64,000 bases of DNA from positions 10,583-74,582 of the forward strand of contig JASJAX010000006.1 of the NCBI GenBank assembly GCA_030066755.1. Direction: 5' to 3'. The notes under the pieces were generated by a model. The model made no database searches and was not told the origin of the DNA. It saw only the letters and a list, made by a program, of their open reading frames with translations. Made by a program: the position numbers and the translations under genes. Of the stretch, positions 1 to 64,000 are shown one piece after another. The stretch is from Acidimicrobiia bacterium (GTDB taxonomy: Bacteria > Actinomycetota > Acidimicrobiia > Spongiisociales > UBA5794). The number at the start of each line of letters is the position of its first letter. Positions within the stretch are counted from its first letter, which is position 1.

Positions 1-134
1 TGATGCTCACGTTCTTCAACGGCGTCACGCTGCTGATCATCTCGATGTTGGGTGAGTATCTGGTGCGCCTTCTCAATCAGTCCAGCCAGACGTACGGGTA
101 TCACATCCGCACCATCGTTGGCGGCGATGGCTGA
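1..134 (+). CDS. glycosyltransferase family 2, C-terminal fragment (5' end outside window)
   Basis: Frame 3 reads ...FFNGVTLLIISMLGEYLVRLLNQSSQTYGYH...* The hydrophobic tail with a GEYLxR motif is typical of GtrB/DPM1-like GT2 enzymes. The stop TGA at 132-134 overlaps the next ATG (ATGGCTGA). Confidence 0.45.
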   Translation, partial: MLTFFNGVTLLIISMLGEYLVRLLNQSSQTYGYHIRTIVGGDG

Positions 135-903
135 ACACTTCTTCGTCGTCGGGGCCCAACGTTCCGGCACGACCTACCTGCACCGCGTTCTCGACGAGCA
201 CCCCGGGATCGCAATGGCTCGGCCGGTCTGGCCGGAGCCGAAGTTCTTCTTCGACGACGATCAGTACCGGCGGGGTCTCGACTGGTACGAGCAGGAGTAC
301 TTCGGACACGCCGAGCCCGGGCAGCTGCGCGGCGAGAAGAGCGTCGGCTACTTGGAGTCGACGGTTGCCGCCGACCGGATCGCGGCGTCGATCCCGAATG
401 CATCGATCCTCGCCATTCTGCGGAACCCGGTCGATCGGGCCGTGTCCAACTACCGGTTCTCGTCCGACAACGGCCTCGAAACTCTGTCGGTCGAGGAGGC
501 GCTCACGTGCGACGAGGACGCTCGAGTGGTTCAGGACGGTGAGTGGTTCCTGGTCGGCGAACGCCGGATCGGCGCCAACCCGTTCGCATACCGGAAGCGG
601 GGTCGGTACGTCGATGATCTCCAGCGATACGTCGAACGTTTCGGTCGGGAGCGACTGCACGTGATGGTCTTCGAGGAGACGGTCGGATCCGGCGATGCCA
701 TCGCCCAGCTCTACAGCTTCCTCGGACTCGATGCCGGATTCGTGCCGCCGACGCTGAACGCGGTCGTCAACGCCGCCGACGGGGCTCACGACCCGCTGAG
801 CCCGTCGTTGCGGCATGACCTCGAGGCGTACTTCGCCCCCTGGAACGCTGCGCTTTCGGAGGCGTTCAACCTCGATCTCACGGCTTGGGCGCCGGGCGGC
901 TGA
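127..903 (+). CDS. sulfotransferase family protein
   Basis: N-terminus MAEHFFVVGAQRSGTTYL matches the PAPS 5'-phosphosulfate-binding loop (xxRSGTT). Length is about 258 aa. It is coupled to the upstream GT2 gene by an 8-nt overlap. Confidence 0.75.
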   Translation: MAEHFFVVGAQRSGTTYLHRVLDEHPGIAMARPVWPEPKFFFDDDQYRRGLDWYEQEYFGHAEPGQLRGEKSVGYLESTVAADRIAASIPNASILAILRNPVDRAVSNYRFSSDNGLETLSVEEALTCDEDARVVQDGEWFLVGERRIGANPFAYRKRGRYVDDLQRYVERFGRERLHVMVFEETVGSGDAIAQLYSFLGLDAGFVPPTLNAVVNAADGAHDPLSPSLRHDLEAYFAPWNAALSEAFNLDLTAWAPGG

Positions 904-2152
904 TAGCCGACACCGACGTGCCCGAGGACGGCCGCAGCAGCATTGCCGCCATGGCCGCGACCGCGACCAACTCGGCCCCGACGAAGGCCGCCACGACGCG
1001 GGTGATCTCGGTGCCGGGCCAGACGATGAGTTGGACCAGCCCGACAACGAGCCCGATCACCCACGATCCCTGAATGGCTCGGGTCCTGCCCTGCGCGAGC
1101 AGGATCAGGATCAGGCCGAGCCCGCCCAATGCCACGGTGCTTCCCGCCGCGATGGTGGCAACGACGGTCGCCTCACTCGGCGTCGCCGGAGCGAACACGA
1201 CGTCGATCACCCACGGCCCCAGCGCATAGCCGACGACTCCGGCAACGACCGCAACCGCAGCGGTGGCCGCGCTGATGATCGTGGCGACACGTCGCAGACC
1301 GGCCGAGTCGTCGGCGACGACCATCGCGGTCAACGGAGCGGTGAGACGCGTCGCAACCCCCAACGCAAGGAGATACGGGGCACGAAACAGCGCCAGGCTC
1401 AGGAACAGCGCCGTGACGGCCTCCTCAGCGCCCCCAATCGCCTGGAGCACCACGGGTCCCGCGTTGAGAATGACCTGGGCGATGAGGATGCCTCCGGCGA
1501 GGCCACCGAGGAACGCAAAGACGGGTTGACGGACTCCGCTCCGAATGGGAAGACGCAGCGTTTCCGGCCAGAAGACGGCGACGAGCGGCCCCAAGGCCAG
1601 GGTCGCCGCGAACCACAGAACTGAATCGACGGTGACGGCGACCACGATCCCGGCACCAAGGCGAAGCAGGTTCTCCGCAGCGATATTCGCTGCGGTTGCG
1701 TAGTACCGCTCGAGACCCGACAGCACACCCCGTTGCAGACCTGCGAAAGCGGATCCGACCGTGATCAGGAAGACCAGGAGCGGCCAGCCGACGCCGGTGG
1801 ATCCGAAGAGGCGATCCGACGCCAGCCACGCCCCTCCGGCCAAGAGCACGGCCGCTCCGACCACGACCGCAGCGAGCCGGGGCACGGCACCGCCGACGCC
1901 GCTGGTCGATCCGTCGATCGCGATGCGGCGGATCGCCCAGTGCTGCAGCGGGAACATGAACAACGCCACGGAGATCGCCCAGAAGGTCCACAGCACGGCG
2001 ACGGGCGCCATCTCGACCTCGCCGTACGTCCGCGTCCCGATCGCGATGTAGAGGTACGCCGCGATGCCGTTCACGGCCGTGCCGACCGCAATGGCACCCG
2101 ACTCGGCGAGGGGCCGGATTCGCGAGTCGGCTCGGGACGGACGGTCGGACAT
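878..2152 (-). CDS. polysaccharide biosynthesis / oligosaccharide flippase-like membrane protein (MOP/Wzx-like)
   Basis: About 425 aa with 10-12 predicted TM helices, rich in Ala/Gly/Leu/Val. The start ATG (MSDRPSRAD...) is followed by hydrophobic helices. The 3' end overlaps the convergent sulfotransferase gene by about 26 nt. Confidence 0.55.
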   Translation of the reverse strand: MSDRPSRADSRIRPLAESGAIAVGTAVNGIAAYLYIAIGTRTYGEVEMAPVAVLWTFWAISVALFMFPLQHWAIRRIAIDGSTSGVGGAVPRLAAVVVGAAVLLAGGAWLASDRLFGSTGVGWPLLVFLITVGSAFAGLQRGVLSGLERYYATAANIAAENLLRLGAGIVVAVTVDSVLWFAATLALGPLVAVFWPETLRLPIRSGVRQPVFAFLGGLAGGILIAQVILNAGPVVLQAIGGAEEAVTALFLSLALFRAPYLLALGVATRLTAPLTAMVVADDSAGLRRVATIISAATAAVAVVAGVVGYALGPWVIDVVFAPATPSEATVVATIAAGSTVALGGLGLILILLAQGRTRAIQGSWVIGLVVGLVQLIVWPGTEITRVVAAFVGAELVAVAAMAAMLLRPSSGTSVSAISRPAPKP

Positions 2153-2239
2153 GCCTGCGAGTGTACGAGCGAACGACCCGGCGACACGGACCAGAGGGCC
2201 CCTCCGGGCGCAGCGGTAGAGTGCCTCGAGTCGAGTCGG

Positions 2240-3022
2240 GTGGTGGAAGTGACGTTCGAGGAAACCGTGGCGGCGTATCGGTCGACCCTGGGTCAGCTCG
2301 GACTCGACGACCCGGGGCAGGTTCCTGCCGAGGCTGCGGTTGAGTCGGTGCGCGATTGGTCGCTCTTCGGCGATCTCGAGGACGTTCGCGCCTGGTTCCT
2401 CGGCCAGCGCTCGGCGAACCCGATGACTGTCACACGGATCCCGGTCGACCAATGCCGCGGTTGGGAAGTCGAGGAGGGCACGGGCTATCTCCGGCACGAG
2501 TCGGGGGAGTTCTTCGTTGTCGAGACGATCGAGGTTTCCATGTCGGAGAGCCGCGAGGTCGGTGCCGCCGGATGGTGCCAGCCGGTCATGACCCAGGTTG
2601 GCGACGATGGAGGCATCCTCGGGCTGCCCCGACGACGATTCGACGGGATCCCGCATTACCTCGTGCAGGCCAAGGCAGAGCCCGGCAACTACGAATTGGT
2701 ATCGCTCAGCCCGGCCGTGCAAGCGACGTTCAGCAACCTTCGACGGGCTCACGGCGGGCGACTTCCCACGTTTGCCGGCTGGTTCTACCCCGAGGTGGCC
2801 GATGGCTGCGAAGTCGTGGCGCAGGCCTGGCTGTCGGAAGATGGCGGCCGGCTGTTCAACAAGCGGAATCTCGGCATCGTGGTCGAACTCCCGCCGGACG
2901 AACCGATCGAGCTGCCGGACGGGTTCCGCTGGCTGTCGATGTGGCAGATCAAACAGCTCTTCCGAGAAGATGCCTGGGTGAACCCACACCTCTTCCGGCT
3001 GATCTCCATGGTGGGCGCCTGA
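2240..3022 (+). CDS. NDP-hexose 2,3-dehydratase family protein (single domain, half-size)
   Basis: The motif HYLVQAKAEPGNYELVSLSPAVQATFSNL matches the hallmark hFLvQAkvEPGN..elaPTVQ.T.SN of the EvaA/TylX3 hexose 2,3-dehydratase domain. Only one domain is present (about 260 aa). Three GTG codons at 2240, 2243 and 2249 are candidate starts, so the start is uncertain. The upstream part of the long ORF (1733-2239) is low-complexity Arg/Asp-rich and is antisense to the flippase gene. Confidence 0.6.
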   Translation: MVEVTFEETVAAYRSTLGQLGLDDPGQVPAEAAVESVRDWSLFGDLEDVRAWFLGQRSANPMTVTRIPVDQCRGWEVEEGTGYLRHESGEFFVVETIEVSMSESREVGAAGWCQPVMTQVGDDGGILGLPRRRFDGIPHYLVQAKAEPGNYELVSLSPAVQATFSNLRRAHGGRLPTFAGWFYPEVADGCEVVAQAWLSEDGGRLFNKRNLGIVVELPPDEPIELPDGFRWLSMWQIKQLFREDAWVNPHLFRLISMVGA

Positions 3023-3996
3023 TGGCTCCCGAACCGTTGCGTTTGGCCCTCGTCGGCCTCGGCCGCCATGCATTGAAGACGGTCCTCCCTGCGGTGGCGG
3101 CCGCCGAGGGTTGGTCGTTGGCGGCCGTGGTGTCGTCACGGCCCGAGGCGGCCTCCGAGATCGGATCGGAGCATGGTGTGGCCTATTTCACGGATCTCGA
3201 CGACGCACTCGAATCCGAGCGGCCCGATGCCGTCTACGTGGCGACCACCCCGGCCGATCACCTCGCACCGTGCGCCACCGCGTTGGACGCCGGGGTCCCG
3301 GTGGTGATCTGTGAGAAGCCGCTGGCGGTACTCGGTGACGATGCGAACCGACTCATCGCTGCGGCCCGTGGGGCGTCGAGCGTGCTTGTCGAAGTGATGG
3401 CCTACCAACACCATCCCCAGTTCCGGGCCGTCGAGGAACTGATCGGTAGTGACGAGGTCGGCGATCTCGTTCACGGGTACGCCCGGTTCTCCTTTCCGCA
3501 TCTCGGTGCCGACGACTTTCGCTACCGCGCCGCTGCCGGTGGCGGAGCACTTCTCGACGCCGGCGTGTACCCGCTGTCGATGGCCGTCCGCCTGCTGGGT
3601 TCGGCCGAGGTCGAGGTGAACGGGTCGGTCTTCCAGGGGGGCGGAGAGGTCGATATCGCCGGAACGGCGACGCTCACCGACGGTGCCGGTCGGTCCTTCC
3701 AATGCTCCTGGGGCATGGGATCTGCCTACGCCAACCTCGCTCGACTGGTCGGCACGGCCGGCACGATCGAGGTCGCTCGGCCGTTCTCGAAGCCGCCGTC
3801 TTTCGACGAACCACTGACGCTCATCGACGGCTGGGGCGGCCGCACCGAACGCCCCTACGCGGCAACCGACCAGTTCGCCGCCATGCTGGACGACATTGCA
3901 CGGCATCGACACGATGCTGCCTGGGTCGAGACGACGCATCGTGAGACGGAGGCACGGTGGGCGGTCATCGACGCGGTGCGCCGGTCTGCCGGTTGA
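3022..3996 (+). CDS. Gfo/Idh/MocA family oxidoreductase (NDP-sugar 3-ketoreductase-like)
   Basis: N-terminal Rossmann motif LALVGLGRHALKTVLPAV, and an EKPLA motif. The start ATG overlaps the upstream stop (TGATG). In deoxysugar pathways a Gfo/Idh/MocA 3-ketoreductase normally follows the 2,3-dehydratase. Confidence 0.75.
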   Translation: MAPEPLRLALVGLGRHALKTVLPAVAAAEGWSLAAVVSSRPEAASEIGSEHGVAYFTDLDDALESERPDAVYVATTPADHLAPCATALDAGVPVVICEKPLAVLGDDANRLIAAARGASSVLVEVMAYQHHPQFRAVEELIGSDEVGDLVHGYARFSFPHLGADDFRYRAAAGGGALLDAGVYPLSMAVRLLGSAEVEVNGSVFQGGGEVDIAGTATLTDGAGRSFQCSWGMGSAYANLARLVGTAGTIEVARPFSKPPSFDEPLTLIDGWGGRTERPYAATDQFAAMLDDIARHRHDAAWVETTHRETEARWAVIDAVRRSAG

Positions 3997-4014
3997 TCGG
4001 TCGCCTACCGCGAG

Positions 4015-5154
4015 TCAGTCGGACAGCCAGTCGACGATGACGGCGGCGACACGATCGGCATCTCCTGCGGTCATCCCGGTGTGGATGGGCAGGCGCAGCA
4101 CGCACTCCGCCCAACGATCGGTCTCCGGCAAGTCTCGTGAGTATCCGTGCGCCTCGCCGTAGGGCGACGAGTGCAGCGGCACGTAGCCGATGTACGCGTC
4201 GATCGCAGCGGACTTGAGGGTGATGCGGAGATCCTCAGCCGACTCCGGGCTCGCCAGCCGCACGTAGAACGCGTGGTGGTTGTTGCGGGCATCGGGACGC
4301 CACCGTTGGGTGAACAGTCCGGCGTCTTCACGGCCGAAGAGCATCGCCGCATATCGGTCCCACAACTCGCGCCGATGGGCGACGACTTCGTCGTAGTCCT
4401 CCAATCCGGCCAGCAGCAACGCCGCCTGCAGCTCCGTCGACTGGAAGCTCGATCCGACTTCGACCCATGAGTACTTGTCGACCAGGCCGCGCAACATCGC
4501 CTGCCGATTTGTGCCCCGTTCCCAGATGTAGGTAGTCCGATCGGCCAGCTCCGGATCGTTGATGTACAGGGCGCCGCCCATGGAGCTGTGGATGTTCTTG
4601 GTGAAATGAAACGACACCGCCGCCAGCGTTCCGAACGTCCCGGCATGACGATCCCCGATCGTCGATCCCAACGACTGGGCTGCGTCCTCGACGACCCAGA
4701 CGCCACGGTCCTCCGCCCATTCGGTGATGGCGTCGACCTCTCCGGGATTGCCGGCGTAGTGAACGGGGACCACCACGGCGTTCGCTGGTGCGTCCGTTGC
4801 GACGAACTCCGCCAGCCCGGGGCTCATCGTCTGCGGGTCGACGTCGATGAACTGGACGTCGTAGCCGGCTCTGATGAAGGCGTTCGCCGTCGAGGAGAAC
4901 GTATACGAGGGCATGAAGACCTGGTCTGCCCCGTGCACGGCTTGCAACACCATGGCCGCCATCTCGAGGGCCGCCGTCGCCGAGTGGGTGATCAACACCC
5001 GGCCGGCCCCGGTCATCGCCTCGAGCGTCTCGGCACAGCGTTGCGTGAACCGACCGTTGACATTCTGGTTGGCGTCGAGTGCCTCGAGGACGTAGCCCGG
5101 CGCGGCCGCCGGCGTATGGGCGACGTGGAATCGGATCGGATGTGACGCCGCCAT
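4015..5154 (-). CDS. DegT/DnrJ/EryC1/StrS family sugar aminotransferase (PLP-dependent)
   Basis: Typical family layout: RFTQRCAETLEAMTG..., a SxHxxK-like lysine region (VSFHFTKNI), and a length of 380 aa. Confidence 0.8.
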   Translation of the reverse strand: MAASHPIRFHVAHTPAAAPGYVLEALDANQNVNGRFTQRCAETLEAMTGAGRVLITHSATAALEMAAMVLQAVHGADQVFMPSYTFSSTANAFIRAGYDVQFIDVDPQTMSPGLAEFVATDAPANAVVVPVHYAGNPGEVDAITEWAEDRGVWVVEDAAQSLGSTIGDRHAGTFGTLAAVSFHFTKNIHSSMGGALYINDPELADRTTYIWERGTNRQAMLRGLVDKYSWVEVGSSFQSTELQAALLLAGLEDYDEVVAHRRELWDRYAAMLFGREDAGLFTQRWRPDARNNHHAFYVRLASPESAEDLRITLKSAAIDAYIGYVPLHSSPYGEAHGYSRDLPETDRWAECVLRLPIHTGMTAGDADRVAAVIVDWLSD

Positions 5155-5343
5155 TGTGTTCCCAGGCTCGATTCCCGGCGGCATCCGCCGGCGGGTTTTG
5201 CGCAGGATACCGACTCGACTTGAGGGCACCAGCTGCTGGATCTCGTTGCTGCGGCTGCCGCGATAATGGCGCTCGCAATCTCGGTGGTGGATCACGTCGA
5301 ACGTTTGGGGGGTCCAGCCGCCATGGTGCGGAGACACTGGAAA

Positions 5344-7004
5344 TGAGCACAGACACGGCGCGACCACGGTTCACCCCTGAGCCGCGTCCGCCGTACCCCC
5401 GGTTCCGCTTCGAACGGTCGGTAGTTGCGCTCGTGGTCGTCGTCGGCGCCGTGATTGTTGCGATCTGGAGCCGGAACGTCTGGTTCTACAGCGACGTGTG
5501 GGACTTCCTCGCCTTGCGTCGCGTCACCGACGTCGAGAGCATCCTTCGACCGCACTTCGGCCATTGGCAGGTACCGGCCGCGCTGCAGACCCGTTTGCTG
5601 TACGCCATTGCGGGCATGGAGTTCTGGCCCGTTCACTATCTGCCCCGGGCGATCGCGTGGGGCGGCATGTCCGTGTTCTCCTGGTGGGTCATGCGAAGAA
5701 GGGGTGCGCACCCGGCGGCCGCCCTCGGTGCAGTCGCCGTGATCACGGTCTTTGCCGGCAGTTACTACTTCCAGGCCGCCCACATCGGTGCGCTACTGGC
5801 GATCGCATCCGCGATCGGTGCCGCCATGATCATCGATGCCCGCCCTGAGCCTGCCCGGCGCGATCTCCTGGCGGTCTATGCACTCATGCAGCTCGCGGTC
5901 ATGTCGGCCGGTATCGGTGTGTCGTCGCTTCTCGGCATGGGTCTCGGGTTGCTGATCGTGCGCCGGTTGGGTCGTTGGTTCTGGCCGCTGTTTGCCGCAG
6001 GTGCCAGCTATGCAATCTGGTTTCTCGCGTTCGACGTGCTGAACGAGAGTGCCGCTCAGGCCGCCAGAACGCCGCTCGAGGTGCCGGGCGCAGTCGTCGT
6101 CAACGTCCGGAACCTCCTGGTCAACATCACCGGCCTCCCCAGCTTGCTGGGGTGGCCACTCTTCGTGCTGGCCGTCGGTGCAGGGGTTTGGCTGATAGCG
6201 AAACGCCGGCTCTCGGTCTTCGACGTCGTGCTCCTGGCGAGCGCCTTCGTCTACCTCGTGCTGGTGTCGCGGACACGAGCCAACGTGGAACGCGGCGCCG
6301 TGGCGACCAATGTGGCGCTGTTGCTCGCGCCCTTCATCGTGTCCCACATCGTGTTGATCAAACGGCGGGTGGTGGTCGCAGTCGGAGTGCTGTTCGCAGC
6401 GCTCGTGGTGTCGCACGGAGTTCGGCTCGAGGCCGATATCGACGAGCGGGTCGCCACCATCAACGAGAGTCGAGCAACCGTTGAGTCGATGGCAGCGCTC
6501 ATCGATCGGGGCGACGCCTACGTGCCGGAGCTCAAACTCACCGACCTGACGTCGAGCTCTCAGCTGACGCTGGCTGGAGTCGATCGGCTCGTGCGGGAAG
6601 GTTGGGATCCCGGCCCGCCCGTCGAGGAGTCGTCGGCGTTGGTTCGACTGCGCGTCTCGCTGTTCTCCGAGCCGGCCGCATGGGAATCCACGATCGAAGC
6701 CGTCGCCGGCAAGCACCGCCGCGACGGCTGCATCATTGCCTTCGACGGCGAGCCGGTTGCCGTCAGCATCGATGGCTCGGCGCAACTCGAGATTCGCGCC
6801 GACATGAAGACGAGTGTCATCGTGGACTGGATCGATGGGGACTCGATCGGAACCACGACGTTGACAAAGATCCGCCGTCAGTTCCGCGAGATCTATGTGG
6901 GGAGTCCGGATGGTCTCGCCACCGTCTGGTTCACACCGGTCGAGCCCGTTGGGAAGATCCTGCTCTGCGGGGTCGAGTGGCCCGGCAAACCCAATCGGGG
7001 CTGA
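5344..7004 (+). CDS. polytopic membrane protein with C-terminal soluble domain (possible glycan polymerase / GT-C-like)
   Basis: Starts MSTDTARPRF.... About 10 TM helices are predicted over the first ~400 aa, followed by a ~150 aa hydrophilic tail. It sits in the glycan locus. Its function is inferred from context only. Confidence 0.45.
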
Positions 7005-7022
7005 TCGAGCGCCCCGATCGGC

Positions 7023-7877
7023 TCACCGATCCCGGAGGAAGTCCTCGATTTCGGTGACGAGCTCGTTGCTGAATCGTGGGTCAAGGGTCGGAGAAGGCGT
7101 ATCCGGCGCTTCATCCTCGAGCTCGGTGATGTAGTCGGAGAGCTCGCCGGAATCGGCAAGGGCGGCCTCGACACGTTCGTCGAACTCGTTCGTGATCGCT
7201 TCGAGCTCACTTCGGTCGATGGCAAAATCCGCAACGGTCGCAGCCCGGTCGAGCAGCGCCAGCATCGCCTTCGGATTGGGGTTGGCGGCGAGGTAGTGCG
7301 GCGTCGCCGCCCACAGGCTCACGGCGGGCAGCCCAGCCTCGCGACAGGCCTCCTGGAGTACGCCGATGATGCCGGTCGGGCCCTCGTACGACGTCGGCGC
7401 CAGGCCATGGTCGAACAGGAGGTCCGGGTTGGTCCCGCCGCCGACGATGGGCACCGGCCGGCGGTGGGGAACCTGCCCGATGAACGCTCCGAGCAGGAGC
7501 ACCTCTTCGACGTCGCTCTCGTTGAGCACCTGGGTGATCTGACGGGCGAAGGTCTTCCAGCGAAAGCTCGGCTCCTCGCCGAGGACGACGACCAGGTCGC
7601 GCGACTCGTCCGGGAGGGTCACTGCGTGGAATCGGGTTGTCGGCCATACGAGACGGCGGGTGCCACCATCGGTGATCTCGACGGTCGGGCGATGCTCCTG
7701 GAAGTCGAAGAACTCCTCGGGATCGATGACGGCATACGGCTCCTCGGAGTCGCTCTGACCGAGCAGATAGGTCAAGGCCCCGGTGGCCGCTTCACACGCA
7801 TCGTTCCAACCCTCGAAGGCGATGAGGGCCCGTGGGCGGCGCAGTGATGGGCGGTGAAACCGCCGTATGGGGTCCAT
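7023..7877 (-). CDS. PAC2 family protein (proteasome assembly chaperone 2-like)
   Basis: The N-terminus MDPIRRFHRPSLRRPRALIAFEGWNDACEAATGA matches the actinobacterial PAC2 signature (aFeGWnDAg). Length is about 284 aa. Confidence 0.6.
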   Translation of the reverse strand: MDPIRRFHRPSLRRPRALIAFEGWNDACEAATGALTYLLGQSDSEEPYAVIDPEEFFDFQEHRPTVEITDGGTRRLVWPTTRFHAVTLPDESRDLVVVLGEEPSFRWKTFARQITQVLNESDVEEVLLLGAFIGQVPHRRPVPIVGGGTNPDLLFDHGLAPTSYEGPTGIIGVLQEACREAGLPAVSLWAATPHYLAANPNPKAMLALLDRAATVADFAIDRSELEAITNEFDERVEAALADSGELSDYITELEDEAPDTPSPTLDPRFSNELVTEIEDFLRDR

Positions 7878-7931
7878 GTACTCAGGGTACAGCGGTTGTG
7901 GAGTCCGGTTCTCGGATTCGGCTAAGCCAGG

Positions 7932-8001
7932 CGCCAGTCGCCAGTCGCCAGTCGCCAGCGAGCGCAGCGGCGATCTGACGTCTGAGGTCTGACGTCTGAC
8001 G
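7932..8001. repeat. tandem heptamer repeats (CGCCAGT)x4 and (TCTGACG)x4 in divergent PAC2/hyhB intergenic region
   Basis: Direct reading: cgccagt cgccagt cgccagt cgccagc ... tctgacg tctgagg tctgacg tctgacg. Confidence 0.8.
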
Positions 8002-8104
8002 TCTCCCTGATCTGATCGACGGACTCCGCGGTTGCTGACGAAGGCCCCTATGTCGGGTGTGGGTGCGATCCGTACCTTGGCGGTGGAACGCAGAAGGAGC
8101 CGGT

Positions 8105-9253
8105 GTGCCAGAGACCCTTGTCCTCGACCGGTCGGGATTGGCGTCGATTCTCTCCGAATTGCGCGCTCGCGACTATCTCCTGGTCGGTCCCACGATTCAG
8201 CAGGAGGCGATCGGCTACGGCCCGATCGATTCTCTTGACGACCTTCCACAAGGCTGGACGAACGTCCAATCGCCTGGTGCGTCTCACCTCGAACGACGCG
8301 ACGACGAGCGTCTGTTCGGGTACGTGGTGGGGCCGCACTCGTGGAAGAAGTACCTGATGCCCAACGAGGTGGTGATCTGGAGAGGGGAGCGCACCGACAC
8401 GGGGTTCGAGACGGTTCCGCCGGAGCCGGCTCCGGCCTATGCGCTGTTCGGCGTCCGTCCGTGTGAAGTGGCCGCGATCGCGGTCCAGGACGCCGTCTTC
8501 ATGCCGACCGACCGTGTCTACCGCGAGCGGCGGGAAGCGGCCTTCATCGTCGCCGTGAACTGCACGCAGGCAGGAGCGAATTGCTTCTGCACCTCGATGG
8601 GAACGGGTCCCGCCGTCGGCGAGGACGCGGTCTTCGACATCGCGTTCACCGAAGTCGACCGCAACGGAACCCTCGCCTATCTCGTCGAGGCGGGCTCCGA
8701 CGACGGGGCAGCCGTGCTGCAAACCGTCGTTGGGGCCGAGCCGGCGAGCGATGCAGATCTCGCGATGCTCGAGTCGGTCCTCCAGGAGGCGGCCGCCTCG
8801 GTGACCAAGACGATGGACACCGATGGCATCCACGACCTGATGCTGGCCAATCTGCGCAATGGCTATTGGGAGGACGTCGGCGGACGCTGCCTGGCGTGCA
8901 CGAACTGCACGATGGTGTGCCCGACCTGCTTCTGCAATACGGTCGAGGACACGATGACGCTCGACGGAACGACCGCCGAGCGAACACGCAAGTGGGACTC
9001 GTGCTTCTCGATCGACTTCTCGTACATCCACGGCGGTCCGCTGCGGATGACTCCCGAAGCCCGGTATCGGCAATGGCTGACCCACAAGCTGGCCACCTGG
9101 TTCGACCAGTACGGGACGTCCGGGTGCGTCGGGTGCGGGCGATGTATCACCTGGTGTCCCGTCGGCATCGACCTGACCGCTGAAGTCGCTGCACTTCGGC
9201 GGGTGGATGCACGACAAGGCCTGTCGGTTCCCCTCCCGGAGGTGATGGCATGA
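8105..9253 (+). CDS. hyhB: [NiFe]-hydrogenase group 3b beta subunit (sulfhydrogenase HydB / AsrA-like Fe-S protein)
   Basis: Multiple Cys clusters (CEVAAI..., CTQAGANCFC, CLACTNCTMVCPTCFC, CVGCGRCITWCP). The GTG start is preceded by the SD GAAGGAG at 8093-8099. It is followed by gamma, small and large subunit genes. Confidence 0.8.
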   Translation: MPETLVLDRSGLASILSELRARDYLLVGPTIQQEAIGYGPIDSLDDLPQGWTNVQSPGASHLERRDDERLFGYVVGPHSWKKYLMPNEVVIWRGERTDTGFETVPPEPAPAYALFGVRPCEVAAIAVQDAVFMPTDRVYRERREAAFIVAVNCTQAGANCFCTSMGTGPAVGEDAVFDIAFTEVDRNGTLAYLVEAGSDDGAAVLQTVVGAEPASDADLAMLESVLQEAAASVTKTMDTDGIHDLMLANLRNGYWEDVGGRCLACTNCTMVCPTCFCNTVEDTMTLDGTTAERTRKWDSCFSIDFSYIHGGPLRMTPEARYRQWLTHKLATWFDQYGTSGCVGCGRCITWCPVGIDLTAEVAALRRVDARQGLSVPLPEVMA

Positions 9254-9714
9254 CCACGACCCTCGACCAAGTCCTGGGCGCCCAGGCGTTCTTCGCCGGT
9301 CTCGACGACGAGCACCTGGCGACGCTGGCGTCCGTTGCCGAACCGGTCAGTGTGGCGATCGGGAGGAAGGTCTTCCACGAAGGCGACGTCGCCGACGCCT
9401 GCTACCTGCTGCTCGAGGGCGATGTTGCACTCGAGATGGACATCCCCGGCCGTGGGCCGCATGTCCTCCAGACACTCCATGCGGGCGACATGCTCGGATG
9501 GTCGTGGCTCGTGTCTCCGTTCCGGTACGCATACGACGCCCAAGCTCTCACCGAGGTCAAGGCCATTCGGTTCGATGCGGTCGCGCTTCGCTCCGCAAAG
9601 GACACCGACAAGGTCTTCGGCTACGAACTGATGCAGCGTTTCGCAGAAGTGCTGGTACGGCGGATGCAAGCGGCTCGTCTCCAACTCCTGGATGTCTATG
9701 GCAACGCTCACTGA
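9250..9714 (+). CDS. cyclic nucleotide-binding domain protein
   Basis: 154 aa. The cNMP-binding fold pattern is FFAGLDDEHLATLA...GRKVFHEGDVADACYLLLEGDVAL...LHAGDMLGWSWL. The SD GGAGG lies at 9238-9242. The ATG overlaps the hyhB stop (ATGA). The 3' end overlaps the hyhG start by about 23 nt. Confidence 0.75.
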   Translation: MTTTLDQVLGAQAFFAGLDDEHLATLASVAEPVSVAIGRKVFHEGDVADACYLLLEGDVALEMDIPGRGPHVLQTLHAGDMLGWSWLVSPFRYAYDAQALTEVKAIRFDAVALRSAKDTDKVFGYELMQRFAEVLVRRMQAARLQLLDVYGNAH

Positions 9715-10546
9715 ACTCACACCAAAGCTCGCCCCGATGGAGCCGGTGCCCTTCGTGGTCCGGAGCATCCGCGACGAGCTATCAGACACCTTCACCCTCG
9801 AGCTCGATCCGCCCGATGGCGTGTTCGAGTTCCTCCCCGGCCAGTTCACGATGCTGTACGTGTTCGGTATCGGCGAGGTCCCGATCTCCGTATCCGGTGA
9901 TCCGGCGCAGCCGTCGACGCTCGTACAGACGATCCGTGGGGTCGGCGCCGTCACCTACGCCCTCCGCCAGGTGCGGCCCGGTGACGTCGTTGGCGTCCGC
10001 GGCCCGTTCGGTACCGAGTGGCCGCTGGCCGAGGCGGACGGACACGACATCGTCTTCGTTGCCGGTGGCATCGGGCTCGCTCCGCTCCGTCCGGCGATCT
10101 ACTCGGTGCTGGCCAACCGGCAGCGCTACGGGAAAGTCGTGCTCCTCTACGGCGCTCGTAGCCCGAGCGACATGCTCTTCACCCAGGAGCTCCTCGAATG
10201 GGGAGGCCGGTACGACGTCGACGTGTTGATCACTGTTGACAACGCAGACCGGCAGTGGCGCGGGGCGGTCGGGGTGGTCACGAAGCTCGTACGGCGGGCC
10301 CCGTTCGATCCGCATGACACTGTTGCGATGGTCTGCGGGCCAGAGGTGATGATGCGATTCAGCGCCCAGGAGCTCGAAGGCCGCGGGGTCCCCCAGCATC
10401 GGATCCACCTGTCGATGGAGCGCAACATGAAGTGCGGCATCGGCCTGTGCGGCCATTGTCAGTTTGGAGGTCGGTTCGTCTGTTGGCAGGGCCCGGTGTT
10501 CTCCTACGACGAACTCGCTCCGTTGCTCTTGGTGAAGGAGGTGTGA
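9692..10546 (+). CDS. hyhG: [NiFe]-hydrogenase group 3b gamma subunit (FAD/NAD(P)-binding, 2Fe-2S; HydG/AsrB-like)
   Basis: Collinear with Pyrococcus HydG. Matching segments are [34 protein letters not shown] and the C-terminal [15 protein letters not shown] cluster motif. An alternative start lies at about 9737. Confidence 0.85.
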
Positions 10547-10547
10547 G

Positions 10548-11362
10548 GTGGCACACGCCGCTGCGGTAGCAACCAAGCCCAAACTGGCCGTGTACAAGTT
10601 CGCCTCGTGCGATGGATGCCAGCTGAGTCTGCTCGACGCCGAGGATGCGCTGCTGGACGTCGCCGGCGCCGTGCACATCGCCAACTTCCTCGAGGCATCG
10701 CGCGAGGTCGTGCCGGGCCCTTACGACGTCAGCCTCGTCGAAGGCTCGATCACGACACCGCACGATGCCGAACGGATCAAGCAGGTGAGGGCGGAATCGA
10801 AGTTCCTCGTCGTCATCGGAGCGTGCGCAACGGCCGGTGGGATTCAGGCGCTGCGAAACTGGAAGGACGTCGATTCGTTCACATCGATCGTCTACGCCAA
10901 CCCGCAGTACATCGAAACCCTCCAGACGTCGACGCCGATCTCGTATCACGTCCCGGTCGACTTCGAGCTGCGCGGCTGCCCGATCAGCAAGGAACAGCTG
11001 ATCGAGGTCGTTGCGGCTTTCCTGCAAGGTCGGCGACCGAACATCCCGACCTACAGCGTCTGCGTCGAATGTAAGGCCCGGGGCACGGCCTGCGTGATGG
11101 TGGGGGCAGGGACACCCTGTCTCGGTCCGGTGACGCAGGCAGGCTGCGGAGCGCTGTGTCCCGCCTACGACCGCGGCTGCTACGGGTGCTTCGGTCCCAT
11201 GGAGAGCCCCAACACGGAGGCGTTGGAGATGTGGTGGCGGGAACTCGGCGTCTCGGACCGCGACATCGTGGATGCGTTCCGGAGCTTCAATGCCTGGGCC
11301 GAACCGTTCCGCGAGGCATCTGATCGGGTCGAAGCCCGCCTCACCGTCACGGGGGTGACCGA

Positions 11363-11366
<4 letters not shown>
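10548..11366 (+). CDS. hyhS: [NiFe]-hydrogenase small subunit (delta)
   Basis: [26 protein letters not shown] and [11 protein letters not shown] are the proximal/medial cluster Cys motifs of small subunits. The GTG start is preceded by the SD AAGGAGGTG. Confidence 0.85.
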
Positions 11367-12658
<1,292 letters not shown>

Positions 12659-12662
12659 TTGG

Positions 12663-13172
12663 GTGTGTGATGGGGAACACCGGGGTGTCGTGATCGGGAT
12701 CGGGAACCGATTCCGGAGCGACGACAGCATCGGGCTACAGGTGCTCGATGCCGTGACACCCCGGCTCCCGTCATGCGTCGATGCCCTCGAGAGCAATGGT
12801 GATGCCATCGCTCTCGTGTCGAGCTTCGAACATGCGAGCTTGGCCGTCCTCATCGACGCCGTCCGCAGCGGAGGCAAGCCGGGGACGATCTACCGATTCG
12901 ACGGGAGCACCCGTCTCCCGACGAAGTTCTTCCGTGCGGCGTCGAGCCACGTGCTCGGTCTGAGCGAAGCGTTGGAGCTTGCCCGAGCGCTCGATCGCCT
13001 CCCGCACAAGATCGCCGTGGTTGGCATCGAAGCGGGCGACGTCGCTCACGGCGAGGAACTGTCGCCGGAAGCCGCGGCCGCGTTGCCTCGTGCCGCCGAT
13101 CTCGTTGTCCGACTGATGGATTCACTTCACCCGATGGAGGTGACGACCGAAGAAGAGGTGCGACATGCATGA
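12663..13172 (+). CDS. hydrogenase maturation endopeptidase (HycI/HoxW/HybD family)
   Basis: VVIGIGNRFRSDDSIGLQV matches the GxGNxxxxDDGxG protease motif. It lies immediately downstream of the large subunit gene. Confidence 0.7.
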   Translation: MCDGEHRGVVIGIGNRFRSDDSIGLQVLDAVTPRLPSCVDALESNGDAIALVSSFEHASLAVLIDAVRSGGKPGTIYRFDGSTRLPTKFFRAASSHVLGLSEALELARALDRLPHKIAVVGIEAGDVAHGEELSPEAAAALPRAADLVVRLMDSLHPMEVTTEEEVRHA

Positions 13173-13437
13173 GCGTTCGGTAGCGACATCACTGGTTCAG
13201 CAAGCAGCGGAAATCGTCTTGCGCGCAGGTTCGGATCGTGCAGTCTCCGTTGGCGTTCGCTTCGGCGGCACCTGCGGATTGAGTGAACCTCACCTCCGTT
13301 CATCGTTCGCAGCGGCCGCTGAGGGCACCCCGATCGAGGATGCGCTCCTCGAGGTCTCGTTCTCCGAAGAGACGATCAACAGCGAGGGTGTTGACGTGAT
13401 CCTGACGCACGTGGAGCTCGCCGACCCCCCGGAGTGA
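13165..13437 (+). CDS. HypA-like N-terminal domain protein lacking zinc-finger cysteines
   Basis: Starts MHERSVATSLVQQAAEIV, which resembles the HypA MHE Ni-binding N-terminus. It is 90 aa and has no CxxC...CxxC motif. It overlaps the protease gene by 8 nt. Confidence 0.4.
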   Translation: MHERSVATSLVQQAAEIVLRAGSDRAVSVGVRFGGTCGLSEPHLRSSFAAAAEGTPIEDALLEVSFSEETINSEGVDVILTHVELADPPE

Positions 13438-13477
13438 CGGCCGGGAACCCGGCAGCCGAACCGACCGTCGTAGTTGC

Positions 13478-14341
13478 ATGAACTACCGCATGCTCCTCTC
13501 AACTGCCCTCGCCGCCGTCATCGTGGTTGCCGCTTGCGGCGACACCAGTGACGATGCCTCGCCATCGTCGACCGACTCGACCAGCCCGACCACCGCGCCC
13601 TCGGGAGGAGCGACCTCGAGCGATCTCGTCGGAACCCGGTGGATCGTCGATGGACTCACGATCGGTGGCGCCGACTATTCCCTCGTCCCCGACGCCGACC
13701 CGACGATCGAGTTCTCAGCCGACCAGCCCACCATTGGAGGCACGACGGGCTGCAACAGCTACTTCGCCGAGGTCGAGTACCTCGCAGGCGGTGAGTTGCG
13801 CATCGGTGGCGTTGGACAGACCGAAATGGCCTGCTTCCCGCAGGAGGTCATGGACCAGGAAGCCCAGTTTGGGCTGGCGATCTCGCAGGTCGAGTTCTAT
13901 GAGCTCGACGGCGACCGGCTCACCCTCGCCAGCCTCGACGGATCGGTCATCATCTCAGCGGTGAACCGGGACAGCGTCGTGATGCCCGTCGAACTCGGCG
14001 GTGTCACCTGGATCGCCGATACCCGCATCGAACGAGATGCCGCTTCGACCCTCGTCGGTGGCAACGACGTCACCCTGACCTTCGACATGGCGCGAGGCAA
14101 CATCGGAGGCAACTCGGGCTGCAACCAGTTCGGCGCAACCTTTGTGATCGACGACGACCGGATTCGTGTCGCCGATCTCGTGGGTACCGAGATCGCCTGC
14201 GAGGAGCCCGTGATGGAACAGCAACGCTTCCTCTACGACGTCCTCTTGAACGCCGACACGTTCAACATCGACGACCGGCGGTTGACGATCCTCACCGCCG
14301 ACGGCCGCGGCATCAGCCTGGTGGCATCCGACACGGAATAA
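13478..14341 (+). CDS. lipoprotein with tandem META (HslJ-like) domains
   Basis: Signal peptide plus lipobox (VVAAC), a Ser/Thr-rich linker, and two repeats each containing GTRW/GVTW and GCNSY/GCNQF motifs. Confidence 0.6.
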   Translation: MNYRMLLSTALAAVIVVAACGDTSDDASPSSTDSTSPTTAPSGGATSSDLVGTRWIVDGLTIGGADYSLVPDADPTIEFSADQPTIGGTTGCNSYFAEVEYLAGGELRIGGVGQTEMACFPQEVMDQEAQFGLAISQVEFYELDGDRLTLASLDGSVIISAVNRDSVVMPVELGGVTWIADTRIERDAASTLVGGNDVTLTFDMARGNIGGNSGCNQFGATFVIDDDRIRVADLVGTEIACEEPVMEQQRFLYDVLLNADTFNIDDRRLTILTADGRGISLVASDTE

Positions 14342-14342
14342 C

Positions 14343-14377
14343 CAGTCGTCAGTCGTCAGTCGTCAGTCGTCAGTCGT
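14343..14377. repeat. tandem heptamer (CAGTCGT)x5 filling the convergent intergenic gap
   Basis: The whole 35-nt spacer between the lipoprotein stop and the flavodoxin stop is this repeat. Confidence 0.85.
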
Positions 14378-14862
14378 CAGCCCAGCTCATCCGCGATGTT
14401 CTCGGCCCAGGCCCCGATGTCGTCCCAGTCGCGGAAGTCGCCGTACGGGGCGCCGACCACCTTCACGATGGCACGCTCGGCAAAGCTCAGATCTTCCTTG
14501 ATCAGCTTGCCGTCGAACCACGTGTGACTGCGGGCCCCGGTGTCCTCCATCAGGGCGTCGAGCTGATTGAGCGCCGACTCGTTGTCATCCTCGTCGCCGA
14601 GCGGTCCGCTGCTGAAGATCCAGACCGGGAGCGTCTGCAGGTCCGCCGAGAACCGCTCGGCGAACTCGACCGCATCCTTGCGCCAGTTGCCTGCATAGAC
14701 GGCGCTTCCCAGTACGACGGCGTCGTATCCGGTCAGGTCGGTCACCTCCGCAGGATCGACGAGTTCGATCTCGAAGCTGCGGTCGATCAGTGTTTTGGCG
14801 ATGTGCTCGGCGATGCCGTACGTGGCGCCGTGCTTGCTTCCAGCGGTGACGAGAACCTTCAT
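14377..14862 (-). CDS. flavodoxin family protein
   Basis: MKVLVTAGSKHGATYGIAEHIA...VVLGSAVYAGNW... gives a flavodoxin-like fold signature. Length is 161 aa. Confidence 0.7.
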   Translation of the reverse strand: MKVLVTAGSKHGATYGIAEHIAKTLIDRSFEIELVDPAEVTDLTGYDAVVLGSAVYAGNWRKDAVEFAERFSADLQTLPVWIFSSGPLGDEDDNESALNQLDALMEDTGARSHTWFDGKLIKEDLSFAERAIVKVVGAPYGDFRDWDDIGAWAENIADELG

Positions 14863-15006
14863 GAGCGTCCCCCGGGTCGTGTTGATCGAGCGGATTCGTA
14901 CCCGCCATCAGCCTGCGACCGACCGGCGAGCGGTTCCATGGGTCAAACTGCCCGACTTTCGGGACGGGCGTCTCGCCATGGCCGTGGGGGTGGCAGAATC
15001 CACGCC

Positions 15007-15558
15007 ATGACACACCGCACCTCTGCCGAACTGGACGCCGGCCTCGCCACCATCAGGGAGTCGCCCTCGGACCTGGGCTCGTTGCGCATGATCGTGCGCC
15101 GGCCCGAGGTGGATGCACGTGAGGTCCTCGAGGTGGGGGAGCTGTCCTTCGCCGAAGGATTGGTGGGCGACTCGTGGAAAGACCGGGGCAGTCGGCGCAC
15201 TGAGGATGGCTCGTCGCATCCCGACATGCAGCTGAATGTGATCAACACCCGCCTTGTCGACCTGCTTGCCGGGTCGGAGGAGCGCTGGCCGCTCGCAGGG
15301 GATCAGCTGTACCTCGATCTGGACCTCAGCCATCAGAATCTGCCGGCGGGCACCAGGCTCGCCATCGGTGAGGCGGTGATCGAGGTCACCGAGCAACCCC
15401 ACAACGGGTGTGGGAAGTTCTCGTCACGCTACGGACTGGACGCGCTTCGATTCGTGAACTCCGAGGTCGGCAAGACGCTGCGGCTCCGCGGGCTCAACGC
15501 CAGGGTCGTCGTCGAAGGAGCGATTCGGCGAGGCGACGAGGTGCGGAAGCTGGACTAG
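15007..15558 (+). CDS. MOSC domain-containing protein
   Basis: 183 aa. MOSC-type beta-barrel signature with a conserved Cys (EQPHNGCGKF). Confidence 0.65.
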   Translation: MTHRTSAELDAGLATIRESPSDLGSLRMIVRRPEVDAREVLEVGELSFAEGLVGDSWKDRGSRRTEDGSSHPDMQLNVINTRLVDLLAGSEERWPLAGDQLYLDLDLSHQNLPAGTRLAIGEAVIEVTEQPHNGCGKFSSRYGLDALRFVNSEVGKTLRLRGLNARVVVEGAIRRGDEVRKLD

Positions 15559-15567
15559 GTCGGGTCG

Positions 15568-15609
15568 CAGGTCTCAGGTCTCAGGTCTCAGGTCTCAGCC
15601 CTCAGGTCC
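15568..15609. repeat. tandem heptamer (CAGGTCT)x4 plus 2 degenerate units
   Basis: cag gtctcag gtctcag gtctcag gtctcag ccctcag gtccc, between convergent genes. Confidence 0.85.
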
Positions 15610-15619
15610 CTTGGGAGTC

Positions 15620-16471
15620 TCACCACTCGGAGGCTTCAGGAGGCGGAGGCTGTGGGTCGGGGTGCATTCCGGCGAGGTCCTCGTCGAACACGATGTCGCT
15701 GGTGTCGCCGTCCAACGTGCGGATCTGGAGGTGGCCGTCGATGGTGGCTGCGAGAAGCCGACCCTTGTGGTCCCAGTCTGCCCACTGTGCATCGAGCACG
15801 GTCAGGTCGGCCCCGTCGGAGAGCGCATACTCCGCCGGTTCGTACCAATCGGGCGACGAGCGGTGCCCGGCGTAACCACCGGTGACGACAAGCGTCAGAC
15901 TGCCGCCCGGCTGCGGCTTCTCCATCGTCACGCCATCACCTTCGTCCCATGGCCCGCGCTGTTCGCGGGGGACGGTGTCTGCCGACTCGACCCAGCCGCG
16001 CCGCCGTTCGACCGCAAACTGCGCCGGGGCAACGAGATCCAGACCGTATCGGGCGAGCAGGGGTGCGGCGTCGCCGACATCGGGAGCACCCAACGCCGAC
16101 TCACCGGCGGCGGTAGTGAAGTGCACGCCCCTCGTGTAGGTCGTGCCGGCGTTCCAGGCCGCAAGCGCCGTCAGCCACGGGAGTCGTGAGACCGCTTCGT
16201 AGATCGTGCCGGCCGCCCAGTCGCCGTGCTTCATCGCTGAGTACACGAACCAACGACCGTCCGGCGACAGATCGCACTTCTGCGGGGAGATCGTGCCATG
16301 GAGCCACGAACCCGACTCGTACCGGTCGTGCTCGACGTCCCAGCGCCCGACGTGGCACCAGTCGGTCGGCCCGCGTCTGATCACGGCGACGACGGGAGCG
16401 TCAGCGGCGGGGATGCCGAACAGTCTCGGTGCGGGGATGTCCACGCCGCAGAGCGTACCGGCTGGGTGCAT
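15620..16471 (-). CDS. hypothetical protein
   Basis: Long ORF with coding-like GC3 and no recognisable motif. Confidence 0.4.
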   Translation of the reverse strand: MHPAGTLCGVDIPAPRLFGIPAADAPVVAVIRRGPTDWCHVGRWDVEHDRYESGSWLHGTISPQKCDLSPDGRWFVYSAMKHGDWAAGTIYEAVSRLPWLTALAAWNAGTTYTRGVHFTTAAGESALGAPDVGDAAPLLARYGLDLVAPAQFAVERRRGWVESADTVPREQRGPWDEGDGVTMEKPQPGGSLTLVVTGGYAGHRSSPDWYEPAEYALSDGADLTVLDAQWADWDHKGRLLAATIDGHLQIRTLDGDTSDIVFDEDLAGMHPDPQPPPPEASEW

Positions 16472-16499
16472 CCGCTCCGGTCGGCCAGAATGGCCGACG

Positions 16500-16886
16500 A
16501 TGGATCGGACCGTTCTGCCCTTCGAGCAACAGGTGACGTTCGTCAGCGTGTCTGATCTGGAACGTTCGACCTCGTTCTACCGCGACGTCCTCGGCTTGCC
16601 GTTGGCGCTGGATCAGGGCGACTGCCGCATCTTCGAGGTGACCCCGACCGCGTTCGTCGGGGTGTGCGTGCGGGCGGATGCGGTGAGCCCGGAGGGTGTG
16701 ATCGTCACGCTCGTCACCGACGACGTCGATGGCTGGCATGACCACCTGATGGCTGCCGGCGTGCGGTGTGAACGACCGCCCAACCACAACGAGAAGTACG
16801 ACCTCTACCAGGCGTTCTATCGAGACCCCGATGGATACCTCATCGAGATCCAACGTTTCCTCGACCCAGCATGGCGCACGCCATGA
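16500..16886 (+). CDS. VOC (glyoxalase/bleomycin resistance) family protein
   Basis: About 128 aa. Pattern FVSVSDLERSTSFYRDVLGLP...DPDGYLIEI. Confidence 0.6.
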   Translation: MDRTVLPFEQQVTFVSVSDLERSTSFYRDVLGLPLALDQGDCRIFEVTPTAFVGVCVRADAVSPEGVIVTLVTDDVDGWHDHLMAAGVRCERPPNHNEKYDLYQAFYRDPDGYLIEIQRFLDPAWRTP

Positions 16887-17182
16887 CGGTGATCGAGCGC
16901 GACGATTGGGATGACATCACCCGAGCGTTTGCAGCCTTCTTCGCCGGGCTCGGCGACGTGCACGTCGACGGAGAACAGGCGGCCTTCACTGCGGAGGCCG
17001 CCGGAACGGGCCTCGAGCTGAACCGTGATGGCACATCCCGATCCTTCATGCCCCTCCACGGCCTCAATCTGCGTTGGAACTCCGTCAGCTTCGACACCCA
17101 GGCAATGGAAGTAACCCTCTCCGCAGCGGGAGCCGAGTACACCTACCGAGTACCGCCAAGCCTCATTGGGTCAGAGACCTGA
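16871..17182 (+). CDS. hypothetical small protein
   Basis: 103-aa ORF overlapping the preceding gene by 16 nt. No motif found, so confidence is low. Confidence 0.2.
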   Translation: MAHAMTVIERDDWDDITRAFAAFFAGLGDVHVDGEQAAFTAEAAGTGLELNRDGTSRSFMPLHGLNLRWNSVSFDTQAMEVTLSAAGAEYTYRVPPSLIGSET

Positions 17183-17215
17183 GGCCACGGCGGAGCCGTC
17201 CCAGCGAGCTGCGAG

Positions 17216-18127
17216 TCAGCCCAGTGATTCGGGCGGCAGGATCCCGATCAAAGCGCCGCGGCGGTCGACGACCGGGACGGGTCCGTGCTCGTAGAAATCG
17301 GCCAGCCCGCCGAGCGAATCGAGATCGTCCTCGGTGACGACATAGGGTGGGGTCTCGAGTACGTCACCGACCTCGCGTTCGGGATCGAGGGACTCGAGCG
17401 TCGACCGGCGCACGATGCCGACCAACCGACCGGCGTCGGTGACCGGCGCTGTTGGCGTGCTTGTGAGCCGGAGCGCGTCCTCGGCTCGTGTGTGGAGGCC
17501 GATCGCCATTGCCTCGACGAGGTGTTGGAAGACGCGCCTTGGTGCGTCGCGAACGACGATCGCGCCGGCCGGAGAGTGGGCGCGCAGTCTCGCTCCCGGG
17601 CCAAGGAGCTGACGTGCGAGCCAGGACCCGCCGGGGGCGCCCAGCACGATGAGCGTCCCGTCTGCCAGCCCCGACACGAAATCGGCCGCGGCGGATGCCT
17701 CCACCACGTCGCCTGCAAGGCCGGTCCGCGCACGGACCTCAGTGAGTCGCGCTCGGGCAGGCCCGCGTGGAGCTCCCGGCCGGACCGTGGTCAGTGCCCC
17801 CGCCGGGACATCGAGCGCGGCGGCAACGCGGACGGTGATCGCAGCGGCAAGATCGGAATTCGGCCCGGTCGAGATGGCTGCGATCACCTCGCTGACGCCC
17901 GCCAGATCGACCTTGGACGGAACGGCCACGGGTACGAGGTCGAACGTCCCGAGAGATCGCATCACGGCCAGGTCTGCCCGCCGGTCGATACACGCCTTCG
18001 CCGGGTTCGCTTCGACCTGGTGGGCTGACTCCGTCGCAAGCAGCTCGGCGAGCTCTGAGCACCCTGGTCCTCGCGACCAAACAACGCAGCGGGGGAATGT
18101 GGCAGGATCGCGAGCGCGCTCGATCAT
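17216..18127 (-). CDS. Usp-like / CBS-pair domain protein
   Basis: The C-terminus carries CBS-like repeats (GIVRRSTLESL..., PVPVVDRRGALIGILP). The central region is UspA-like (GTLIVLGAPGGSWLARQLLG...AIVVRD). The start is set at MIERARD, because the long ORF's N-terminus runs through a heptamer repeat. Confidence 0.45.
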   Translation of the reverse strand: MIERARDPATFPRCVVWSRGPGCSELAELLATESAHQVEANPAKACIDRRADLAVMRSLGTFDLVPVAVPSKVDLAGVSEVIAAISTGPNSDLAAAITVRVAAALDVPAGALTTVRPGAPRGPARARLTEVRARTGLAGDVVEASAAADFVSGLADGTLIVLGAPGGSWLARQLLGPGARLRAHSPAGAIVVRDAPRRVFQHLVEAMAIGLHTRAEDALRLTSTPTAPVTDAGRLVGIVRRSTLESLDPEREVGDVLETPPYVVTEDDLDSLGGLADFYEHGPVPVVDRRGALIGILPPESLG

Positions 18128-18207
18128 TGGTTGTTGCGACTGTACTCGGAGCCCGCCGTTGTCGGCGTCGGCCAGACGGTTCGCTTCGCCGGCCACCGTC
18201 TCGCCGT

Positions 18208-18242
18208 GGCGACTGGCGACTGGCGGCTGGCGACTGGCGACT
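18208..18242. repeat. tandem heptamer (GGCGACT)x5, reverse complement of the CGCCAGT family
   Basis: Immediately 3' of the copA terminator hairpin GGCACC-GAA-GGTGCC (18243-18257). Confidence 0.85.
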
Positions 18243-18257
18243 GGCACCGAAGGTGCC
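18243..18257 (-). terminator. hairpin immediately downstream of copA stop
   Basis: GGCACC-GAA-GGTGCC abuts the stop codon (18258-18260 on +). There is no T-tract. Confidence 0.5.
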
Positions 18258-20414
18258 CTATTCGGCCCTCCTGAGCCGCAGTGAGTTCGTCACCACCGAC
18301 ACCGAGGAGAATGCCATCGCCGCGGCAGCAATCATCGGATTGAGCAGGCCGGCTGCAGCCAGCGGAATGGCCGCCGTGTTGTAGAAGAACGCCCAGAAGA
18401 GGTTCTGGCGGATCGTCCCGAAGGTGCGCTTGGCGAGCCGGAGTGCCGTTGCCGCGAGCGCCGGGTCACCCGACATCAAAACGATGTCGCCAGCTTCGAT
18501 GGCCACATCCGTGCCGGTTCCGACCGCCATGCCGAGATCTGCCTGGGTGAGGGCCGGAGCGTCATTGATGCCGTCGCCGACGAAGCCGACGATCTTGCCC
18601 TCGCCCTGCAGGCGCTGCACCTCGGCGCTCTTGTCGCCCGGCATCACCTCGGCGAGCACGTGTGCAATGCCGACCTGCTCGGCGATGGCGTCGGCGGTAC
18701 GACGATTGTCACCGGTCAGCATGACCGTGCCGGTGCCGGCCTCGTGCAGCGTCGCGATCGTGTCGGCGGAGCTGGGTCGCACGGTGTCGGCTACGGCGAG
18801 AACCCCACGGACCTCGCCGTCCCAACCTGCCAGAAACGCCGTCTTGCCTTCTCGCTCGAAGCGGTCCAGGGAGTCGAGATAGCGATCGGAGATCTGAAGC
18901 CCACGGTCGGCCATCAGCTTCGGCTTGCCCACCGTGACCTCAGTTCCTTCGACTCGGCCGACCACCCCGCGGCCGGAGACGGCCTCGACTTCGTTGACCG
19001 CTACGAGGTCGATGTCCCGCTCCTCGACGCCGAGGGCCACGCCCTTGCCGATCGGATGCTCACTGGCGGCTTCGACCGAGCCGACCAATCGCAGGAACTC
19101 ATCGACATCTCCGGTCGTATCGACATCGCTGAGCGTCATCGCCCCGCGGGTCAACGTCCCCGTCTTGTCGAAAACAACGGTGTCGATGGTGCGAGCTCGC
19201 TCGAAGACCTCGGCGCCCTTGAACAACACGCCCAACTCGGCGCCGCGGCCACTGCCGACCATGATCGCCGTAGGTGTAGCGAGACCGAGCGCACACGGGC
19301 AGGCAATGATCAGCACGGCGACCGAGTTGCGAACGGCTGTGGAGATCTCACCGCTGCCGACCAGCCACCCGATGAACACCACGATGGCGATTGCGATCAC
19401 GATCGGGACGAAGACACCGGCGACCCGATCGGCAAGGCGCTGGACGGGAGCCTTCGTTGCCTGAGCGTCCTCGACGAGGCGGACGATCTGCGCCAAAGCG
19501 GTGTTGGGTCCGACATGGGTGACCTCGATCTCGAGGCGGCCCTGCTGATTCACAGTGGCGCCATACACCGTGTCGCCGACCTCGTGGTCCACCGGGATGG
19601 ACTCTCCGGTGAGCATGGACTCGTCGACGGAGCTGCGGCCGGCGGTGATGACGCCATCGACAGGGACCTTCTCGCCCGGGAGAACGACGACGGTGTCCCC
19701 GGGGGCCAGCTCGAGCGGATCCACCATCTCGGCCTCGCCGTTACGGATGACCCGGGCTTCCTTGGCGCCGAGTTCGGCCAGCTTGGCGATGGCCTGACTG
19801 GCCTGCCCCTTCGCCCGGGCCTCGAAGAATCTCCCCAACAGGATGAGCGTGATGATCATGCCGGCCGTCTCGAAGAACACCGGCTCGCCGGTGAACAGCG
19901 CCCACACCGAGTAGAAGTAGGCGGCGAGTGACCCAACCGAGATCAGCGTGTCCATCGTTGCGTCGAGTCCACGCAATCGTTTGAAGGCGATGCGGTGGAA
20001 CTGTGCGCCGAAGACGAACACCACCGGTGTGGCGAGGATCAGTTGAGCGATGCGGTTGGCGTCGGACTTGGCCACGAGCATCGCAAGGATCATCAACGGG
20101 GCCGTGAACAGGGCGGCCAAGAGGACGTTTCGGCGCTGGAATCGCACCTCCTCGGCGTACCGCTCGACGGGGGTCACCCGCTCCTCGCCGGGAGCAAGGG
20201 GAGTGATTGCGTATCCGATCCGGTCGATCGCTGCCTGGAGGCCGGCGATCTCGGTGCCGGCGGCAACCGTCGCCCGCGCTTCCTGCCCGGCGAAGTTCAC
20301 AACCGCAGACTCGACACCGTCCTGACGCGACAGGATCCGCTCGATCCGCAGCGCACACGACGCACACGTCATCCCCTCGACGTCAAAGGTGACTCGTTCG
20401 GTGCTGTCAGTCAT
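18258..20414 (-). CDS. copA: copper-translocating P-type ATPase
   Basis: N-terminal HMA domain GMTCASC, a CPC transmembrane motif, DKTGTLT phosphorylation site, and GDGINDAP hinge. Confidence 0.9.
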
Positions 20415-20473
20415 CTACGTGCCTTCGGTTCGCGCTGCGGGCTGGCCTCGAGGACGCTCGGCTACGCCTCGCT

Positions 20474-20528
20474 TCGAGCCACGAGCCCCGAGAGGGGAGA
20501 CTCGTGGCTCGAGTCTCGTGGCTCGGGG
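20474..20528 (-). promoter_or_regulatory. structured copZ-copA intercistronic element with three copies of an 11-mer (CGAGCCACGAG / CTCGTGGCTCG)
   Basis: cgagccacgag-ccccgagagggg-agact-ctcgtggctcg-agt-ctcgtggctcg-ggg. Copy 1 can pair with either copy 2 or copy 3, and the inner CCCC-GAGA-GGGG hairpin lies between them. Confidence 0.5.
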
Positions 20529-20738
20529 CTATCCCGCCACCTCGTAGCCCACACCTTCGATCGCGTCGACGATGGCGGCCTGGTCGACGGTGGCGTCGTC
20601 GAATGCGACATCGACGGTGCGGGCGTCGATCGTGACCTCCACCTTGTCGACGCCGGCGAGCTCTCCCACGGCACCTTCGATCGAGGTCTTGCAGTGGCCG
20701 CACGAGATGTCGGGCACGTTCAGGGTGAGGTTGCTCAT
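20529..20738 (-). CDS. copZ: copper chaperone (heavy-metal-associated domain)
   Basis: 69 aa, with MSNLTLNVPDISCGHCKTSIEGAV (MxCxxC). Confidence 0.85.
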   Translation of the reverse strand: MSNLTLNVPDISCGHCKTSIEGAVGELAGVDKVEVTIDARTVDVAFDDATVDQAAIVDAIEGVGYEVAG

Positions 20739-20806
20739 GTGGGGATCTCCTGCTGGTTCGGTGGGGTCGAGAGGGGTGGGCCTCGAAGTGTAGGGAGGCG
20801 GCGGAG

Positions 20807-20834
20807 CTTGGGACTTGGGACTTGAGACCTGAGA
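20807..20834. repeat. tandem heptamers (CTTGGGA)x2 (CTTGAGA)(CCTGAGA)
   Basis: In the divergent copZ / radical-SAM region. Confidence 0.7.
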
Positions 20835-20837
20835 CCC

Positions 20838-21806
20838 GTGTCATACCCTGACCGTATGACGGTCCACGACCAGTTCCTCCTCCCCGACTACGAGCCTGCC
20901 TATCTCGAGGCGTACCGGTCGGGGCAGCTGCTCGAGAAGGTCGCGGCGGCTCGGCGAGAGCTCGAACACTGTCTCGCGTGTCCGCGCGACTGCGGGGTGA
21001 ACCGGCTGATCGACGAGCGTGGCGTTTGTCACGTCGGGCGCCACGCGATGGTGGCGAGCGCGTTCGCTCACTTCGGGGAGGAGAACTGCCTGCGGGGTCG
21101 AAACGGGTCCGGGACGATCTTCTTCAGCTACTGCAACCTCAAGTGTGTGTTCTGTCAGAACTGGGACATCTCGCAGGCACCCGCCGGCAGAGAATGCACA
21201 CCCGAGCAAGTGGCCGGGCTCATGCTCGAACTCCAGGGACAAGGCTGCCACAACATCAACTTCGTGACGCCGGAGCATGTCGCACCGCAGGTGGTTGAGG
21301 CCGTCGCGGCGGCGATTCCGCTCGGGTTGCGGGTACCGATCGTCTACAACACGAGCGCCTACGACGCGATGTCGTCGCTCGAGCTGATGGATGGCCTCGT
21401 CGATATCTACATGCCGGACTTCAAGTTCTGGGAGCCACAGACCGCTCGGCGATTGGCGCGTGCGAAGGACTACCCCGAGGTGGCCCGCACGGCGATCCGC
21501 GAAATGCACCGCCAGGTCGGAATCCTGCAGTTCGGGAGCGACGGGCTGGCGCGTCGTGGCGTACTCATTCGCCACTTGGTGATGCCCGGTCAAGCCAAGG
21601 AGTCGGCGGAGATCTTCCGGTGGCTCGCCGACGAGCTTTCGCCCGATACCTACGTCAACATCATGGGCCAGTATCGACCCGACCATCGGGTGCCGGGCGT
21701 CGACCGGTATCGAGACATCGATCGGAGGCCGGATCGGGCGGAGCTCGCCGCTGCCCGCGATGCCGCGGAAGTCGCGGGTCTACGGCGGTTCGCCGAGCGG
21801 TGGTGA
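20838..21806 (+). CDS. radical SAM protein (PflX / pyruvate formate-lyase-activating-like, COG1313)
   Basis: CNLKCVFCQNWDIS is a CxxxCxxC radical-SAM cluster motif. There is also an N-terminal Cys-rich region. The start may be GTG 20838 or ATG 20856. Confidence 0.75.
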   Translation: MSYPDRMTVHDQFLLPDYEPAYLEAYRSGQLLEKVAAARRELEHCLACPRDCGVNRLIDERGVCHVGRHAMVASAFAHFGEENCLRGRNGSGTIFFSYCNLKCVFCQNWDISQAPAGRECTPEQVAGLMLELQGQGCHNINFVTPEHVAPQVVEAVAAAIPLGLRVPIVYNTSAYDAMSSLELMDGLVDIYMPDFKFWEPQTARRLARAKDYPEVARTAIREMHRQVGILQFGSDGLARRGVLIRHLVMPGQAKESAEIFRWLADELSPDTYVNIMGQYRPDHRVPGVDRYRDIDRRPDRAELAAARDAAEVAGLRRFAERW

Positions 21807-21830
21807 GCGGTCCCCACACGTAGGGGGCCG

Positions 21831-23105
21831 GTGAATGGCATCATGCATGCCTTGCCTATGACCGACGGGGGCTCGATGTCCGACGAAACGACGAAATCGC
21901 CAAACATGCCGCAGCGGCTTCGTGCGGTGTTCTGGCAGCCACCGCGAGCGCACGGCGAGGTCATCGAAGATCGCACCGTCAGTTTCCTCGAACTGTTCTA
22001 CGACCTCGTCTACGTCGTCGTCATCGCCCAGGCGACCCATCACCTCGCTGAACACATCGGCTGGCGAGGCGTTGCCGAGTTTGCCGTCATCTTCGGAATG
22101 ATCTGGATCGCCTGGCTCAACGGCACGTTGTACCACGACCTCCACGGTCGTCAGGACGGGCGGAGTCGGGTGTTCATCTTCATCCAGATGATGCTGTTGG
22201 CGCTATTGGCCGTATATACCGGGGGTGCCGCCGGCGACGACGGCCGAGCCTTCGCCCTCGTCTACACCGTGTTCCTGGGCGTTCTCACCTGGCTCTGGTA
22301 CACCGTCCGTCGCCAGGACTCAGAGGAGTACATGGCCCTGACGGCTCGCTACTTGACCGGCATGGCCGTGTCGACCGTGCTCATCGCGGTGAGCGCATTC
22401 CTGCCGAACGAGGCACGCGTCGTCGTCTGGGGCCTCTACATCCTCACCTTCATCGTCTCGGCGGTCGTGATCGAGCGGACGGATTTCGAAGGGCTCGAGG
22501 ACCGGCTCGACGTTTCCGACTCGCTGGTCGAGCGGTTCGGTCTCTTCACCATCATCGTGCTCGGAGAGGTCGTGGTTGGGGTCGTGTCCGGACTGGGCGA
22601 CGTCGAGCACACCTTCCGATCGGTCTTCACCGGCATCGTCGGACTCATGATCGGCTTCGGTATCTGGTGGACGTACTTCGACTTCGTCGGCAGACGCACC
22701 CCGCGGCCCCGCGACGGGGCCATGACATGGATGCTCGGTCATTTGCCGATCACGATGGCGATCGCCGGTTCGGGGGCGGCATTACTGAGCCTCGTCGAGC
22801 ACGCCGGGGACTCGAGGGCGCTCGCCGATACGGCGTGGCTGCTCACCGGGTCAGTCGCCGTGGCACTCCTGGCGCTGGTGTTCGTGATGCAAACGCTCAA
22901 TGACTACGAGCGCCTCACCGCGATCTACCAACCCGTCACCGTGGCGATCCCGATCGCTGCAGCAGCAGTCCTGGTCATCGGGTTGCTGCGGCCCGCTCCG
23001 TGGCTGCTCGTGATCCTCATCGTGGCCGTGCTCGCCGGCATCTGGTGGCTCGCCGTCGACCGCTGGCTTCGTATGGATGATCCCGCCGACGTGAGCCCAA
23101 CCTAG
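21831..23105 (+). CDS. low temperature requirement A (LtrA) family membrane protein
   Basis: SFLELFYDLVYVVVIAQ matches the LtrA signature. The protein is polytopic. The start is uncertain (possibly 21876 or 21906). Confidence 0.6.
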   Translation: MNGIMHALPMTDGGSMSDETTKSPNMPQRLRAVFWQPPRAHGEVIEDRTVSFLELFYDLVYVVVIAQATHHLAEHIGWRGVAEFAVIFGMIWIAWLNGTLYHDLHGRQDGRSRVFIFIQMMLLALLAVYTGGAAGDDGRAFALVYTVFLGVLTWLWYTVRRQDSEEYMALTARYLTGMAVSTVLIAVSAFLPNEARVVVWGLYILTFIVSAVVIERTDFEGLEDRLDVSDSLVERFGLFTIIVLGEVVVGVVSGLGDVEHTFRSVFTGIVGLMIGFGIWWTYFDFVGRRTPRPRDGAMTWMLGHLPITMAIAGSGAALLSLVEHAGDSRALADTAWLLTGSVAVALLALVFVMQTLNDYERLTAIYQPVTVAIPIAAAAVLVIGLLRPAPWLLVILIVAVLAGIWWLAVDRWLRMDDPADVSPT

Positions 23106-23107
23106 GA

Positions 23108-23160
23108 AGTACTGAGTACTGAGTACTGAGTACTGAGTACTGCCGAGGCGGTAGCCTCGG
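23108..23160. repeat. (AGTACTG)x5 followed by hairpin CCGAGGC-GGTA-GCCTCGG
   Basis: Between the LtrA stop (23105) and the cysteine synthase ATG (23164). The hairpin ends 3 nt before the ATG. Confidence 0.85.
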
Positions 23161-23163
23161 CCC

Positions 23164-24120
23164 ATGATCTATGACGACATCGTTGCGGCGATCGGGAACA
23201 CGCCGATCATTCGGCTTGGGCGCATCCACCCGCCGGGGAACCTCACTGCGAAGCTCGAGTATCTCAACCCCGGAGGGTCCAGCAAGGATCGCATCGGCCT
23301 GGCGATGATCGAGCGCGCCGAGCGCAACGGATGGATTCAACCCGGTGGCACGATCGTCGAGCCGACGAGCGGCAACACCGGAGTCGGGCTCGCCATGGTG
23401 GCCGCTCTCAAGGGTTACAAGCTCGTCGCCGTGATGGCGGACAAACAATCCAAGGAGAAGCAGGACCTCTTGCGTGCCTATGGGGCAGAGGTGGTCGTGT
23501 GTCCGACGGACGTGGAACCAGAGGATCCCACGTCGTACTACTCGGTGGCGGACCGGCTGACCAAGGAGATTCCGGGTGCGTACCGCCCGGATCAGTACTC
23601 GAATCCAGCGAACCCACAGGCGCAGTACGAAACAACCGGACCGGAGATCTGGAATCAGACCGACGGGCAGATCGGGATCTACGTCGCCGGGGTTGGCACC
23701 GGTGGAACCATCGGAGGCGCCGGTCGCTACCTGAAGGAGCAGAACCCGGACATCATGGTCGTCGGGGTCGATCCGGAGGGGTCGATCTACACCGCACCCA
23801 CCGAGGACGACATCCGGACCTATCTCATCGAGGGCGTCGGCGAGGACTTCTGGCCCGAGACCTACGACCCGGACATCGTCGACCGCTTCGAGATGGTGAC
23901 CGACAAGGAGGCGTTCGTGATGACGCGCAAGCTCGCCGAGGCCGAGGGGCTCCTCGTCGGCGGATCTTGCGGCATGGCCGTTGTCGGTGCCCAACGAGTC
24001 GCCGAGGAGTATCCGGACCAGCTCGTGGTCGTCGTGCTCCCCGACTCAGGCCGCAACTACCTGGGCAAGATCTTCAACGACGAGTGGATGAGGGAGCAGG
24101 GATTCCTCGAGGGGGAGTAG
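23164..24120 (+). CDS. cysteine synthase / CBS-like PLP-dependent enzyme
   Basis: A PLP-lysine region (LEYLNPGGSSKDRIG) and glycine loops (TSGNTGVGLA, GVGTGGTIGG). Confidence 0.8.
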   Translation: MIYDDIVAAIGNTPIIRLGRIHPPGNLTAKLEYLNPGGSSKDRIGLAMIERAERNGWIQPGGTIVEPTSGNTGVGLAMVAALKGYKLVAVMADKQSKEKQDLLRAYGAEVVVCPTDVEPEDPTSYYSVADRLTKEIPGAYRPDQYSNPANPQAQYETTGPEIWNQTDGQIGIYVAGVGTGGTIGGAGRYLKEQNPDIMVVGVDPEGSIYTAPTEDDIRTYLIEGVGEDFWPETYDPDIVDRFEMVTDKEAFVMTRKLAEAEGLLVGGSCGMAVVGAQRVAEEYPDQLVVVVLPDSGRNYLGKIFNDEWMREQGFLEGE

Positions 24121-24193
24121 CGCGGCGTGATGGCGTTGCCATCACGTCCGCAGACTTCGGCTTCGCCGAAACTGCGACGCAGGCCCGTGTCTC

Positions 24194-24241
24194 TGTACTC
24201 AGTACTCGGTACTCAGTACTGGGACCGCCGAAGGCGGTCCC
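24194..24241. repeat. (GTACTCN)x4 followed by hairpin GGGACCGCC-GAAG-GCGGTCCC
   Basis: tgtactc agtactc ggtactc agtactg. A separate inverted repeat CGTGATGGC...GCCATCACG lies at about 24126-24148. Confidence 0.8.
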
Positions 24242-24348
24242 CTTGCGGTCCCAATTGCGTCACATTCGGTTCTCCCATATGGCCGTATCCGCGACTCTTC
24301 TCAGTGCCTAGCGTTGGGGCTTGGGACTGAGAACGGAGCGCATCCACC

Positions 24349-25212
24349 ATGAGCGAACCGGCGATTCGGGTCGACGACATCAGCTTCTCCTACGGTGATA
24401 TCGAGGCCGTCAAGGGCATCAGCTTCGAGGTGGCGCCGGGGGAGATCCTCGGCTTCCTCGGACCGAACGGGGCCGGCAAGTCGACGACGATCAAGATCCT
24501 CACAGGCCAACTGACCCCTCGATCGGGCGCGGCACAAGTGCTCGGCGTGGACGTGACCACGGACGACCCGGAGATGCAGGCGAACATCGGTGTCTGCTTC
24601 GAGGAGAAGAACCTCTACGACACGATGAGCGCGACGGAGAACCTGCGCTTCTTCGGCAGTCTCTTCGGGATCAAGGACGTCGATACCGACGGTCTGTTGC
24701 GCCGGGTCGGTCTCGCCGACCGCGCCAAGGACCGGGTCAGCAAGTACTCCAAGGGGATGCGCCAGCGCCTGATGATGGCCCGCACGCTCGTCAACACGCC
24801 GAAGGTGCTGTTCCTGGACGAGCCGACCGACGGGCTCGATCCGGTGTCGTCCCAGGCGATCCGGAACCTCATCAAGGAGGAAGCCGCACGCGGCGCCGCA
24901 GTACTGCTCACGACCCACGACATGCACGAGGCCGATGAGCTGTCGGACCGGGTGGCATTCATCAACGAAGGCAAGCTCCACGCCGTTGACACGCCGGAGA
25001 GCCTCAAGCTGCGGCACGGCAAACGCTCCGTGACGGTGCGACTGCGCGAGGGAGACACGGTGACCGAGCGGTCCGTCTCGCTCGAGGACGCCGACGCCGG
25101 CGAGCTGCTCAAGACGGCCGTGGCGTCACCGGACCTCATGACGATCCATACCGAGGAAGCGACGCTCGAGGCCATCTTCATCGAGATGACGGGGAGGGGG
25201 CTCGAGGGATGA
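24349..25212 (+). CDS. ABC transporter ATP-binding protein (ABC-2 type)
   Basis: Walker A GPNGAGKST, signature YSKGMRQRL, and Walker B LFLDEPTDGLD. Confidence 0.85.
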   Translation: MSEPAIRVDDISFSYGDIEAVKGISFEVAPGEILGFLGPNGAGKSTTIKILTGQLTPRSGAAQVLGVDVTTDDPEMQANIGVCFEEKNLYDTMSATENLRFFGSLFGIKDVDTDGLLRRVGLADRAKDRVSKYSKGMRQRLMMARTLVNTPKVLFLDEPTDGLDPVSSQAIRNLIKEEAARGAAVLLTTHDMHEADELSDRVAFINEGKLHAVDTPESLKLRHGKRSVTVRLREGDTVTERSVSLEDADAGELLKTAVASPDLMTIHTEEATLEAIFIEMTGRGLEG

Positions 25213-26393
25213 GCCGGCCGGTGTCCCGTGCGAGTGTCCTGTGGGCGATCGTGCGCAAGGACGTCAGGGAGTACACCCGCGATCGGTTGTGGGCGTTCCT
25301 CACGGTGTTCACGCTCATCGTCACGGTCGGCCTGTACTGGGTACTCCCCGATGACGTCGACGAGTCGATCCGGGTCGGTGTCTCCGGGATCAGCGATCCA
25401 CTGTTCCTCAGCGGTCTCGAGACGGCCGAGGCCGAGGGACTCGATCTCGTGGTGTATCCGTCGGCAGAGGATTTGGAGGCCGTGGTCGCACGAGAGGCCG
25501 ACGCGTTCGCCACCGGGGCCGTTGCGACCGTGATTCGTCACGATGCGGGTGTGAACGCACCCGAAGGTGCGGACAAGGTCAACGCCCAGCTCGGCCTGGC
25601 GTTCCCGGACGACTTCGTGGCCGCAACGAGCGCCGGGGAACGGACGAACGTCACCGTGTACATCGACGCCGCGGTTCCCGACGAACTCGAGTTAGCGATG
25701 TCCAGTCTCGTCCGTGAGCTCGCCTTCGCGATCGCCGGGCAGCAATTGCCCGTCGACACCTCGAATCCGATGGAGGTCTTCGTCGTGCTCGGTGAGGACC
25801 GTGTCGGCAATCAAGCCTCGGCGCGCGACGGGTTCCGTCCCATCTTCGTGTTCCTCGTGCTCCTGATGGAGATGTTCGTGATGGCGTCGCTCATCGCAAA
25901 GGAGATCCAGGACCGGACGGTGACGGCGATCCTCGTCACGCCCGCCAGGATCGGAGACATCCTCGCCGCCAAGGGGATCTCCGGTGCCATGAGCGGCATG
26001 GCCCAGGCCGTGATCATCTTGATCGCAATCGACTCGCTCACGCCCCAGCCGGCACTCATCCTGTCGCTGATGCTGCTCGGTTCGATCATGGTGGCCGGTA
26101 CCGCCATGCTCGCCGGCTCCACCGGCAAGGACTTCATGAGCACGTTGTTCTGGGGTATGGCCTTCATGATCCCGTTGCTGATCCCGGCGTTCGCTGCGTT
26201 GTTCCCGGGCACTGCGTCGACGTGGATCCAGATCATGCCGTCGTATCCGCTCGTGCAGGGGCTCGTCGATGTCACCACGTATGGCGCCGGGTGGGCAGAG
26301 ACGTTGCCTGAGCTCGGTGGACTCCTCGCCTGGTGTGTGGCGCTGTTCGCCCTCGGATGGGTCGTGCTCAGGAGAAAGGTGCAGACGCTGTGA
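25209..26393 (+). CDS. ABC-2 family transporter permease
   Basis: Overlaps the ATPase stop by 4 nt. It has an N-terminal TM helix, a large loop, then about 5 TM helices. Confidence 0.7.
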   Translation: MSRPVSRASVLWAIVRKDVREYTRDRLWAFLTVFTLIVTVGLYWVLPDDVDESIRVGVSGISDPLFLSGLETAEAEGLDLVVYPSAEDLEAVVAREADAFATGAVATVIRHDAGVNAPEGADKVNAQLGLAFPDDFVAATSAGERTNVTVYIDAAVPDELELAMSSLVRELAFAIAGQQLPVDTSNPMEVFVVLGEDRVGNQASARDGFRPIFVFLVLLMEMFVMASLIAKEIQDRTVTAILVTPARIGDILAAKGISGAMSGMAQAVIILIAIDSLTPQPALILSLMLLGSIMVAGTAMLAGSTGKDFMSTLFWGMAFMIPLLIPAFAALFPGTASTWIQIMPSYPLVQGLVDVTTYGAGWAETLPELGGLLAWCVALFALGWVVLRRKVQTL

Positions 26394-27451
26394 TCGAGCG
26401 AATCCTCCTCGTGGTCCGCAAGGATCTGCAGCTCGGCCCGCGCTCGCCGATCTTCCTCTGGGTCCTCATTCTCCCGTTCCTGATCACGATCATGCTCCAG
26501 GTGGCATTCGGCAACCTGTTCGAGTCGACGCCACGCCTGGGAATCGTCGACCAGGGGAGCTCCACGGTGACCACGTCGGTCGAGGCGGTCGACGGCATCG
26601 AACTGACCTTGCTCGACGACGTCGACGACTTGAAGCGCAAGGTGGAGGCCAACGACCTCGATGCCGGCCTCGTGCTGCAGCCCGACTTCGATGCCGCGTT
26701 GCAGTCGGGTGCCCGTCCTCCTCTCGAGTTCTATGTGGGCGGCGAGAGCCTGGCGTCGAACCGGGTGATCCTTGCCGTCACGACGGTTGACATCATCCGA
26801 GAGGTCGAAGGGAGCACGCCGCCGGTCGACGTCGAAGTCGTGGCGCTCGGCAAGGAGGGTGATCCGATCTCGGTGCGACTGGTGCCGTTCATCACCGTGT
26901 ACGCGCTCTTGATCGCCGGGGTGTTCCTCCCGTCGTTCAGCCTCGCAGATGAACGCGAGAAGCGAACGCTCGATGCGTTGGTCGTCTCACCCGTGCGACT
27001 GTCCGAGGTCGTCGTCGCCAAGGGCATCCTCGGGTTCGTCCTGGCGATTGCGATGGCGGTCATGACCCTGTGGCTGAACGGCGCACTCACGGCCGAGATT
27101 CTCCCGCTGCTCATCGTCCTGATGGTGGGCGGGCTGCTCCTGGTCGAGGTGGGTCTTGCCTACGGCACGGCGTCGAAGGACATCAATGCCGTCTTCGCCC
27201 TGATCAAGGGCACGGGTTTCATCCTGCTGGCACCGACGATCTTCTACATCTTCCCGGACTGGCCGCAGTGGATCGCCCGGTTGTTCCCGACCTACTGGGT
27301 GATCAATCCCATCTACGAGATCACGATCAACGACGGCCAGCTGAGCGATGTCGCCGGGGAGTTGGCCATCGCCTTCGTGGTGATCGTTGCCTTGGCGTTC
27401 GTCGTTGCCATGCTCACCCGGCGACTCCGGACGAAGCTCGCAACGACCTGA
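26390..27451 (+). CDS. ABC-2 family transporter permease (second)
   Basis: The GTG start overlaps the previous stop (GTGA). Same architecture as the first permease. Confidence 0.65.
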   Translation: MIERILLVVRKDLQLGPRSPIFLWVLILPFLITIMLQVAFGNLFESTPRLGIVDQGSSTVTTSVEAVDGIELTLLDDVDDLKRKVEANDLDAGLVLQPDFDAALQSGARPPLEFYVGGESLASNRVILAVTTVDIIREVEGSTPPVDVEVVALGKEGDPISVRLVPFITVYALLIAGVFLPSFSLADEREKRTLDALVVSPVRLSEVVVAKGILGFVLAIAMAVMTLWLNGALTAEILPLLIVLMVGGLLLVEVGLAYGTASKDINAVFALIKGTGFILLAPTIFYIFPDWPQWIARLFPTYWVINPIYEITINDGQLSDVAGELAIAFVVIVALAFVVAMLTRRLRTKLATT

Positions 27452-27488
27452 CGTACACTCGGCCACGATCGCTCGGAAAGGTCATCGG

Positions 27489-27833
27489 GTGGCGACGATC
27501 ATCGCACTCATCGGGCTCCTGTTCGTCTTCGCAGTGTTGGGCATCAAGGTGATCACGGAGCACGAGCAGGGCCTCGTGACCCGGTTTGGTGCGCATTACG
27601 CCGTGCTCGGTCCGGGACTGCACATGACCGTGCCGATCGTGGATCGGGTACGCAGCATCGATCTGCGTGACGTGGCCGTCACCAAACGTATCGACCCGGG
27701 GGAGACGGGCAGGATCCGCATCGGCAACGAGGACTGGGACGCTCGATCGGACGATCCAGGCAGGATCACCACTGGTACCCCGATTCGCATCACCGCCCTC
27801 GAAGGCCAGGTCATGGTCGTCACGGCGGGCTGA
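27489..27833 (+). CDS. SPFH/band-7-like N-terminal fragment (possible gene remnant)
   Basis: A TM helix, then KVITEHEQGLVTRFGAHYAVLGPGLHMTVPIVDRVRSIDLRDVAV, matches the start of an SPFH domain. The sequence then diverges and stops after about 114 aa. No continuation is found in the other frames. Confidence 0.3.
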   Translation: MATIIALIGLLFVFAVLGIKVITEHEQGLVTRFGAHYAVLGPGLHMTVPIVDRVRSIDLRDVAVTKRIDPGETGRIRIGNEDWDARSDDPGRITTGTPIRITALEGQVMVVTAG

Positions 27834-27843
27834 ATCAGCGTCG

Positions 27844-27871
27844 CAGGTCCCAGGTCTCAAGTCCCAGGTCA
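27844..27871. repeat. (CAGGTCY)x4
   Basis: caggtcc caggtct caagtcc caggtca, between the SPFH fragment and the 3' end of the selenoprotein candidate. Confidence 0.75.
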
Positions 27872-27922
27872 GGCGTCTGCGGGGATTCCGTGTGCCTCCG
27901 ACCGGAGGCGTCAGTCGTGCTG

Positions 27923-28216
27923 TCAACCGGGGCCGTGGGCATGGCCGGCTTCCACGACGAACTTCGATCCAAAGACGCCGCGTTTGGCGTCGACGGTCAG
28001 CGATGCAGCCCAGCCGATGAGGTTGCGCGGCACGAGGAACGCCACATCGTGGTACTCAACACGCTCGTACGGGGCGAGGTTCTTCCCTGCCGTGTTGGTG
28101 TCGACCGACACCTCCGCCGGCTTGCCTCAACCGACGGGGCGGATGAAGTCGAGGGCGATGTTGCCGCCCTTCCGCTTGGCGAGCGCCAGCGCAGCTTCGG
28201 TGACCTGAACGTCCAT
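27923..28216 (-). CDS. candidate selenoprotein, HesB/IscA-like fold (in-frame UGA at 28127-28129)
   Basis: A single frame reads MDVQVTEAALALAKRKGGNIALDFIRPVG-U-GKPAEVSVDTNTAGKNLAPYERVEYHDVAFLVPRNLIGWAASLTVDAKRGVFGSKFVVEAGHAHGPG*. The ORF track splits it into a 62-aa ORF plus an upstream 29-codon ORF separated only by the TGA. Fourteen nt downstream of the UGA is the hairpin GGUGUC-GGUC-GACACC (+ strand 28097-28112). Both halves have high GC3. Confidence 0.5.
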
Positions 28217-28256
28217 ACCGCGCACGTTACCCGGCCTACGCAACGTACGACCTGCG

Positions 28257-28295
28257 GGTCTCTATCCGAGACCTGAGACCTGAGACCTGTGACCC
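28257..28295. repeat. GGTCTC/GAGACC inverted pair followed by (GAGACCT)x3 and GTGACCC
   Basis: ggtctctatccgagacc tgagacc tgagacc tgtgaccc. This is the reverse complement of the CAGGTCT family. Confidence 0.8.
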
Positions 28296-28509
28296 GGCCG
28301 GGCGCGCAAGGATCCCCCTCCCTTTCAGGGAGGGGTGGCCTCGACGAAGTCGAGGTCGGGGAGGGTGTCCGCACTGGACTCGATCACGGTGGCGCACGGT
28401 TCTCACTCATCGAGTGCTGGGAGCCCCCGGAGCCGAGCCGTGGAGACCCTCCCCTGCCTGCTTCGCAGGCTGTCCCCGCCCTACAAGGGCGGGGGATCCG
28501 GTGACGAAC

Positions 28510-29664
28510 CTAAGGAAGCCCGTCCAACGCCTGGGCGAGGTCCTCGATGAGGTCGTCCGCGTCCTCGAGCCCGACCGAGAGTCGGACCAGACCGTCGGTG
28601 ATACCGATGCGGGCACGCTCGTCCGGCGGGATCGCAGCATGCGTCATCGTCACGGGGTGCGTGATGAGCGACTCGACCGAACCGAGGTTCTCGGCGAGCG
28701 TCCAGAGGCGCACGTTGTCCATGATCGCCTTGCCGGCTTCGAGACCGCCCTTGACTTCGAACCACGCCATGGCTCCGAACCCGGTCGCTTGCTGCTTGGC
28801 CAGGTCGTGCTGTGGAAACGACTCCAACCCGGGGTAGGCCACCGTGGCGACCTTTGGGTGGCCCTCGAGGAAGCGAGCGACCCGCATGGCGTTGTCGGAC
28901 TGCCGATCCATCCGTTCGGTGAGGGTCTTGACACCCTGCAGGGTGAGCCAGGCGACCTGGGGGGACATCGTGGTCCCGGTCGAGTTCTGGATGAACTTGA
29001 TCTGCTCGTGGAGCTCGGGCGTGCGGCTCACGACCGCCCCGCCGACCGTCGCGTTGTGGCCGTCCATGTACTTGGTCGTCGAGTGCACGATGAGGTCCGC
29101 ACCGAGCTCGAACGGTCGCTGGTAGTACGGCGTCAGGAACGTGTTGTCGACGCAGTGGGGGACCCCAGCCTCCTGGGCGATGTCGGAAACCGCTCGCAGA
29201 TCCGTCAGCTTCAAGGTGGGGTTGGCCGGCGTCTCGGTGAAGACCAACGCGGTCGAATCACGCAAGGCCGCAGCGACGTTGTCCGCTTTCGAGGTGTCGA
29301 CGAACTCGAACTCGATCCCGAACCTCGTGTACACCTGCGATGCAAGCCGATGCGTGCCGCCGTAGACGACATCGGACACGACAACGTGGTCGCCTGCGTT
29401 CAGCATGGCGAGGAAGACGGCATTGGTCGCAGCCATGCCCGTGGCAAACGCTGCTGCGTCATGGCCGCCCTCGAGGACGGCCACCTTCTCCTCGAACGCG
29501 CGCACGGTCGGATTCCCGGATCGCGAATACGAGTATCCGGTCGCCATGTAGTCGTCGACCGACGGCTGCACGAACGTCGTCGACTGATGGATCGGGGTCA
29601 GGATCGCGCCGGTCGTCGGGTCTGGCGTCACTCCGGCGTGGATCTGCTTGGTTCGAAATCGCAT
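28510..29664 (-). CDS. cystathionine gamma-synthase / O-succinylhomoserine sulfhydrylase family (Cys/Met metabolism PLP enzyme)
   Basis: MRFRTKQIHAG...SGNPT... and a PLP-Lys region (HSTTKYMDGH). Length is 384 aa. Confidence 0.85.
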   Translation of the reverse strand: MRFRTKQIHAGVTPDPTTGAILTPIHQSTTFVQPSVDDYMATGYSYSRSGNPTVRAFEEKVAVLEGGHDAAAFATGMAATNAVFLAMLNAGDHVVVSDVVYGGTHRLASQVYTRFGIEFEFVDTSKADNVAAALRDSTALVFTETPANPTLKLTDLRAVSDIAQEAGVPHCVDNTFLTPYYQRPFELGADLIVHSTTKYMDGHNATVGGAVVSRTPELHEQIKFIQNSTGTTMSPQVAWLTLQGVKTLTERMDRQSDNAMRVARFLEGHPKVATVAYPGLESFPQHDLAKQQATGFGAMAWFEVKGGLEAGKAIMDNVRLWTLAENLGSVESLITHPVTMTHAAIPPDERARIGITDGLVRLSVGLEDADDLIEDLAQALDGLP

Positions 29665-29709
29665 ACGAGTAGTCAACCACACGGAGGTCCCTGAGGTTCG
29701 GGCCGCGTC

Positions 29710-30744
29710 GTGCGACGAGGCGGTCGGCGACTCCTCAAATCCCCCGGGTTCGTGCCGACGGGTCGGTGGGGGCGGATAGTGAACCGAGCGACATCAGCAC
29801 ATCACAGCGGACGAGACGCCATCATCGTGACAACGGTGGTGTTCGCCGCTGCGATCACCGCGATTGCGCTCGGTGTCGCCGACTGGGCGGTCGCTGCGCT
29901 GCCCTCTGCGAACCCGTCGAACGTATGGGCCATCGTCGGGGCGTGGATGCTGCTTCCTTTCGGGATTGCCTGGTACGCCTGGCGAAGAGTTCGCGAGTCG
30001 AATCGGGCACTCGCCGAACGAGACCAGTTCATGGAGTCCGTCGCCCATCGGCTGCGGACACCGTTGTCGTCGGTGGTCGGCTATTCCCTGCTGTTGCGTG
30101 ACGAGCCCCACGACACGAGGGCTGAGGACCTCCGATGGATGGTCGATGAAGTCGCCACTCGATCCGTCGAGGCCGCCGACCTGCTGGACGACATGCTGGT
30201 GGCCGCCCGACTCGAACACGGTGGGATCGAACTCCTGCCGGCGCCGATCGACCTCTCGGACGAGACGGAGTGGGTGCTGCGCAACTACCTCGGTGACGAG
30301 ACCGTCGAAGTCTCGTACGACGGTCCTCGGCGTTGGGCGCTCGCGGACCCCGTGCGGGTCCGCCAGATTCTCCGGATTCTCCTCGGGAATGCCCGGAGCC
30401 ACGGTGGCAGCACCCTACGGATCCAGATCGACACGACCGGAAGGTCGATCCAGGTGACGGTCGCCGACAACGGTCGCGGGCTGCCGATCGGACGCGAAGA
30501 CGAGATGTTCGATGCGTTCGTGACTGAGGCGGAGCACGACGACTCTCGTTTCCCGATCGGCCTGGGCCTCTCCGTCGCCTCGGTGCTCGCAGCCCGGATG
30601 GGCGGATCATTGCGCTACCGCCGGGAGAAGGCCTGGAGCTGCTTCGACTTCGTGCTCCCGCTCGCGGATGTGTCGTCGATCGCCTACGAGATGGTTCCCC
30701 AGTTGGAGTTCATCGAGCCGCTTCCCACGGCAGTGAACGGCTGA
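29710..30744 (+). CDS. sensor histidine kinase (orphan)
   Basis: Two N-terminal TM helices, an H-box (MESVAHRLRTPL), and N/G boxes (LLGNARSHGG, DNGRGLP, GLGLSVA). No response regulator is adjacent. The start is uncertain. Confidence 0.7.
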   Translation: MRRGGRRLLKSPGFVPTGRWGRIVNRATSAHHSGRDAIIVTTVVFAAAITAIALGVADWAVAALPSANPSNVWAIVGAWMLLPFGIAWYAWRRVRESNRALAERDQFMESVAHRLRTPLSSVVGYSLLLRDEPHDTRAEDLRWMVDEVATRSVEAADLLDDMLVAARLEHGGIELLPAPIDLSDETEWVLRNYLGDETVEVSYDGPRRWALADPVRVRQILRILLGNARSHGGSTLRIQIDTTGRSIQVTVADNGRGLPIGREDEMFDAFVTEAEHDDSRFPIGLGLSVASVLAARMGGSLRYRREKAWSCFDFVLPLADVSSIAYEMVPQLEFIEPLPTAVNG

Positions 30745-30747
30745 CGG

Positions 30748-31410
30748 TCAGGCGTCCTCGACGATCGGCTGCGGTCGAACGGCGTAGATCAACGGGATCG
30801 ATGCGACGGTCACCACCCCTTTGAACGCAATGTTCAGCCAGATGATCTCCCACACCACCGAGGCGGGCACGACACCGGCGAACGCGATCACGGCGAACAG
30901 CACCGAATCGATCGGCAGGGCAACGCCGTTCGAGGCGAGGACCCGGCCCCATTGGTTTCGACTGCCGAAGCGCCGCACCCACGCCGAGTAGATCTCGGTG
31001 TCGATGAGCTCGGAGATGACCTCGGCGATGATCGAGGCGAACACGATGCGCCACACAGGTGCGAGCACGTCCCCGAAGAGGTCGGACGCAGCACCTCCGT
31101 CGGCAATACCGGGCATCCGGGCCAGGGCCCAGAAGAGGGCAGCCATGAAGAGGTTCACGGCGGCGGCACCGACGATGATTGCCCGGGCCACACGTTTGCC
31201 CGCCACCTTGTGGATCAGGTCGCGCAGGGTGAAGGTGATCGGATAGATGAACGTCCCGCCATCGAGTGCCTTGCCGAACACCTCGACGAGGCGGATGCTC
31301 GACACGTCCGACAGGACCTGTACGGCGACATAGGTCGCCGCAAGCAACGCGATCACGATCGCAGCGTGCGCGCTGACTCGCGTCTCGGTCGACGGTGGGG
31401 AGGAGGTCAC
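30748..31410 (-). CDS. queuosine-precursor transporter YhhQ family (Vut_1/DUF165)
   Basis: Polytopic. IYPITFTLRDLIHKVAGK matches the YhhQ family motif. The start is GTG. Confidence 0.65.
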   Translation of the reverse strand: MTSSPPSTETRVSAHAAIVIALLAATYVAVQVLSDVSSIRLVEVFGKALDGGTFIYPITFTLRDLIHKVAGKRVARAIIVGAAAVNLFMAALFWALARMPGIADGGAASDLFGDVLAPVWRIVFASIIAEVISELIDTEIYSAWVRRFGSRNQWGRVLASNGVALPIDSVLFAVIAFAGVVPASVVWEIIWLNIAFKGVVTVASIPLIYAVRPQPIVEDA

Positions 31411-31433
31411 GGGACGGCAGGGTAGCGGCGCCG

Positions 31434-32033
31434 TCAGCTCGCATTCGTGGCGCGAGCGACGACGCGGTCATAGACCGATCGTTCATGGACACCCGTGAAG
31501 ACGACGCCGTCGCCGACATGCCATCCGGGAGTGTTGCCGATCCCGAGATCGAGCGCCCGCTGGTGATGATGGGTCGCTTCCTGGAGTCCGGAGCCTTCGG
31601 CGAGTGCGGCGGCCGCACCGTCGCTGTCGATGCCCACCTCACGGGCGATCCGGAGGAGCACGGTCGGTTCTCCGAGATCGGCGCCCTCGGCCCAATAGGC
31701 GTGATAGAGCGCTTCGTGAAGGTCGGGCCAGTTGGGCTGGTCTGCCGCCCACACCGACAGACCGAGCGCTCGTCGTGTGTTGGACCACGTGACTCGTCGA
31801 ACGACGGGGAGTCCGGCGGCCTTCAGTTCGTCTCGCAACCACCGTGCCGCCCCGCTGCTCCGCCGAAGGTTCGGCGCCGGGCCACCTTCGGGCGGGATCT
31901 CGGGATGCAGCTCGAATGGGCGCCAGACCATCGTTGCCCCATGCTGCTCTCTCAGGTAGCGGACGCGGTCCTGGGCGAGGTAGCACCAGGGACAGAGGTA
32001 GTCGGCCCAGTACTCGATCGTGAGATCCGCCAT
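31434..32033 (-). CDS. DsbA family oxidoreductase (FrnE-like thioredoxin-fold)
   Basis: IEYWADYLCPWCY shows a CPWC active site in a DsbA-like context. Confidence 0.75.
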   Translation of the reverse strand: MADLTIEYWADYLCPWCYLAQDRVRYLREQHGATMVWRPFELHPEIPPEGGPAPNLRRSSGAARWLRDELKAAGLPVVRRVTWSNTRRALGLSVWAADQPNWPDLHEALYHAYWAEGADLGEPTVLLRIAREVGIDSDGAAAALAEGSGLQEATHHHQRALDLGIGNTPGWHVGDGVVFTGVHERSVYDRVVARATNAS

Positions 32034-32046
32034 CCGTTGGTCCCGC

Positions 32047-32433
32047 CTAGCCGCTGACTCGTTCGATCTGGACCGTCACGTCGAGCCGGACCTGGCCCGG
32101 CGGGATCCCGGCAAAGCGGGGTTCATCCAGGTACTTCTGGGCCATGCGGTCGATGAGGCCGGTCCCGTTGGGCTCGATCGAGGTGACGCGCCCCTGCAAC
32201 GTGATGTTGCGGTAGGGGTCGTCCGGCGGGCTGAACGACAGGGCAACCCGAGGATCGTTGCGCATGTTGCGGGGCTTGGCCCGGCCCTCCGCCGTCCCGA
32301 ACTGAACCGTGTCGCCGACGCGGTCCACCCAGATCATCGATACCTGCGGCGAGCCATCGGGGTTGGTCGTGGCGAGATGGACGAAGACGGGATCATCGAG
32401 CATGGCAGCCACGTCGTCGGGGATGATGGGCAT
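32047..32433 (-). CDS. pyridoxamine 5'-phosphate oxidase family protein (F420-dependent class)
   Basis: About 128 aa. Pattern VFVHLATTNPDGSPQVSMIWV...RVALSF. Confidence 0.55.
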   Translation of the reverse strand: MPIIPDDVAAMLDDPVFVHLATTNPDGSPQVSMIWVDRVGDTVQFGTAEGRAKPRNMRNDPRVALSFSPPDDPYRNITLQGRVTSIEPNGTGLIDRMAQKYLDEPRFAGIPPGQVRLDVTVQIERVSG

Positions 32434-32510
32434 GCCGGGACGATACCCGGCCGTGGAGAGCGGTCCGCCGGAGCCGGCTCCGTACACTGGGCGGGCGACG
32501 GAGGAGGGTC

Positions 32511-33290
32511 ATGGATACCGGTCTTGCAGGCAAGGGTGTGCTCGTCACGGGTGGGGCAGGAGGCATCGGGTCGGCCGTCACTCGAGCGTTTGCGGCCGAA
32601 GGGGCTCGGGTCGCCGTGCACTACCGATCCTCGCGCGACGCCGCCGTCGCCCTCGCTGAAGAGGTGAGCGGCGTCGCTCTCGAGGCCGATCTTCGCAATG
32701 AGCGAGACGCCGACCGGCTGGTGCCGCGAGCGATCGATGCGCTCGGCCGTCTCGACGTGTGCGTTGCGAACGCCGGTGTCTGGCCCACGGATGACGCACC
32801 GGTCTGGTCGATGTCGCTCGACCGGTGGCGAGCGACGCTCGACAGCAACCTAACGGCAACGTTCCTGACCGCACGGTCGTTCCTCCGCCATGTCGCCGCA
32901 ACCAAGACCGGATCCTTGGTCATGATCGGATCGACGGCGGGTTCATTCGGCGAGGCCGGTCATGCCGACTACGCCGCAGCAAAGGGCGCCATCATGACCG
33001 GATTGCTCTTGTCGCTGAAGAACGAGGCGACGCGGATCGGACCCGGTGTGCGGGTCAACGTCGTCGCTCCCGGGTGGACCGTGACCCCGATGATTGCCGC
33101 CAAGGGTCTCGACGATGCGCAGGTAGAGCGGATCACTGCGACGATGTCCCTGAAGAAGCTCGGTCGTCCCAAGGACGTCGCCGCCCAAGTCGTGATGCTC
33201 TCGTCTGACGAGCTCTCGGGCCACATCTCGGGTCAGGTCGTCACGGTGGCCGGCGGCATGGAAGGCCGCATCATCGACGGAGCGACGTGA
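32511..33290 (+). CDS. SDR family oxidoreductase
   Basis: TGGAGGIGSA glycine loop, NAG, and the YxxxK catalytic motif (YAAAK). Confidence 0.85.
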   Translation: MDTGLAGKGVLVTGGAGGIGSAVTRAFAAEGARVAVHYRSSRDAAVALAEEVSGVALEADLRNERDADRLVPRAIDALGRLDVCVANAGVWPTDDAPVWSMSLDRWRATLDSNLTATFLTARSFLRHVAATKTGSLVMIGSTAGSFGEAGHADYAAAKGAIMTGLLLSLKNEATRIGPGVRVNVVAPGWTVTPMIAAKGLDDAQVERITATMSLKKLGRPKDVAAQVVMLSSDELSGHISGQVVTVAGGMEGRIIDGAT

Positions 33291-33296
33291 GCGTCG

Positions 33297-33987
33297 TCAG
33301 CCGAGCTTTGTCGCAAACCGAGCGAACGCCGCTGATGCGCCCGAGGTGATTGGGTCGGAGTGCCCGAAGCACGCCATCTCGAAATCGAACTCCGCGATGT
33401 GTCGCAGGCTGGCGTCGAACGTCGGCTCGATCCGATTCATCCAGCCGCGGGTGATCTCGCCCTTCTTCGCAACTGCTGCGTCGCCGACGAACAGCAGCCC
33501 GTCCCCCCGGTCGAGCCGGAAACACACGTGCCCCGGTGTATGGCCCGGAGTGTCGATGACCTGCAGGTCCTCGGGGAGCCGCCCGTCGATGCCTTCGCCG
33601 ATCACGTGTTCCACCACCACCGGGGCGGGGCCGGGTAGGAGACGCATGATCGGTTTGAGAAACGGGAAGCGATCGGCGATCGGAGGTGGTGGCGGCTTCA
33701 CCTCGCCGCGGACGGCCGCGACGTCGCCGGCCGACACGTAGACGACGGCACCCGAGGCGTCCTTGATCGCTGCAGCGCTTCCCGAGTGATCGGCATGCGA
33801 GTGGGTCAGCACGATGGCCGCGACGTCCGAGAGTGATCGTCCGATCTGACCAAGGGCCTTGGCGACGCTGCCCTCTCGCTTGGGGAGGAGCGTGTCGACG
33901 AGGGTCACGCCTTCGTCGCCGTCGATGATGTACGCGTTCACGTACCCGGCCGAGATCCGGTGTACACCGGGGATGATCGTGTCCATG
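33297..33987 (-). CDS. MBL fold metallo-hydrolase
   Basis: HSHADH (HxHxDH) motif, a later His residue, and a length of 230 aa. Confidence 0.75.
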
Positions 33988-34020
33988 TCCGCAACGTAGC
34001 CGACGCTGCCCCTCGGTGCC

Positions 34021-34872
34021 TCAGTCCGGCGACAGCCGGCTGATGCGCATGATGACGTCGCTGCGGAAGTTCTCGATGGCGTCCGTGACCACGTCGATCG
34101 GGCTGAGGTCACGATCGCGAATCAGCGGTGTCAGATCCATGGCCAACGTGACGCTTTGAGACTCGTCGATACGGTGGCTGTGGCCAAAGGTGGCGTGCGC
34201 ACGGCGTCGACCGATCGTCGCAGTGTCGAATCGCTTTGCCACGAGCTGCGACTCGTACATACCCAGCATCTCGAGGAGGTGCTCCTCGCCGATGTCGTCC
34301 GAGAGCAGCACCTTTTGCGTTCCGGTGAGCCAATCGAGGTCTCGCCACACCTCGCAGCCGTAGACGCGATCGGGCGTGCGATCGGCCGGGAGAGAGCGGA
34401 TCGCTTCGATGGTGCGGAGGGCCACTGCAACGTGAGTGTCGTGGGCATCGGCCAGGCTGTGGGTGTAGACGACGGCCGGATTGGTTGCATCGATGAGCTT
34501 GGCCAGGTCCTCGGTGGTGGCCGGCGTACTCGGAGTCTGGACCTGCTCCGATGTGTAGTCCAGGAGGACGGCAGCGCTGTAGCCACCGAGTTCGGCGGCG
34601 CGCTGCTCCTCGTCGATCCGAACGGCTCGCATCTCCGTGTCGGGTATCCCGCCGTATCGGCCGGAACGCAGACCGCCGGTGCCGTCGGTCACCGTGATGC
34701 CGAGGAACCACTGATCGTCCCGCCCGAGGCATTCTGCGATCCCGTGATACGCCATGATCGGCAGGTCGTCGGGATGGGCGCCGATGCCGACATGGGTCGT
34801 GCGGCGCAATGCGTCGGTGAACCCCACCTGGTCCGGGACGAACACCGTGGCGTCTTGGTTGTGGAACTCCAT
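34021..34872 (-). CDS. PIG-L family deacetylase (LmbE-like)
   Basis: VGIGAHPDDL shows the AHPDD motif. Length is 284 aa. Confidence 0.7.
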   Translation of the reverse strand: MEFHNQDATVFVPDQVGFTDALRRTTHVGIGAHPDDLPIMAYHGIAECLGRDDQWFLGITVTDGTGGLRSGRYGGIPDTEMRAVRIDEEQRAAELGGYSAAVLLDYTSEQVQTPSTPATTEDLAKLIDATNPAVVYTHSLADAHDTHVAVALRTIEAIRSLPADRTPDRVYGCEVWRDLDWLTGTQKVLLSDDIGEEHLLEMLGMYESQLVAKRFDTATIGRRRAHATFGHSHRIDESQSVTLAMDLTPLIRDRDLSPIDVVTDAIENFRSDVIMRISRLSPD

Positions 34873-34882
34873 CGGTGACAGG

Positions 34883-36265
34883 CTACGGGGTCCGGCACCG
34901 CAGGATCGCCGCGACGCTCTCGTCGACGTCCTGCTCGGTGGTTGCCCAGTTCGACACGGAGATCCGCATCGCCGCCTTGCCACGGAACGTCGTCCCGCCG
35001 GCCCAGCAGGTGCCGTCCCGCTGAACCCGGTCGATCACCATCCACGTGTACGCATCGGAATCCTCGGTCGACACGAACCGGACCAACACCTGGTTGAGCA
35101 CCACGTCGTTGAGGATCTCGATGTCGTCGACGGCACCGAGCCGGTCGGCGAATCGGCGGGCGAGCCGGCAACATCGGTCGATCATCTCGTCGATACCCGA
35201 CCTCCCGAGTGACCGAATCGCTGCATACGTGGGGACCCCCCGGGCACGACGTGACGCATCGGGACCCCAGTTCATCGGGTCGCGTCTCGCATCGTCCTGG
35301 GAGACGAGATACGGCGCCAGCTGGGTCATGGCGGCCGCATGAGCCTCCGGATCTGCGGTGATGGCGTACCCGGTGTCGTAGGGGACGTTGAGCCACTTGT
35401 GTCCGTCGACACTCCACGAGTCGGCCCGGTCGACGCCTTCGGCGAGATGTCGCCGGTCGGCGCAGGCTCGCGCCCACAGTCCGAATGCTCCGTCGACGTG
35501 GACCCACCCGCCGCGTGCATGCGCTGCGTCAACGATCGGGCCAAACGGGTCAAAGGCGCCCGTGTTGACTTCACCGGCTTGGGCGCAGACGATCAGCGGG
35601 CCGTCGACGTCGTCGAGCACCGCACCGAGCGCCTCGGGGATCATTCGGCCCTGTTCGTCGGAATCGACGGTGCGCAGCGTCTGATCGCCGAAGCCGAGGA
35701 AGCGGAGGGCGCGGTCGATGGTGCTGTGTCGGGAGGAACCGACGACGACGGTGACGTGTGGAGCGCCGAGCAGGCCGTGCGCCTCGACGTCCCAGCCGAC
35801 GTCCGCCAAGACGCGGTGGCGAGCCGCCGCCAGGCACGTCCAGTTGGCCATCTGGGCTCCGGTGACGAAACCCACGCCGGCGTTCGGGGGGAGTCCGAGG
35901 AGATCCAGCAGCCACGACGCGGCGATGTTCTGTGCAGTGATGGCCGCCGGCGACATCGGCCACAGCGCCGTGTTCTGATCCCAGGCAGTCGCCATCCAAT
36001 CGGCCGCCATCGCAGCCGGAACGGAGCCGCCGGTTACAAACCCGAAGTACCTCGGCCCGCTGCTGGCGACGAGTCCCGGTTCCGCTTCGACGGCGAGATC
36101 GTGGACCACGGTCGCCGGATCGACGGGCCGTTCGGGGAGCACACGATCGATGGGCAACTCGGTGTCGGGGGCGTCCGGAGCAACCGCCCGGTCGCCGAGA
36201 CCCGTCAGGTACTCAACCGCTGCACGGTGGGCGGCGTCGAGCGCCCGCTGAACCTCGTCACTCAC
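34883..36265 (-). CDS. pyridoxal-dependent decarboxylase (group II, DABA/aromatic amino-acid decarboxylase-like)
   Basis: SWSVDGHKWLNVPYD contains the PLP-Lys motif DxHKW. The GTG start overlaps the stop of the next gene by 4 nt. Confidence 0.8.
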   Translation of the reverse strand: MSDEVQRALDAAHRAAVEYLTGLGDRAVAPDAPDTELPIDRVLPERPVDPATVVHDLAVEAEPGLVASSGPRYFGFVTGGSVPAAMAADWMATAWDQNTALWPMSPAAITAQNIAASWLLDLLGLPPNAGVGFVTGAQMANWTCLAAARHRVLADVGWDVEAHGLLGAPHVTVVVGSSRHSTIDRALRFLGFGDQTLRTVDSDEQGRMIPEALGAVLDDVDGPLIVCAQAGEVNTGAFDPFGPIVDAAHARGGWVHVDGAFGLWARACADRRHLAEGVDRADSWSVDGHKWLNVPYDTGYAITADPEAHAAAMTQLAPYLVSQDDARRDPMNWGPDASRRARGVPTYAAIRSLGRSGIDEMIDRCCRLARRFADRLGAVDDIEILNDVVLNQVLVRFVSTEDSDAYTWMVIDRVQRDGTCWAGGTTFRGKAAMRISVSNWATTEQDVDESVAAILRCRTP

Positions 36266-36621
36266 GATCGAAAGCGGAATAGCACGTTGACGATCTGCCA
36301 GCCGTCGGTTCCCTTGACGAGATGGAGGAGGTCGATGTACTCGGGAGACACGACTCGGGCGGTTGCGATCTCGTCGGAGACGTCGTAGACCGTGACGACG
36401 AACTCGGCGCTCGGGTCCTCGCCCCCGCCCTCCTTCGTGAGCTCGACCATTCGGTCCTTCGTCACCTCTCGGAGCGAGCCGTAGCCCTCCGGGTCCGTGA
36501 GGATCCGCTTGACCAGGTCTGCGTGTAGTGCACGATCGATCCGCGCCACGTCGCCGCGATACCAACCCTCGACATAGTCCCCAGCAACCGCCTCGATCGC
36601 CGCAATGTCCGCCGAATCCAT
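36262..36621 (-). CDS. NTF2-like (SnoaL/DUF4440-like) domain protein
   Basis: About 120 aa. Pattern DIAAIEAVAGDYVEGWYRGD...W. Confidence 0.45.
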   Translation of the reverse strand: MDSADIAAIEAVAGDYVEGWYRGDVARIDRALHADLVKRILTDPEGYGSLREVTKDRMVELTKEGGGEDPSAEFVVTVYDVSDEIATARVVSPEYIDLLHLVKGTDGWQIVNVLFRFRS

Positions 36622-36712
36622 CCGTCCCTCCCTCAACTCGGGTTCGCGCCGAGTTTGGGCTCGCCCAAACTCGGACGTGATGCCTGCGGCATCACTCCTG
36701 GCGACTGGCTAC

Positions 36713-37153
36713 TCACTGAACACAGAACTCGTTGTTCTCGGGATCGAGCATGACGATCCAGAACTCGTCTCGATCGGGGTACTCATGGATCTCGACCTCG
36801 GTCGCTCCCTCCGCGATGAGCTCCTTCGATACTGCGGTCACGTTCGCCTTGCGCTCCTCGCGCGGCGTGCCGCGGCCACCTCCGACGTTCACGTCCATGT
36901 GGACGCGGTTCTTGGCCGTCTTTCCCTCCGGGACTCGCTGAAAGAAGATCCGCGGTCCGACCCCGTCCGGATCGACCAGGGCGCGGGCATCGTTCCAGTT
37001 CTCCTCGGGTATTCCCATGGAGCGTGCCCAATCATCCCAGTGGTCGAAGCCTTCCGGTGGTGGCTGAATCACATAGCCCAACGCCGAGCCCCAGAAGTCG
37101 GCCAGCTTTGCCGGGTCGTTTGCGTCGAACGTGACCTGGAACGAGTTCGCCAT
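36713..37153 (-). CDS. VOC/glyoxalase-like domain protein
   Basis: 146 aa. Pattern VTFDANDPAKLADFWGSALGY ... EFWIVMLDPENNEFCV. Confidence 0.55.
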   Translation of the reverse strand: MANSFQVTFDANDPAKLADFWGSALGYVIQPPPEGFDHWDDWARSMGIPEENWNDARALVDPDGVGPRIFFQRVPEGKTAKNRVHMDVNVGGGRGTPREERKANVTAVSKELIAEGATEVEIHEYPDRDEFWIVMLDPENNEFCVQ

Positions 37154-37268
37154 TCCGCCTCCTTCCCTCGTGACGCTACTCGGTCGGGCCGACCGAGAAC
37201 TTCCCGCACCGGCTTCCCTACACTTGCGGCGGCGTTCACCGGGCCGGCGCTGATCAAGGGGGAATGGA

Positions 37269-38660
37269 ATGCCGAGGCAACACGCAATCGCTCGACGCGT
37301 CTTCGTTGCGCTGCTCGCGATCTCGGCGGTCGTGCCGGCGACTGCCGCACAGGGGCAAGCGGGGGGCCAGGAGTGTCCGACCGTTGGGGCCTACACCGTC
37401 ACCGGAGAGGTCACGAACCCGGCGCTCACCGAGACGTCGGGGATCGCCGCTTCGCGCACCCAGCCCGGCATCTTCTGGATCCACAACGATTCCGGCAACA
37501 GCAACGACCTGTATGCGATCAATGAGGACGGCGACATCCTGATGCAGGTCGGCCTGGCCAACATCGACAACTTCGACTTCGAGGACATCGCCGTCGGACC
37601 GGGCCCGGACGCCGACTCTGACTACATCTACGTCGCCGATGTGGGCAACAACCTCTTCGTCCGCGAGGTCGTCTACATCTATCGCATCAAGGAGCCAAAG
37701 GTCACGAGCGGCATCCTCAACCTTCCGCTCTCGGCGATCGAACGGTTCGACTTCTCCCATCAGAACCCCAGCGGAGGAATCTGGAACCGCAACGGCGAGG
37801 CCCTGGCCGTGGATCCCGTGCTCGGGGACCTAGTACTGATCGAGAAGCACCTCGAGACGGTGGACGGCATTCCGAACTCGAGCTGGGTCTACCGGATTCG
37901 GCAGAGCGAGCTGGTCGAAGGAGAGGTGATCCTCGCCAAGCCCATCGTCGCGATTCGGGGCCGGTACAACAGTGGCACGATCCCTCCGACGGCAGCCGAA
38001 TTCAGCGCCGATGGGAAGGTCCTGGTCGCCAAGAACCACAACGAGATGTTCACGTGGTCGCGGGACGCCGACCAGTCGATCTTCGATGCCATGGCGGAGC
38101 ACCGCGAGACCGACTGCCTCTACCAAGGCTCGGGCGGCGAAGCGATCACGGTGGCGACCGATGGGTCCGCCTTCTATTCGATCCCAGAAGGATCCACCCC
38201 CGATATCACCCGGATCGAAGCGTCACTCCCGGATCCCGGAACGACCTGCAAGGGCGTGATGGTGAACATCAAGGGCACCGGGGGCGACGACACACTCATC
38301 GGCACGAGTCAGCGCGACGTGATCCACGGGCGCGCCGGCAACGACACCATCAAGGCCCGCGGCGGGTCCGACCTCATTTGTGGTGGCTCCGGCAACGATC
38401 TCATCATCGCCAAGGGCGGCGGTGACCGGGTCTACGCCGGCTCGGGCGCCGACGAGATCCGTGGCGGCGACGGTGTCGATCTACTGCGTGGCGACCTCGG
38501 GCCCGATCGGCTGTTTGGCCAGAACGGGGACGACGAGCTGTTCGGTAACTCCGGGGTGGACGAGCTGTGGGGCGGCGCCGGGTTCGACACGCTGAACGGC
38601 GGGCCGGCGGACGACATCTGTCGCATTGGCGCCGGCGGCGGCACGAAGAAGAAGTGCTGA
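37269..38660 (+). CDS. secreted protein with C-terminal RTX-type calcium-binding nonapeptide repeats
   Basis: Has a signal peptide. The N-terminal domain is propeller/phytase-like (TETSGIAASRTQPGIFWIHNDSGN). The C-terminal region has GGxGxDxL-type repeats (GGDDTLIG, GNDTIKARGGSDLICGGSGNDLI, GGDGVDLL, and others). Confidence 0.7.
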   Translation: MPRQHAIARRVFVALLAISAVVPATAAQGQAGGQECPTVGAYTVTGEVTNPALTETSGIAASRTQPGIFWIHNDSGNSNDLYAINEDGDILMQVGLANIDNFDFEDIAVGPGPDADSDYIYVADVGNNLFVREVVYIYRIKEPKVTSGILNLPLSAIERFDFSHQNPSGGIWNRNGEALAVDPVLGDLVLIEKHLETVDGIPNSSWVYRIRQSELVEGEVILAKPIVAIRGRYNSGTIPPTAAEFSADGKVLVAKNHNEMFTWSRDADQSIFDAMAEHRETDCLYQGSGGEAITVATDGSAFYSIPEGSTPDITRIEASLPDPGTTCKGVMVNIKGTGGDDTLIGTSQRDVIHGRAGNDTIKARGGSDLICGGSGNDLIIAKGGGDRVYAGSGADEIRGGDGVDLLRGDLGPDRLFGQNGDDELFGNSGVDELWGGAGFDTLNGGPADDICRIGAGGGTKKKC

Positions 38661-38806
38661 TGCGGGCCGGCCTTGCCGGTCCGTTGGCAGGTCCCTCCGG
38701 GAACTGCTGCCGCCTTGGCGGTCGCCCGTGGCGCAGAATCGATTGCCGGGGGCGCGGAGGTCCTTGTGGGTAGGCTCAGCCGCGGATCGAACTGAAGGAG
38801 TGGGCT

Positions 38807-39148
38807 GTGGCAGGCGTCGTCATCATCTACCTCGCCATCCTCGTGGTGGTCATCGCAGGGATCTGGAAGGCTTTCGAGAAAGCCGGCGCACCGGGGTGGG
38901 CGGCGATCATTCCGATCTACAACTACTACGTGATGGTGAAGATGGCCGGCAAAGAGGGCTGGTGGGTCATCCTGCTCTTCATCCCGCTCGTCAACCTGAT
39001 CGTGATCTTCATTGTGTCGATCGAGATCGCACGGAACTTCGGCAAGAGCACCGGGTTCGGTGTCGGCATGGTGTTCCTGAGCTTCGTCTTCTGGCCGATC
39101 CTCGGCTTCGGCGACGCCGAGTGGGAAGTGGAACCGCTCAACGTGTGA
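38807..39148 (+). CDS. small membrane protein (DUF5684-like)
   Basis: 113 aa with three TM helices and an IPIYNYYVMV motif. The GTG start is preceded by the SD AAGGAG at 38794-38799. Confidence 0.5.
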   Translation: MAGVVIIYLAILVVVIAGIWKAFEKAGAPGWAAIIPIYNYYVMVKMAGKEGWWVILLFIPLVNLIVIFIVSIEIARNFGKSTGFGVGMVFLSFVFWPILGFGDAEWEVEPLNV

Positions 39149-39158
39149 CCACCGACGG

Positions 39159-39176
39159 GGTACTGAGTACCTCGGG
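39159..39176. repeat. degenerate heptamers (GTACTGA)(GTACCTC)
   Basis: Weak copy of the AGTACT family after the small membrane protein gene. Confidence 0.4.
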
Positions 39177-39182
39177 ACCCAG

Positions 39183-39896
39183 GTGAGTGGATTGGACGAC
39201 TGGATCCACGCTCCGAACATCACGAGCGATCCAGCGACCTATGAGCTCGAGAACGAAGCCCTGTTGCGGGATGGGCGACTCGACGAGGCGCTCTATTCGA
39301 TCGCACCGTGGGATGGCCGAACCCTGATCGATGTGGGCTGCGGCACCGGATTCTGGCTGCCGATCTACTCCCGCAAAGCTGAGAGCGTCATCGGGGTGGA
39401 GCCCGACCCGACTCTGCTCGCATTGGCTTCGGCCCGCAGCTTGGCCGCGAACGTCGATGTCCGGCAGGGATCAGCGGAGCACCTCCCGGTCGCTGATGGC
39501 ACTGCCCATATCGTTCACGCCCGCTTTGCCTATTTCTTCGGGCCTTGGGCGGACCCAGGGCTTCGGGAGGTAGCGAGGGTCTTGACGCCGGATGGTGTCC
39601 TTCTGGCAGTCGACAACAGCTCGAGCGGCGGAGACTTCGCACGACTGTTGCAGGCCGAGGACGATGGCGATCCACCACTCGATCCGAGCGATACTGACCG
39701 GTGGTGGGCTGATCGGGGAGCACGACGCCATGAGGTTGTTGGAGGCTGGCAGGCATCGAGCACCCAAGAGCTCGAGCGCATCCTCCGGATCGAGTTCTCT
39801 GATCGGGTCGTCGACGACTTCATGGCTGGCCACACATCGCCGTCATTGAGCTACCAGTTCGCCGTCTACGAATGGCGCCCACACCGGCAACCCTGA
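39183..39896 (+). CDS. class I SAM-dependent methyltransferase
   Basis: Motif I LIDVGCGTGFWL. Motif post-I VIGVEPD. Confidence 0.75.
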   Translation: MSGLDDWIHAPNITSDPATYELENEALLRDGRLDEALYSIAPWDGRTLIDVGCGTGFWLPIYSRKAESVIGVEPDPTLLALASARSLAANVDVRQGSAEHLPVADGTAHIVHARFAYFFGPWADPGLREVARVLTPDGVLLAVDNSSSGGDFARLLQAEDDGDPPLDPSDTDRWWADRGARRHEVVGGWQASSTQELERILRIEFSDRVVDDFMAGHTSPSLSYQFAVYEWRPHRQP

Positions 39897-39909
39897 CCGT
39901 TGACGACGA

Positions 39910-40719
39910 TCACAGGCCGCCACCCGTCGGAATGGGTGGCGGCGGCCATTCTCGAAACTGCATCGGAAAGCGAGAGCCGTCGATGAGGCTTCGATCCCCG
40001 AGGGGTTCCCCGATGTCCGCGGTGACTGCGAGCCACGAGTCCGCCACATTGAGGTTGCACGCCACTGGCTCGCTGTTCGGCATGGGCTGGGCCATGACCG
40101 TCACCATCACCACCTCGTCGTTGGTGAAGACAATCGGCACGACATCCCACCCGTCAAACGAGCCCGGACACCCTTCCAGAATGCGGATGGCGAGCTCGGA
40201 ATCCGACGCCCGGGGCTCGGACCGCTCGTCGAGCTGCCATTGGACCGCCGTCCACGAATCGAAGCCGTGCACCCGTGTGATGCAACCTGCGCGGCGAGCA
40301 AACTGTCTCTTCCAACCTTGGTCCTCGGACGCAACGGCGTGAACGATTGCGGTCGTGTGGCCGCGAGATCCGATGCCGCCCAACAACATGCGGTGGTCGC
40401 TGCGGTACAGCACGACCCATTGCACGTAGCCCCTGACGAAGTAGGGACGGTCGCCGCTCAGGCGCTCGATGATGGCGGAGGCGTCGGCATCGTCTTCGAC
40501 TGGTTCTCGTCCCACCAGGGGAGCGCGGTCGAGGGGAACGATGTACTGCCCGTCTTCAATCTGTGGTCGCACCCAGCCGTTGCCCAACAGGAGGCTGACG
40601 GCAACTGCGTCCGCTCGATCCCTACAGACCGCGACCAGACCGGGGTCCGACGTCCCACCGGAGCGTGCGCATGCTGCGACAACGACCGCGAGGGCGATAG
40701 CGACGGCGCCGATCTTCAC
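39910..40719 (-). CDS. hypothetical lipoprotein
   Basis: Signal peptide with lipobox (VVAACA). No domain recognised. Confidence 0.4.
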   Translation of the reverse strand: MKIGAVAIALAVVVAACARSGGTSDPGLVAVCRDRADAVAVSLLLGNGWVRPQIEDGQYIVPLDRAPLVGREPVEDDADASAIIERLSGDRPYFVRGYVQWVVLYRSDHRMLLGGIGSRGHTTAIVHAVASEDQGWKRQFARRAGCITRVHGFDSWTAVQWQLDERSEPRASDSELAIRILEGCPGSFDGWDVVPIVFTNDEVVMVTVMAQPMPNSEPVACNLNVADSWLAVTADIGEPLGDRSLIDGSRFPMQFREWPPPPIPTGGGL

Positions 40720-40757
40720 GCTGACACCGTATCAACACCGACGGGAGGCAGTCCCGC

Positions 40758-41390
40758 TCACCCGACGGTGACGACGAGTCCGTTCTCGTTCACCACCACT
40801 CGCACGTGGCGCAGATCCGCGATTCGGTGCTCGACGCCGTCTGCGTGGGGGCCGACTGCGATTGCGGTGGCGCCCGCCGACCGGGCGGATTGGACGCCAG
40901 GGGTGGTGTCCTCGAAGACGAGGCAGTCGGCGGGGTCGAAGCCGAGCACTGCTGCGGCGGTGCGGTAGGGCGCCGGGTCGGGCTTGCCGCGGGGGACATC
41001 ATCGGCCGTGATCATGGCCGGCGGATCGATACCGATGTGGTGGAGCCGGGCCGCCGCGAGTCGAGGGGTGCCGGAGGTCACGACGATCCAGCGATCTCGA
41101 GGCATGTGCATCAAGAGGTCGATTGCACCGGGCATCGGCCGAGTCTCGGCCGCGGCGGCAACCTCGAGGTCCTCGAGCACCTGGAACGCTGCTTCGGTGT
41201 CGACATCAGGGAGCAACGATGCGATCGACTCCCGAGCGGGCTTGCCGTGAATCCCGGTGACAACGGCATCCCCGTCGAGTCCGTACATCTCCGCCCACTG
41301 CCGCCAGCACGAGTCGACGGTTGCCACCGAGTCACTGAGTACTCCGTCGTTGTCGAAGAGCACTGCCTGCACGGTGAAGACTGCGGTCAC
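40758..41390 (-). CDS. HAD family hydrolase (beta-phosphoglucomutase-like subfamily IA)
   Basis: Motif I VLFDNDGVL. Motif III is K...LVFEDTTPGVQSARSAGA. The GTG start overlaps the LCP stop (GTGA). The upstream 400 aa of the long ORF is Arg-rich junk. Confidence 0.7.
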   Translation of the reverse strand: MTAVFTVQAVLFDNDGVLSDSVATVDSCWRQWAEMYGLDGDAVVTGIHGKPARESIASLLPDVDTEAAFQVLEDLEVAAAAETRPMPGAIDLLMHMPRDRWIVVTSGTPRLAAARLHHIGIDPPAMITADDVPRGKPDPAPYRTAAAVLGFDPADCLVFEDTTPGVQSARSAGATAIAVGPHADGVEHRIADLRHVRVVVNENGLVVTVG

Positions 41391-42404
41391 AGCGACGGGA
41401 ACGGTTCCCCGTTCAGAAACGCATCCAGTGTCGCCTTTGCCTCGGGCTCCACCGGGACGACGTACGAGACGCCGCCTTCGTTGGTGATCCGTACCGGCAG
41501 GGTGCGTCCTTCGAGATCCGAGGAACTCAGCTGCAGGGCCGAGCGGCCGAGGTCGATGAGCGCACCGAGGTCCAGGCCGGCATCCGTGGTGATGTTCTCG
41601 GCAACCGTTCCGGCGAAGCCGGGCAGGTCGAACGCAGAGCTGGTCGACACCTGATCGAAGAGTGCCAGCAAGAGCCCTTGCTGCCGCTGCGTTCGACCGA
41701 TGTCCGTAGCACCGACGCTCTCCCAGCCCCCATCTCGAAGCTCCTGGTATTGCCGTGAACGGGCATAGGCCAGGGCCTGGGCACCATCGAGGGTCTGCGT
41801 GCCGGCGTCGACATCGAGGCCGCTCTTGCTGTCCCGAGCCGCATACGCAAAGTCGATGGTGACCCCGCCCAGCGAATCGACGATGGCTGCGAAGCCCCCG
41901 AAGTCCACCTCGATGTAGTGGTTGATGTCGATGTCGAGGTTGTCCTTCAGCGTCCGAATCAGGAGGTCCGGTCCACCGAAGGCGAAGGCGGCATTGATCT
42001 TGTTCGTACCGCGCTCCGGGATCTCCACCTTGAGGTCTCGAGGAATGGACAGCAACTGGGCACCTTCTCCAGGCACGAACTTCACGAGCATGATGACGTC
42101 GGTCCGCCGCCCTCCGGCGGTCCCGAAGTTGCCCTGATCCAGGTCGTCGGGCAGGTTCTCCCGGCTGTCGGACCCGACGACGAGGAACGTGCGAGGACCC
42201 TCGATGGGTGTTGCGAGCGCCGGCAGTTGGGCATCTGGGATCCGTTCGATCTTCGAGTCGGTCCAGAGGAGGTAGGCGATGGCGGCAGTGACGCCGAGAA
42301 CCGCCATTCCGAGGAGGATCGTGATGATCCGCAGCCCCCGGCGTCGGCGTTGCGGCGGACGCGGCGATGGCGCCACGGTCGGGTGTGTCGTCGTTGAGCT
42401 CATG
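41387..42404 (-). CDS. LytR-CpsA-Psr (LCP) family protein
   Basis: An N-terminal TM anchor, then TFLVVGSDSR...RTDVIMLV...IPRD, matches the LCP catalytic core. Confidence 0.8.
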
Positions 42405-42518
42405 AGAAAACGGACGTCTCCGTAGGGAGGAGGAGTGGGGGGTGCACGCGAGTGTACTTCTACTCCGAGATATCGATACTCGGGATCGGTCATAGGGGCG
42501 GCGGGTACCATGCGCGCC

Positions 42519-44201
42519 ATGACCGGAGACCTGAATCGCACCAGCCGCCGCATCACGCAAGAGGCATCACAGGGAGGGTCCCAGGCGATGCTCTTCGCCA
42601 CCGGGCTCACCCCGGACGACATGGGCAAGGCCCAAGTCGGGATCGCTGCGATGTGGTACGAGGGCAACTCGTGCAACATGCACCTCAACGATCTCGCCGC
42701 ACGAGTCCGTGACGGGGTGATGGCATCCGACATGGTCGGTATGCGCTTCAACACGATCGGAGTGTCCGACGGTATGTCGATGGGCACCGACGGGATGAGC
42801 TTCTCCCTGCAGTCGCGTGACCTCATCGCCGACTCGATCGAAACCGTCATGCGGGCGCACTGGTACGACGCCAACGTCTCGATTCCCGGCTGCGACAAGA
42901 ACATGCCGGGCTCGATCATCGGGATGGCACGGGTCAACGTCCCATCGCTGATGATCTACGGCGGCACGATTCGTGCCGGCCACCGATCCGACGGCACGCC
43001 GATCGACATCGTCTCAGCGTTCCAGTCGTACGGCGAGATGATCGCCGATCGCCTGAGCAACGACGAGCGGCTGGACATCGTCCGCAACGCCTGCCCCGGA
43101 GCCGGCGCTTGCGGTGGCATGTACACGGCCAACACGATGGCGTCGGCCATCGAGGCGCTCGGCATGACGCTGCCGTACAGCTCGTCGACGCCCGCCACCG
43201 ATCCGGCGAAGCTCGACGAGTGTTTCCGAGCCGGCGCGGCAATCCGGAGCCTGCTCGAGGACAACATCACGCCACGTGACATCATGACCCGGGCCGCGTT
43301 CGAGAACGCGATGGTGCTCACGATGGCGCTCGGTGGATCGACGAACGCCGTGCTGCACCTCCTCGCCATGGCGAGGGCAGCCGATGTCGACCTGCAGCTC
43401 GACGACTTCCAGGCGACGAGCGACCGAGTTCCGTTCCTCGCCGACCTCAAGCCGAGCGGCCGGTACGTGATGGAAGACCTGCACGCGGTCGGCGGCACAC
43501 CTGCGGTCCTCAAGCTGCTGCTCGAGCACGACGCCATCGACGGTTCCTGCCTCACCGTGACCGGTCGGACGCTCGCAGAGAACCTCGCCGACCTGCCGGG
43601 ACTCGCCGATGACCAGCGGATCGTGCAGCCATGGGACCAGCCGATCAAGGACTCAGGCCACATCCAGATCCTCCGCGGCAACCTCGCCCCGGACGGTGCC
43701 GTGGCCAAGATCACCGGCAAAGAAGGCCTGCGTTTCTCGGGCACGGCCAAGACGTTCGATCGTGAAGAGGACATGGTGCCGGCGCTCGAGCGAGGCGAGA
43801 TCGGACCGGGCGACGTGGTCGTCATCCGCTACGAGGGGCCCAAGGGAGGCCCAGGGATGCCCGAGATGCTGACCCCGACGTCGGTCATCGTCGGAGCGGG
43901 TCTCGGCAACGACGTTGCTCTCATCACCGACGGCCGGTTCTCCGGCGGATCCCACGGCTTCATCATCGGCCACGTCACGCCCGAAGCGCAGGTGGGCGGT
44001 CCGATCGCCCTGGTCGAGGACGGCGACATCATCACGATCGATGCCACGACCCGGTCGATTTCGGTCGACCTCGACGACGAGGAGTTGACTCGCCGCCGCG
44101 CTGCCTGGACGGCCCCGCCCCTCAAGGCGACCCGTGGCACCCTGCACCGCTACATCAAGACGGTGAAGTCGGCGAGCGAAGGCTGTGTGACCGACGAATA
44201 G
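42519..44201 (+). CDS. ilvD: dihydroxy-acid dehydratase
   Basis: [27 protein letters not shown] and the GHV...[16 protein letters not shown] cluster motifs are canonical for IlvD/EDD. Confidence 0.9.
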
Positions 44202-44259
44202 CCAGGCCTCCGGCCTGGCTATTCGAGTACTGAGTACCGAGTACTGAGTACCGAGACCA
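44202..44259. repeat. hairpin CCAGGCC-TCC-GGCCTGG then (GAGTACY)x4 + GAGACC
   Basis: Directly after the ilvD stop. Reads gagtact gagtacc gagtact gagtacc gagacc. Confidence 0.85.
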
Positions 44260-44313
44260 GAACGCCCCTACCTCGCGAAACGCGTCTGAAGCGGTCTGCG
44301 CGACAATCGGATC

Positions 44314-44757
44314 GTGCTGTTGCGCGAACGATCGGACCAGGCTGTCGAGCTTTCGATTGTGGGCTACCAGTTCGAGAATGCTTCTGACGAATGGGATCGG
44401 AACTGGCTGGTTGTCGAAGGCCACGTCCACCTGCCGGGGCAGGAGTGGCGTTTTCGTGATCCTTGCCTCACCACTTGGGAGGCCCACGAGCTGGCTGCCT
44501 GGCTCTCGAACGTCTCCGCAGCTCGGTCGGCGGACACCGCAATCTCGTTCACTGAGCCGAATCTGTGTTTCGAGTGGCAAGGCGTATCGAGCGAGTTCGT
44601 GGAAGTCCGAGTGTCCTTCGAACTCGAAGCGCGACCCGCTGAGATGCGGAACCTCCCGTGGGGTGGCTGCTACGTCGATCTCACGATTGGGCGCAGCGAT
44701 CTTGCGGCAGCCGGCACGGATTTGCTCCTCGAACTGATGGACTATCCGCAGCGCTGA
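44314..44757 (+). CDS. hypothetical protein
   Basis: 147 aa with coding-like composition. No motif recognised. Confidence 0.4.
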   Translation: MLLRERSDQAVELSIVGYQFENASDEWDRNWLVVEGHVHLPGQEWRFRDPCLTTWEAHELAAWLSNVSAARSADTAISFTEPNLCFEWQGVSSEFVEVRVSFELEARPAEMRNLPWGGCYVDLTIGRSDLAAAGTDLLLELMDYPQR

Positions 44758-44759
44758 GC

Positions 44760-44810
44760 GGTCTCGGTACTCAGTACTCGGTACCAAGTACTGCGCAGCT
44801 ACGCTGCGCA
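44760..44810. repeat. GTCTCG + (GTACTCR)x2 + GTACCAA + GTACTG, then hairpin TGCGCAGC-TAC-GCTGCGCA
   Basis: Between the hypothetical gene stop and the SelW-like ATG (44812). The hairpin ends 1-2 nt before the ATG. Confidence 0.85.
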
Positions 44811-44811
44811 C

Positions 44812-45048
44812 ATGAAGCTCTCTATCGAATACTGCGCTGCTTGAGGGTATACCGACCGTGCCGTGCGCATGGCTCAACACATCCTCGACAACTTCGAGCA
44901 CAAGATCGACGACCTCACCATCATCCCGAGCAAGGGTGGCGTGTTCGAGGTTCTCGCCGACGACACACTGATCTACTCCAAGAAGGCCACCGGCGTCCAC
45001 GCAGAGGTTGGTGACGTGATGGTCCCCCTGCGGGAGCTCATCGGCTGA
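44812..45048 (+). CDS. SelW/Rdx family selenoprotein (in-frame UGA at 44842-44844)
   Basis: ATG 44812 reads MKLSIEYCAA-U-GYTDRAVRMAQHILDNFEHKIDDLTIIPSKGGVFEVLADDTLIYSKKATGVHAEVGDVMVPLRELIG*. CAAUGY aligns with the CGAUGY redox motif of SelW. GGVFEV...LIYSKK aligns with GFFEV...LIHSKKK. Eleven nt after the UGA is the stem CCGUGC/GCAUGG with loop CGUGC. The ORF track only reports the part from internal GTG 44863. Confidence 0.65.
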
Positions 45049-45054
45049 CCGCGG

Positions 45055-46620
45055 TCAGTCGACCCAGCTCTCGATCAGCGGATCGATCGGGATGTCTTCG
45101 CCCCCGACCAGGACGTGGTGCACTCGCGTCCTGCGGAGTTCGTCGGGCGTTGACGTGATGGGATCACGGTCGACGACGATCAGATCCGCCTGACTTCCCG
45201 CCGCCAACGGTTGAGACTCGCCGAGCGCGGCGGCCGCCCCGTTCGTGAACAGGTCGAGGGCCGCCTCGGCGTCGAGCGCCTCTGCCGGGACGATGCCGTT
45301 GCGATCCCGGGCGAGCGCCATTCCCGACCACGGATCCGGCGGCTCGACCGGCGAGTCGGAGCCGGCCGCCAGCATCACGCCATCACGGACCATCGACGCG
45401 AAGGGGTAGGCCATCGGCATCCGCTCGGCCCCCAGACGGTCCTCGAGCCAGTCGGCTTCGGAACCCAGGAACGCGGGCTGGACACAGCCGACGATTCCGA
45501 GTCGAGCCATTCGGCGCACGTCCTCCGGGTCGATGACGGATGCATGTTCGATCCTGGCCGTGCCGGGTGCCGCCCCCAGGTCCTCGAACAGATCGATGAC
45601 CCGCCGGCAGGCCAGGTCCCCGATGGCGTGGATGGCAACCGTCCCGCCGAGGTCGAAGCAGTGCTGTGCGAGTGTCCGATCGATGTCGTCGAGGCGCATC
45701 GTTCCGCGCTCGTGAGGTGCATCTGCGAACGGGTCGATCATGGCCGCTGTGTGCCCCCCGAGACTGCCGTCGGCAAAACGTTTGAGCCCTGCCCATCGCA
45801 AACGCGAGGAGCGCCCGGTGAGGAGAGATCGGCCCTCGTCCAACTCACCGACGGAGTTGGCGATGACGAACCCGTGGACCCGTAGCGGGAGCCGATCGGC
45901 CACCGAGGCGAGGAGTTCCGCCTCGTTGCCCAGGCTGGCCCATGGTCCGTCGCCGATTCGAACCATTGCGCCGATGCTCGTGATCCCCAACGAAGTGAGT
46001 GCGGTCAAGGCACGAAGCAGGTCGTCTTGCATCACCGGGGCCGTGCCGGCCAGCGCTTTCGACACGATCTCGATGGCCGTTTCGCGCAAGACGCCGGTTG
46101 GTTCTCCGGCCTCGTTCCGGTCGATCACGCCACCCGGCGGATCCGGAGTGGCTGATGTCACTCCGGCCTGCGCGAGCGCAGCTGAGTTCGCCACCGCAAC
46201 GTGCCCGCAATAGCGGTGCACGAGGACCGGGCGATCCGCAACTGCGTCGTCCAGGTCGGCACGGGTCGGCAGACGGCGCCCGGCAAGGGTCTCATCGTCC
46301 ATGCGCAGTGCCACGATGGCGCCCGGCCGCTTCGCTGCGGCGCCTCGGAGCCGGTCGGCGAGATCGGCCAGATCAGTCGCGGTCTTGAGCGAGACACCCG
46401 TGAGCAACGCCGCATAGGGAACCGGATGCAGATGGGCGTCGCGCAGCCCCGGAAGAATCGTTGCCCCCACAAAGCTCTGCTCGTGCACCCCGGGAGCGCG
46501 GAGGGTCGCCGCCGATCCGACGGCCACGACCTTTCCGCCTTCGACCAAGACGGCGTTGGAATCTGCGGGGCCTCCGGTGGCACGGACCCGATCGGCGACG
46601 AGGAGGCGCCGGCGGGTCAC
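45055..46620 (-). CDS. amidohydrolase family protein (metal-dependent hydrolase, amidohydrolase-3 like)
   Basis: LPGLRDAHLHP..., a later HxH, a D near the C-terminus, and a length of 521 aa. The GTG start overlaps the SuhB-like stop. Confidence 0.75.
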   Translation of the reverse strand: MTRRRLLVADRVRATGGPADSNAVLVEGGKVVAVGSAATLRAPGVHEQSFVGATILPGLRDAHLHPVPYAALLTGVSLKTATDLADLADRLRGAAAKRPGAIVALRMDDETLAGRRLPTRADLDDAVADRPVLVHRYCGHVAVANSAALAQAGVTSATPDPPGGVIDRNEAGEPTGVLRETAIEIVSKALAGTAPVMQDDLLRALTALTSLGITSIGAMVRIGDGPWASLGNEAELLASVADRLPLRVHGFVIANSVGELDEGRSLLTGRSSRLRWAGLKRFADGSLGGHTAAMIDPFADAPHERGTMRLDDIDRTLAQHCFDLGGTVAIHAIGDLACRRVIDLFEDLGAAPGTARIEHASVIDPEDVRRMARLGIVGCVQPAFLGSEADWLEDRLGAERMPMAYPFASMVRDGVMLAAGSDSPVEPPDPWSGMALARDRNGIVPAEALDAEAALDLFTNGAAAALGESQPLAAGSQADLIVVDRDPITSTPDELRRTRVHHVLVGGEDIPIDPLIESWVD

Positions 46621-47426
46621 GTCGGCCGCTCCGCAGCCGCCACGTGGGGTGGCAGGGTTTCGCCGATGATGGCCAGGTAGGTGTCGTGGAGGAGGCCGTT
46701 GCTGGCGAGGATCATCGGATCCTCGGGCACGAGGTCACGGCCGCGGGAGTCGGTGACGCGCCCGCCGGCCTCGCGGACGAGCAGCGTCCCTGCGGCGATG
46801 TCCCATGGAGCGAGGAAGTACTCCCAGTGGGCCTCGTATCGGCCGGCCGCGACCCAGGCGAGATCGAGCGCTGCGGAACCGCACCGGCGGATGCCGTTGA
46901 CGTGCGCCAGCATCCCGGCAACGGTTGCCGTGTATGCCTCCGGGTACTCATGGTGGTCGTAGGGGAAACCGGTGCTGATCACCGATTCATTCACTCCGCT
47001 CGTCTTCGACACGCGGATCGGGTCACCGTTGAGATGGGCGCCACGGCCGCTCATCGCACTGAACACGTCGTTGCGCAGCACGTCCACCACGACGCCGACG
47101 ACCGGGGCATCCTCCTCGTAGAGCGCAATCGACACGGAGACCTCCGGGATCCCGTGGACGAAGTTCACCGTTCCATCGAGCGGATCGACGATCCAGCGGC
47201 GCCCTCCGTCACCGTCCCCGGCGACACCAGACTCCTCGGCAAACAGTGTGTCGCTCGGCCGCTCACGACCAAGCAGCTCGAGAATGGCCGCCTCGGACTC
47301 CTCGTCCGCAATCGTCACCGGATTGTTCCGACCCTTGGATTGCGAGCCCAGGCTCTCACCGAAGTACCCGCGCACGATTGCGGCACCCGCTTGCGCCGCG
47401 CTGATCGCGAGTTCGAGGTCGTCCAT
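46617..47426 (-). CDS. inositol monophosphatase family protein (SuhB/ImpA-like)
   Basis: WIVDPLDGTVNFVHG and a WDIAAG motif. Confidence 0.8.
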   Translation of the reverse strand: MDDLELAISAAQAGAAIVRGYFGESLGSQSKGRNNPVTIADEESEAAILELLGRERPSDTLFAEESGVAGDGDGGRRWIVDPLDGTVNFVHGIPEVSVSIALYEEDAPVVGVVVDVLRNDVFSAMSGRGAHLNGDPIRVSKTSGVNESVISTGFPYDHHEYPEAYTATVAGMLAHVNGIRRCGSAALDLAWVAAGRYEAHWEYFLAPWDIAAGTLLVREAGGRVTDSRGRDLVPEDPMILASNGLLHDTYLAIIGETLPPHVAAAERPT

Positions 47427-47515
47427 CGGCGGAAGTCTACGAGCGGCGTGCCGCCGCGAGTCCAGGTACCAAGTAGGCAACGGCCGTAGGCCCTTGCCAT
47501 CGGTATCCTCCCCGC

Positions 47516-49012
47516 ATGCAATTCCGCCCCTACGTCGCTGCGGTGGTCAGCGCATTGCTGATGTGGGCCGCCTATCCGCCGCTCGATCTCGGCGTGTTGG
47601 CGCTGGTCGCACCGGTTCCGCTCTTCATTGCGATCCGCACCGTCGAACGGGGTTGGGCGGCCGTCGGCATCGGTTTCCTCTACGGCGTCGTGTTCTTCGG
47701 GGTCCTGCTCAACTACGTGCGCGTCGTCGGCATGGTGGCCTGGATCCCACTCACGATCTGGCTGGCCTCGACCGCTGCCGCTTACGCCCTCCTGATCTGG
47801 AGTTTCCGCTTGTGGCCGCCGACGAGGTGGTGGCTGATCGCCGTTGGTGGTTGGGGCATGTGGGAGCTGATCCGGACCACCTTCCCTTGGGGCGGCTTTC
47901 CGTGGGGTGTCACTGGCTACGCCGTTGGAGGCACGCCCGGGTTCCTCGGCGCAACCCAGTGGATCGGTCCCTCCGGCTGGTCGATTCTCGGAGTTGCCGT
48001 CGCTGCCGGCATCGTGCTCGTGCTCGAGGATCGGGCGCAGTGGCGGCTGCTGGTCGATCCGCTCGTCGTGATGCTCCTCCTGGCTCTCGCCGGTTCGTTG
48101 TTCGCTCCGCGCGCCGACGGGCAGGTGGCGACGACGGCGATCATCCAGGGCAACTCGCCCTGTCCGCAGACGCACTGTCAGAACGAGAACCGCCGGATCT
48201 ACGAGTCTCATCTCGCGTTGACCCGGACCCTCAATCCGGACGAGGTCGATCTCGTTGTGTGGCCCGAGAACGCAACGGGTACACCGTATGACCCCTTCAC
48301 CAACCCCGAGGTCGAGGAGGCAATCGCCGCCGAGGCGATCCGGCTTCGTGCCTATCTCATCATCAGCGGTACCCGGTCCGTGAGCCCGACCGAGTTTCTG
48401 AACGTCAACATGGTCTACGACCCGTCCGGCCGGAAGATCGGTGAGTACGCCAAGCGGCATCCCGTACCGTTCGGCGAGTTCGTCCCCCTGCGGGACCTCC
48501 TGGATTTCGTGCCCCAGCTCGACCGCGTACCTCGCGACATGGTGCGGGGCGACGGACCGGTGGTGTTCCGGACGCCTGCAGGGAATCTCGGCACCGTCAT
48601 CTCGTTCGAAGGAGCGTTCTCCCGGCTCGTTCGATCAGAAGTGCAGGCCGGAGCCGATCTGATGGTCATCACGACGAACAACAGCACATGGGGAGAGGCG
48701 GTCGCTTCCGATCAGTTCATCGACATCACGAGGGTGAACGCCGCTGCCATCGGTCAGGACGTCGTGCATGCAGCGATCACCGGAAAGTCGGCGTTCATCA
48801 GGGCGAACGGCAGCGTCGTGGCACGTTCAGGCCTGCTCACGACGGAGATCCTCAAGGCCGACGTCGCGTTCCGGAACGTTGGTCCCACGCTCTTCTCTCG
48901 CCTCGGCGATTGGGTCCTGATCGTCGCTTTGGCCGCCGGTTTCGCCGCCGTGGTCACGCCGGGCGAAGGTCGACCCGAGCGACGGGAACGGTCCAAAGAG
49001 ACCGTCGCCTGA
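47516..49012 (+). CDS. lnt: apolipoprotein N-acyltransferase
   Basis: N-terminal polytopic domain, then a CN-hydrolase domain (VVWPE, ISFEGAF, and others). Length is 498 aa. Confidence 0.85.
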   Translation: MQFRPYVAAVVSALLMWAAYPPLDLGVLALVAPVPLFIAIRTVERGWAAVGIGFLYGVVFFGVLLNYVRVVGMVAWIPLTIWLASTAAAYALLIWSFRLWPPTRWWLIAVGGWGMWELIRTTFPWGGFPWGVTGYAVGGTPGFLGATQWIGPSGWSILGVAVAAGIVLVLEDRAQWRLLVDPLVVMLLLALAGSLFAPRADGQVATTAIIQGNSPCPQTHCQNENRRIYESHLALTRTLNPDEVDLVVWPENATGTPYDPFTNPEVEEAIAAEAIRLRAYLIISGTRSVSPTEFLNVNMVYDPSGRKIGEYAKRHPVPFGEFVPLRDLLDFVPQLDRVPRDMVRGDGPVVFRTPAGNLGTVISFEGAFSRLVRSEVQAGADLMVITTNNSTWGEAVASDQFIDITRVNAAAIGQDVVHAAITGKSAFIRANGSVVARSGLLTTEILKADVAFRNVGPTLFSRLGDWVLIVALAAGFAAVVTPGEGRPERRERSKETVA

Positions 49013-49103
49013 CGAACCTGTCATCCGACTTCACCGTCGAGTCCGTAGACCGGGCAAGGAGATCTGCGGTACCCCGCAGACAAAGTGACGAGGTGACGTC
49101 CCA

Positions 49104-49310
49104 ATGACCAACGTGGTACTCCAGGGAGCTCGACCGGGCAACCGTCGGCGCAAGCCAAAGACGTATGCCGAAGGTCGGGTCTGCTCCGATGACGCATGCA
49201 CGACCCTCGTGTCGCGTTACAACCGTTCAGAGTTCTGCTTCGAGCATCGTCCGGTGCACTATCCGCGGATGCGCGGTGTCTTCACCGACGAGTATCAGCA
49301 GGCCTCCTAG
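49104..49310 (+). CDS. hypothetical small Cys-containing protein
   Basis: 68 aa containing CSDDACTT...CFEHRP, so possibly a zinc ribbon. Confidence is low. Confidence 0.25.
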   Translation: MTNVVLQGARPGNRRRKPKTYAEGRVCSDDACTTLVSRYNRSEFCFEHRPVHYPRMRGVFTDEYQQAS

Positions 49311-49316
49311 CCGCCT

Positions 49317-50608
49317 TCACTGCGCTTCGTACGCCGCAACCGCCTCTTCCAGGAGGTCGATTCCGTGATCGAGATCATCCTTCGTGACAACGAGCGGTGG
49401 GATGAACCGAATGACGTTGGCGTCCGGACCACACGCCAGGATGAACATGCCACGATCCTGGGCGTACTGTCGGACGAAGACGAGCGCGTCCGGGTTCGGC
49501 GTTCCGTCCTCGTAGCCCATCTCCACGCCGACCATGAGTCCGAGGCCGCGAACGTCGCGGATCGTCTCGAACCGTTCGGCCATTTCGTTGAAGCGTCCGA
49601 AGGCGTGCGCCGACAGCGGTCCGACGGTTGGGATGACCTCGTGGAGTGCCTCGACGGTTGCCGTTGCCGCGGCGCAGGAGACGGGGTTTCCACCGAACGT
49701 GGTGCCATGACTTCCCGGCGGCCACTCGTCGTAGATCTCCGCTGACGCGCCAACCGCGGACAACGGGAAGCCGTTGGCGATCGCCTTGCCGAGAACCAGG
49801 ATGTCGGGCCGAACACCGAGCACGTCGGCTGCGAACCAGTCGCCGGTGCGCCCGAAGCCCGTCTGGACCTCGTCCAGAATCAACAGGATCCCCGACTCGT
49901 CTGCCATCCGCCGGAGCTCGGCGAGGAACGCCGGGCTGGCCGGGTAGTAACCGCCCTCGCCCTGGACGGGCTCCACGAGGAAGGCCGCAACCTCGCTGGG
50001 AAGCACCTCATGGCGGAACATGCGACGGAGCTCGTCGATGGCTCGCTCGTCGGCTTCCTTCTGGTCCATCTGCCATGCGTAGGGGTGCGGGAATGGCGTC
50101 ACGAAGACCGACGGCACGAGCGGGTGGTAGCCCTGGCGGTACTTGGCCTTCGACGTCGTGTAGGTGACCGAACCCATGGTGCGGCCGTGGAAGCCGCCGC
50201 GGAAGACGATGACGCCCTGGCGCCCGCTCGTCTTGCGTGCGAGCTTGACCGCGGCCTCGACCGATTCAGCTCCTGAGTTCATGAAGAGGAACTGATCGAT
50301 GCCGTCGGGGGTGACCTCGGCGAGTGCCTCGGCAGCACGCAGTTTGCTCTCGTACTTGAACGATCCACCGGCGTGCCACAGCTGATCGATCTGCTCCAGC
50401 ACAGCCGCCTTCACGCCGGGGTGTTGGTGGCCGAGATTGGTGACCGAGATTCCGCACGCAAAGTCGAGGTAGCGGTTTCCGGCGTCGTCTTCGACCCAGA
50501 CGCCATCGCTGGCGACGATGCGGATGTCGGAGTCGTAGGCGGCGACCGGTGCGAGCACTTTGGTGAAGCGGTCGGCGAAGTCGTTCATGAGAGGTGCCTC
50601 CTGTGGTG
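49317..50608 (-). CDS. class III aminotransferase (GabT-like)
   Basis: LILDEVQTGFGRTG and GGFHGRT are PLP class III hallmarks. Length is 430 aa. Confidence 0.85.
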
Positions 50609-50766
50609 GCGGAGCGGGCAAAGTGGGTGCGATTCGAGGCAAGCTCGCACTACGGCGCAGCGAAGAGGTGGCGGCGGCGGCGACGTGGTGGCCAATGCAT
50701 GCGTTCATTGTGCCATGCAGCCGGGATCGTCGAGAACGTACCTTCCCCCCAAGGGGGACTGTGCAG

Positions 50767-51621
50767 CTAGTCGCCACCGAACTTCGGGTCACGCTTCTCG
50801 ACGAACGCCGCGATCGCTTCCATCAGATCGTTCGAGTGGAGGAAGGCTGCGTTCCAGACGGCGACGTAGTCCAGTGACTCCTCGATGCTGCGGCCCTCGC
50901 CTGCCCGGAGCACGGCCTTGGCTCCCTGGACGGCGAGCGGAGAGTTGGCCGCGATCTGCCGGGCCATGGTGGTCGCCGCTTCGAGCAGCGCCTCGCGGTC
51001 GGCATAGACATGATTGAGAAGTCCCATGGCATGGGCCTCGTCACCGGAGAAGTCGGCCCCGGTGTAGACGAGCTCGGCGACGCGACCGGGATCGACGATC
51101 TTCGGCAGTCGCTGCATCGTTCCGACGTCGGCCACCATCGCAATCTTCGTTTCCCGCACCGACAGGACCGCATCCGAGGTGGCGAGTCGGATGTCGCACG
51201 CAGTGATGAGGTCGATGCCCGCTCCCAGGCAGTAGCCGTGGACCGCGACGATGACCGGCTTGGGGCAATCGGCGATGGACGTGAACGTGCGCTGCATCCG
51301 CTTGACCATCTCGTACGTGGCCATGCGCCTGCCGACCTCTGAGGTTGGGGCGCTCGCCGGGTCGACGCCACCGGCCATGAGCGCAGGACCGAAGGCCATG
51401 AGGTCGATTCCGACGGTGAACGCCTTGCCCTTGGCTGCGATGACCACCACCCGCACCTCGGTGTCCGCGCTCAGCGCCTCCATGATGGGCGGCAGATCGT
51501 TCCATGCGTCCAGTCCGAACGCGTTCATCTTGTCGGGACGGTCCAGCCAGACGGTGGCGACGTGGTCGGCCACGTCGACGGTGAAGACATCCGAAGTCGG
51601 CAGTGAAGTCTGATCGCTCAT
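50767..51621 (-). CDS. enoyl-CoA hydratase/isomerase family protein
   Basis: Crotonase fold, with AVHGYCLGAGIDLITACDIRLA as the oxyanion-hole segment. Confidence 0.8.
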   Translation of the reverse strand: MSDQTSLPTSDVFTVDVADHVATVWLDRPDKMNAFGLDAWNDLPPIMEALSADTEVRVVVIAAKGKAFTVGIDLMAFGPALMAGGVDPASAPTSEVGRRMATYEMVKRMQRTFTSIADCPKPVIVAVHGYCLGAGIDLITACDIRLATSDAVLSVRETKIAMVADVGTMQRLPKIVDPGRVAELVYTGADFSGDEAHAMGLLNHVYADREALLEAATTMARQIAANSPLAVQGAKAVLRAGEGRSIEESLDYVAVWNAAFLHSNDLMEAIAAFVEKRDPKFGGD

Positions 51622-51661
51622 GAGCGGAGCGTAGTTGTGACGCGTTCGGCGCCGAGCCGGC

Positions 51662-52258
51662 TCACGCCATCCGAGCGGTCGCCGCCGCGAGGTCGTCCGG
51701 CGTGTTGACGCTCCACCAGGACGACCCATCCTCGCCCCAGCTTCGCCAGGTGTCCGGCACGATCTCGTGAAGGGGCACACGGTCGAGTACTGCGTGCAGC
51801 GGTGGATCGTCCGCGCCGGTGAGGAGGTCGTCGACGATGGCTGCACAGTTCGGCCAGTACACCGCACACGTCGGTTGTCGTTTGCCGCTGTCGATCGGGA
51901 CGACGGCATCTCCGTCGGCGACTGCCAACAGATGGCGGATCGTCTGCGGGCGCACGAACGGTTGGTCGACGCCGACGAGCACCACTGGCGCGCCGGCGGC
52001 GATCCGCAGCGCAGTGGAGAGGCCGGCGACCGGGCCACGCCGACCGGCCGGCGAGTCGGGGACACTGTGGATTCCGGCCGGTCGATCCGACCTTCCGATG
52101 ACGGCGACCCGACACCCGGCCGCTTCCAGCGCTTCAGCGGTGTACTCGATCATTGGTCGCCCGGCGAGGTCGACCAGGGCCTTGTCGACGCCCATGCGGG
52201 TGGACCGTCCTCCAGCGAGGATTGCGCCGAGCGGAGATGGACGCGTCATGGGACCCAT
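51662..52258 (-). CDS. mobA: molybdenum cofactor guanylyltransferase
   Basis: LGAILAGGRSTRMGVDKAL matches the MobA N-terminal signature. The start may be at 52258 or 52249. Confidence 0.7.
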   Translation of the reverse strand: MGPMTRPSPLGAILAGGRSTRMGVDKALVDLAGRPMIEYTAEALEAAGCRVAVIGRSDRPAGIHSVPDSPAGRRGPVAGLSTALRIAAGAPVVLVGVDQPFVRPQTIRHLLAVADGDAVVPIDSGKRQPTCAVYWPNCAAIVDDLLTGADDPPLHAVLDRVPLHEIVPDTWRSWGEDGSSWWSVNTPDDLAAATARMA

Positions 52259-52263
52259 TGTCG

Positions 52264-52291
52264 CAGTACTGAGCAACGAGTAGCGAGTAGG
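52264..52291. repeat. degenerate heptamers (CAGTACT)(GAGCAAC)(GAGTAGC)(GAGTAGG)
   Basis: In the divergent mobA / SulP region. Confidence 0.5.
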
Positions 52292-52400
52292 CGTGTGTCC
52301 CGGCTGCGCTGATCTGCCATGTGCGAGATTCTGCATATACCATGCGTCGGGAAGGCCAGCGCTGCGGAGGCGCCATGCGAGCATCCAACTCGGTTCATCG

Positions 52401-53924
52401 ATGACCGATCGTCTGCGTGCCTTCTTCCCGCGACCCGTCACCGGCGACATCGTCGCCGGTGTCAGTGTGTCGCTGATCTTGATCCCCCAGGCTTTGGCCT
52501 ACGCCGACCTCGCCGGCTTGCCGCCGGTGTATGGCCTGTTCGCCGCCGCTCTCCCGCCGATCGTCGCCGCCATCTTCGCTTCGTCGCCATATCTGCAGAC
52601 CGGACCGGTGGCGATGACCGCCTTGCTCACGTTCGGGGCCCTGAGTCAGCTCGAGACTCCCGGATCCATGGAGTATGTGAAGCTCGCTGCCCTGCTGGCG
52701 TTGATCGTCGGGGTGGTGCGCGTGATCGTCGGCTCGCTTCGCGCCGGAGCGGTGGCGTACTTGATGTCACAGCCGGTCATCCAGGGGTTCACCGGCGGCG
52801 CGGCGATCCTGATCATCGCCTCGCAGCTGCCGACGGCGCTCGGTGCCGATGCTCCAGATGGCGGGGTGCTGCGCCGGGCTTGGTGGAGTGTCACGAACTT
52901 CAGTGAATGGGAGCTCGCCGCGGTTGCGATCACCCTCCTAGCGGCGTCGCTCCTGACCTTCGGCTCCAGGATCCACCCGCTGTTTCCCAGCGTGCTCGTC
53001 GCGGTTGCTGCTGCGCTCGTCTGGTCCATGATCACCGACTACTCAGGTCAGATCGTCGGCGAGGTCCCGGGTGGTCTCCCGCCGTTCTCGCTGGCGTTGC
53101 CGTGGAGCCGCTTCACCGACATCGCCGTCGCCGGTGCGGTGATCGCCCTCGTCGGATTCGCGGAACCGGCGTCGATCGCCCGGGCGTACGCGGCGCGGGA
53201 GCGGACACCATGGAGTCCCGATCGCGAGTTCCTCAGCCAGGGTGCCGCCAACCTCGCATCCGGCATCTCGGGAGGGTTTCCGATTGGTGGATCGTTCTCG
53301 CGGACGTCGGTGAATCACCTCGCCGGCGCCAAGACACGATGGAGTGGCGCCGTCACGGGACTCGTCGTATTTGCGTTCCTGCCGTTTGCCGGGATCATCG
53401 AGGACCTTCCCCGCGCCGTGCTGGCGGCCATCATCATCGTGGCGGTCGCCAAGCTGATCCGAGTGCCGGCGCTGCTCTCGTTGTGGAAGTACTCGAAGCC
53501 GCAGGCGCTGGTCGCCTACGTGACCTTCGGTGCAACATTGGTATTGGCGCCACGGATCGATCAAGCCGTGCTCGTCGGCATCGTGACGGCGATCGCAATC
53601 CACCTCTGGCGTGAACGGGTTGTCTCCGTCGAACTGGAGGTGCGTCGCGGCGGTGTGGCCCGGATCCGGCCTCAGGGTGTGTTCTGGTTCGGTTCGGCGC
53701 CCGACCTCGCAGAGGCGATGAACGAGCTGATGGGTGCGTATCCCGAGGCCGACACCATCGAGATCGACCTCGGCGGGCTCGGCCGGATCGACTACTCCAG
53801 TGCGGTGATGCTGCGGGACATGGTGAACGACGCCCGCAAGGCCGGATACGAAGTCGACGTGATCGCCGTCCCGGAGCACGCCCGCCGCATCTTGCGCGCC
53901 GTGTGGGCCGAGGAGATCAGGTAG
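52401..53924 (+). CDS. SulP family inorganic anion (sulfate) transporter with STAS domain
   Basis: Polytopic core with a C-terminal STAS-like domain. Motifs include GLPPVYGLF. Confidence 0.85.
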   Translation: MTDRLRAFFPRPVTGDIVAGVSVSLILIPQALAYADLAGLPPVYGLFAAALPPIVAAIFASSPYLQTGPVAMTALLTFGALSQLETPGSMEYVKLAALLALIVGVVRVIVGSLRAGAVAYLMSQPVIQGFTGGAAILIIASQLPTALGADAPDGGVLRRAWWSVTNFSEWELAAVAITLLAASLLTFGSRIHPLFPSVLVAVAAALVWSMITDYSGQIVGEVPGGLPPFSLALPWSRFTDIAVAGAVIALVGFAEPASIARAYAARERTPWSPDREFLSQGAANLASGISGGFPIGGSFSRTSVNHLAGAKTRWSGAVTGLVVFAFLPFAGIIEDLPRAVLAAIIIVAVAKLIRVPALLSLWKYSKPQALVAYVTFGATLVLAPRIDQAVLVGIVTAIAIHLWRERVVSVELEVRRGGVARIRPQGVFWFGSAPDLAEAMNELMGAYPEADTIEIDLGGLGRIDYSSAVMLRDMVNDARKAGYEVDVIAVPEHARRILRAVWAEEIR

Positions 53925-54750
53925 CCGCGCTCTCCCAGGCCACGGAATAGAGCGAGACCGGCTCCGGGAACCCCTTCAATCCGATCTGTCCCCGGGCCTC
54001 GAACGAAATGCCCTTGCCGATCGTGAGGTCGCGCACCGCGCTCGAGGTGAGGATCTCGCCCCCCTCAGCATGCGCACAGAGCCTGGCGGCGAGGTTGACG
54101 GCGGCGCCGAAGAGGTCGTTGCTGTTCTCGACCGGCTCGCCAACACTCAGGCCGATCTTCACGGCGAGCCTCGGATCATCCGGATCGTCGACCTCGGTGG
54201 TTCCCTCCTGGATCGACATCGAGGCCTTCACCGCTCGTTCGACCGAATTGAAGCTGGCGAAGACGCCATCGCCGGTGTGCTTGACCTCACGCCCGCTGAA
54301 CCGGCTGAGGGCATCGCGGACAACGGTGTCGTGGCGATGGAGGAGTTGCATCGCCGCCCGATCGCCACGGGTCGTGCTCACGGCCGTCGAGCCGGCGATG
54401 TCCGTGAACATGATGGCGCGCAGTGCAGTGTCCGGAACGCCCTCCACCATGACTCGATCGGTGTCGTCCATGGAGGTCGCACCCATGAAGAGATCCAACA
54501 TCGAGGGCTGCACTTCGATGACGTCGTGGGGCATGAGACCGTGGGCTGCCTTGTGGCAGGCCTTCAGCGAGTCGACATCGGGAGACTCGACGAGACAGAA
54601 CGCTTTGCCACCCCGGTCGGTCGCAACCCAGTAGCTCAGGAACTTGACCCCGTAGTCGTCCTGGATGGCCAGGTCGCGCTGATGCGCGGCTGCAACGTCT
54701 TCCGGCGTTGCGTCTCCCAACCCGGGATGGACGTCCATGTAGAGCGGCAT
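53917..54750 (-). CDS. DUF4242-domain / class III adenylate-guanylate cyclase fusion protein
   Basis: N-terminus MPLYMDVHPGLGDATPEDVAAAH...YWV is DUF4242-like. The C-terminus has a cyclase catalytic core (IMFTDIAGSTA...). Confidence 0.65.
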   Translation of the reverse strand: MPLYMDVHPGLGDATPEDVAAAHQRDLAIQDDYGVKFLSYWVATDRGGKAFCLVESPDVDSLKACHKAAHGLMPHDVIEVQPSMLDLFMGATSMDDTDRVMVEGVPDTALRAIMFTDIAGSTAVSTTRGDRAAMQLLHRHDTVVRDALSRFSGREVKHTGDGVFASFNSVERAVKASMSIQEGTTEVDDPDDPRLAVKIGLSVGEPVENSNDLFGAAVNLAARLCAHAEGGEILTSSAVRDLTIGKGISFEARGQIGLKGFPEPVSLYSVAWESAAT

Positions 54751-54795
54751 GCGCTGATGGTACGTGGTCTGGGTTGCGCCGTGTCGACCAGGGAG

Positions 54796-55488
54796 TCAGG
54801 CCAGCGCGGCATCGACCGCCGCGAGTGCGTGTATGCGAGTCGTCGGGAACACCGGAACGGGGCGCAGATCGTCGGTGACCAGCAGCTCGATCTCCGTGCA
54901 TCCGAGGATCACCCCGTTCGCGCCGGCCGCTGTGAGCCGATCGATCACACGACCGTAGGCGTCCCTGGACGACACGGTGATGATCCCTTGGACGAGCTCG
55001 TCGTAGATGACGTCGTGCACCGTCGAACGATCCGGCTCGTCGGGCACGATGACGTCGAGGCCGTGGCGGCTCTCGAGCCGGCCCCGGTAGAAGTCCTGCT
55101 CCATCGTGTAGCGGGTGCCCAGGAGCCCCACACGCCCGATCCCGGCCGATCGGACCGCGTCGGCGGTGGCGTCGGCGATGTGGATGAGCGGGATACCGAT
55201 CGCCGCACCGACCTCGTCAGCCATCCGATGCATCGTGTTGGTGCAGATCACGAGGAGGTCGGCGCCTCCGGCTTCGACCCGCCGCGCTGCCTCGACCATC
55301 AATGTCGTTGCGCCATCCCAATCGCCGGCTGCCTGGAGCTCCTCGACCTCGTGGAAGTCGACGGACACCATCACCGACTTCGCCGAGTGGGTACCACCCA
55401 GGCGGTCGCGTGCCGTCTCGTTGATGATCCGGTAGTACTCGGCGGAGGACTCCCAGCTCATGCCACCGAGAAGGCCGATCGTTCGCAT
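54796..55488 (-). CDS. aspartate/glutamate racemase family protein
   Basis: IGLLGGMSWESSAEYY, ICTNTMH and LGCTE motifs. Confidence 0.8.
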   Translation of the reverse strand: MRTIGLLGGMSWESSAEYYRIINETARDRLGGTHSAKSVMVSVDFHEVEELQAAGDWDGATTLMVEAARRVEAGGADLLVICTNTMHRMADEVGAAIGIPLIHIADATADAVRSAGIGRVGLLGTRYTMEQDFYRGRLESRHGLDVIVPDEPDRSTVHDVIYDELVQGIITVSSRDAYGRVIDRLTAAGANGVILGCTEIELLVTDDLRPVPVFPTTRIHALAAVDAALA

Positions 55489-55524
55489 GCGCGCAGCCTA
55501 GGGGTTCGCACGTAGGCTCCCCGC

Positions 55525-55902
55525 ATGAGTTCATACGGGATGCCGCCGGAGACCTATGCCGCGGTGCAGCGCGTGTGTTTGGCGTTTCCGGAAGCTGTTG
55601 AGAAGGAGACGTGGGGGCATCCGACGTTTCGGGTTCGAAACAAGATGTTCGCCGCCTGCGGCTCGAGCGAGAACGACGCCGGCGAGCTGCGGGTCACCAT
55701 GACGATGAAGGCCGAGCCTGGGGAACAGGATTCGCTCATTGCCGAGGGATACCCGTTCTTCTACCCGAAGTACGTCGGAAGCAAGGGCTGGATCGGGATC
55801 CACCTCACGACCGACACCGATTGGGATGAGATCGCCGAACTCGTCGAGGAGAGTTATCGCGTGATCGCACCGAAGACCCTCGCCCGAACGCTCGACGACT
55901 GA
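55525..55902 (+). CDS. MmcQ/YjbR family DNA-binding protein
   Basis: 125 aa. Pattern FPEAVEKETWGHPTFRVRNKMFA...GSKGWIGIHL. Confidence 0.6.
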   Translation: MSSYGMPPETYAAVQRVCLAFPEAVEKETWGHPTFRVRNKMFAACGSSENDAGELRVTMTMKAEPGEQDSLIAEGYPFFYPKYVGSKGWIGIHLTTDTDWDEIAELVEESYRVIAPKTLARTLDD

Positions 55903-55932
55903 CGGCCCGATCTCCGGACGTTTCCAGGCCCT

Positions 55933-55956
55933 GGAATGTCGGACTTCCGACATTTG
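55933..55956. promoter_or_regulatory. perfect palindrome AATGTCGGA-CT-TCCGACATT
   Basis: 9-bp arms. Lies in the 218-nt spacer between yjbR-like and the secreted beta-helix gene, in a locally AT-richer stretch. Confidence 0.4.
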
Positions 55957-56120
55957 TGAATTCTCCTCTACGTCGTACCGCATAGGTTCGGACGGGAGGG
56001 CCCGGATCACACCTGTCACTCCCGGCCGGGTGCCGGACATAGGACGGGTGGAAGGGGCGACGCACCGTGTCGCCGCACTGAGGCACCGGGAGTACCGGTG
56101 CGAGGGAGAAAGGGGAGGCG

Positions 56121-57626
56121 ATGCGCTCTGGCATCATCAACCGGCGGGCTGTGCTCGCCATCGTTTCCGTACTCGCGATGCTGATGGCGGTGTTGACCGC
56201 TGCACCGGCGTCGGCGCACGGCTCGGAGTGCGACCACCGGTACGTGCACCGGCACGGCGGCGACACCTGGAAGGTCTATCCGAACGGCGTTGACGACACG
56301 GCGAACATCAAGTGCGCACTGGAGGAGGCGTCGCATCACGACGGGGCAGTCGTCAAGCTGGCCTGGGGCACGTTCCACGTCGACTTCCTGAAGGTCGATG
56401 GATTCAACGGCGTCCTCCGCGGCGGAGGTCAAGATCACACCAGGATCGAACCGCTCTACGGAGGCCTGGACTGCAAAGCCGAGTTCGAGGCGACCGGGTT
56501 CGTCGTGTGGATGGTGTTCACACGTTCACATCTCAAGGTGAAGAACCTGTCGATCGTGATCCCGGAGCAAGCATGTGCCGAGCCGTACATCGAGGACATC
56601 TTCTTCGACGAGGAACTCGGCGAGGAAGTCGGCTTCGTCGGCCAGGACTTCAATTTCATCCTCGGAAGCGTCAGCCGGCTTGCCGCGCCGACGGACCAAT
56701 GCGGTATCACCGAATACGGGAGTCTGACGGCCAAGGGTGTGAGCATCTGGGCACCGACCCCGGACTTCGAGGCGTCGATCTTCAATCCGCTCGGTGCGTT
56801 CAGCGCCTTCAGAGTCGGCGGCACGCAGCCGCTCGGCTGCCCGGACTTCGACGACCTCGTCGGCAGCGTGATGATCAAGGACGTGAAGGCTGCTGGCGTC
56901 GGGAACCTGATCGAAGTCATCTCGATGACCGACTCCAAGGTCACGGTCAAGAAGAACCACCTCAGTGAGATCGCCAGTGGCGTGAGGCTGTCCTACAACG
57001 ACGGCACGACGTACAACGTCCGCAAGAACCACATGGAGAGCATGCTTGGTGAGGGCGTCATCATCGACAACTGCACCTTCGGGTCCGAGGGGCCGCTCTG
57101 TGCGGAGACGGCATCGCACGGCTACGTGATCCACAACGACATCCAGCTGGCTCCGGGAGCCGGCATCGGCATGGGTATCTTCGACGGCCCGTTCGACGAG
57201 TTGCTGTTCCCAGCCTTGCTCGACGTCAAGGTGGCCAAGAACTCGATCAGCGGCGAGGAACTCTTCGCCGGCATGCTCATGTTCGGCAATGACGGCACGG
57301 TCGTCGCCGGCAACCATTTCGCCGGTTCAGGCGTCTTCGGCATGTTGGTCGATGGGCAGGAGATCGCGCAGTTCAAGGCGGTGAACAACAAGATCGTCCT
57401 GAACTCGTTCGCCGACTTCCTGGCCTTCGACGCGGGGATCCTGCTCGCCGAGCTGACGGCATACAACATCGTTGCGGGCAACGTCGGTGCCACGATCGTC
57501 GATCTGGGGATGGACAACTACGTGAGAGGCAACGTCGAGCCCGAGGCAACGCTCGAGTCGAGCCTGTTCCGAGCGGAGACCGTTGACGGCCTCCGGGACT
57601 ACGGAATCAACCGCTACGGCCGCTGA
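56121..57626 (+). CDS. secreted right-handed beta-helix (pectate-lyase-fold) repeat protein
   Basis: Has a signal peptide. Repeated GxxxxN/G-rich turns are typical of parallel beta-helix proteins. A canonical terminator follows downstream. Confidence 0.5.
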   Translation: MRSGIINRRAVLAIVSVLAMLMAVLTAAPASAHGSECDHRYVHRHGGDTWKVYPNGVDDTANIKCALEEASHHDGAVVKLAWGTFHVDFLKVDGFNGVLRGGGQDHTRIEPLYGGLDCKAEFEATGFVVWMVFTRSHLKVKNLSIVIPEQACAEPYIEDIFFDEELGEEVGFVGQDFNFILGSVSRLAAPTDQCGITEYGSLTAKGVSIWAPTPDFEASIFNPLGAFSAFRVGGTQPLGCPDFDDLVGSVMIKDVKAAGVGNLIEVISMTDSKVTVKKNHLSEIASGVRLSYNDGTTYNVRKNHMESMLGEGVIIDNCTFGSEGPLCAETASHGYVIHNDIQLAPGAGIGMGIFDGPFDELLFPALLDVKVAKNSISGEELFAGMLMFGNDGTVVAGNHFAGSGVFGMLVDGQEIAQFKAVNNKIVLNSFADFLAFDAGILLAELTAYNIVAGNVGATIVDLGMDNYVRGNVEPEATLESSLFRAETVDGLRDYGINRYGR

Positions 57627-57651
57627 GCGCGAGACGCAGTGAACATCCGAA

Positions 57652-57680
57652 GGGGGCGGCCATCCGGCCGCCCCCTTCTT
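57652..57680 (+). terminator. rho-independent terminator after beta-helix gene
   Basis: GGGGGCGGCC-ATCC-GGCCGCCCCC followed by TTCTT. Confidence 0.8.
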
Positions 57681-57713
57681 GTCTCGGTCTCAGTACCCGG
57701 TACTCGGTACTCC
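57681..57713. repeat. heptamers GTCTCG GTCTCA GTACCCG GTACTCG GTACTCC
   Basis: Immediately after the terminator, between convergent genes. Confidence 0.8.
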
Positions 57714-57726
57714 GAATGAGCTTGGC

Positions 57727-58851
57727 TCATTCGGACAACGCACACTCGTTTCGTCCGACCTCGAGCTCCATGGCTTCGTCGTGGGTCGGGATGTGCCAGC
57801 CCATGTTGACTTCGCGGATCGTGGCGTAGACCCCGGGCGCCTCGCCGAGATGGGAGACCACGTACGCAACGAACTCGCCCTCGTCGTCCATCGACACGAC
57901 CGGATCGTTGGCGAGGAGGTCACCGAGCTTGCGCCGTAGCGTTCCATCGGCCTGCGACTCGAGGCGGCTCGTGTAGTGGGCCGGGCAGACCTCGAGCTCC
58001 GAGTCGAGTGGTGCCAGCTGCTCGTGGATCGTGCGGAACAGATCGCGCGCCCACGGTTCCGTCTCGCCACCGAGGTCGGGTCTGCCGACCCCCGACACGA
58101 AGACTGCGTCACCCGTCATGAGGTAGCGGCCGTCGACCTCGAGCGAGGTGGACCCAGGGGTGTGTCCGGGAGTTGCCACCGACCGAACGATGATCTGCAT
58201 CGTGCCGAGTTGGAAGACGGCACCGTCGGTGAGCGCGTCGTACTTGAAGTGGGCTCCCTCGGCGTCGCCCGGTGCGATGTGATAGGTCGCCCCGAACTCG
58301 GCGGCCATCTGCACCCCGAGGGAGAGGTGGTCGGCGTGCAGGTGAGTGTCGAACACGTCGGTGATCTCGCACTCCATGTCGGCGGCGATCCGCTCGTACG
58401 CTGATGCGTCTCCGGCCGGGTCGATCACCGCCATCGACGATCCGCGAGATCCGACGGCGTACGACAGGCACGCCTTGGCGATTCGATCGAGCTGGACGAC
58501 GAACTTGGTCCCGTCGTCATACAGGACGTGCGGGACCAGGGTGCGTGCCCAGGCGTCCATTCCTCCGGCGAGGTTGTGCAGGTTGTCGAGCCCCAAGGTC
58601 TCGACGACGAGGTCGGATGAGTCGCCGTGCGCACATACGACGACTACCTCGCGGTCGTGGGGCACGACCTCCCTGGTCTCCTCGTCGTCGACGATCGCCG
58701 TCCAGTACGGGATGTTGAGGGTGGCCATGTCGGCCTTCCCCTCGATCTGCCATCGCTCGAACTGATCGGGTGCGCGAACGTCGAGAATGAATGGCGCAGA
58801 ATCGGGATCGTCGACGCGTCGGGCCAACTCGTCGGTCGTGATGGCAGTCAC
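57727..58851 (-). CDS. rhodanese-domain / MBL-fold persulfide-dioxygenase-like fusion protein
   Basis: N-terminal rhodanese domain (ILDVRAPDQFERWQIEG...VVVVCAHGDSS). C-terminal metallo-beta-lactamase domain with HLHADH. GTG 58851 is preceded by a GGGGAGAGAG SD-like sequence. An alternative ATG lies at 58887. Confidence 0.7.
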   Translation of the reverse strand: MTAITTDELARRVDDPDSAPFILDVRAPDQFERWQIEGKADMATLNIPYWTAIVDDEETREVVPHDREVVVVCAHGDSSDLVVETLGLDNLHNLAGGMDAWARTLVPHVLYDDGTKFVVQLDRIAKACLSYAVGSRGSSMAVIDPAGDASAYERIAADMECEITDVFDTHLHADHLSLGVQMAAEFGATYHIAPGDAEGAHFKYDALTDGAVFQLGTMQIIVRSVATPGHTPGSTSLEVDGRYLMTGDAVFVSGVGRPDLGGETEPWARDLFRTIHEQLAPLDSELEVCPAHYTSRLESQADGTLRRKLGDLLANDPVVSMDDEGEFVAYVVSHLGEAPGVYATIREVNMGWHIPTHDEAMELEVGRNECALSE

Positions 58852-58937
58852 AGGCTCTCTCCCCAGGTCGCATGCGTCAAGGCGCATACAACTCTAACGA
58901 GGCGCGGCGATCCGCCACAAGGAGTTTCTGCGTTTCG

Positions 58938-59255
58938 CTAGCTGAGGCTCGTTGCGGAGCCGAGCTGCTCGTTCATGACCTCGCGGAGCAGATCCATGGC
59001 TTCGACGATCTTGGTCGACGTGAGCGAGTAGTACACCCACTGGCCGTCACGGCGACCCGTCACCAGCCCGCGATCGCGAAGCACGGCGAGATGCTGGGAA
59101 ACGTTGGCCTGCGGGATATCGAGGTCATCGACGAGATCGGTCACAGAGCGCTCGCCATCGCGCAAGGCGTTGAGGATCAACAGTCGCTTCGGGTCGGCGA
59201 GACCTTTGCAGACGCTGGCGTGGAGTTGGTAGAGCTCGTTGCGGATCGATGACAT
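58938..59255 (-). CDS. ArsR/SmtB family transcriptional regulator
   Basis: ELYQLHASVCKGLADPKRLLILNAL...QANVSQHLAVLRDRGLV is a winged-HTH ArsR signature. Length is 105 aa. Confidence 0.8.
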   Translation of the reverse strand: MSSIRNELYQLHASVCKGLADPKRLLILNALRDGERSVTDLVDDLDIPQANVSQHLAVLRDRGLVTGRRDGQWVYYSLTSTKIVEAMDLLREVMNEQLGSATSLS

Positions 59256-59309
59256 GGCTGAACTATGCCATACCCCCGCGGCAAGGCCAAGGGCGGACCA
59301 CGGCGAACT

Positions 59310-59331
59310 GGTTGACAGATGATGGTCAACC
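59310..59331. promoter_or_regulatory. candidate ArsR-family operator GGTTGAC-N8-GTCAACC in divergent arsR / dsrE-like promoter region
   Basis: Perfect 7-bp inverted repeat. A locally AT-rich segment follows, caatgcatatatctgcgatgca (59348-59369), with its own TGCAT/ATGCA inverted repeat. Confidence 0.5.
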
Positions 59332-59387
59332 CGGCGAGGATGCACACCAATGCATATATCTGCGATGCAAGCGGGAGGGAGGACCCG

Positions 59388-59873
59388 ATGACCGACTCGT
59401 CCGAGAAGATGGTGATCATCGCGGCTTCCGGCGACCTCGATAAGGCGTGGCCGGTGATGATCCTGGCGACGACCGGTGCGGCCTACGGCATGGATGTCAC
59501 CGTGTTCTTCACTTTCTGGGGCCTCGGGATCCTGAAGAAGCCGGATGCCGGTCTCACGGGTGACGACTGGCGTCAGAAGATGCTCTCGGTCTTCAAGCCC
59601 GGGTCCACGGGCAAACTCGGCCTCTCGACGATGAACATGGGCGGCATGGGCGCGAAGATGATGAAAGGGCTGGCCGACGACCACAACGTGGCTTCGGTTC
59701 AGGAGCTGCTCGAGATGTCACAGGACATGGGAGTGAAGCTCTGGCCGTGCCAGATGACGATGGATCTGATGGGGTTATCGCGTGATGACATGATCGACGG
59801 CCTCGACGAACCGGCCGGCGCCGGCTCAGCCATCAGCCTCATGAAGGAAGCCTCGATCAGCTTGTTCATCTAG
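59388..59873 (+). CDS. DsrE/DsrF-like family protein
   Basis: KMVIIAASGDLDKAWPVMILATTGAAYGMDVTVFFTFWGL is a DsrE-like fold. SD GGGAGGGAGGA lies upstream. Confidence 0.7.
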   Translation: MTDSSEKMVIIAASGDLDKAWPVMILATTGAAYGMDVTVFFTFWGLGILKKPDAGLTGDDWRQKMLSVFKPGSTGKLGLSTMNMGGMGAKMMKGLADDHNVASVQELLEMSQDMGVKLWPCQMTMDLMGLSRDDMIDGLDEPAGAGSAISLMKEASISLFI

Positions 59874-59903
59874 GAGCGCACCAGAGAGAGGGAGAGAACC
59901 GAA

Positions 59904-60128
59904 ATGGCAGATGCAACCGTCGATGCTCGAGGCCTCCAGTGCCCGATGCCTGTGATCAAGGTCTCGCAGGCCGTCAAGGGCATGGAGTCCGGGCAGACCG
60001 TCGAGGTCATCGCAACCGACCGTGGCGCCTTGTCGGACATCCCGGCATGGGCCAAGGACATGGGCCACGCGCTGAAGGAGCAGTTCGAAGAGAACGACGA
60101 GTTCCACTTCATCGTCCAAAAGGGGTAG
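59904..60128 (+). CDS. TusA-like sulfurtransferase
   Basis: 74 aa. GLQCPMPVIK carries the CPxP motif. Confidence 0.8.
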   Translation: MADATVDARGLQCPMPVIKVSQAVKGMESGQTVEVIATDRGALSDIPAWAKDMGHALKEQFEENDEFHFIVQKG

Positions 60129-60160
60129 TTCGTACGTGCAGGAAGTAGCGTTGTCGTTCC

Positions 60161-60194
60161 GGTCTCAGTACTCAGTACTCGGTACTCAGTACTG
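60161..60194. repeat. (GGTCTCA)(GTACTCA)(GTACTCG)(GTACTCA)(GTACTG)
   Basis: Between the tusA-like stop and the FeS-NrfD gene. Confidence 0.85.
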
Positions 60195-60223
60195 CGAGCG
60201 ACGACCGTAGGGAGGAGCGAGCC

Positions 60224-61831
60224 CTGAGATACGGTTTCGTCATCGACCAGACCACGTGCATCGGCTGTCACGCGTGCACCGTCGCCTGCAAGACCGAGCA
60301 CGAGGTGCCGCTCGGCGTGAACCGCACGTGGGTGAAGTACGTCGAGAAGGGTGCGTGGCCCGACACGAAGCGGTTCTTCTCGGTGATGCGCTGCAACCAT
60401 TGCAGTGACGCGCCGTGCGTCGACATCTGCCCGACCACGGCCCTCTTCAAGCGCACCGACGGCATCGTGGACTTCGACACCGACCGGTGCATCGGATGCA
60501 AGTCGTGTATGCAGGCCTGTCCGTACGACGCCCTCTACATCGACCCGGGCGAGCACACCGCTCAGAAGTGCAACTACTGCGTACATCGAGTCGAGGTGGG
60601 GATCGAACCGGCATGTGTGGTGGTGTGCCCCGAACAAGCGATCATCGCCGGTGACCTGGACGACCCGACGACGAAGATCGCTCAAATGGTGAAGACCGAG
60701 CGGCTCTATCAGCGTGCGCCAGAGCAGGGCACGAGCCCCAACCTCTGGTACCGCGGGGTCGAGGAGGCCAACATCGATCCACTCGTCGCCGCCGACCCCG
60801 GTGACGGTGGCGTGTGGAAGGACCCTGCCCGCTCATGGCTGTCCGTGGATCTGACGCCGCCGACGGTGTCCCCGGACACGGCACAGGTGGCGCCGAATGC
60901 ACCACCACGCGTCGAGTACGACGGCCCCAAGGGTGCGCCGCGGGTTGTCTACAACACCGACCACCCGATGCCGTGGGGTTGGAGAGTTTCGAGCTACTTC
61001 CTCACCAAGGGCATTGCCGCAGGGTTGGTGATTCCACTCGCGCTGGCGTTGATCTTCGGTAGCAATGAACGAGACTTCTCCGGCGCTGACTCCGCCTGGG
61101 CTCTGTGGGGCGTGCCGCTGTTCGCCGGCTTGTTCCTCGCGCTCACCGGAGCCCTGCTGGTGTGGGACTTGAAGCGCCCCGACCGGTTCTACTACCTGCT
61201 CACCAAGGGCAATCCCGGTTCGTGGCTGGTTCGCGGCGCGTGGATCCTGAGTGCGTTTGCCGGAGTCGTTGCGCTGTGGTTCTTACTCGGCGTCTTCGAT
61301 GTGGGCGGTGACGATGCGATCACGGTGCTGGCTGCGATCGCCGCCGTCATCGGGCTCGGCGTTGCGGGATACACCGCGCTGCTCTTCGGCCAGGCCGAGG
61401 CGCGTGACCTCTGGCAGAGCCCGATGCTGCTGTGGCACATGCTCGCCGGTGCGTTGGCCGCCGGCGGCGGGGCCGGGCTCGTTTTCGGTTTGGTCTTCGA
61501 TCTCAGCGCCGGCACCGAACGCTGGTACGCCGGGTCGATGGTCGTCGGTGCTGCCGCACTCGGCCTGATCGCGCTCGTCGAGCTGATGTCAAAGCACCCG
61601 ACCCGCAATATCACGGAGGCGATGCACCACATGACGCACGGCGCGTACGCCCGTGAATGGTGGATCGGTGGCCAGCTCGTCGGCGTCGTTGTTCCCGTCG
61701 TGCTCGGCCTGGTGTTCCTCTCCGGCGCCGGTCTGTGGACGGGTGCCATCGGGGGCCTCGCTGCGTGTGCCGGGATCTGGTTCGCCGACGATGCGTTCGT
61801 GAAGGCCGGCCAGAGCGTTCCGCTTTCCTGA
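60224..61831 (+). CDS. fused 4x[4Fe-4S] ferredoxin (PsrB/NrfC-like) and NrfD/PsrC-like membrane anchor subunit
   Basis: The frame reads (L)RYGFVIDQTTCIGCHACTVAC...CNHCSDAPCVDICP...CIGCKSCMQACP...CNYCVHRV, four Cys clusters. Eight TM helices follow, with DLKRPDRF (NrfD motif). The only start consistent with keeping the first cluster is CTG 60224, 7 nt after SD GGAGGA (60211-60216). The in-frame stop is at 60146. Confidence 0.7.
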   Translation: MRYGFVIDQTTCIGCHACTVACKTEHEVPLGVNRTWVKYVEKGAWPDTKRFFSVMRCNHCSDAPCVDICPTTALFKRTDGIVDFDTDRCIGCKSCMQACPYDALYIDPGEHTAQKCNYCVHRVEVGIEPACVVVCPEQAIIAGDLDDPTTKIAQMVKTERLYQRAPEQGTSPNLWYRGVEEANIDPLVAADPGDGGVWKDPARSWLSVDLTPPTVSPDTAQVAPNAPPRVEYDGPKGAPRVVYNTDHPMPWGWRVSSYFLTKGIAAGLVIPLALALIFGSNERDFSGADSAWALWGVPLFAGLFLALTGALLVWDLKRPDRFYYLLTKGNPGSWLVRGAWILSAFAGVVALWFLLGVFDVGGDDAITVLAAIAAVIGLGVAGYTALLFGQAEARDLWQSPMLLWHMLAGALAAGGGAGLVFGLVFDLSAGTERWYAGSMVVGAAALGLIALVELMSKHPTRNITEAMHHMTHGAYAREWWIGGQLVGVVVPVVLGLVFLSGAGLWTGAIGGLAACAGIWFADDAFVKAGQSVPLS

Positions 61832-61847
61832 GGAGGATGACGACACC

Positions 61848-64000
61848 ATGACGACGCAGCGGGACGATCGTATCCCCCGTCTCCTCCCGGGGAGCGAGCT
61901 GACCAACTTCCCACCGCCGGACCGGTGGGACGACTGGGTCGAGTACGACGCACGGGCCTGGCCGAATCGGGTGACCCACGAGTACCGACTCGTGCCGACG
62001 ACGTGTTTCAACTGCGAGTCCGCGTGCGGGCTGCTCGCGTACGTCGACAAGGAGACGGGTGACGTTCGCAAGTTCGAAGGTAATCCCGCGCATCCAGGAA
62101 GTCGCGGCCGCAACTGTGCCAAGGGTCCCGCGACGATCAACCAGATGTACGACCCGGAGCGGATCCTCCACCCGATGCGTCGCGTCGGCGAGCGGGGTTC
62201 GGGCCAGTGGGAGCAGGTCAGCTGGGAGGAGGCGCTCCAGGACATCGCCGGTCGGATGCGCACCGCCATCCAGGAGGGACGTCAGGACGAGATCATGTAT
62301 CACGTCGGGCGGCCCGGCGAAGACGGGTTCATGGATCGCACGCTCAAGGCCTGGGGCGTCGACGGGCACAACAGCCACACGAACATCTGCTCGTCGGGAG
62401 CCCGCACCGGCTATGCCATGTGGATGGGTCACGATCGACCGTCAGCCGACTTCGCCAACGCCCGGTTCATCCTCCTGCTGTCATCGCACCTCGAGACCGG
62501 CCACTACTTCAACCCCCACGCCCAGCGGATCATGGAGGGGAAGCAGTCCGGAGCGAAACTCGCCACCATCGATCCGAGGCTCTCGAACACGGCGTCGATG
62601 TCGGACTACTGGCTGTCGCCGTGGCCGGGGACTGAGGCTTCGATCCTCCTCGCCATCGCCAATCTCCTGCTCGAGTGGGATGCGGTCGACCACACGTTCA
62701 TGAAACGCTGGGTCGACTGGGAGGGCGCGCTCGAGGCGAAGGCCCCGGGCGAGCCGAAGACGTACGAGCGGTTTGTCCAACTCCTCCGTGACACCTACGC
62801 CGGCTACACGGTGGAGTTCGCCGCAGCGGAGTCTGGCGTCGATGCCGAGCGGATCGATGCGGTGGCGCGAGGCATCGCCGAGGCCGGACACCAGTTTGCG
62901 TCGCACACGTGGCGGTCGGCCGGCTCAGGCAACCTCGGTGGTTGGCAAGTCGCCCGATGCCTGTGGTTCCTCCACGTGCTCACGGGCGCCGTCGGCACGC
63001 GTGGCGGGACCTCGCCGAGTGCGTGGGACAAGTTCAAGCCCGCGCACTGGAACATGCCGCCGCCGCACAGCCGATGGAACGAGCTGCTGTGGCCCAAGGA
63101 GTACCCGTTCAGCCACCACGAGCTCTCGATCCTGCTCCCGCATCTCTTGAAGGAGGGCCGCGGCAAGGTCGACGTGTACTTCAGCCGCGTCTACAACCCG
63201 ATCTGGACCAACCCGGACGGGTTCTCGTGGCTCGAGGCGTTGACCGACGAGTCGAAGGTCGGGTTGCACGTGGCGATGACGCCGACGTGGTCCGAAACGG
63301 CCTGGTTCGCCGACTACGTCCTGCCCATGGGGGTGGCCTCAGAGCGTCACGACACCCATTCCTATGAAACCCACGCCGGCCGCTGGCTCGGTTTCCGCCA
63401 GCCGGTCTTGCGGGTCGCAGCCGAGCGTGATGGCAAGCAGTTCGATCGCACCTACGAGGCCAACCCCGGAGAGGTGTGGGAAGAAACGGAGTTCTGGATC
63501 GACCTGTCCTGGCGCATCGACCCGGACGGATCGCTCGGGATCAAGGAGTGGTTCCAGTCGCCGAATGACCCCGATCGGCCGGTGTCGGTCGACGAGTACT
63601 ACGGATGGATGTTCGAGAACAGTGTGCCCGGTCTCCCCGAGAAGGCGGCGGCCGAAGGGATCACTCCGCTCCAGTTCATGCGGAAGTACGGCGCCGTCGA
63701 AGTGGAGAAGGACATCTACAAGGTCCACGAGCGCCCGGCGGCCGCCGACGCTCCAGGGGTGACCGTTGAGGGTGATCGGAAGACCGGCTTCAACTCGCCG
63801 AGCCGCAAGCTCGAGTGGTACTCGCAAACGATGGACGAGTGGGGGTGGCACGAGGAAGCGATTCCGACCTACCTCAAGACGCACGTCTACTGGCGCGACC
63901 TCGACCTGGCCGGCAACGAACGGGTCCTGTTGCCGATCTTCCGGCTCCCGACGCTCATCCACACCCGGTCCGGCAACGCCAAGTACCTGTACGAGATCAG
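61848..64000 (+). CDS. molybdopterin (bis-MGD) oxidoreductase catalytic subunit, no Tat signal (3' end outside window)
   Basis: The N-terminal CFNCESACGLLAYVD...GRNCAKG is the MopB [4Fe-4S] motif. HTNICSSG may be the Mo-ligand region. There is no RRxFLK motif. SD GGAGGA lies at 61832-61837. Confidence 0.8.
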   Translation, partial: MTTQRDDRIPRLLPGSELTNFPPPDRWDDWVEYDARAWPNRVTHEYRLVPTTCFNCESACGLLAYVDKETGDVRKFEGNPAHPGSRGRNCAKGPATINQMYDPERILHPMRRVGERGSGQWEQVSWEEALQDIAGRMRTAIQEGRQDEIMYHVGRPGEDGFMDRTLKAWGVDGHNSHTNICSSGARTGYAMWMGHDRPSADFANARFILLLSSHLETGHYFNPHAQRIMEGKQSGAKLATIDPRLSNTASMSDYWLSPWPGTEASILLAIANLLLEWDAVDHTFMKRWVDWEGALEAKAPGEPKTYERFVQLLRDTYAGYTVEFAAAESGVDAERIDAVARGIAEAGHQFASHTWRSAGSGNLGGWQVARCLWFLHVLTGAVGTRGGTSPSAWDKFKPAHWNMPPPHSRWNELLWPKEYPFSHHELSILLPHLLKEGRGKVDVYFSRVYNPIWTNPDGFSWLEALTDESKVGLHVAMTPTWSETAWFADYVLPMGVASERHDTHSYETHAGRWLGFRQPVLRVAAERDGKQFDRTYEANPGEVWEETEFWIDLSWRIDPDGSLGIKEWFQSPNDPDRPVSVDEYYGWMFENSVPGLPEKAAAEGITPLQFMRKYGAVEVEKDIYKVHERPAAADAPGVTVEGDRKTGFNSPSRKLEWYSQTMDEWGWHEEAIPTYLKTHVYWRDLDLAGNERVLLPIFRLPTLIHTRSGNAKYLYEI

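What the first reader, a model, noticed from the sequence alone, without database searches (positions are those of the whole stretch)
44812..45048. Unannotated SelW/Rdx-family selenoprotein gene with in-frame UGA and a SECIS-like hairpin
The ORF track only shows a 61-aa ORF starting at an internal GTG (44863). Reading upstream in the same frame from ATG 44812 gives MKLSIEYCAA-TGA-GYTDRAV.... That is a CxxU redox motif (CAAUGY) essentially identical to the CGAUGY motif of SelW. The downstream GGVFEV...LIYSKK also matches the SelW/Rdx beta-strand region. Eleven nt after the UGA lies the stem-loop CCGUGC-CGUGC-GCAUGG, with G and U in its apical loop. That is the spacing and loop content expected for a bacterial SECIS element. 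This looks like a genuine selenocysteine-containing gene that standard gene callers will miss. Its presence implies the organism has Sec machinery (selABCD).
Basis: partly seen in the sequence, partly recalled or inferred. Interest (0 to 1): 0.8.

Follow-up and report, generated by a model that had tools for sequence, protein, structure and literature searches.

The report
Missed SelW-like selenoprotein gene, confirmed
This is a real but ordinary selenocysteine-containing SelW-like (Rdx family) redox protein gene in an Acidimicrobiia bacterium; gene callers cut it to 59-61 residues because they read its in-frame UGA as a stop.

Summary
Window 44812-45048 (+) reads MKLSIEYCAA-UGA-GYTDRAV...LIYSKK...-stop. 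With U written as C, the 78-aa product matches Pfam Rdx at 70.1 bits, against 41.4 bits for the called 61-aa ORF.

Comparative data settle the interpretation:
- All 87 orthologous loci fetched, including 80 species representatives (mostly Acidimicrobiia/Actinomycetota), keep TGA at this codon.
- Codons 1-10 are conserved as protein, with synonymous variation. Conservation stops exactly at the ATG.
- More distant homologs carry Cys at the position.
- A hairpin with an invariant G-U in its loop follows the UGA in every ortholog. It occurs in two registers, with compensatory changes and unusual synonymous codons. It is the only conserved hairpin in the gene.
- Most orthologs carry a TANNNT box 6-7 nt before the ATG, which suggests a leaderless mRNA. 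The rest have a Shine-Dalgarno-like motif.

Not shown: the Sec machinery. No selA/B/D or tRNA-Sec lies in the window or in any fetched DNA, and the genome itself could not be searched.

Bacterial SelW-like CxxU selenoproteins have been known since 2005, so this is a new member of a known kind.

The parts
44800..44805 (+). TACGCT, a -10-like hexamer (TANNNT) ending 6 nt before the ATG; inferred promoter of a leaderless mRNA
   Evidence: TANNNT ends 6-8 nt before the start codon in 63 of 78 distinct orthologous upstream regions and at no other offset from -3 to 14. 56 of those 63 have no Shine-Dalgarno-like motif. No transcription start data exist.
44812..45048 (+). Complete selenoprotein gene: 77 sense codons plus Sec at codon 11, with a TGA stop at 45046-45048. 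Product: MKLSIEYCAAUGYTDRAVRMAQHILDNFEHKIDDLTIIPSKGGVFEVLADDTLIYSKKATGVHAEVGDVMVPLRELIG
   Evidence: Pfam Rdx 70.1 bits, profile positions 2-68 of 74. TIGR02174 49.6 bits against a cut-off of 34.2. PDB relatives 2fa8, 3dex, 2oka, 2obk, 2ojl, 2p0g.
44812..44814 (+). True start codon ATG
   Evidence: Amino-acid conservation begins exactly here. There are 14-18 different residues per column upstream, with frequent stop codons at -3. Met is present in 68/79 at codon 1.
44833..44844 (+). Redox motif Cys8-Ala-Ala-Sec11 (TGC GCT GCT TGA), i.e. CxxU
   Evidence: Cys8 79/79 and TGA 79/79 in distinct orthologs. The motif aligns with the CTQC of 2fa8_A.
44842..44844 (+). In-frame UGA read as selenocysteine (inferred)
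   Evidence: TGA in 87/87 loci. Cys occupies this position in distant homologs.
44842..44887 (+). SECIS-like element. Lower helix 44842-48 with 44881-87. Upper stem 44854-61 with 44867-75 (C44873 bulged). Apical loop 44862-66, CGUGC.
   Evidence: RNAfold. Upper stem: 94.3% of cells paired in 55 orthologs against 23-40% when slid, and 3 pairs with compensatory changes. Lower helix: 81.8% paired. G22 and U23 (44863-64) are invariant. It is the only conserved hairpin in the first 192 nt of the gene.
44863..44871 (+). Internal GTG (44863) and ATG (44869) that ORF finders and gene callers wrongly use as the start
   Evidence: 61-aa ORF; all database entries are 58-60 aa fragments starting at this Met. 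The Met is absent in 26 of 79 orthologs.

Best explanation
Window 44812-45048 (+) is one gene for a 78-residue SelW-like (Rdx family) thiol/selenol oxidoreductase with an N-terminal Cys8-x-x-Sec11 redox centre.

Proposed mechanism:
- Translation starts at ATG 44812, probably on a leaderless transcript made from the TACGCT -10 box 6 nt upstream.
- At codon 11 the UGA is not read as a stop. The hairpin that begins 11 nt downstream has an apical loop with an invariant G-U, 17 nt after the UGA. It acts as a bacterial SECIS and recruits SelB-GTP-Sec-tRNA(Sec) to the A site, so selenocysteine is inserted and translation continues to the TGA at 45046.
- The protein then cycles between a selenenylsulfide (Cys8-Sec11) and the reduced form, as proposed for SelW/Rdx proteins. 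Its physiological substrate is unknown.

Shown here: family membership, conservation of the UGA, protein-level selection on both sides of it, Cys in distant homologs, a conserved and covarying hairpin, and conserved start signals.

Inferred: Sec insertion itself, SelB binding, the leaderless transcript and the redox role.
For: 1. Family. With U written as C the product scores 70.1 bits on Pfam Rdx (profile 2-68 of 74). The called 61-aa ORF scores 41.4, so the 17 N-terminal residues add about 29 bits. TIGR02174 CXXU_selWTH scores 49.6 against a cut-off of 34.2. Solved Rdx proteins match at E 1e-11 to 2.5e-6, with CaaU aligned on their CxxC.

2. UGA conservation. All 33 closest database proteins are 47-60 aa fragments (32 of them 58-60 aa). 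The DNA of 87 loci, 80 of them different GTDB species down to 51% identity, has TGA at the aligned codon in every case and never a Cys codon.

3. Translation on both sides of the UGA. Codons 1-10 and 12-30 are conserved as amino acids with free synonymous change: E6 is GAA 42 / GAG 37, and S4 and L3 each use six codons. The ten codons before the ATG show no conservation and frequent stops.

4. Sec/Cys pairs. More distant full-length homologs have CxxC (for example CGVCGY, CADCGY). Others have 'W', which is presumably TGA translated with genetic code 4.

5. SECIS.
- Every distinct ortholog has a hairpin just after the UGA, in one of two registers.
- Register 1: 55 sequences plus the window, stem at positions 13-20/26-33, loop NGUNN.
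- Register 2: 23 sequences, CCGUC-[GA]GUNU-GRCGG at positions 20-24/30-34.
- In register 1, 94.3% of cells pair, against 23-40% when slid. Compensatory changes occur at three pairs, for example Arg CGU to CGC together with Met AUG to Ala GCG.
- Rare synonymous codons are kept where they pair or sit in the loop: Arg16 is CGT in 54/73 against a 13% background, and Gly is GGT in 20/20 in register 2 against 19%.
- No other hairpin in the first 192 nt is conserved in more than 43% of sequences.

6. Start. A -10-like TANNNT lies 6-8 nt before the ATG in 63/78 loci. Eleven others have a Shine-Dalgarno-like motif instead. Three of the remaining four have an ATG a few codons further upstream. All candidate starts are upstream of the CxxU motif.

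7. TGA is the normal stop codon here: 30 of 37 confident genes in the window end in TGA, so the codon is not reassigned.

8. Literature.
- SelW-like CxxU proteins were the most abundant selenoprotein family in the Sargasso Sea (PMC1088965).
- They have few Cys homologs in Sec-using bacteria (PMC1794560).
- Actinomarina (order Actinomarinales, class Acidimicrobiia) genomes all carry selA, selB, selC and selD (bioRxiv 10.64898/2026.04.03.716425).
Against: - No selA, selB, selD or tRNA-Sec lies in the 64-kb window. This rests on a Pfam scan of 50 ORFs and ARAGORN.
- None lies in the roughly 646 kb of related loci either (ARAGORN and tblastn). The rest of the genome could not be examined.
- On single-sequence thermodynamics the hairpin is not distinguishable from shuffles (z = -0.9).
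- No Rfam family matches.
- Part of the stem conservation is forced by conserved amino acids (DRAV). Within register 2 there is almost no covariation.
- The binomial figures for codon choice ignore the relatedness of the sequences.
- There is no transcript, proteomic or selenium-labelling data.
Confidence: 0.92

Rival explanations
1. The UGA is a true stop. The locus would then encode a 10-residue upstream peptide (MKLSIEYCAA) and, separately, a 59-61 residue truncated Rdx-domain protein that starts at GTG 44863 or ATG 44869, as annotated in all databases.
For: All public gene calls for this protein and its relatives are fragments of 58-60 aa that start at the internal Met. No Sec machinery was seen in the window.
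Against: - The stretch between the UGA and the internal Met (GYTDRAV) is conserved in frame as protein. Y13 is 78/79, and A17 and V18 are 79/79 with synonymous variation.
- The internal Met is missing in 26 of 79 orthologs (Leu in register 2). Truncated calls elsewhere begin at varying positions.
- The truncated product would lack strand beta-1 and the whole redox motif of the family, and it loses 29 bits of Pfam score.
- Start signals (-10 box or SD) sit before the upstream ATG, not before the internal one.
Confidence: 0.03
2. The UGA is decoded, but not as selenocysteine. It would be read by near-cognate read-through (Trp, Cys or Arg) or through a lineage-specific reassignment of UGA.
For: Several database homologs are written with W at this position. 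The Sec machinery is unverified for this genome.
Against: - TGA terminates 30 of 37 confident genes in the window, including this one, so it is not reassigned.
- The 'W' entries fit metagenome gene calling with code 4 rather than biology. This is an inference.
- The position aligns with the second, catalytic Cys of CxxC in Cys homologs and in solved structures. That is the signature of Sec, not Trp.
- A conserved hairpin with G-U in its loop at SECIS distance has no role in simple read-through.
Confidence: 0.03
3. The gene is a pseudogene, or the TGA is a sequencing or assembly error in a gene that originally had Cys (TGC/TGT).
For: A single base change turns TGC or TGT into TGA.
Against: The same TGA is found in 87/87 independent assemblies from 80 or more species, with purifying selection on both sides. 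The exact 59-aa fragment recurs on 12 contigs read, from several different assemblies.
Confidence: 0.01

Closest known systems
Bacterial SelW-like selenoproteins (CxxU), described in the Sargasso Sea and GOS selenoproteomes and in comparative genomics (PMC1088965, PMC1794560)
   Same: A small protein of about 75-80 aa in the Rdx family. N-terminal CxxU. SECIS hairpin inside the coding sequence just after the UGA, with G in the apical loop. Few Cys forms among close relatives. Routinely missed by gene callers.
   Different: - The lineage is Acidimicrobiia and other Actinomycetota MAGs.
- The mRNA is probably leaderless.
- Two alternative SECIS registers occur within one orthologous group.
- None of these changes the kind of element.
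Mammalian selenoprotein W (SELENOW)
   Same: CxxU followed by GY (CGAUGY versus CAAUGY here). The GxFEV...hSKK region. BLASTP gives 32% identity over 59 residues, E 3e-11 for the single comparison.
   Different: The eukaryotic SECIS lies in the 3' UTR and works through SBP2/eEFSec. The protein is longer at its C-terminal end. Identity is low, so this is a family relative, not an ortholog.
Cys-containing Rdx proteins with solved structures: Atu0228 (2fa8), SAV_2001 (3dex), 2oka, 2obk, 2ojl, 2p0g
   Same: Alignable over residues 2-76 at E 1e-11 for 2fa8. The CxxC aligns with CxxU.
   Different: They use Cys instead of Sec, are about 25 residues longer and come from Proteobacteria or Streptomyces.
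E. coli fdhF SECIS, the archetypal bacterial SECIS (from my own knowledge, not tested here)
   Same: A hairpin that begins at or just after the UGA. The apical loop carries G-U, which SelB recognises. The register-2 loop GGUCU resembles the fdhF loop GGUC. The UGA itself pairs at the base of the helix.
   Different: The upper stem is shorter (6-8 bp) and the sequence differs. No bulged U has been defined. SelB binding is untested.
NCBIfam NF041051 SelTWH_Campy (equivalog of the Campylobacterota SelT/W/H seleno-protein)
   Same: Best-scoring NCBIfam model, 72.1 bits over nearly the full length.
   Different: The score is below the model's cut-off of 88 bits, so the protein is not a member of that equivalog.

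Membership tests
Rdx family (Pfam PF10262; SelW/SelT/SelH/Rdx12) | Match to the family HMM above the gathering score | tested here: met
   70.1 bits against a cut-off of 22.6, profile positions 2-68 of 74, with U written as C.
Rdx family (Pfam PF10262; SelW/SelT/SelH/Rdx12) | CxxC or CxxU redox motif after the first beta-strand at the N-terminus | tested here: met
   C8-A-A-U11 aligns with CTQC of 2fa8_A and with CxxC of 3dex and 2oka. Cys8 is invariant in 79/79.
Rdx family (Pfam PF10262; SelW/SelT/SelH/Rdx12) | Thioredoxin-like fold | not tested
   Only inferred, from sequence homology to six solved Rdx structures.
NCBIfam TIGR02174 CXXU_selWTH (subfamily) | Score above the curated cut-off | tested here: met
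   49.6 bits against 34.2.
NCBIfam NF041051 SelTWH_Campy (equivalog) | Score above the curated cut-off | tested here: not met
   72.1 bits against 88.
Bacterial selenoprotein gene | In-frame UGA with protein-level conservation on both sides | tested here: met
   Codons 1-10 and 12-30 are conserved with synonymous variation. There is none upstream of the ATG.
Bacterial selenoprotein gene | UGA conserved in orthologs and Cys at the same position in other homologs | tested here: met
   TGA in 87/87 loci. Homologs at about 35-45% identity have CxxC.
Bacterial selenoprotein gene | SECIS: a stem-loop shortly downstream of the UGA with G (and U) in a small apical loop. The distance criterion is quoted from my own knowledge of the bSECISearch model. 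| tested here: met
   The loop starts 17 nt (register 1) or 21 nt (register 2) after the UGA. G-U is invariant in the loop. Covariation and slide controls support it. It is the unique conserved hairpin.
Bacterial selenoprotein gene | selA, selB, selC (tRNA-Sec) and selD present in the same genome | not testable with these tools
   None in the window and none in the fetched loci. The genome is not available. At class level, Actinomarina genomes (class Acidimicrobiia) have all four (bioRxiv 10.64898/2026.04.03.716425).
Bacterial selenoprotein gene | Selenium found in the protein (75Se labelling or mass spectrometry) | not testable with these tools
   Requires an experiment.
Rfam SECIS families | Covariance-model match | tested here: not met
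   No match at gathering score in the window. No SECIS match at E up to 10 in 44700-45150. The Actinomarina preprint also reports that the Rfam SECIS models it tried (RF00031, RF01988-RF01990) fail on bacterial SECIS elements, so this says little.

The most novel reading that the evidence does not exclude
The gene may be translated from a leaderless mRNA. Sec recoding would then take place at codon 11, 30 nt from the 5' end of a transcript that starts at the AUG, with the SECIS at nt 43-64.

The whole orthologous group is Sec-only across 80 or more species of Acidimicrobiia/Actinomycetota and some Chloroflexota. It has kept the SECIS by switching between two registers.

I know of no experimentally described leaderless bacterial selenoprotein mRNA, and a literature search found none.
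Probability: 0.55. Interest if true: 0.4.

Novelty: new member of a known kind. Interest (0 to 1): 0.3.

Why it matters
The practical point is annotation. Every public copy of this protein and of its relatives examined here (33 database clusters and 12 contigs carrying the identical fragment) is recorded as a 58-60 residue fragment without its active site. Selenium use in Acidimicrobiia, an abundant soil, sediment and marine class, is therefore under-counted.

The gene marks its host as a probable selenocysteine user. It also gives a clean 80-species alignment of a bacterial SECIS with two alternative registers, which is useful for training SECIS and selenoprotein predictors.

It does not reveal a new kind of system. 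The biochemical role of bacterial SelW-like proteins remains unknown.

Tried and rejected
- Rfam at gathering score on the window, and at E up to 10 around the gene: no SECIS family matched.
- Single-sequence folding significance: z -0.9 and -0.5, not informative in 65% G+C sequence.
It was run instead with residues 12-78.
- Scan of the window for other in-frame TGA codons flanked by high-GC3 coding sequence: three hits, all gene boundaries or antisense shadows. The thresholds were crude and would also have missed this gene.
- The [NiFe] hydrogenase large subunit was checked as a possible second selenoprotein. It has DPCISC, the Cys form.
- ARAGORN on the window and on the loci: no tRNA of any kind.
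- tblastn of E. coli SelD, SelA and SelB against all held DNA: no hits.
- Supplementary tables of the Actinomarina preprint were searched to see whether its 78-aa 'uncharacterised' selenoprotein family is this one. They hold no sequences, so the link remains a guess.
- A SelD, SelA or SelB search of the large protein database was considered, to be matched to the long contigs that carry the ortholog. I did not run it: with only an E. coli query the Acidimicrobiia proteins would rank far below what is listed, and the cost is high.
- The consensus promoter and terminator scan found nothing near the gene.

Full report
**Observation**

- On the + strand, ATG 44812 opens a frame that reads MKLSIEYCAA, then TGA (44842-44844), then GYTDRAVRMAQHILDNFEHKIDDLTIIPSKGGVFEVLADDTLIYSKKATGVHAEVGDVMVPLRELIG, then TGA at 45046-45048.
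- The mechanical ORF list shows only 44863..45048, 61 aa, starting at GTG.
- The hairpin CCGUGC-CGUGC-GCAUGG occupies 44856-44872 and starts 11 nt after the UGA.
- RNAfold extends it to an 8-bp upper stem (44854-61 with 44867-75, C44873 bulged). It adds a lower helix in which the UGA itself (44842-48) pairs with 44881-87, for -17 kcal/mol in total.
- On its own the fold is unremarkable for 65% G+C sequence: z = -0.9.

**Family**

- With U written as C, the 78-aa product matches Pfam Rdx (PF10262) at 70.1 bits over profile positions 2-68 of 74. The 61-aa ORF scores 41.4 bits and covers only profile positions 18-68.
- It passes NCBIfam TIGR02174 'CXXU_selWTH' (49.6 against 34.2). It fails the Campylobacterota equivalog NF041051 (72.1 against 88).
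- Six solved Cys-containing Rdx proteins match at E 1e-11 to 2.5e-6. Their CxxC aligns with CaaU.

**Is the UGA decoded?**

- All 33 nearest proteins in the 5.8-billion-protein collection are fragments of 47-60 aa, 32 of them 58-60 aa, that begin at the Met after the UGA.
- Reading the DNA shows why. In orthologs at 98%, 80% and 66% identity, the frame continues upstream through a TGA to an ATG, with the peptide MKL[ST]IEYCAA.
- A scan of one genome per GTDB species found 286 relatives, and the best 80 were fetched. Almost all are Acidimicrobiia or other Actinomycetota MAGs, with a few Chloroflexota.
- All 87 loci held, the window included, have TGA at the aligned codon and none has a Cys codon.
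- Column by column over 79 distinct sequences:
  - Conservation starts exactly at codon 1. Upstream there are 14-18 different residues per column and frequent stop codons.
  - E6, Y7, C8, A17 and V18 are invariant as amino acids but vary synonymously (GAA 42 / GAG 37; Ser4 and Leu3 each use six codons).
  - TGA is present in 79/79.
- Both sides of the UGA are therefore under protein-level selection in one frame.
- An exhaustive HMMER search with residues 12-78 found mostly truncated calls. It also found full-length homologs at about 35-50% identity. Of 18 I read, ten have Cys at the U position (CGVCGY, CADCGY, CAECGF and others). Seven have 'W', which I take to be TGA translated with genetic code 4.
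- TGA is not reassigned in this genome: 30 of 37 confident genes in the window end in TGA.

**SECIS**

Every distinct ortholog folds into a hairpin just after the UGA, in one of two registers.
- Register 1 covers 55 sequences including the window. The stem is at positions 13-20/26-33, counted from the U of UGA. The loop is NGUNN, with G22 and U23 invariant.
- Register 2 covers 23 sequences. It reads CCGUC-[GA]GUNU-G[AG]CGG at positions 20-24/30-34, with G26 and U27 invariant. Here the peptide is AVGLT instead of RAV[RS]M.

Evidence that the RNA itself is under selection:
- In register 1, 94.3% of cells form pairs, against 23-40% when the partner is slid by 1-3 columns.
- Three pairs show compensatory double changes. 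In one, the synonymous change Arg CGU to CGC accompanies Met AUG to Ala GCG. In another, Asp GAC to GAU accompanies G to A at position 31.
- The lower helix that includes the UGA is 81.8% paired.
- Synonymous sites are biased toward bases that pair or that sit in the loop. Arg16 is CGT in 54 of 73 sequences, against 13% of Arg codons in the window's genes. Gly in the register-2 loop is GGT in 20 of 20, against 19%. These binomial figures ignore the relatedness of the sequences.
- As an internal control that keeps both phylogeny and coding constraint, I scanned the first 192 nt of the gene for any hairpin conserved in register. The post-UGA hairpin is the only one, and the next best is present in 39-43% of sequences. 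Register 1 was defined by having the hairpin, so its 100% is by construction. The 91-96% in the remaining sequences is not.
- Rfam has no matching family.

**Start of translation**

- A TANNNT hexamer (TACGCT, 44800-44805, in the window) ends 6-8 nt before the start codon in 63 of 78 distinct upstream regions. It occurs at no other offset examined. 56 of the 63 lack any Shine-Dalgarno-like motif.
- Eleven others have GGAGG-like motifs instead. Three of the last four have an ATG a few codons further upstream.
- This is the layout of actinobacterial leaderless mRNAs, with a -10 box and transcription starting at the A of AUG. That reading is my inference from general knowledge; there are no transcript data.
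- Either way, all start signals lie before the CxxU motif.

**Context**

- The gene is monocistronic. Upstream lie ilvD (42435-44198) and a WapI-like gene (44314-44754). Downstream, convergent and only 6 nt away, lies an Amidohydro_3 gene (45058-46620), followed by inositol monophosphatase and Lnt.
- The order ilvD - Rdx - amidohydrolase - IMPase - Lnt is kept in relatives. It suggests no functional partner.

**Sec machinery**

- Pfam scans of 50 window ORFs show no SelA or SelB domains and no AIRS-type protein that could be SelD. ARAGORN finds no tRNA.
- The window's genome is not in the collections as a long contig. The exact 59-aa fragment occurs on 12 contigs read, all 20 kb or shorter and from several different assemblies.
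- The requirement therefore remains untested for this organism.
- At class level, a 2026 preprint reports selA, selB, selC and selD in all 84 complete Actinomarina genomes (class Acidimicrobiia). It reports about five selenoproteins per genome, the commonest being an unassigned 78-aa family (bioRxiv 10.64898/2026.04.03.716425). Whether that family is this one could not be checked.

**Comparison with what is known**

- Bacterial SelW-like CxxU selenoproteins were the most abundant selenoprotein family in the Sargasso Sea data, with 48 Sec forms against 7 Cys forms (PMC1088965).
- They are listed among the families with few or no Cys homologs in Sec-using bacteria, and Actinobacteria are one of three selenoprotein-rich phyla (PMC1794560).
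- The present gene fits that description in every tested respect. The differences are the lineage, the probable leaderless mRNA and the two SECIS registers.

**Verdict**

- It is a new member of a known kind. Interest is modest (0.3). The value lies in correcting annotation and in flagging Acidimicrobiia as selenocysteine users, not in any new mechanism.

Noticed in passing
window 44763-44792; also L027, L029, L031, L038, L042, L043, L051, L060 (the 70 nt before the start codon of the ortholog): About four tandem copies of a 7-nt unit (GTACTCA GTACTCG GTACCAA GTACTGC) sit directly upstream of the -10-like box (TRF period 7/14). Orthologous loci with unrelated sequence carry period-7 repeats in the same place, for example GGGCATC x4, TGTCGGC x3 and GTAACCG x3. 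Period 7 is the only period from 3 to 12 with 5 loci at 20 or more of 28 self-matches; other periods give 0-1 loci and shuffles give 0. I have no explanation.
   Followed up: partly
window 44800-44811 and the same position in 63 of 78 orthologous loci: A TANNNT hexamer ends 6-8 nt before the ATG and usually has no Shine-Dalgarno motif. This implies a leaderless selenoprotein mRNA with the UGA at codon 11.
   Followed up: partly
window 8057-13169: A [NiFe] hydrogenase gene cluster. It comprises a Fer4_22 protein, a cNMP-binding protein, an NAD-binding/FeS subunit, a small subunit (Oxidored_q6), a 431-aa large subunit ending in DPCISCATH (the Cys form, not Sec) and a HycI-type protease. It resembles the soluble, bidirectional group-3 type. 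The resemblance is from memory and was not tested.
   Followed up: partly
window 60305-61828: A single ORF fuses a 4Fe-4S dicluster domain (Fer4_11) to an NrfD-type membrane subunit. The catalytic partner was not identified. The region 61831-64000 was not annotated.
   Followed up: no
window 44314-44754: A WapI-like immunity-protein family gene (Pfam PF24716, E 4e-32) lies between ilvD and the selenoprotein gene. It is present in the closest relatives (L006, L087-L092) but not in the 80%-identity relative L004. No toxin partner was seen nearby.
   Followed up: no
window 57730-58887, 52293-53921, 31437-32033: Sulfur-related genes are scattered in the window. They are a rhodanese + metallo-beta-lactamase fusion (persulfide-dioxygenase-like), a SulP transporter and a DsbA-like protein in its Cys form.
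   Followed up: no
P0037, P0040, P0045, P0063, P0078, P0095, P0128 (representative library): Public protein entries of this family are written with Trp at the Sec position (EYCAAWNY, YCTSWGY and others). The likely cause is that TGA was translated with genetic code 4 during metagenome gene calling. This is a second kind of mis-annotation of the same selenoprotein.
   Followed up: no

What the first reader, a model, noticed from the sequence alone, without database searches (positions are those of the whole stretch)
57727..64000. Cytoplasmic sulfur-oxidation/detox cluster: ArsR regulator, rhodanese-PDO fusion, DsrE-like, TusA-like, fused FeS+NrfD subunit and Tat-less molybdoenzyme (SoeABC-like)
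The gene order is rhodanese-MBL persulfide-dioxygenase-like fusion (-), ArsR-family regulator (-), DsrE-like (+), TusA-like (+), PsrB-like 4x[4Fe-4S] fused to an NrfD-like anchor (+), and a MopB catalytic subunit (+). The MopB N-terminus MTTQRDDRIPRLL has no twin-arginine signal. A cytoplasm-facing MopB with Fe-S and NrfD partners, next to TusA and DsrE sulfur relay proteins, is the arrangement seen for sulfite-oxidising SoeABC in sulfur oxidisers. A persulfide dioxygenase would generate sulfite from persulfide. Fusion of the B and C subunits into one polypeptide, and the Rhd-PDO domain order, are uncommon. A SulP transporter and mobA lie about 8 kb upstream.
Basis: partly seen in the sequence, partly recalled or inferred. 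Interest (0 to 1): 0.7.

Follow-up and report, generated by a model that had tools for sequence, protein, structure and literature searches.

The report
Cytoplasm-facing molybdoenzyme in sulfur detox cluster
An uncultured Acidimicrobiia bacterium has a gene cluster that probably turns toxic persulfide into sulfite and then sulfate inside the cell; the last step appears to use a widespread, unstudied two-protein molybdenum enzyme that resembles the known sulfite dehydrogenase SoeABC in layout but not in ancestry.

Summary
All six genes are real and lie where stated, after three start-codon corrections. The molybdoenzyme has no Tat signal and cannot be extended upstream. Its partner is one polypeptide: a 16-Cys, four-cluster ferredoxin domain fused to an 8-helix NrfD anchor, starting at a CTG codon that gene callers miss.

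The Soe-like function is supported. The Soe-like identity is not. The fused FeS-NrfD gene followed by the MopB gene (order B-C-A, as in ttrBCA) is an invariant two-gene core. It occurs in hundreds of species: Acidimicrobiia, Rhodococcus jostii RHA1, Thermomicrobium roseum, haloarchaea, Blastocatellia and Myxococcota. Its nearest relatives are Tat-exported B-C-A enzymes with separate B and C subunits.

The neighbours of this core differ between lineages but all make or move sulfite:
- Rhd-PDO, TusA and DsrE2 in the window, RHA1 and many Acidimicrobiia
- Rhd-PDO and a TauE/SafE exporter in haloarchaea
- PDO-Rhd and YeeE/YedE-type transporters in Myxococcota
- cysteine dioxygenase in Blastocatellia
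- SulP and MobA in many loci

The best reading is a sulfite:menaquinone oxidoreductase that is analogous to SoeABC and probably not orthologous. I could not obtain a SoeA sequence, so the direct phylogenetic test is still open.

The parts
57727..58887 (-). Rhodanese-MBL fusion, 386 aa: a putative persulfide dioxygenase with an N-terminal sulfurtransferase domain. The rhodanese loop is CAHGDSS. The MBL motifs are THLHADH, TPGHTPG and TGDAVF. A conserved C-terminal N-x-C-A cysteine is also present.
   Evidence: Pfam Rhodanese and Lactamase_B. The best PDB matches are 3TP9, BpPRF 5VE3, 4YSB, CstB 3R2U and ETHE1 4CHL. Full-length homologues lie next to the same enzyme in RHA1 (42% identity) and in haloarchaea (33-35%).
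58938..59255 (-). ArsR/SmtB-family repressor, 105 aa, transcribed divergently from the operon. It has a single cysteine, Cys16, in the motif HAxVCKGLADPKRL.
   Evidence: HTH_5, E = 1.6e-17. It scores 65 bits against the BigR model, below the cut-off of 155. Cys16 is invariant in 28 of 28 distinct orthologues, and the window protein lacks a second Cys.
59311..59369 (.). Divergent promoter/operator region. It holds TTGACA (59312-59317), the inverted repeat GTTGAC-N8-GTCAAC, and repeated ATGCA / ATGCATATAT boxes (59340-59369).
   Evidence: Sequence. A GCATAT(A/G)/ATATGC box recurs at the same place in the arsR-dsrE2 spacer of most orthologous loci. Its role as an operator is inferred.
59388..59873 (+). 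Soluble DsrE2-like sulfur carrier, 161 aa, with a conserved Cys in LWPCQMT.
   Evidence: PF13686, E = 3.6e-50. It scores 98 bits against the NCBIfam DsrE2 model, below the cut-off of 210. The PDB match 3PNX aligns the Cys.
59904..60128 (+). TusA-family sulfur carrier, 74 aa, with the motif C-P-M-P.
   Evidence: PF01206, E = 2.8e-26.
60164..60193 (.). Heptamer tandem array (CTCAGTA x 4.3) in the spacer between tusA and the FeS-NrfD gene. A near-identical contig has two copies instead of four.
   Evidence: It belongs to a window-wide class of heptamer arrays.
60224..61831 (+). Fused electron-transfer and membrane-anchor subunit, 535 aa. It comprises an N-terminal domain with four [4Fe-4S] motifs (residues 1 to about 150), a linker of about 100 aa, and an 8-helix NrfD/PsrC-type quinone-interacting domain (residues 259 to about 522). 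It starts at CTG.
   Evidence: Fer4_11 and NrfD. TtrB is the best NCBIfam match for the FeS part, at 184 bits, below its cut-off. Hydropathy and charge analysis. Start-codon comparison. Sixteen Cys in four motifs.
61848..64000 (+). Catalytic bis-MGD molybdo- (or tungsto-) enzyme subunit of the MopB/DMSO-reductase superfamily. The window holds residues 1-717 of 910. There is no Tat signal. The FS0 cluster motif is C53-x2-C56-x3-C60...C90. The predicted metal ligand is Cys181, in NSHTNICS.
   Evidence: Pfam Molybdop_Fe4S4 and Molybdopterin. The full-length protein, P0001, comes from L004. PsrA 2VPW is the best solved relative at 5e-30, with the Cys aligned.
52401..53924 (+). SulP-family anion transporter with a STAS domain. 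It is a candidate sulfate exporter or sulfur-oxyanion transporter. It is separated from the cluster here but directly adjacent in many relatives.
   Evidence: Pfam annotation. It lies within 6 kb of the FeS-NrfD gene in 16 of 46 species loci.
51662..52258 (-). MobA-like NTP transferase (molybdenum cofactor guanylyltransferase type), which would supply the bis-MGD cofactor.
   Evidence: PF12804. A MobA-like gene lies within 6 kb of the FeS-NrfD gene in 7 of 46 species loci. In haloarchaea a MobA gene follows the enzyme genes.

Best explanation
The cluster encodes an oxygen-dependent cytoplasmic route from sulfane sulfur to sulfate.

1. Persulfide sulfur arises from sulfide or from cysteine breakdown. 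The rhodanese domain, TusA and the DsrE2-like carrier pick it up and pass it on.
2. The MBL (persulfide dioxygenase) domain oxidises it to sulfite.
3. The molybdoenzyme MopB oxidises sulfite to sulfate on the cytoplasmic face of the membrane.
4. The two electrons pass through the FS0 cluster and the four [4Fe-4S] clusters of the fused subunit to menaquinone in its NrfD domain.
5. Sulfate leaves the cell through a SulP-type transporter.
6. The single-Cys ArsR repressor probably keeps the operon off until reactive sulfur modifies Cys16.

The enzyme works like SoeABC, but it is a two-polypeptide enzyme from a different, Ttr-like (B-C-A gene order) branch of the molybdoenzyme superfamily.

Shown: gene identities, lack of a Tat signal, the fusion, clade membership and gene neighbourhoods.
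Inferred: the substrate, the direction of the reaction, the quinone, the role of the carriers and the mode of regulation.
For: - Domains and motifs.
- Cytoplasmic orientation: no Tat signal, an upstream stop codon, and a FeS domain that begins at residue 2 and is predicted to face inward.
- The FeS-NrfD plus MopB pair is invariant, while its neighbours change but all point to sulfite:
  - Rhd-PDO, TusA and DsrE2 in 19-21 of 46 species loci and in RHA1.
  - Rhd-PDO, a TauE/SafE-family (sulfite exporter family) protein, MobA and an anion permease in haloarchaea.
  - PDO-Rhd and two YeeE/YedE-type halves under a sigma-54 activator in Myxococcota.
  - Cysteine dioxygenase two genes upstream in four Blastocatellia loci.
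  - SulP in 16 of 46 loci.
- Three different regulator types accompany the enzyme: ArsR, a CsoR/CstR-like protein in T. roseum with Cys39 and Cys68 but no His at the copper-ligand position, and a sigma-54 activator.
- To my knowledge the cultured hosts (RHA1, T. roseum, haloarchaea) are aerobes.
- The T. roseum genes that match by order and annotation (trd_A0630, A0629, A0628) are transcribed in aerobic cultures.
- Established knowledge: sulfite oxidation (E0' about -516 mV) easily reduces menaquinone.
Against: - There are no biochemical data for any member of the clade.
- The best solved and HMM relatives are reductases (PsrA, PhsA, ArrA, TtrB).
- PDO-rhodanese fusions can release thiosulfate rather than free sulfite, so thiosulfate could be the substrate.
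- About half of the species loci, including sponge-associated Acidimicrobiia, have no sulfur genes nearby.
- No sqr gene lies in the 64-kb window.
- Gene neighbourhood evidence is correlative.
Confidence: 0.55

Rival explanations
1. It is a true SoeABC orthologue, whose B and C genes have been fused and moved in front of A.
For: It has the same orientation and the same three modules. TusA and DsrE2 lie next to it, as in sulfur oxidisers. No SoeA sequence could be obtained, so orthology was never tested directly.
Against: - The gene order is B-C-A in every member and every relative examined.
- The closest outgroups inside a 100%-bootstrap clade are Tat-exported B-C-A-TorD systems.
- No Tat-less protein of about 950 aa from an A-B-C operon appears among the best 150 representatives. 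All full-length hits at 29-36% identity carry a Tat signal, except P0249 and P0263. P0249 sits in a B-A operon without NrfD; the context of P0263 was not examined.
- IMG assigns no SoeA name.
- A published DMSO-reductase-family tree places SoeA with SreA, apart from the tetrathionate reductase branch (PMC4378227).
Confidence: 0.1
2. It is a cytoplasm-facing sulfur-compound reductase of the Psr/Phs/Ttr type. It would use menaquinol to reduce polysulfide, thiosulfate, tetrathionate or TusA-bound sulfane sulfur.
For: The best solved relative is polysulfide reductase PsrA, and the Cys ligand is aligned. The best NCBIfam partial matches are PhsA and TtrB. The gene order matches ttrBCA. TusA and DsrE could present a protein-bound substrate.
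Against: - All those matches fall far below the family cut-offs.
- Making sulfide in the cytoplasm next to an oxygen-dependent persulfide dioxygenase would be a futile cycle.
- The links to CDO, TauE and SulP point to sulfite or sulfate rather than sulfane sulfur.
- The cultured hosts are aerobes, and the T. roseum genes are expressed aerobically.
Confidence: 0.15
3. It oxidises thiosulfate, either free or carried as a thiosulfonate on TusA or DsrE, rather than free sulfite. In effect it would be a reversed, cytoplasmic Ttr-like thiosulfate:quinone oxidoreductase.
For: To my knowledge, PDO-rhodanese fusions (CstB, BpPRF) form thiosulfate, and DsrE3A/TusA of Metallosphaera carry thiosulfate. 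These fusions are the top PDB matches. YeeE/YedE-type transporters in the Myxococcota locus belong to a thiosulfate-uptake family. The clade has a weak (41% bootstrap) affinity to TtrA.
Against: - The tetrathionate/thiosulfate couple (about +170 to +200 mV, my knowledge) cannot reduce menaquinone.
- The CDO and TauE contexts give sulfite, not thiosulfate.
- Many loci lack TusA and DsrE.
Confidence: 0.12
4. The substrate is not a sulfur compound. It could be arsenite, selenium oxyanions, formate or an organic compound, and the sulfur genes are neighbours for other reasons.
For: - The regulator belongs to the ArsR/SmtB metalloregulator family.
- Databases call the protein formate dehydrogenase or selenocysteine-containing dehydrogenase.
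- Half of the loci have no sulfur genes.
- A Psr-like relative in Azoarcus lies beside arsenic genes.
Against: - Sulfur genes accompany the enzyme independently in at least five distant lineages, with three regulator types.
- No ars, selenium or formate genes lie in the cluster.
- The Azoarcus protein lies outside the clade.
Confidence: 0.08

Closest known systems
SoeABC, the cytoplasm-facing sulfite:quinone oxidoreductase of Allochromatium vinosum, Aquifex aeolicus and Ruegeria pomeroyi
   Same: The MopB subunit has no Tat signal. There is a four-cluster FeS module and an NrfD-type anchor, with the active site facing the cytoplasm. It is placed downstream of a cytoplasmic sulfite-generating system, and Rhd, TusA and DsrE2-type carriers are in the same genome region.
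   Different: There are two polypeptides rather than three, because B and C are fused. The gene order is B-C-A rather than A-B-C. It belongs to a clade whose other members are Tat-exported B-C-A-TorD enzymes. The sulfite source is an oxygen-dependent PDO (or CDO) rather than rDsr or sHdr. Orthology to SoeA is untested, and the indirect evidence is against it.
Tetrathionate reductase TtrBCA (Salmonella, Klebsiella)
   Same: The gene order is B-C-A. TtrB is the best NCBIfam match of the FeS domain. TtrA is the nearest named branch in the NJ tree, but with only 41% support.
   Different: TtrA is only 23% identical, and the window protein scores 75 bits against a cut-off of 1750. TtrA has a Tat signal and faces the periplasm. 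Its B and C subunits are separate. It is a reductase used in anaerobic respiration.
Polysulfide reductase PsrABC of Thermus thermophilus (PDB 2VPW-2VPZ) and thiosulfate reductase PhsABC
   Same: PsrA is the closest solved structure (E = 5e-30). It shares the FS0 motif, the Cys metal ligand, the four-cluster B subunit and the 8-helix NrfD-type C subunit.
   Different: Psr and Phs are exported by Tat, have gene order A-B-C, and are about 760 aa long. PhsA is 24% identical.
The cst operon of Staphylococcus aureus and the yrk cluster of Bacillus (CstR, CstA, CstB, SQR, TauE), and the BigR-Blh and SqrR systems
   Same: A reactive-sulfur-responsive repressor stands next to a persulfide dioxygenase-rhodanese fusion and TusA/DsrE-type carriers, forming a sulfide detoxification module.
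   Different: The rhodanese domain precedes the MBL domain here. The repressor has one invariant Cys instead of the Cys pair of BigR and SqrR. Sulfite is apparently oxidised by a respiratory molybdoenzyme instead of being exported by TauE or trapped as thiosulfate. No sqr gene is in the cluster.
The rhd-tusA-dsrE2 sulfur relay of sulfur oxidisers (Dahl laboratory)
   Same: All three protein types are encoded together next to a cytoplasmic sulfite-forming and sulfite-oxidising system.
   Different: The rhodanese is fused to the dioxygenase. The DsrE2-like protein is soluble and scores below the DsrE2 equivalog cut-off. No Dsr or sHdr genes lie in the window.

Membership tests
SoeABC (sulfite dehydrogenase, quinone) | The catalytic MopB subunit and the FeS subunit lack Tat signals, so the active site faces the cytoplasm | tested here: met
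   No RR motif is present. A stop lies 15 codons upstream of the MopB start. The FeS domain starts at residue 2. Hydropathy and the positive-inside rule place it in the cytoplasm.
SoeABC (sulfite dehydrogenase, quinone) | Three separate subunits encoded in the order soeA-soeB-soeC | tested here: not met
   The genes are a fused B-C gene followed by A. The same holds in all 80+ related loci and in cultured hosts.
SoeABC (sulfite dehydrogenase, quinone) | The catalytic subunit falls in the SoeA clade in a phylogeny | tested here: inconclusive
   No SoeA sequence could be obtained. The indirect evidence is negative: a 100%-bootstrap clade shared with Tat-bearing B-C-A enzymes; no SoeA-like representative among the best 150; IMG gives only the COG0243 name; and the literature places SoeA with SreA, not Ttr.
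SoeABC (sulfite dehydrogenase, quinone) | Sulfite-dependent quinone reduction | not testable with these tools
   This needs enzyme assays.
Psr/Phs polysulfide or thiosulfate reductase | Tat-exported PsrA/PhsA-type catalytic subunit that scores above the family cut-off | tested here: not met
   There is no Tat signal. It scores 159 bits against the PhsA model, whose cut-off is 694. It is 24% identical to PhsA.
Psr/Phs polysulfide or thiosulfate reductase | Cys ligand to Mo/W and an N-terminal FS0 [4Fe-4S] motif | tested here: met
   Cys181 aligns with the PsrA, PhsA and TtrA Cys. The four FS0 Cys are conserved. This feature is shared by several families and does not discriminate between them.
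TtrBCA tetrathionate reductase | Gene order ttrB-ttrC-ttrA | tested here: met
TtrBCA tetrathionate reductase | TtrA-type catalytic subunit above the family cut-off, with a Tat signal | tested here: not met
   It scores 75 bits against a cut-off of 1750, is 23% identical, has no Tat signal, and groups with TtrA at only 41% bootstrap.
Persulfide dioxygenase (ETHE1, CstB, PRF) | MBL fold with the His/His/Asp iron-binding positions, and closest similarity to known PDOs rather than to glyoxalase II | tested here: met
   The motifs THLHADH, TPGHT and TGDA are present. The seven best PDB matches are PDO or PDO-rhodanese proteins, ahead of glyoxalase II. Activity has not been tested.
Persulfide dioxygenase (ETHE1, CstB, PRF) | Domain order PDO then rhodanese, as in CstB and PRF | tested here: not met
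   The rhodanese domain is N-terminal (residues 17-115) and the MBL domain covers residues 139-296. This order is conserved in RHA1 and haloarchaeal homologues.
BigR/SqrR persulfide-sensing ArsR repressors | Two conserved cysteines that form an intramolecular di- or tetrasulfide | tested here: not met
   The window protein has only Cys16, which lies in a different helix position. It scores 65 bits against the BigR model, whose cut-off is 155.
TusA | TusA fold with the Cys-Pro-x-Pro motif | tested here: met
   PF01206 at 91.6 bits, above the cut-off of 28.6. The motif is CPMP.
DsrE2 (NCBIfam equivalog NF047629) | Score above the equivalog cut-off | tested here: not met
   It scores 98 bits against a cut-off of 210. 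It is nonetheless a clear member of Pfam PF13686, and the active-site Cys is conserved.

The most novel reading that the evidence does not exclude
The fused FeS-NrfD plus Tat-less MopB pair would be a previously unrecognised, widespread two-subunit family of respiratory sulfite dehydrogenases. It would have arisen from a periplasmic Ttr-like (B-C-A) lineage by loss of the Tat signal and fusion of the B and C subunits, converging on the function of SoeABC. It would be the missing sulfite-oxidising step of heterotrophic PDO and CDO pathways in Actinomycetota, Chloroflexota, Acidobacteriota, Myxococcota and haloarchaea. Surveys that search only for SoeABC, SorAB or SUOX would not see it.
Probability: 0.45. 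Interest if true: 0.72.

Novelty: new variant of a known kind. Interest (0 to 1): 0.62.

Why it matters
Persulfide dioxygenase and cysteine dioxygenase pathways produce toxic sulfite inside the cell. In many aerobic heterotrophs no enzyme is known that removes it. A 2025 sediment study found SQR and PDO to be common, while SoeABC was undetected and SorAB and SUOX were rare (PMC12345210).

If this clade is a sulfite:quinone oxidoreductase, several things follow:
- It closes that gap for abundant marine, soil and sponge-associated Acidimicrobiia and for several other phyla.
- It links sulfide detoxification to the respiratory chain.
- It adds a marker gene for sulfur-cycle surveys.
- It gives a clear example of a membrane molybdoenzyme that changed sides of the membrane. 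Fusion of the FeS and anchor subunits appears only once Tat export is lost.

Rhodococcus jostii RHA1, Thermomicrobium roseum and Natrinema species carry the enzyme, so the idea can be tested directly.

Tried and rejected
- **Looking for a SoeA reference sequence.** I tried NCBIfam, which has no Soe model among the 24 MopB models hit. I tried the PDB, which has no sulfite dehydrogenase of this type. I tried literature searches, names of cluster members and tblastn against plasmids. Candidate plasmid hits in Ruegeria, Phaeobacter, Caballeronia and Rhizobium were unrelated soluble MopB proteins or unannotated. The Tat-less representative P0249 sits in a B-A operon without NrfD.
- **Rfam scan of the cluster.** Only sub-threshold noise turned up. 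There is no Moco or other riboswitch.
- **Promoter and terminator scan.** It found no consensus sigma-70 promoter and no convincing terminator inside the operon.
- **Is the conserved 255-aa gene after MopB (outside the window) a TorD/NarJ chaperone?** Pfam finds nothing. Profile-profile comparison with TorD proteins from the Tat-type relatives gives only E = 0.048 and probability 1%. However, the aligned stretch (RRFLxGDRIxHWAVPWLD against QRxFLxEHLLxWVPxYL) is the family's typical helix. This remains open. Its structure could not be predicted because the sequence may not be submitted to that tool.
- **The aminotransferase upstream of the core in a sponge-type Acidimicrobiia genome.** By my reading of its sequence it resembles an alpha-oxoamine synthase (KBL/BioF-like) rather than a cysteine sulfinate transaminase. 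It recurs only in the near-identical locus L041, so I did not count it as evidence.
- **Monophyly of all Tat-less members.** It appears in the NJ tree but has only 12% bootstrap support. I therefore make no claim that the Tat signal was lost only once.

Full report
**1. What is in the window.**
The region 57.7-64 kb of this 65% G+C window holds two genes on the minus strand and four on the plus strand.

- Rhd-MBL, 57727-58887 (-), 386 aa. It has a rhodanese domain (residues 17-115, active-site loop CAHGDSS) followed by a metallo-beta-lactamase domain. Its seven best solved relatives are all persulfide dioxygenases or PDO-rhodanese proteins: 3TP9, BpPRF, the Myxococcus PDO 4YSB, S. aureus CstB 3R2U and human ETHE1. 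These rank ahead of the glyoxalase II entries. The motifs THLHADH, TPGHT and TGDA align.
- ArsR-family regulator, 58938-59255 (-), 105 aa.
- PF13686 DsrE2-like protein, 59388-59873 (+). It has no predicted membrane segment, and its Cys aligns with that of PDB 3PNX.
- TusA, 59904-60128 (+), with the motif CPMP.
- FeS-NrfD fusion.
- MopB, which runs off the end of the window.

The intergenic gaps are 30, 95 and 16 bases, and no terminator-like site lies in them. The four plus-strand genes therefore look like one operon.

**2. Corrections to gene starts.**
The mechanical ORF for the FeS-NrfD gene begins at GTG 60305. That start removes the first cluster motif, CIGCHACTVAC. In frame and upstream lies CTG 60224, six bases after GGGAGGAG, and no ATG, GTG or TTG lies between the preceding stop and 60305.

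In 69 orthologous loci the codon at this exact position is CTG 23 times, TTG 17, GTG 12 and ATG 11. Six more loci have an ATG one codon upstream. A Shine-Dalgarno sequence precedes the site in the loci printed. CTG is therefore the real start, and public gene calls of 504-508 aa are truncated.

The full protein is 535 aa. It has sixteen Cys in four ferredoxin-type motifs, a linker of about 100 residues, and eight hydrophobic helices between residues 259 and about 522. The loops rich in Lys and Arg (after helices 2 and 6) lie on the same side as the N-terminal FeS domain, so that domain is cytoplasmic.

**3. No Tat signal.**
MopB starts at ATG 61848, behind GAGGAGG. An in-frame stop lies 15 codons upstream with no start codon between. 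Residues 1-50 carry a conserved PPPDRWDDWVEYD motif, not a signal peptide. The FS0 motif C53-x2-C56-x3-C60...C90 follows. Cys181, in NSHTNICS, aligns with the metal-ligand Cys of PsrA, PhsA and TtrA.

The full-length protein is 910 aa. I recovered it from near-identical metagenome contigs, as L004 and P0001.

**4. How widespread the enzyme is.**
The family is very common and highly conserved.

- The 120 best 90%-identity clusters are all at least 77% identical to the query. Those that carry an organism name are Acidimicrobiia or Actinomycetota MAGs.
The best 80 are mostly Acidimicrobiia (73-90% identity), with Blastocatellia, a Nitrospinota MAG and others at 62-64%.
- tblastn against plasmids found cultured hosts: the Thermomicrobium roseum megaplasmid (61%), Rhodococcus jostii RHA1 pRHL3 (60.5%) and the haloarchaea Natrinema, Halomarina and Halomicrococcus (51-56%).

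**5. The invariant core and its relatives.**
In every locus where the upstream DNA is present, a fused FeS-NrfD gene directly precedes the MopB gene. The same holds in T. roseum, RHA1, haloarchaea, the 60% representative P0121, a Myxococcota contig (P0124, 43%) and P0129.

An exhaustive search of 1.84 billion representatives shows that identity drops quickly beyond this group. Three relatives at 33-48% identity carry classic Tat signals: P0127, P0154 and P0181. For P0127 and P0154, whose loci I examined, the FeS and NrfD genes are separate and still in the order B-C-A. In the P0127 locus a cytochrome c gene lies upstream and a NarJ/TorD chaperone gene follows MopB.

So the fusion is found in every Tat-less member examined and in neither of the two Tat-exported relatives whose loci I examined. 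This makes sense: a FeS subunit that must be exported together with the MopB subunit cannot be part of an integral membrane protein.

I built a neighbour-joining tree from 36 sequences, 855 columns and 300 bootstraps. The Tat-less proteins and these three Tat-bearing relatives form a clade with 100% support. That clade lies apart from E. coli-plasmid PhsA, Klebsiella TtrA, E. coli DmsA and twelve Psr-like representatives. The core Tat-less group has 70% support. Monophyly of all Tat-less members has only 12%. A sister relation to TtrA has 41%.

Identity of the window protein to PhsA, TtrA and DmsA is 23-26%. No NCBIfam equivalog cut-off is approached (PhsA 159 of 694; TtrA 75 of 1750).

**6. 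Is it SoeABC?**
In orientation and module content, yes. In gene order and subunit number, no. I could not obtain any SoeA sequence, so the direct test is missing (see "tried and rejected"). The indirect evidence is against orthology.

- From memory of Dahl et al. 2013, SoeA is Tat-less, about 109 kDa, and encoded first in an A-B-C operon. No such protein appears among the best 150 representatives. Those representatives include many Tat-bearing Psr-like proteins at 29-36% identity. One of the two Tat-less exceptions, P0249, sits in a B-A operon without NrfD; the context of the other, P0263, was not examined.
- JGI/IMG names a neighbouring representative with the KEGG term "thiosulfate reductase/polysulfide reductase chain A". 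It gives all members of this family only the generic COG0243 name.
- A published DMSO-reductase-family tree places SoeA with Aquifex SreA, on a different branch from tetrathionate reductases (PMC4378227).

I therefore treat the enzyme as a functional analogue of SoeABC and do not file it as a member of that family.

**7. Evidence on function from gene neighbourhoods.**
The core stays constant and the neighbours vary. In five distant lineages the neighbours make or transport sulfite or sulfate.

- (a) Of 46 species loci with at least 4 kb of upstream DNA, 21 have TusA, 19 DsrE2, 21 the ArsR regulator, 20 the Rhd-PDO, 16 SulP and 7 a MobA-like gene.
- (b) RHA1 pRHL3 has the same arrangement: Rhd-MBL, DsrE-like, TusA, FeS-NrfD and MopB. 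It adds Mrp/NBP35, an ArsR gene, a CstB-like MBL and thioredoxin. Its Rhd-MBL is 42% identical to the window protein over the full length.
- (c) Haloarchaea have a Rhd-MBL of the same architecture (33-35% identity), a TauE/SafE-family (sulfite exporter family) protein, the two enzyme genes, MobA and an anion permease. One of the two loci also has Mrp.
- (d) The Myxococcota contig has a PDO-rhodanese gene and two YeeE/YedE-type half-transporters, next to a sigma-54 activator.
- (e) Four Blastocatellia-type loci have a type I cysteine dioxygenase two genes upstream. To my knowledge its product, cysteine sulfinate, yields sulfite.
- In T. roseum the pair follows a CsoR-family regulator that has Cys39 and Cys68 but Met rather than His at the copper-ligand position. 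By my reading this is the pattern of the persulfide sensor CstR.

About half of the loci show no sulfur genes nearby, including sponge-associated Acidimicrobiia. The enzyme is therefore not tied to one pathway. That fits an enzyme that removes sulfite from any source.

**8. The hosts are aerobes.**
To my knowledge RHA1, T. roseum and the haloarchaea are aerobes.

In a published T. roseum transcriptome, the genes trd_A0630 (regulator), trd_A0629 (4Fe-4S protein) and trd_A0628 (annotated as formate dehydrogenase) match the locus by order and annotation. They have several hundred to 3,500 normalised counts in aerobic cultures. The first two are 2.3-fold and 1.6-fold higher under nutrient limitation (PMC6776052 supplement). 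I made this mapping by gene order and annotation, not by sequence.

**9. The regulator.**
The ArsR protein is closest to NolR, Rv0081, NmtR and HlyU, and then to SqrR and BigR. It lacks the Cys pair of BigR and SqrR. Its only Cys, Cys16 in HAxVCKGLADPKRL, is invariant in 28 of 28 distinct orthologues, including that of RHA1. A second Cys is present in 18 of the 28 but not in the window protein.

The divergent spacer contains TTGACA and repeated ATGCA/ATGCATATAT boxes at 59340-59369. GCATAT/ATATGC boxes recur at the same place in most orthologous spacers. Thiol-based sensing through one Cys per subunit is plausible but only inferred.

**10. Proposed mechanism.**
Steps marked (I) are inferred. 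Persulfide sulfur is transferred among the rhodanese domain, TusA and DsrE2 (I). The MBL domain oxidises it with O2 to sulfite (I, based on homology to PDOs). MopB oxidises sulfite to sulfate at a Cys-ligated bis-MGD centre on the cytoplasmic side (I). The electrons travel through FS0 and four [4Fe-4S] clusters to menaquinone in the NrfD domain (I, by analogy with the Psr structure). Sulfate leaves the cell through SulP (I).

Because the quinone site would lie near the cytoplasmic face, the step itself is probably not electrogenic. Energy would be conserved downstream in the respiratory chain.

**11. Rival readings.**
The rivals are a cytoplasmic reductase of sulfane or thionate sulfur, a thiosulfate-oxidising enzyme, a true but rearranged SoeABC, and a non-sulfur substrate. 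Each is weighed in its own section of this report.

**12. Verdict.**
It is wrong, or at least unproven, about family membership.

What stands out is the enzyme family rather than this one cluster. It is a widespread, uncharacterised, two-subunit, cytoplasm-facing molybdoenzyme clade. Its gene contexts converge on sulfite, and it occurs in culturable hosts where the prediction can be tested.

Noticed in passing
window 7926-7958, 7974-8004, 14343-14380, 15563-15608, 18207-18245, 20501-20530, 20807-20828, 23108-23142, 24191-24220, 27840-27870, 28268-28294, 44224-44255, 57683-57712, 60164-60193: At least fourteen tandem arrays of 3-6.6 copies of a heptamer. The unit sequence differs from site to site (GCCAGTC, CAGTCGT, GGTCTCA, AGTACTG, CTCAGTA and others). 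Many lie in short intergenic gaps just after stop codons. Two flank or interrupt the sulfur cluster. Copy number differs between near-identical contigs: four copies here and two in L004. They recall the STRR heptamer repeats of cyanobacteria. I know of no description of them in Acidimicrobiia.
   Followed up: partly
window 60224-60226, and the orthologous position in L002-L077: The FeS-NrfD gene starts at CTG. Across 69 species loci, 52 use a weak start codon at this position (CTG 23, TTG 17, GTG 12) and 11 use ATG. Public gene calls start 27-31 codons too late and lose the first [4Fe-4S] motif.
   Followed up: yes
L004 4793-5560 (just beyond the window end); homologues in 36 of 66 loci: A conserved gene of about 255 aa with no Pfam match. 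In many loci it overlaps or abuts the MopB stop codon. It sits where the Tat-type relative P0127 has a TorD/NarJ chaperone gene. One helix resembles the TorD family motif, but the profile comparison is not significant (E = 0.048). RHA1 and one of the two haloarchaeal loci have an Mrp/NBP35 gene there instead.
   Followed up: partly
window 57727-57760 (C-terminus of the Rhd-PDO): A cysteine four residues from the C-terminus, in G-(R/P)-N-x-C-A, is conserved in the window, RHA1 and Natrinema Rhd-MBL proteins. It may be a third sulfur-carrying site.
   Followed up: no
L083 5819-6403; L078 829-1413; L080 4121-4699; L085 5614-6195: A type I cysteine dioxygenase, followed by a protein of about 230 aa with no Pfam match and an apparent N-terminal hydrophobic segment, lies directly upstream of the FeS-NrfD and MopB pair in Blastocatellia-type genomes.
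   Followed up: partly
window 10548-12658: Small and large subunit genes of a [NiFe] hydrogenase (Oxidored_q6, NiFeSe_Hases) in this Acidimicrobiia genome.
   Followed up: no
window 23164-24120, 28510-29682, 34883-36565: A PALP enzyme (cysteine synthase or CBS type), a Cys/Met-metabolism PLP enzyme (cystathionine lyase or synthase type) and a PLP decarboxylase. They could be internal sources of sulfide, persulfide or sulfinate for the cluster. No sqr gene was found anywhere in the window.
   Followed up: no
window 57650-57682: A G+C-rich hairpin (GGGGGCGGCC...GGCCGCCCCC) lies between the convergent beta-helix gene and the Rhd-PDO gene. It is followed on the + strand by TTCTTG, which makes it a likely terminator for the + strand gene and possibly for both convergent genes. 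It lies directly beside a heptamer array.
   Followed up: no
window 878-3139, 3136-3939, 5079-7004, 8863-9954: Several long ORFs with good codon bias (753, 267, 641 and 363 aa) have no Pfam match at E <= 1e-5.
   Followed up: no
L088 1745-8720; L100 5257-13148; L101 5844-12131: Tat-exported MopB systems share an operon of FeS, NrfD, MopB, TorD and a 360-370-aa ferredoxin, with unknown substrate. One is the clade member P0127 (L088). The others are two plasmid systems, in Azoarcus KH32C (which groups with Psr-like proteins in the tree) and Sulfurovum mangrovi (not placed in the tree). The Azoarcus copy lies next to arsenic-resistance genes and a regulatory set of PhnD-like binding protein, histidine kinase and sigma-54 regulator.
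   Followed up: no

What the first reader, a model, noticed from the sequence alone, without database searches (positions are those of the whole stretch)
59256..59387. Candidate operator and AT-rich promoter in the arsR / dsrE-like divergent region
This region contains a perfect inverted repeat GGTTGAC-N8-GTCAACC (59310-59331) and a locally AT-rich TGCAT-ATATCTGCG-ATGCA segment (59348-59369), about 20-80 nt upstream of dsrE-like. Both are unusual in this roughly 70% GC context. ArsR-family repressors, including the sulfide-sensing BigR/SqrR/CstR analogs, bind such dyads. The element would put the dsrE-tusA-FeS-MopB genes and the Rhd-PDO gene under one regulator.
Basis: seen in the sequence. 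Interest (0 to 1): 0.5.

Follow-up and report, generated by a model that had tools for sequence, protein, structure and literature searches.

The report
Conserved ArsR operator, not the flagged repeat
The flagged perfect inverted repeat is a conserved promoter -35 box next to an unconserved chance partner; the likely repressor site is a different 20-bp dyad beside it, which also recurs before two other sulfur-related gene sets and in many actinobacterial genomes.

Summary
GGTTGAC-N8-GTCAACC (59310-59331) exists and is perfect. A 7-bp perfect inverted repeat arises in 12% of shuffles of this spacer. Its left arm is the conserved -35 box TTGACA of the dsrE promoter. Its right arm is absent from all 21 other distinct arsR/dsrE spacers, including a relative whose ArsR is 98% identical.

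The conserved element is a 20-bp dyad at 59338-59357, GGATGCA-N6-TGCATAT (family consensus ATATGCG-N6-CGCATAT, core ATGC-N8-GCAT). It lies a fixed 21-22 nt after the -35 box and overlaps the -10 and the expected start site.

A second dyad (58870-58889) follows the -10 of a separate rhd-PDO promoter. A third (52319-52338) lies between mobA and a SulP transporter gene. In 80 loci encoding this ArsR subfamily there are 70 near-consensus sites against 6.4 expected, almost all upstream of dsrE, rhd-PDO or tusA.

The regulator has the ArsR fold but lacks the two cysteines of BigR/SqrR. It has one invariant cysteine (C16).

The parts
58938..59255 (-). arsR gene (105 aa), ArsR/SmtB-family winged-helix regulator with a single, invariant Cys16
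   Evidence: Pfam HTH_5 63.5 bits. NCBIfam NF033788 96 bits, above its cut-off of 55. C16 is invariant in 81/81 and 121/121 homologues. Model shows the a1-a2-a3-a4-b1-b2-a5 fold, with Rv0081, NolR and SqrR as nearest structures.
59262..59270 (-). Predicted arsR promoter extended -10 (TGgCATAGT on the minus strand). It ends 6 nt before the ATG, so the transcript would be leaderless.
   Evidence: ACTATGSCAYA is conserved next to the arsR start in most distant relatives and all close relatives. Coordinates checked. The promoter role is inferred.
59285..59290 (-). Predicted arsR promoter -35 (TTGGCC on the minus strand), 17 nt from the -10
   Evidence: GGCCAAGG is conserved in the closest relatives L087-L093. 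Inferred.
59310..59331 (.). It is the -35 box plus an unconserved stretch of the promoter spacer.
   Evidence: present, perfect. (chance level, P=0.117). (right arm 7/7 only in the window; best elsewhere is 6/7, in L086).
59312..59317 (+). -35 hexamer TTGACA of the dsrE-tusA-FeS/NrfD-MopB promoter
   Evidence: TTGAC is present at the aligned position in 17 of 22 distinct spacers. It lies a fixed 21-22 nt before the dyad core in all 16 sequences that have both.
59336..59341 (+). Predicted -10 hexamer GAGGAT (A2 and T6 present), 18 nt after the -35
   Evidence: The aligned hexamers in relatives are AAAGAT, TTAGAT/TAGATT, TTATAT and AAATAT. The consensus scan did not call it, because it matches TATAAT at only 3 of 6 positions. 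Inferred.
59338..59357 (.). O_dsrE: conserved 20-bp dyad GGATGCA-N6-TGCATAT (consensus ATATGCG-N6-CGCATAT), the candidate ArsR operator overlapping the -10 and +1
   Evidence: The invariant columns of alignment A1 are 59340, 59341, 59343, 59354, 59355 and 59357; the nearly invariant ones are 59352, 59353 and 59356. The core ATKC-N8-GCAT is present in 21/22 spacers. Motif enrichment is 70 sites against 6.35 expected.
59365..59369 (.). It is an optional auxiliary half-site at most.
   Evidence: A comparable downstream ATGC occurs only in some lineages and at variable spacing: L089 N9, L004 N8, L012 N6. It is absent from L081-L084, L087 and L092.
59373..59383 (+). Shine-Dalgarno GGGAGGGAGGA of dsrE-like
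   Evidence: GGGAGG plus ATGAC is conserved in the alignments.
59388..59873 (+). dsrE-like gene (DrsE_2 family, 161 aa)
   Evidence: Pfam PF13686, E=3.6e-50.
59904..60128 (+). tusA
   Evidence: Pfam PF01206, E=2.8e-26.
60224..61831 (+). 4Fe-4S ferredoxin + NrfD membrane-anchor fusion. The start is uncertain: CTG at 60224 or a later codon.
   Evidence: Pfam Fer4_11 + NrfD. The FeS motif lies upstream of the first canonical start. TtrB/DsrO-like by NCBIfam, below the cut-offs.
61845..64000 (+). Molybdopterin oxidoreductase catalytic subunit. It runs off the window and has no twin-arginine motif.
   Evidence: Best NCBIfam match is PhsA, 159 bits, below its cut-off.
58870..58889 (.). O_rhd: second dyad GCATGCG-N6-CGCATAC, immediately downstream of the rhd-PDO promoter -10
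   Evidence: 11/14 match to the consensus. A dyad occupies the same place after arsR in L001, L002, L003, L005, L006, L010, L012, L016, L017, L024, L029, L069, L081, L083 and L086.
58891..58896 (-). Predicted rhd-PDO promoter -10 (TAGAGT on the minus strand)
   Evidence: ACTCTA is conserved in L081, L083 and L086. Inferred.
58915..58920 (-). Predicted rhd-PDO promoter -35 (TTGTGG on the minus strand), 18-nt spacer
   Evidence: ACAAGG is conserved in L081 and L083, with GCAAGG at the same place in L086. Inferred.
57727..58851 (-). Rhodanese-persulfide dioxygenase fusion gene. The revised start is GTG 58851 (374 aa).
   Evidence: Pfam Rhodanese + Lactamase_B. Relatives are called at 374-375 aa and homology begins at residues 13-16. 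A GGGGAGAGAG ribosome-binding site lies upstream.
52319..52338 (.). Third dyad ATGTGCG-N6-TGCATAT (12/14) in the mobA / sulP divergent spacer
   Evidence: 0.05 sites at 12/14 expected per window. (MobA and SulP identities). Relative L095 keeps a 12/14 dyad at the same distance in an otherwise unalignable spacer.

Best explanation
The 132-bp arsR/dsrE spacer holds two back-to-back promoters and one repressor site.

The dsrE-operon promoter has the -35 box TTGACA at 59312-17, which is the left arm of the flagged repeat. An 18-nt spacer and the -10 GAGGAT at 59336-41 follow. A 20-bp dyad at 59338-59357 (GGATGCA-N6-TGCATAT; family consensus ATATGCG-N6-CGCATAT) overlaps the -10 and the expected start site.

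The most likely mechanism is that a dimer of the adjacent ArsR-family protein binds this dyad and blocks RNA polymerase. The same protein would bind a second dyad just after the -10 of a separate rhd-PDO promoter (58870-58889). It would also bind a third dyad between mobA and sulP (52319-52338). Together these make a small regulon for handling sulfane sulfur and sulfite. Release would follow chemical modification of the single invariant cysteine C16, at the a1/a2 junction, probably by sulfane sulfur.

Shown here: the conservation, fixed position and enrichment of the dyad; the non-conservation of the flagged repeat; the cysteine pattern.

Inferred: that this ArsR is the binding protein, that it represses, the start sites, the signal, and the role of C16.

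The flagged GTCAACC arm has no demonstrated role and is best read as chance.
For: - Invariant columns in a 15-sequence alignment of orthologous spacers fall at 59340, 59341, 59343, 59354, 59355 and 59357, that is ATGC-N8-GCAT(AT). The flagged right arm has no conserved column.
- In 12 loci (7 distinct spacers) from relatives with ArsR 82-98% identical, GGTTGACA, RGATGCAC and GCATAT are constant while the 18-nt spacer is rewritten. The closest relative reads GGTTGACAGACGTCGGTTGATCC.
- Of 22 distinct spacers, 21 have the core. The distance from the -35 to the core is 21-22 nt in all 16 that have both.
- In 80 loci chosen only for encoding this ArsR subfamily (441 kb), there are 70 sites at >=11/14 against 6.35 in shuffles, and 34 at >=12/14 against 0.45. 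A 6-nt spacer is preferred. Nearly all sites lie upstream of dsrE, rhd-PDO, tusA or arsR.
- In the second gene arrangement (dsrE <-> rhdPDO-DUF202-DUF202-arsR), the dyad sits between TTGTTA and TAGTGT of the dsrE promoter. It also sits just after TACATT of the opposing rhd-PDO promoter.
- No other regulator gene is conserved in these loci.
- The 4-N8-4 geometry equals the SqrR site ATTC-N8-GAAT quoted in PMC9774250.
- The recognition helix PQxNVSQHLAxLR is nearly invariant across the subfamily.
Against: - No binding or expression data exist.
- The window's own sites are imperfect (10/14 and 11/14) and are not individually significant in a 64-kb scan. The case rests on position and conservation.
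- The -10 GAGGAT is weak, and the consensus scan called no promoter here.
- The motif tracks the target genes. arsR orthologues without sulfur-gene neighbours usually lack it nearby. The regulator assignment therefore rests on co-localisation.
- The dyad lies about 85-100 bp upstream of the predicted arsR start, so direct autoregulation is not evident in this gene arrangement.
- The protein lacks both cysteines used by every characterised ArsR-type persulfide sensor. The proposed signal and the role of C16 are therefore speculative.
Confidence: 0.7

Rival explanations
1. One reading: GGTTGAC-N8-GTCAACC (59310-59331) is the ArsR operator, and ArsR bound there represses both divergent transcription units.
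For: The repeat is perfect and unique in the window. It overlaps the -35 box, which is a plausible position for a repressor. It is the most stable local hairpin in a single-strand fold.
Against: It is at chance level, P=0.117. The right arm is absent from all 21 other distinct orthologous spacers, including relatives with 94-98% identical ArsR and the same recognition helix. No similar dyad occurs elsewhere in the window beyond chance: 4 matches at up to 3 mismatches against 3.5 expected. None lies upstream of rhd-PDO.
Confidence: 0.04
2. The conserved ATATGCG-N6-CGCATAT dyad is a real operator, but another, unlinked regulator binds it. The adjacent ArsR would have different targets or a different role.
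For: The motif follows dsrE, rhd-PDO and tusA rather than arsR. arsR orthologues without these neighbours mostly lack it within 300 nt. The ArsR lacks known sensing residues.
Against: 49 of 80 loci selected by ArsR homology alone carry at least one site, against about 6 in shuffles. No other regulator gene is conserved in the loci. The dyad geometry is that of an ArsR-type dimer site. The recognition helix and the half-site sequence are conserved together from Acidimicrobiia to Nanopelagicales and Nocardioidaceae.
Confidence: 0.12
3. The conserved palindrome acts at the RNA level, as a hairpin in the dsrE leader affecting stability or translation, rather than as a protein-binding DNA site.
For: ATGCA-N6-TGCAT folds as a 5-bp hairpin. 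There is a sub-threshold Rfam match to the flpD motif at 59315-59391, 23 bits, E=0.026.
Against: The Rfam score is far below the gathering score of 40. Base identity, not pairing, is conserved: ATGC/GCAT is kept, and flanking positions vary without compensation. In the second gene arrangement the dyad lies between the -35 and -10, upstream of the start site. The left half overlaps the -10 and would be largely untranscribed.
Confidence: 0.04
4. The flagged repeat is a lineage-specific addition. It would be a site for a second, species-specific regulator, or a cruciform that tunes the -35 region, layered on the conserved operator.
For: One relative (L086) has a 6/7 partner at 9-nt spacing. CAAC recurs in the promoter spacer of 4 of 17 sequences, at different positions.
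Against: The positions differ. The nearest relative, with 98% identical ArsR, has lost it. No candidate regulator or second copy was found. Chance explains it.
Confidence: 0.08

Closest known systems
SqrR (Rhodobacter capsulatus) and YgaV (E. coli), ArsR-type sulfide/persulfide-responsive repressors
   Same: ArsR fold: SqrR 6o8k/6o8l are among the top structural and sequence neighbours at about 35-40% identity. The dyad has a 4-N8-4 core geometry, with ATTC-N8-GAAT quoted for SqrR (PMC9774250). The sites lie at RNA polymerase recognition elements. The target genes handle sulfide or sulfane sulfur.
   Different: The half-site sequence differs: ATGC/GCAT, extended to ATATGCG. Both sensing cysteines are absent; the a2 Cys aligns to N29 and there is no a5 Cys. 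A different cysteine, C16, is invariant.
BigR (Xylella/Agrobacterium) and its bigR-blh operon
   Same: An ArsR-family gene is linked to a metallo-beta-lactamase-fold persulfide dioxygenase, here fused to a rhodanese.
   Different: The protein scores 65 bits against the NCBIfam BigR equivalog, whose cut-off is 155. It lacks the Cys pair. Here rhd-PDO has its own promoter and operator downstream of arsR.
SoxR and sHdrR of Hyphomicrobium denitrificans
   Same: These are ArsR-type repressors of gene sets that include tusA and dsrE-type sulfur transferases, and they act at several intergenic sites (PMC10451225 and PMC12423496).
   Different: Those proteins share the two conserved cysteines (Cys50 and Cys116 in SoxR) that form a sulfur bridge. 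The protein here has neither. The phylum also differs (Actinomycetota) and so does the operator sequence.
Rv0081 (M. tuberculosis) and NolR (Sinorhizobium), ArsR-family members without a classical inducer site
   Same: They are the best sequence and structure matches: E about 7e-14, and TM 0.75 to 6jmi. They have no metal site and no a2/a5 Cys pair.
   Different: Rv0081 and NolR have F and L at the position of C16 (alignments). Their targets are unrelated to sulfur: formate hydrogenlyase and hypoxia genes, and nodulation genes. Rv0081's cluster in the ArsR similarity network is described as largely uncharacterised (PMC10054925).

Membership tests
ArsR/SmtB winged-helix transcription factors | HTH_5 (PF01022) / NF033788 domain above the curated cut-off | tested here: met
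   PF01022 63.5 bits against a cut-off of 22. NF033788 96 bits against 55.
ArsR/SmtB winged-helix transcription factors | a1-a2-a3-a4-b1-b2-a5 fold | tested here: met
   AlphaFold model with pLDDT 83.8: helices at 2-15, 22-33, 38-45, 49-61 and 81-103, strands at 65-70 and 73-78. The top Foldseek hits are all ArsR-family proteins.
ArsR/SmtB winged-helix transcription factors | Binds an imperfect dyad overlapping the promoter of adjacent genes | tested here: inconclusive
   A conserved, positionally fixed and enriched dyad is present. Binding by this protein was not and cannot be tested here.
BigR/SqrR/HlyU/SoxR persulfide-sensing ArsR proteins (similarity-network cluster 4 of PMC10054925) | Pair of conserved cysteines in a2 and a5 that form an intraprotomer polysulfide bridge | tested here: not met
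   The a2 Cys of HlyU aligns to N29. No Cys column exists at that position or in a5 in 81 and 121 homologues. Only C16 is invariant; position 42 is Cys in a minority.
BigR/SqrR/HlyU/SoxR persulfide-sensing ArsR proteins (similarity-network cluster 4 of PMC10054925) | Scores above the NCBIfam BigR equivalog cut-off | tested here: not met
   NF040642 65 bits against a cut-off of 155.
BigR/SqrR/HlyU/SoxR persulfide-sensing ArsR proteins (similarity-network cluster 4 of PMC10054925) | Genomic linkage to rhodanese, persulfide dioxygenase, sulfurtransferase and sulfur-transporter genes | tested here: met
   arsR is flanked by rhd-PDO and by dsrE-tusA. The linkage is kept in two gene arrangements across dozens of genomes.
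BigR/SqrR/HlyU/SoxR persulfide-sensing ArsR proteins (similarity-network cluster 4 of PMC10054925) | Loss of DNA binding on treatment with persulfide or polysulfide | not testable with these tools
   Needs purified protein, with EMSA or anisotropy with and without GSSH or polysulfide.
Metal- or metalloid-sensing ArsR/SmtB repressors | a3 CXC (ELCVCDL) or a5 Asp/His/Glu metal-ligand set | tested here: not met
   The a3 region reads ERSVTDLVDDL. The a5 helix, TKIVEAMDLLREVMNEQL, has no His or Cys (sequence; conservation).
Sigma-70-type (housekeeping) promoter for dsrE | -35 hexamer close to TTGACA at 16-19 nt from a -10 hexamer | tested here: met
   TTGACA matches 6/6 at 59312-17 and is conserved in 17/22 spacers at a fixed distance from the dyad.
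Sigma-70-type (housekeeping) promoter for dsrE | -10 hexamer with at least 4/6 match to TATAAT | tested here: not met
   GAGGAT matches 3/6 (A2, A5, T6) and the scan called no promoter. Relatives have better hexamers at the same place, such as TAGATT and TATATT.
Sigma-70-type (housekeeping) promoter for dsrE | Mapped transcription start site | not testable with these tools
   Needs 5'-RACE or differential RNA-seq.

The most novel reading that the evidence does not exclude
This ArsR represents an uncharacterised, widespread actinobacterial subfamily found in Acidimicrobiia, Nanopelagicales, Nocardioidaceae and others. It would sense reactive sulfur, or a related thiol-reactive signal, through a single invariant cysteine at the a1/a2 junction rather than the a2/a5 dithiol of all known ArsR-type persulfide sensors. 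The chemistry might be an interprotomer bridge or a simple persulfidation. Through the operator ATATGCG-N6-CGCATAT it would control a regulon that couples a DsrE/TusA sulfur relay and a rhodanese-persulfide dioxygenase to a cytoplasm-facing Mo-bisPGD/FeS/NrfD oxidoreductase, MobA and a SulP exporter.
Probability: 0.3. Interest if true: 0.6.

Novelty: new variant of a known kind. Interest (0 to 1): 0.4.

Why it matters
The analysis replaces a plausible but unconserved palindrome with a testable operator consensus (ATATGCG-N6-CGCATAT) and three concrete sites in this genome. It predicts a sulfur-detoxification or sulfur-oxidation regulon in uncultured Acidimicrobiia and in abundant freshwater and soil Actinomycetota.

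It also flags an ArsR subfamily that is linked to persulfide-handling genes yet lacks the cysteine pair regarded as the hallmark of ArsR-type persulfide sensors. If the invariant C16 is the sensor, that would be a second sensing chemistry within the same fold.

The practical lesson for scans of this kind is that a perfect 7-bp inverted repeat in a 130-bp spacer is expected about one time in eight. It should be checked against orthologues before it is called an operator.

Tried and rejected
There were 4 matches against 3.5 expected, none near sulfur genes.
- The sigma-70 consensus scan of 58800-59600 called no promoter. The promoter assignments therefore rest on conservation.
- An Rfam scan of 58700-60400 gave only a sub-threshold flpD match (23 bits against a gathering score of 40) and a spurious snoRNA match. 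Both were rejected.
- I considered whether the conserved ACTATGSCAYA next to arsR is a second operator. It resembles one half-site (TATGC), but no partner lies at the right distance. I read it as an extended -10.
- I looked for the dyad near arsR orthologues that lack sulfur-gene neighbours. It is mostly absent.
- I looked for the dyad upstream of more distant SulP homologues. It is absent except in L095, L101 and L121, so the mobA/sulP site is lineage-specific.
- Literature searches for this operator sequence, or for an actinobacterial ArsR linked to DsrE, TusA or PDO, found nothing specific. The Rv2034 operator (CCGTAAGT-N4-ACTTACGG) is unrelated.
- A dimer model to locate C16 relative to its partner subunit could not be made with the tools available.

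Full report
**What is in the sequence**

The 132-bp spacer 59256-59387 separates arsR (58938-59255, minus strand) from a dsrE-like gene (59388-59873, plus strand). After dsrE come tusA, a 4Fe-4S/NrfD fusion and a molybdopterin oxidoreductase. A rhodanese-persulfide dioxygenase fusion lies downstream of arsR. An identical ArsR protein is recorded from an Acidimicrobiia MAG.

The flagged repeat GGTTGAC-N8-GTCAACC sits exactly at 59310-59331. It is perfect and is the only perfect copy in the window. A further ATGCA at 59340-44 was overlooked. The segment is genuinely AT-rich, at 41% GC against 65% for the window; only 0.27% of 22-nt windows are that low.

**Is the repeat more than chance?**

No. 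A perfect inverted repeat of at least 7 nt with a loop of at most 20 nt appears in 11.7% of dinucleotide shuffles of this spacer. There are 250 such repeats in the window.

**Comparative test**

One scan of species-representative genomes with the ArsR protein returned 80 loci.
- Fourteen have the same divergent arsR/dsrE arrangement.
- About thirty more have a second arrangement, in which dsrE faces rhd-PDO and arsR lies at the end of the rhd-PDO operon after two DUF202 genes.
- Seven look-ups of closer metagenomic homologues added twelve loci with an arsR/dsrE spacer, ArsR 82-98% identical.

In the alignment of distant spacers, the only invariant columns are 59340, 59341, 59343, 59354, 59355 and 59357. 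Columns 59352, 59353 and 59356 are nearly invariant. The conserved signal is therefore ATGC-N8-GCATAT. TTGACA is conserved as well, and nothing is conserved under GTCAACC.

Among the close relatives, GGTTGACA, RGATGCAC and GCATAT are constant while the 18 nt between them are rewritten. The nearest relative (ArsR 98% identical) reads GGTTGACAGACGTCGGTTGATCC.

Over 22 distinct spacers:
- TTGAC is present in 17.
- The dyad core is present in 21.
- The gap from the -35 box to the core is 21-22 nt in all 16 that have both.
- A 7/7 inverted partner of the -35 region exists only in the window. One other locus, L086, reaches 6/7.

**What the conserved element is**

The half-sites define a 20-bp dyad with the consensus ATATGCG-N6-CGCATAT. 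The window's copy at 59338-59357 is GGATGCA-cacaa... written in full, GGATGCA-CACCAA-TGCATAT. It matches at every high-information position.

In the 441 kb of loci, which were selected only by ArsR homology, there are 70 sites at >=11/14 against 6.35 in shuffles. There are 34 sites at >=12/14 against 0.45. The 6-nt spacer is clearly preferred. Almost every site lies upstream of dsrE, rhd-PDO, tusA or arsR.

In the second gene arrangement the dyad lies between a TTGTTA -35 and a TAGTGT -10 of the dsrE promoter. It also lies just after the TACATT -10 of the opposing rhd-PDO promoter. This is a classic shared operator.

In the window the dyad begins inside the predicted -10 (GAGGAT, 59336-41, 18 nt after TTGACA) and covers the expected start site. 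The consensus scan did not call this promoter, because the -10 matches only 3 of 6 positions. Relatives carry TAGATT or TATATT at the same place.

**More sites in the window**

A second dyad, GCATGCG-N6-CGCATAC, lies at 58870-58889, between the arsR stop and rhd-PDO. It immediately follows a conserved TAGAGT -10 and a TTGTGG -35 on the minus strand. Equivalent sites occur after arsR in at least fifteen relatives. The site lies inside the longest ORF for rhd-PDO. Relatives are called at 374-375 aa, and homology begins at residues 13-16. The real start is therefore most likely GTG 58851, which has a good ribosome-binding site.

A third dyad is the best in the window at 12/14, where 0.05 are expected. 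It lies at 52319-52338 between mobA and a SulP-family transporter gene. The one relative with the same arrangement, L095, keeps a 12/14 dyad at the same distance. The rest of its spacer cannot be aligned.

**The regulator**

The protein is an ArsR/SmtB family member by Pfam, NCBIfam and predicted fold. Its nearest solved relatives are Rv0081, NolR, NmtR, HlyU and SqrR, at about 35-40% identity.

It is not a BigR/SqrR-type sensor by the defining feature.
- The a2 cysteine of HlyU aligns with N29, and there is no a5 cysteine.
- No homologue among 81 and 121 sequences has a cysteine at either place.
- It scores 65 bits against the BigR equivalog cut-off of 155.
- The published definition of the persulfide-sensing cluster is exactly that cysteine pair (PMC10054925; PMC10451225).
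- It has no a3 CXC motif and no a5 metal ligands.

It does have one cysteine, C16, that is invariant in all 81 and 121 homologues within LHAxVCKGLADPKRL. The model places C16 at the end of helix a1. The recognition helix is nearly invariant across the subfamily, which fits the shared half-site.

**Mechanism and how far it is shown**

Shown:
- A conserved, positionally fixed and enriched dyad at three promoters in the window.
- The flagged repeat is not conserved.
- The cysteine pattern.

Inferred with good support: the adjacent ArsR binds the dyad and represses by occluding the -10 and +1. The support is co-localisation in 49 of 80 loci, the absence of any other conserved regulator gene, and a 4-N8-4 geometry matching SqrR's ATTC-N8-GAAT (PMC9774250).

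Inferred weakly: the signal is sulfane sulfur acting on C16. Also weak is the reading of the regulon as a pathway. In that reading a sulfur relay (Rhd, TusA, DsrE) feeds persulfide dioxygenase, which makes sulfite. The cytoplasm-facing Mo enzyme, which has no twin-arginine motif, would oxidise it, and SulP would export the product.

In this gene arrangement the arsR promoter appears leaderless, with a TGgCATAGT extended -10 ending 6 nt before the ATG. It lies 85-100 bp from the dyad, so direct autoregulation is not evident.

**Rivals**

- A different, unlinked regulator binding the dyad cannot be excluded, because the motif follows the target genes.
- An RNA-level role is unlikely. Base identity rather than pairing is conserved, and the dyad lies upstream of the start site in the second arrangement. 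The only Rfam signal is far below threshold.
- A lineage-specific function for the flagged repeat remains possible, but nothing supports it.

**Novelty and verdict**

The kind of system is known: an ArsR-family repressor with a dyad operator controlling sulfur-handling genes. The operator sequence, the subfamily and its single-cysteine make-up were not found in the literature searched.

I rate it a new variant of a known kind, of moderate interest.

Noticed in passing
window 52319-52338: The best match in the window to the operator consensus (ATGTGCG-N6-TGCATAT, 12/14) lies in the divergent spacer between mobA (51662-52249, minus strand) and a SulP-family transporter gene (52401-53924, plus strand). 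Relative L095 keeps a 12/14 dyad at the same distance in an otherwise unalignable spacer. More distant SulP homologues lack it.
   Followed up: partly
window 58870-58889 and 58851-58887: The longest ORF for rhd-PDO (ATG 58887) swallows an operator-like dyad. The real start is probably GTG 58851 (374 aa), preceded by GGGGAGAGAG, as called in close relatives.
   Followed up: yes
window 59340-59387: Gene callers in related contigs start dsrE at the ATG equivalent to 59340 (177 aa), which lies inside the operator. The conserved Shine-Dalgarno plus ATGAC favours 59388 (161 aa).
   Followed up: partly
window 60164-60193: A tandem heptamer repeat (CTCAGTA x 4.3, 91% matches; it contains the AGTACT palindrome) lies in the 95-nt gap between tusA and the FeS/NrfD gene. 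Its function is unknown.
   Followed up: no
window 60224-60305: The conserved N-terminal FeS motif RYGFVIDQTTCIGCHAC of the Fer4/NrfD fusion lies upstream of the first ATG/GTG/TTG start (60305). This implies a non-canonical start, CTG at 60224. A relative has TTG there.
   Followed up: partly
window 61845-64000: The molybdopterin oxidoreductase has no twin-arginine signal (MTTQRDDRIPRLLPG...), and its FeS partner is fused to the NrfD anchor. This suggests a cytoplasm-facing enzyme, possibly a SoeABC-like sulfite oxidiser, rather than a periplasmic polysulfide or thiosulfate reductase. Its best NCBIfam match, PhsA, is far below the cut-off.
   Followed up: partly
ArsR residue 42 (window codon at about 59130-59132): Position 42 in helix a3 is Cys in 31/81 and 56/121 homologues but Val in the window protein. 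Part of the subfamily therefore has a second cysteine near the classical ArsR a3 site.
   Followed up: no
L085 (ArsR 89% identical): This close relative lacks dsrE, tusA and rhd-PDO; arsR directly faces the FeS/NrfD gene. It also lacks the dyad while keeping the arsR -10 element. This looks like a natural deletion of targets and operator together.
   Followed up: no
L031-L080 (e.g. L040 1105-3315): A second, widespread gene arrangement occurs in Nanopelagicales, Nocardioidaceae and others: dsrE-tusA facing rhdPDO-DUF202-DUF202-arsR. A single dyad is shared by face-to-face promoters. In Nanopelagicales the site is a variant, ATATGCGCAGACGCTAAT, that fits a 4-nt spacer better.
   Followed up: partly
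window 59315-59391: A sub-threshold Rfam match to the archaeal flpD RNA motif (23 bits against a gathering score of 40, E=0.026). Judged to be chance.
   Followed up: partly
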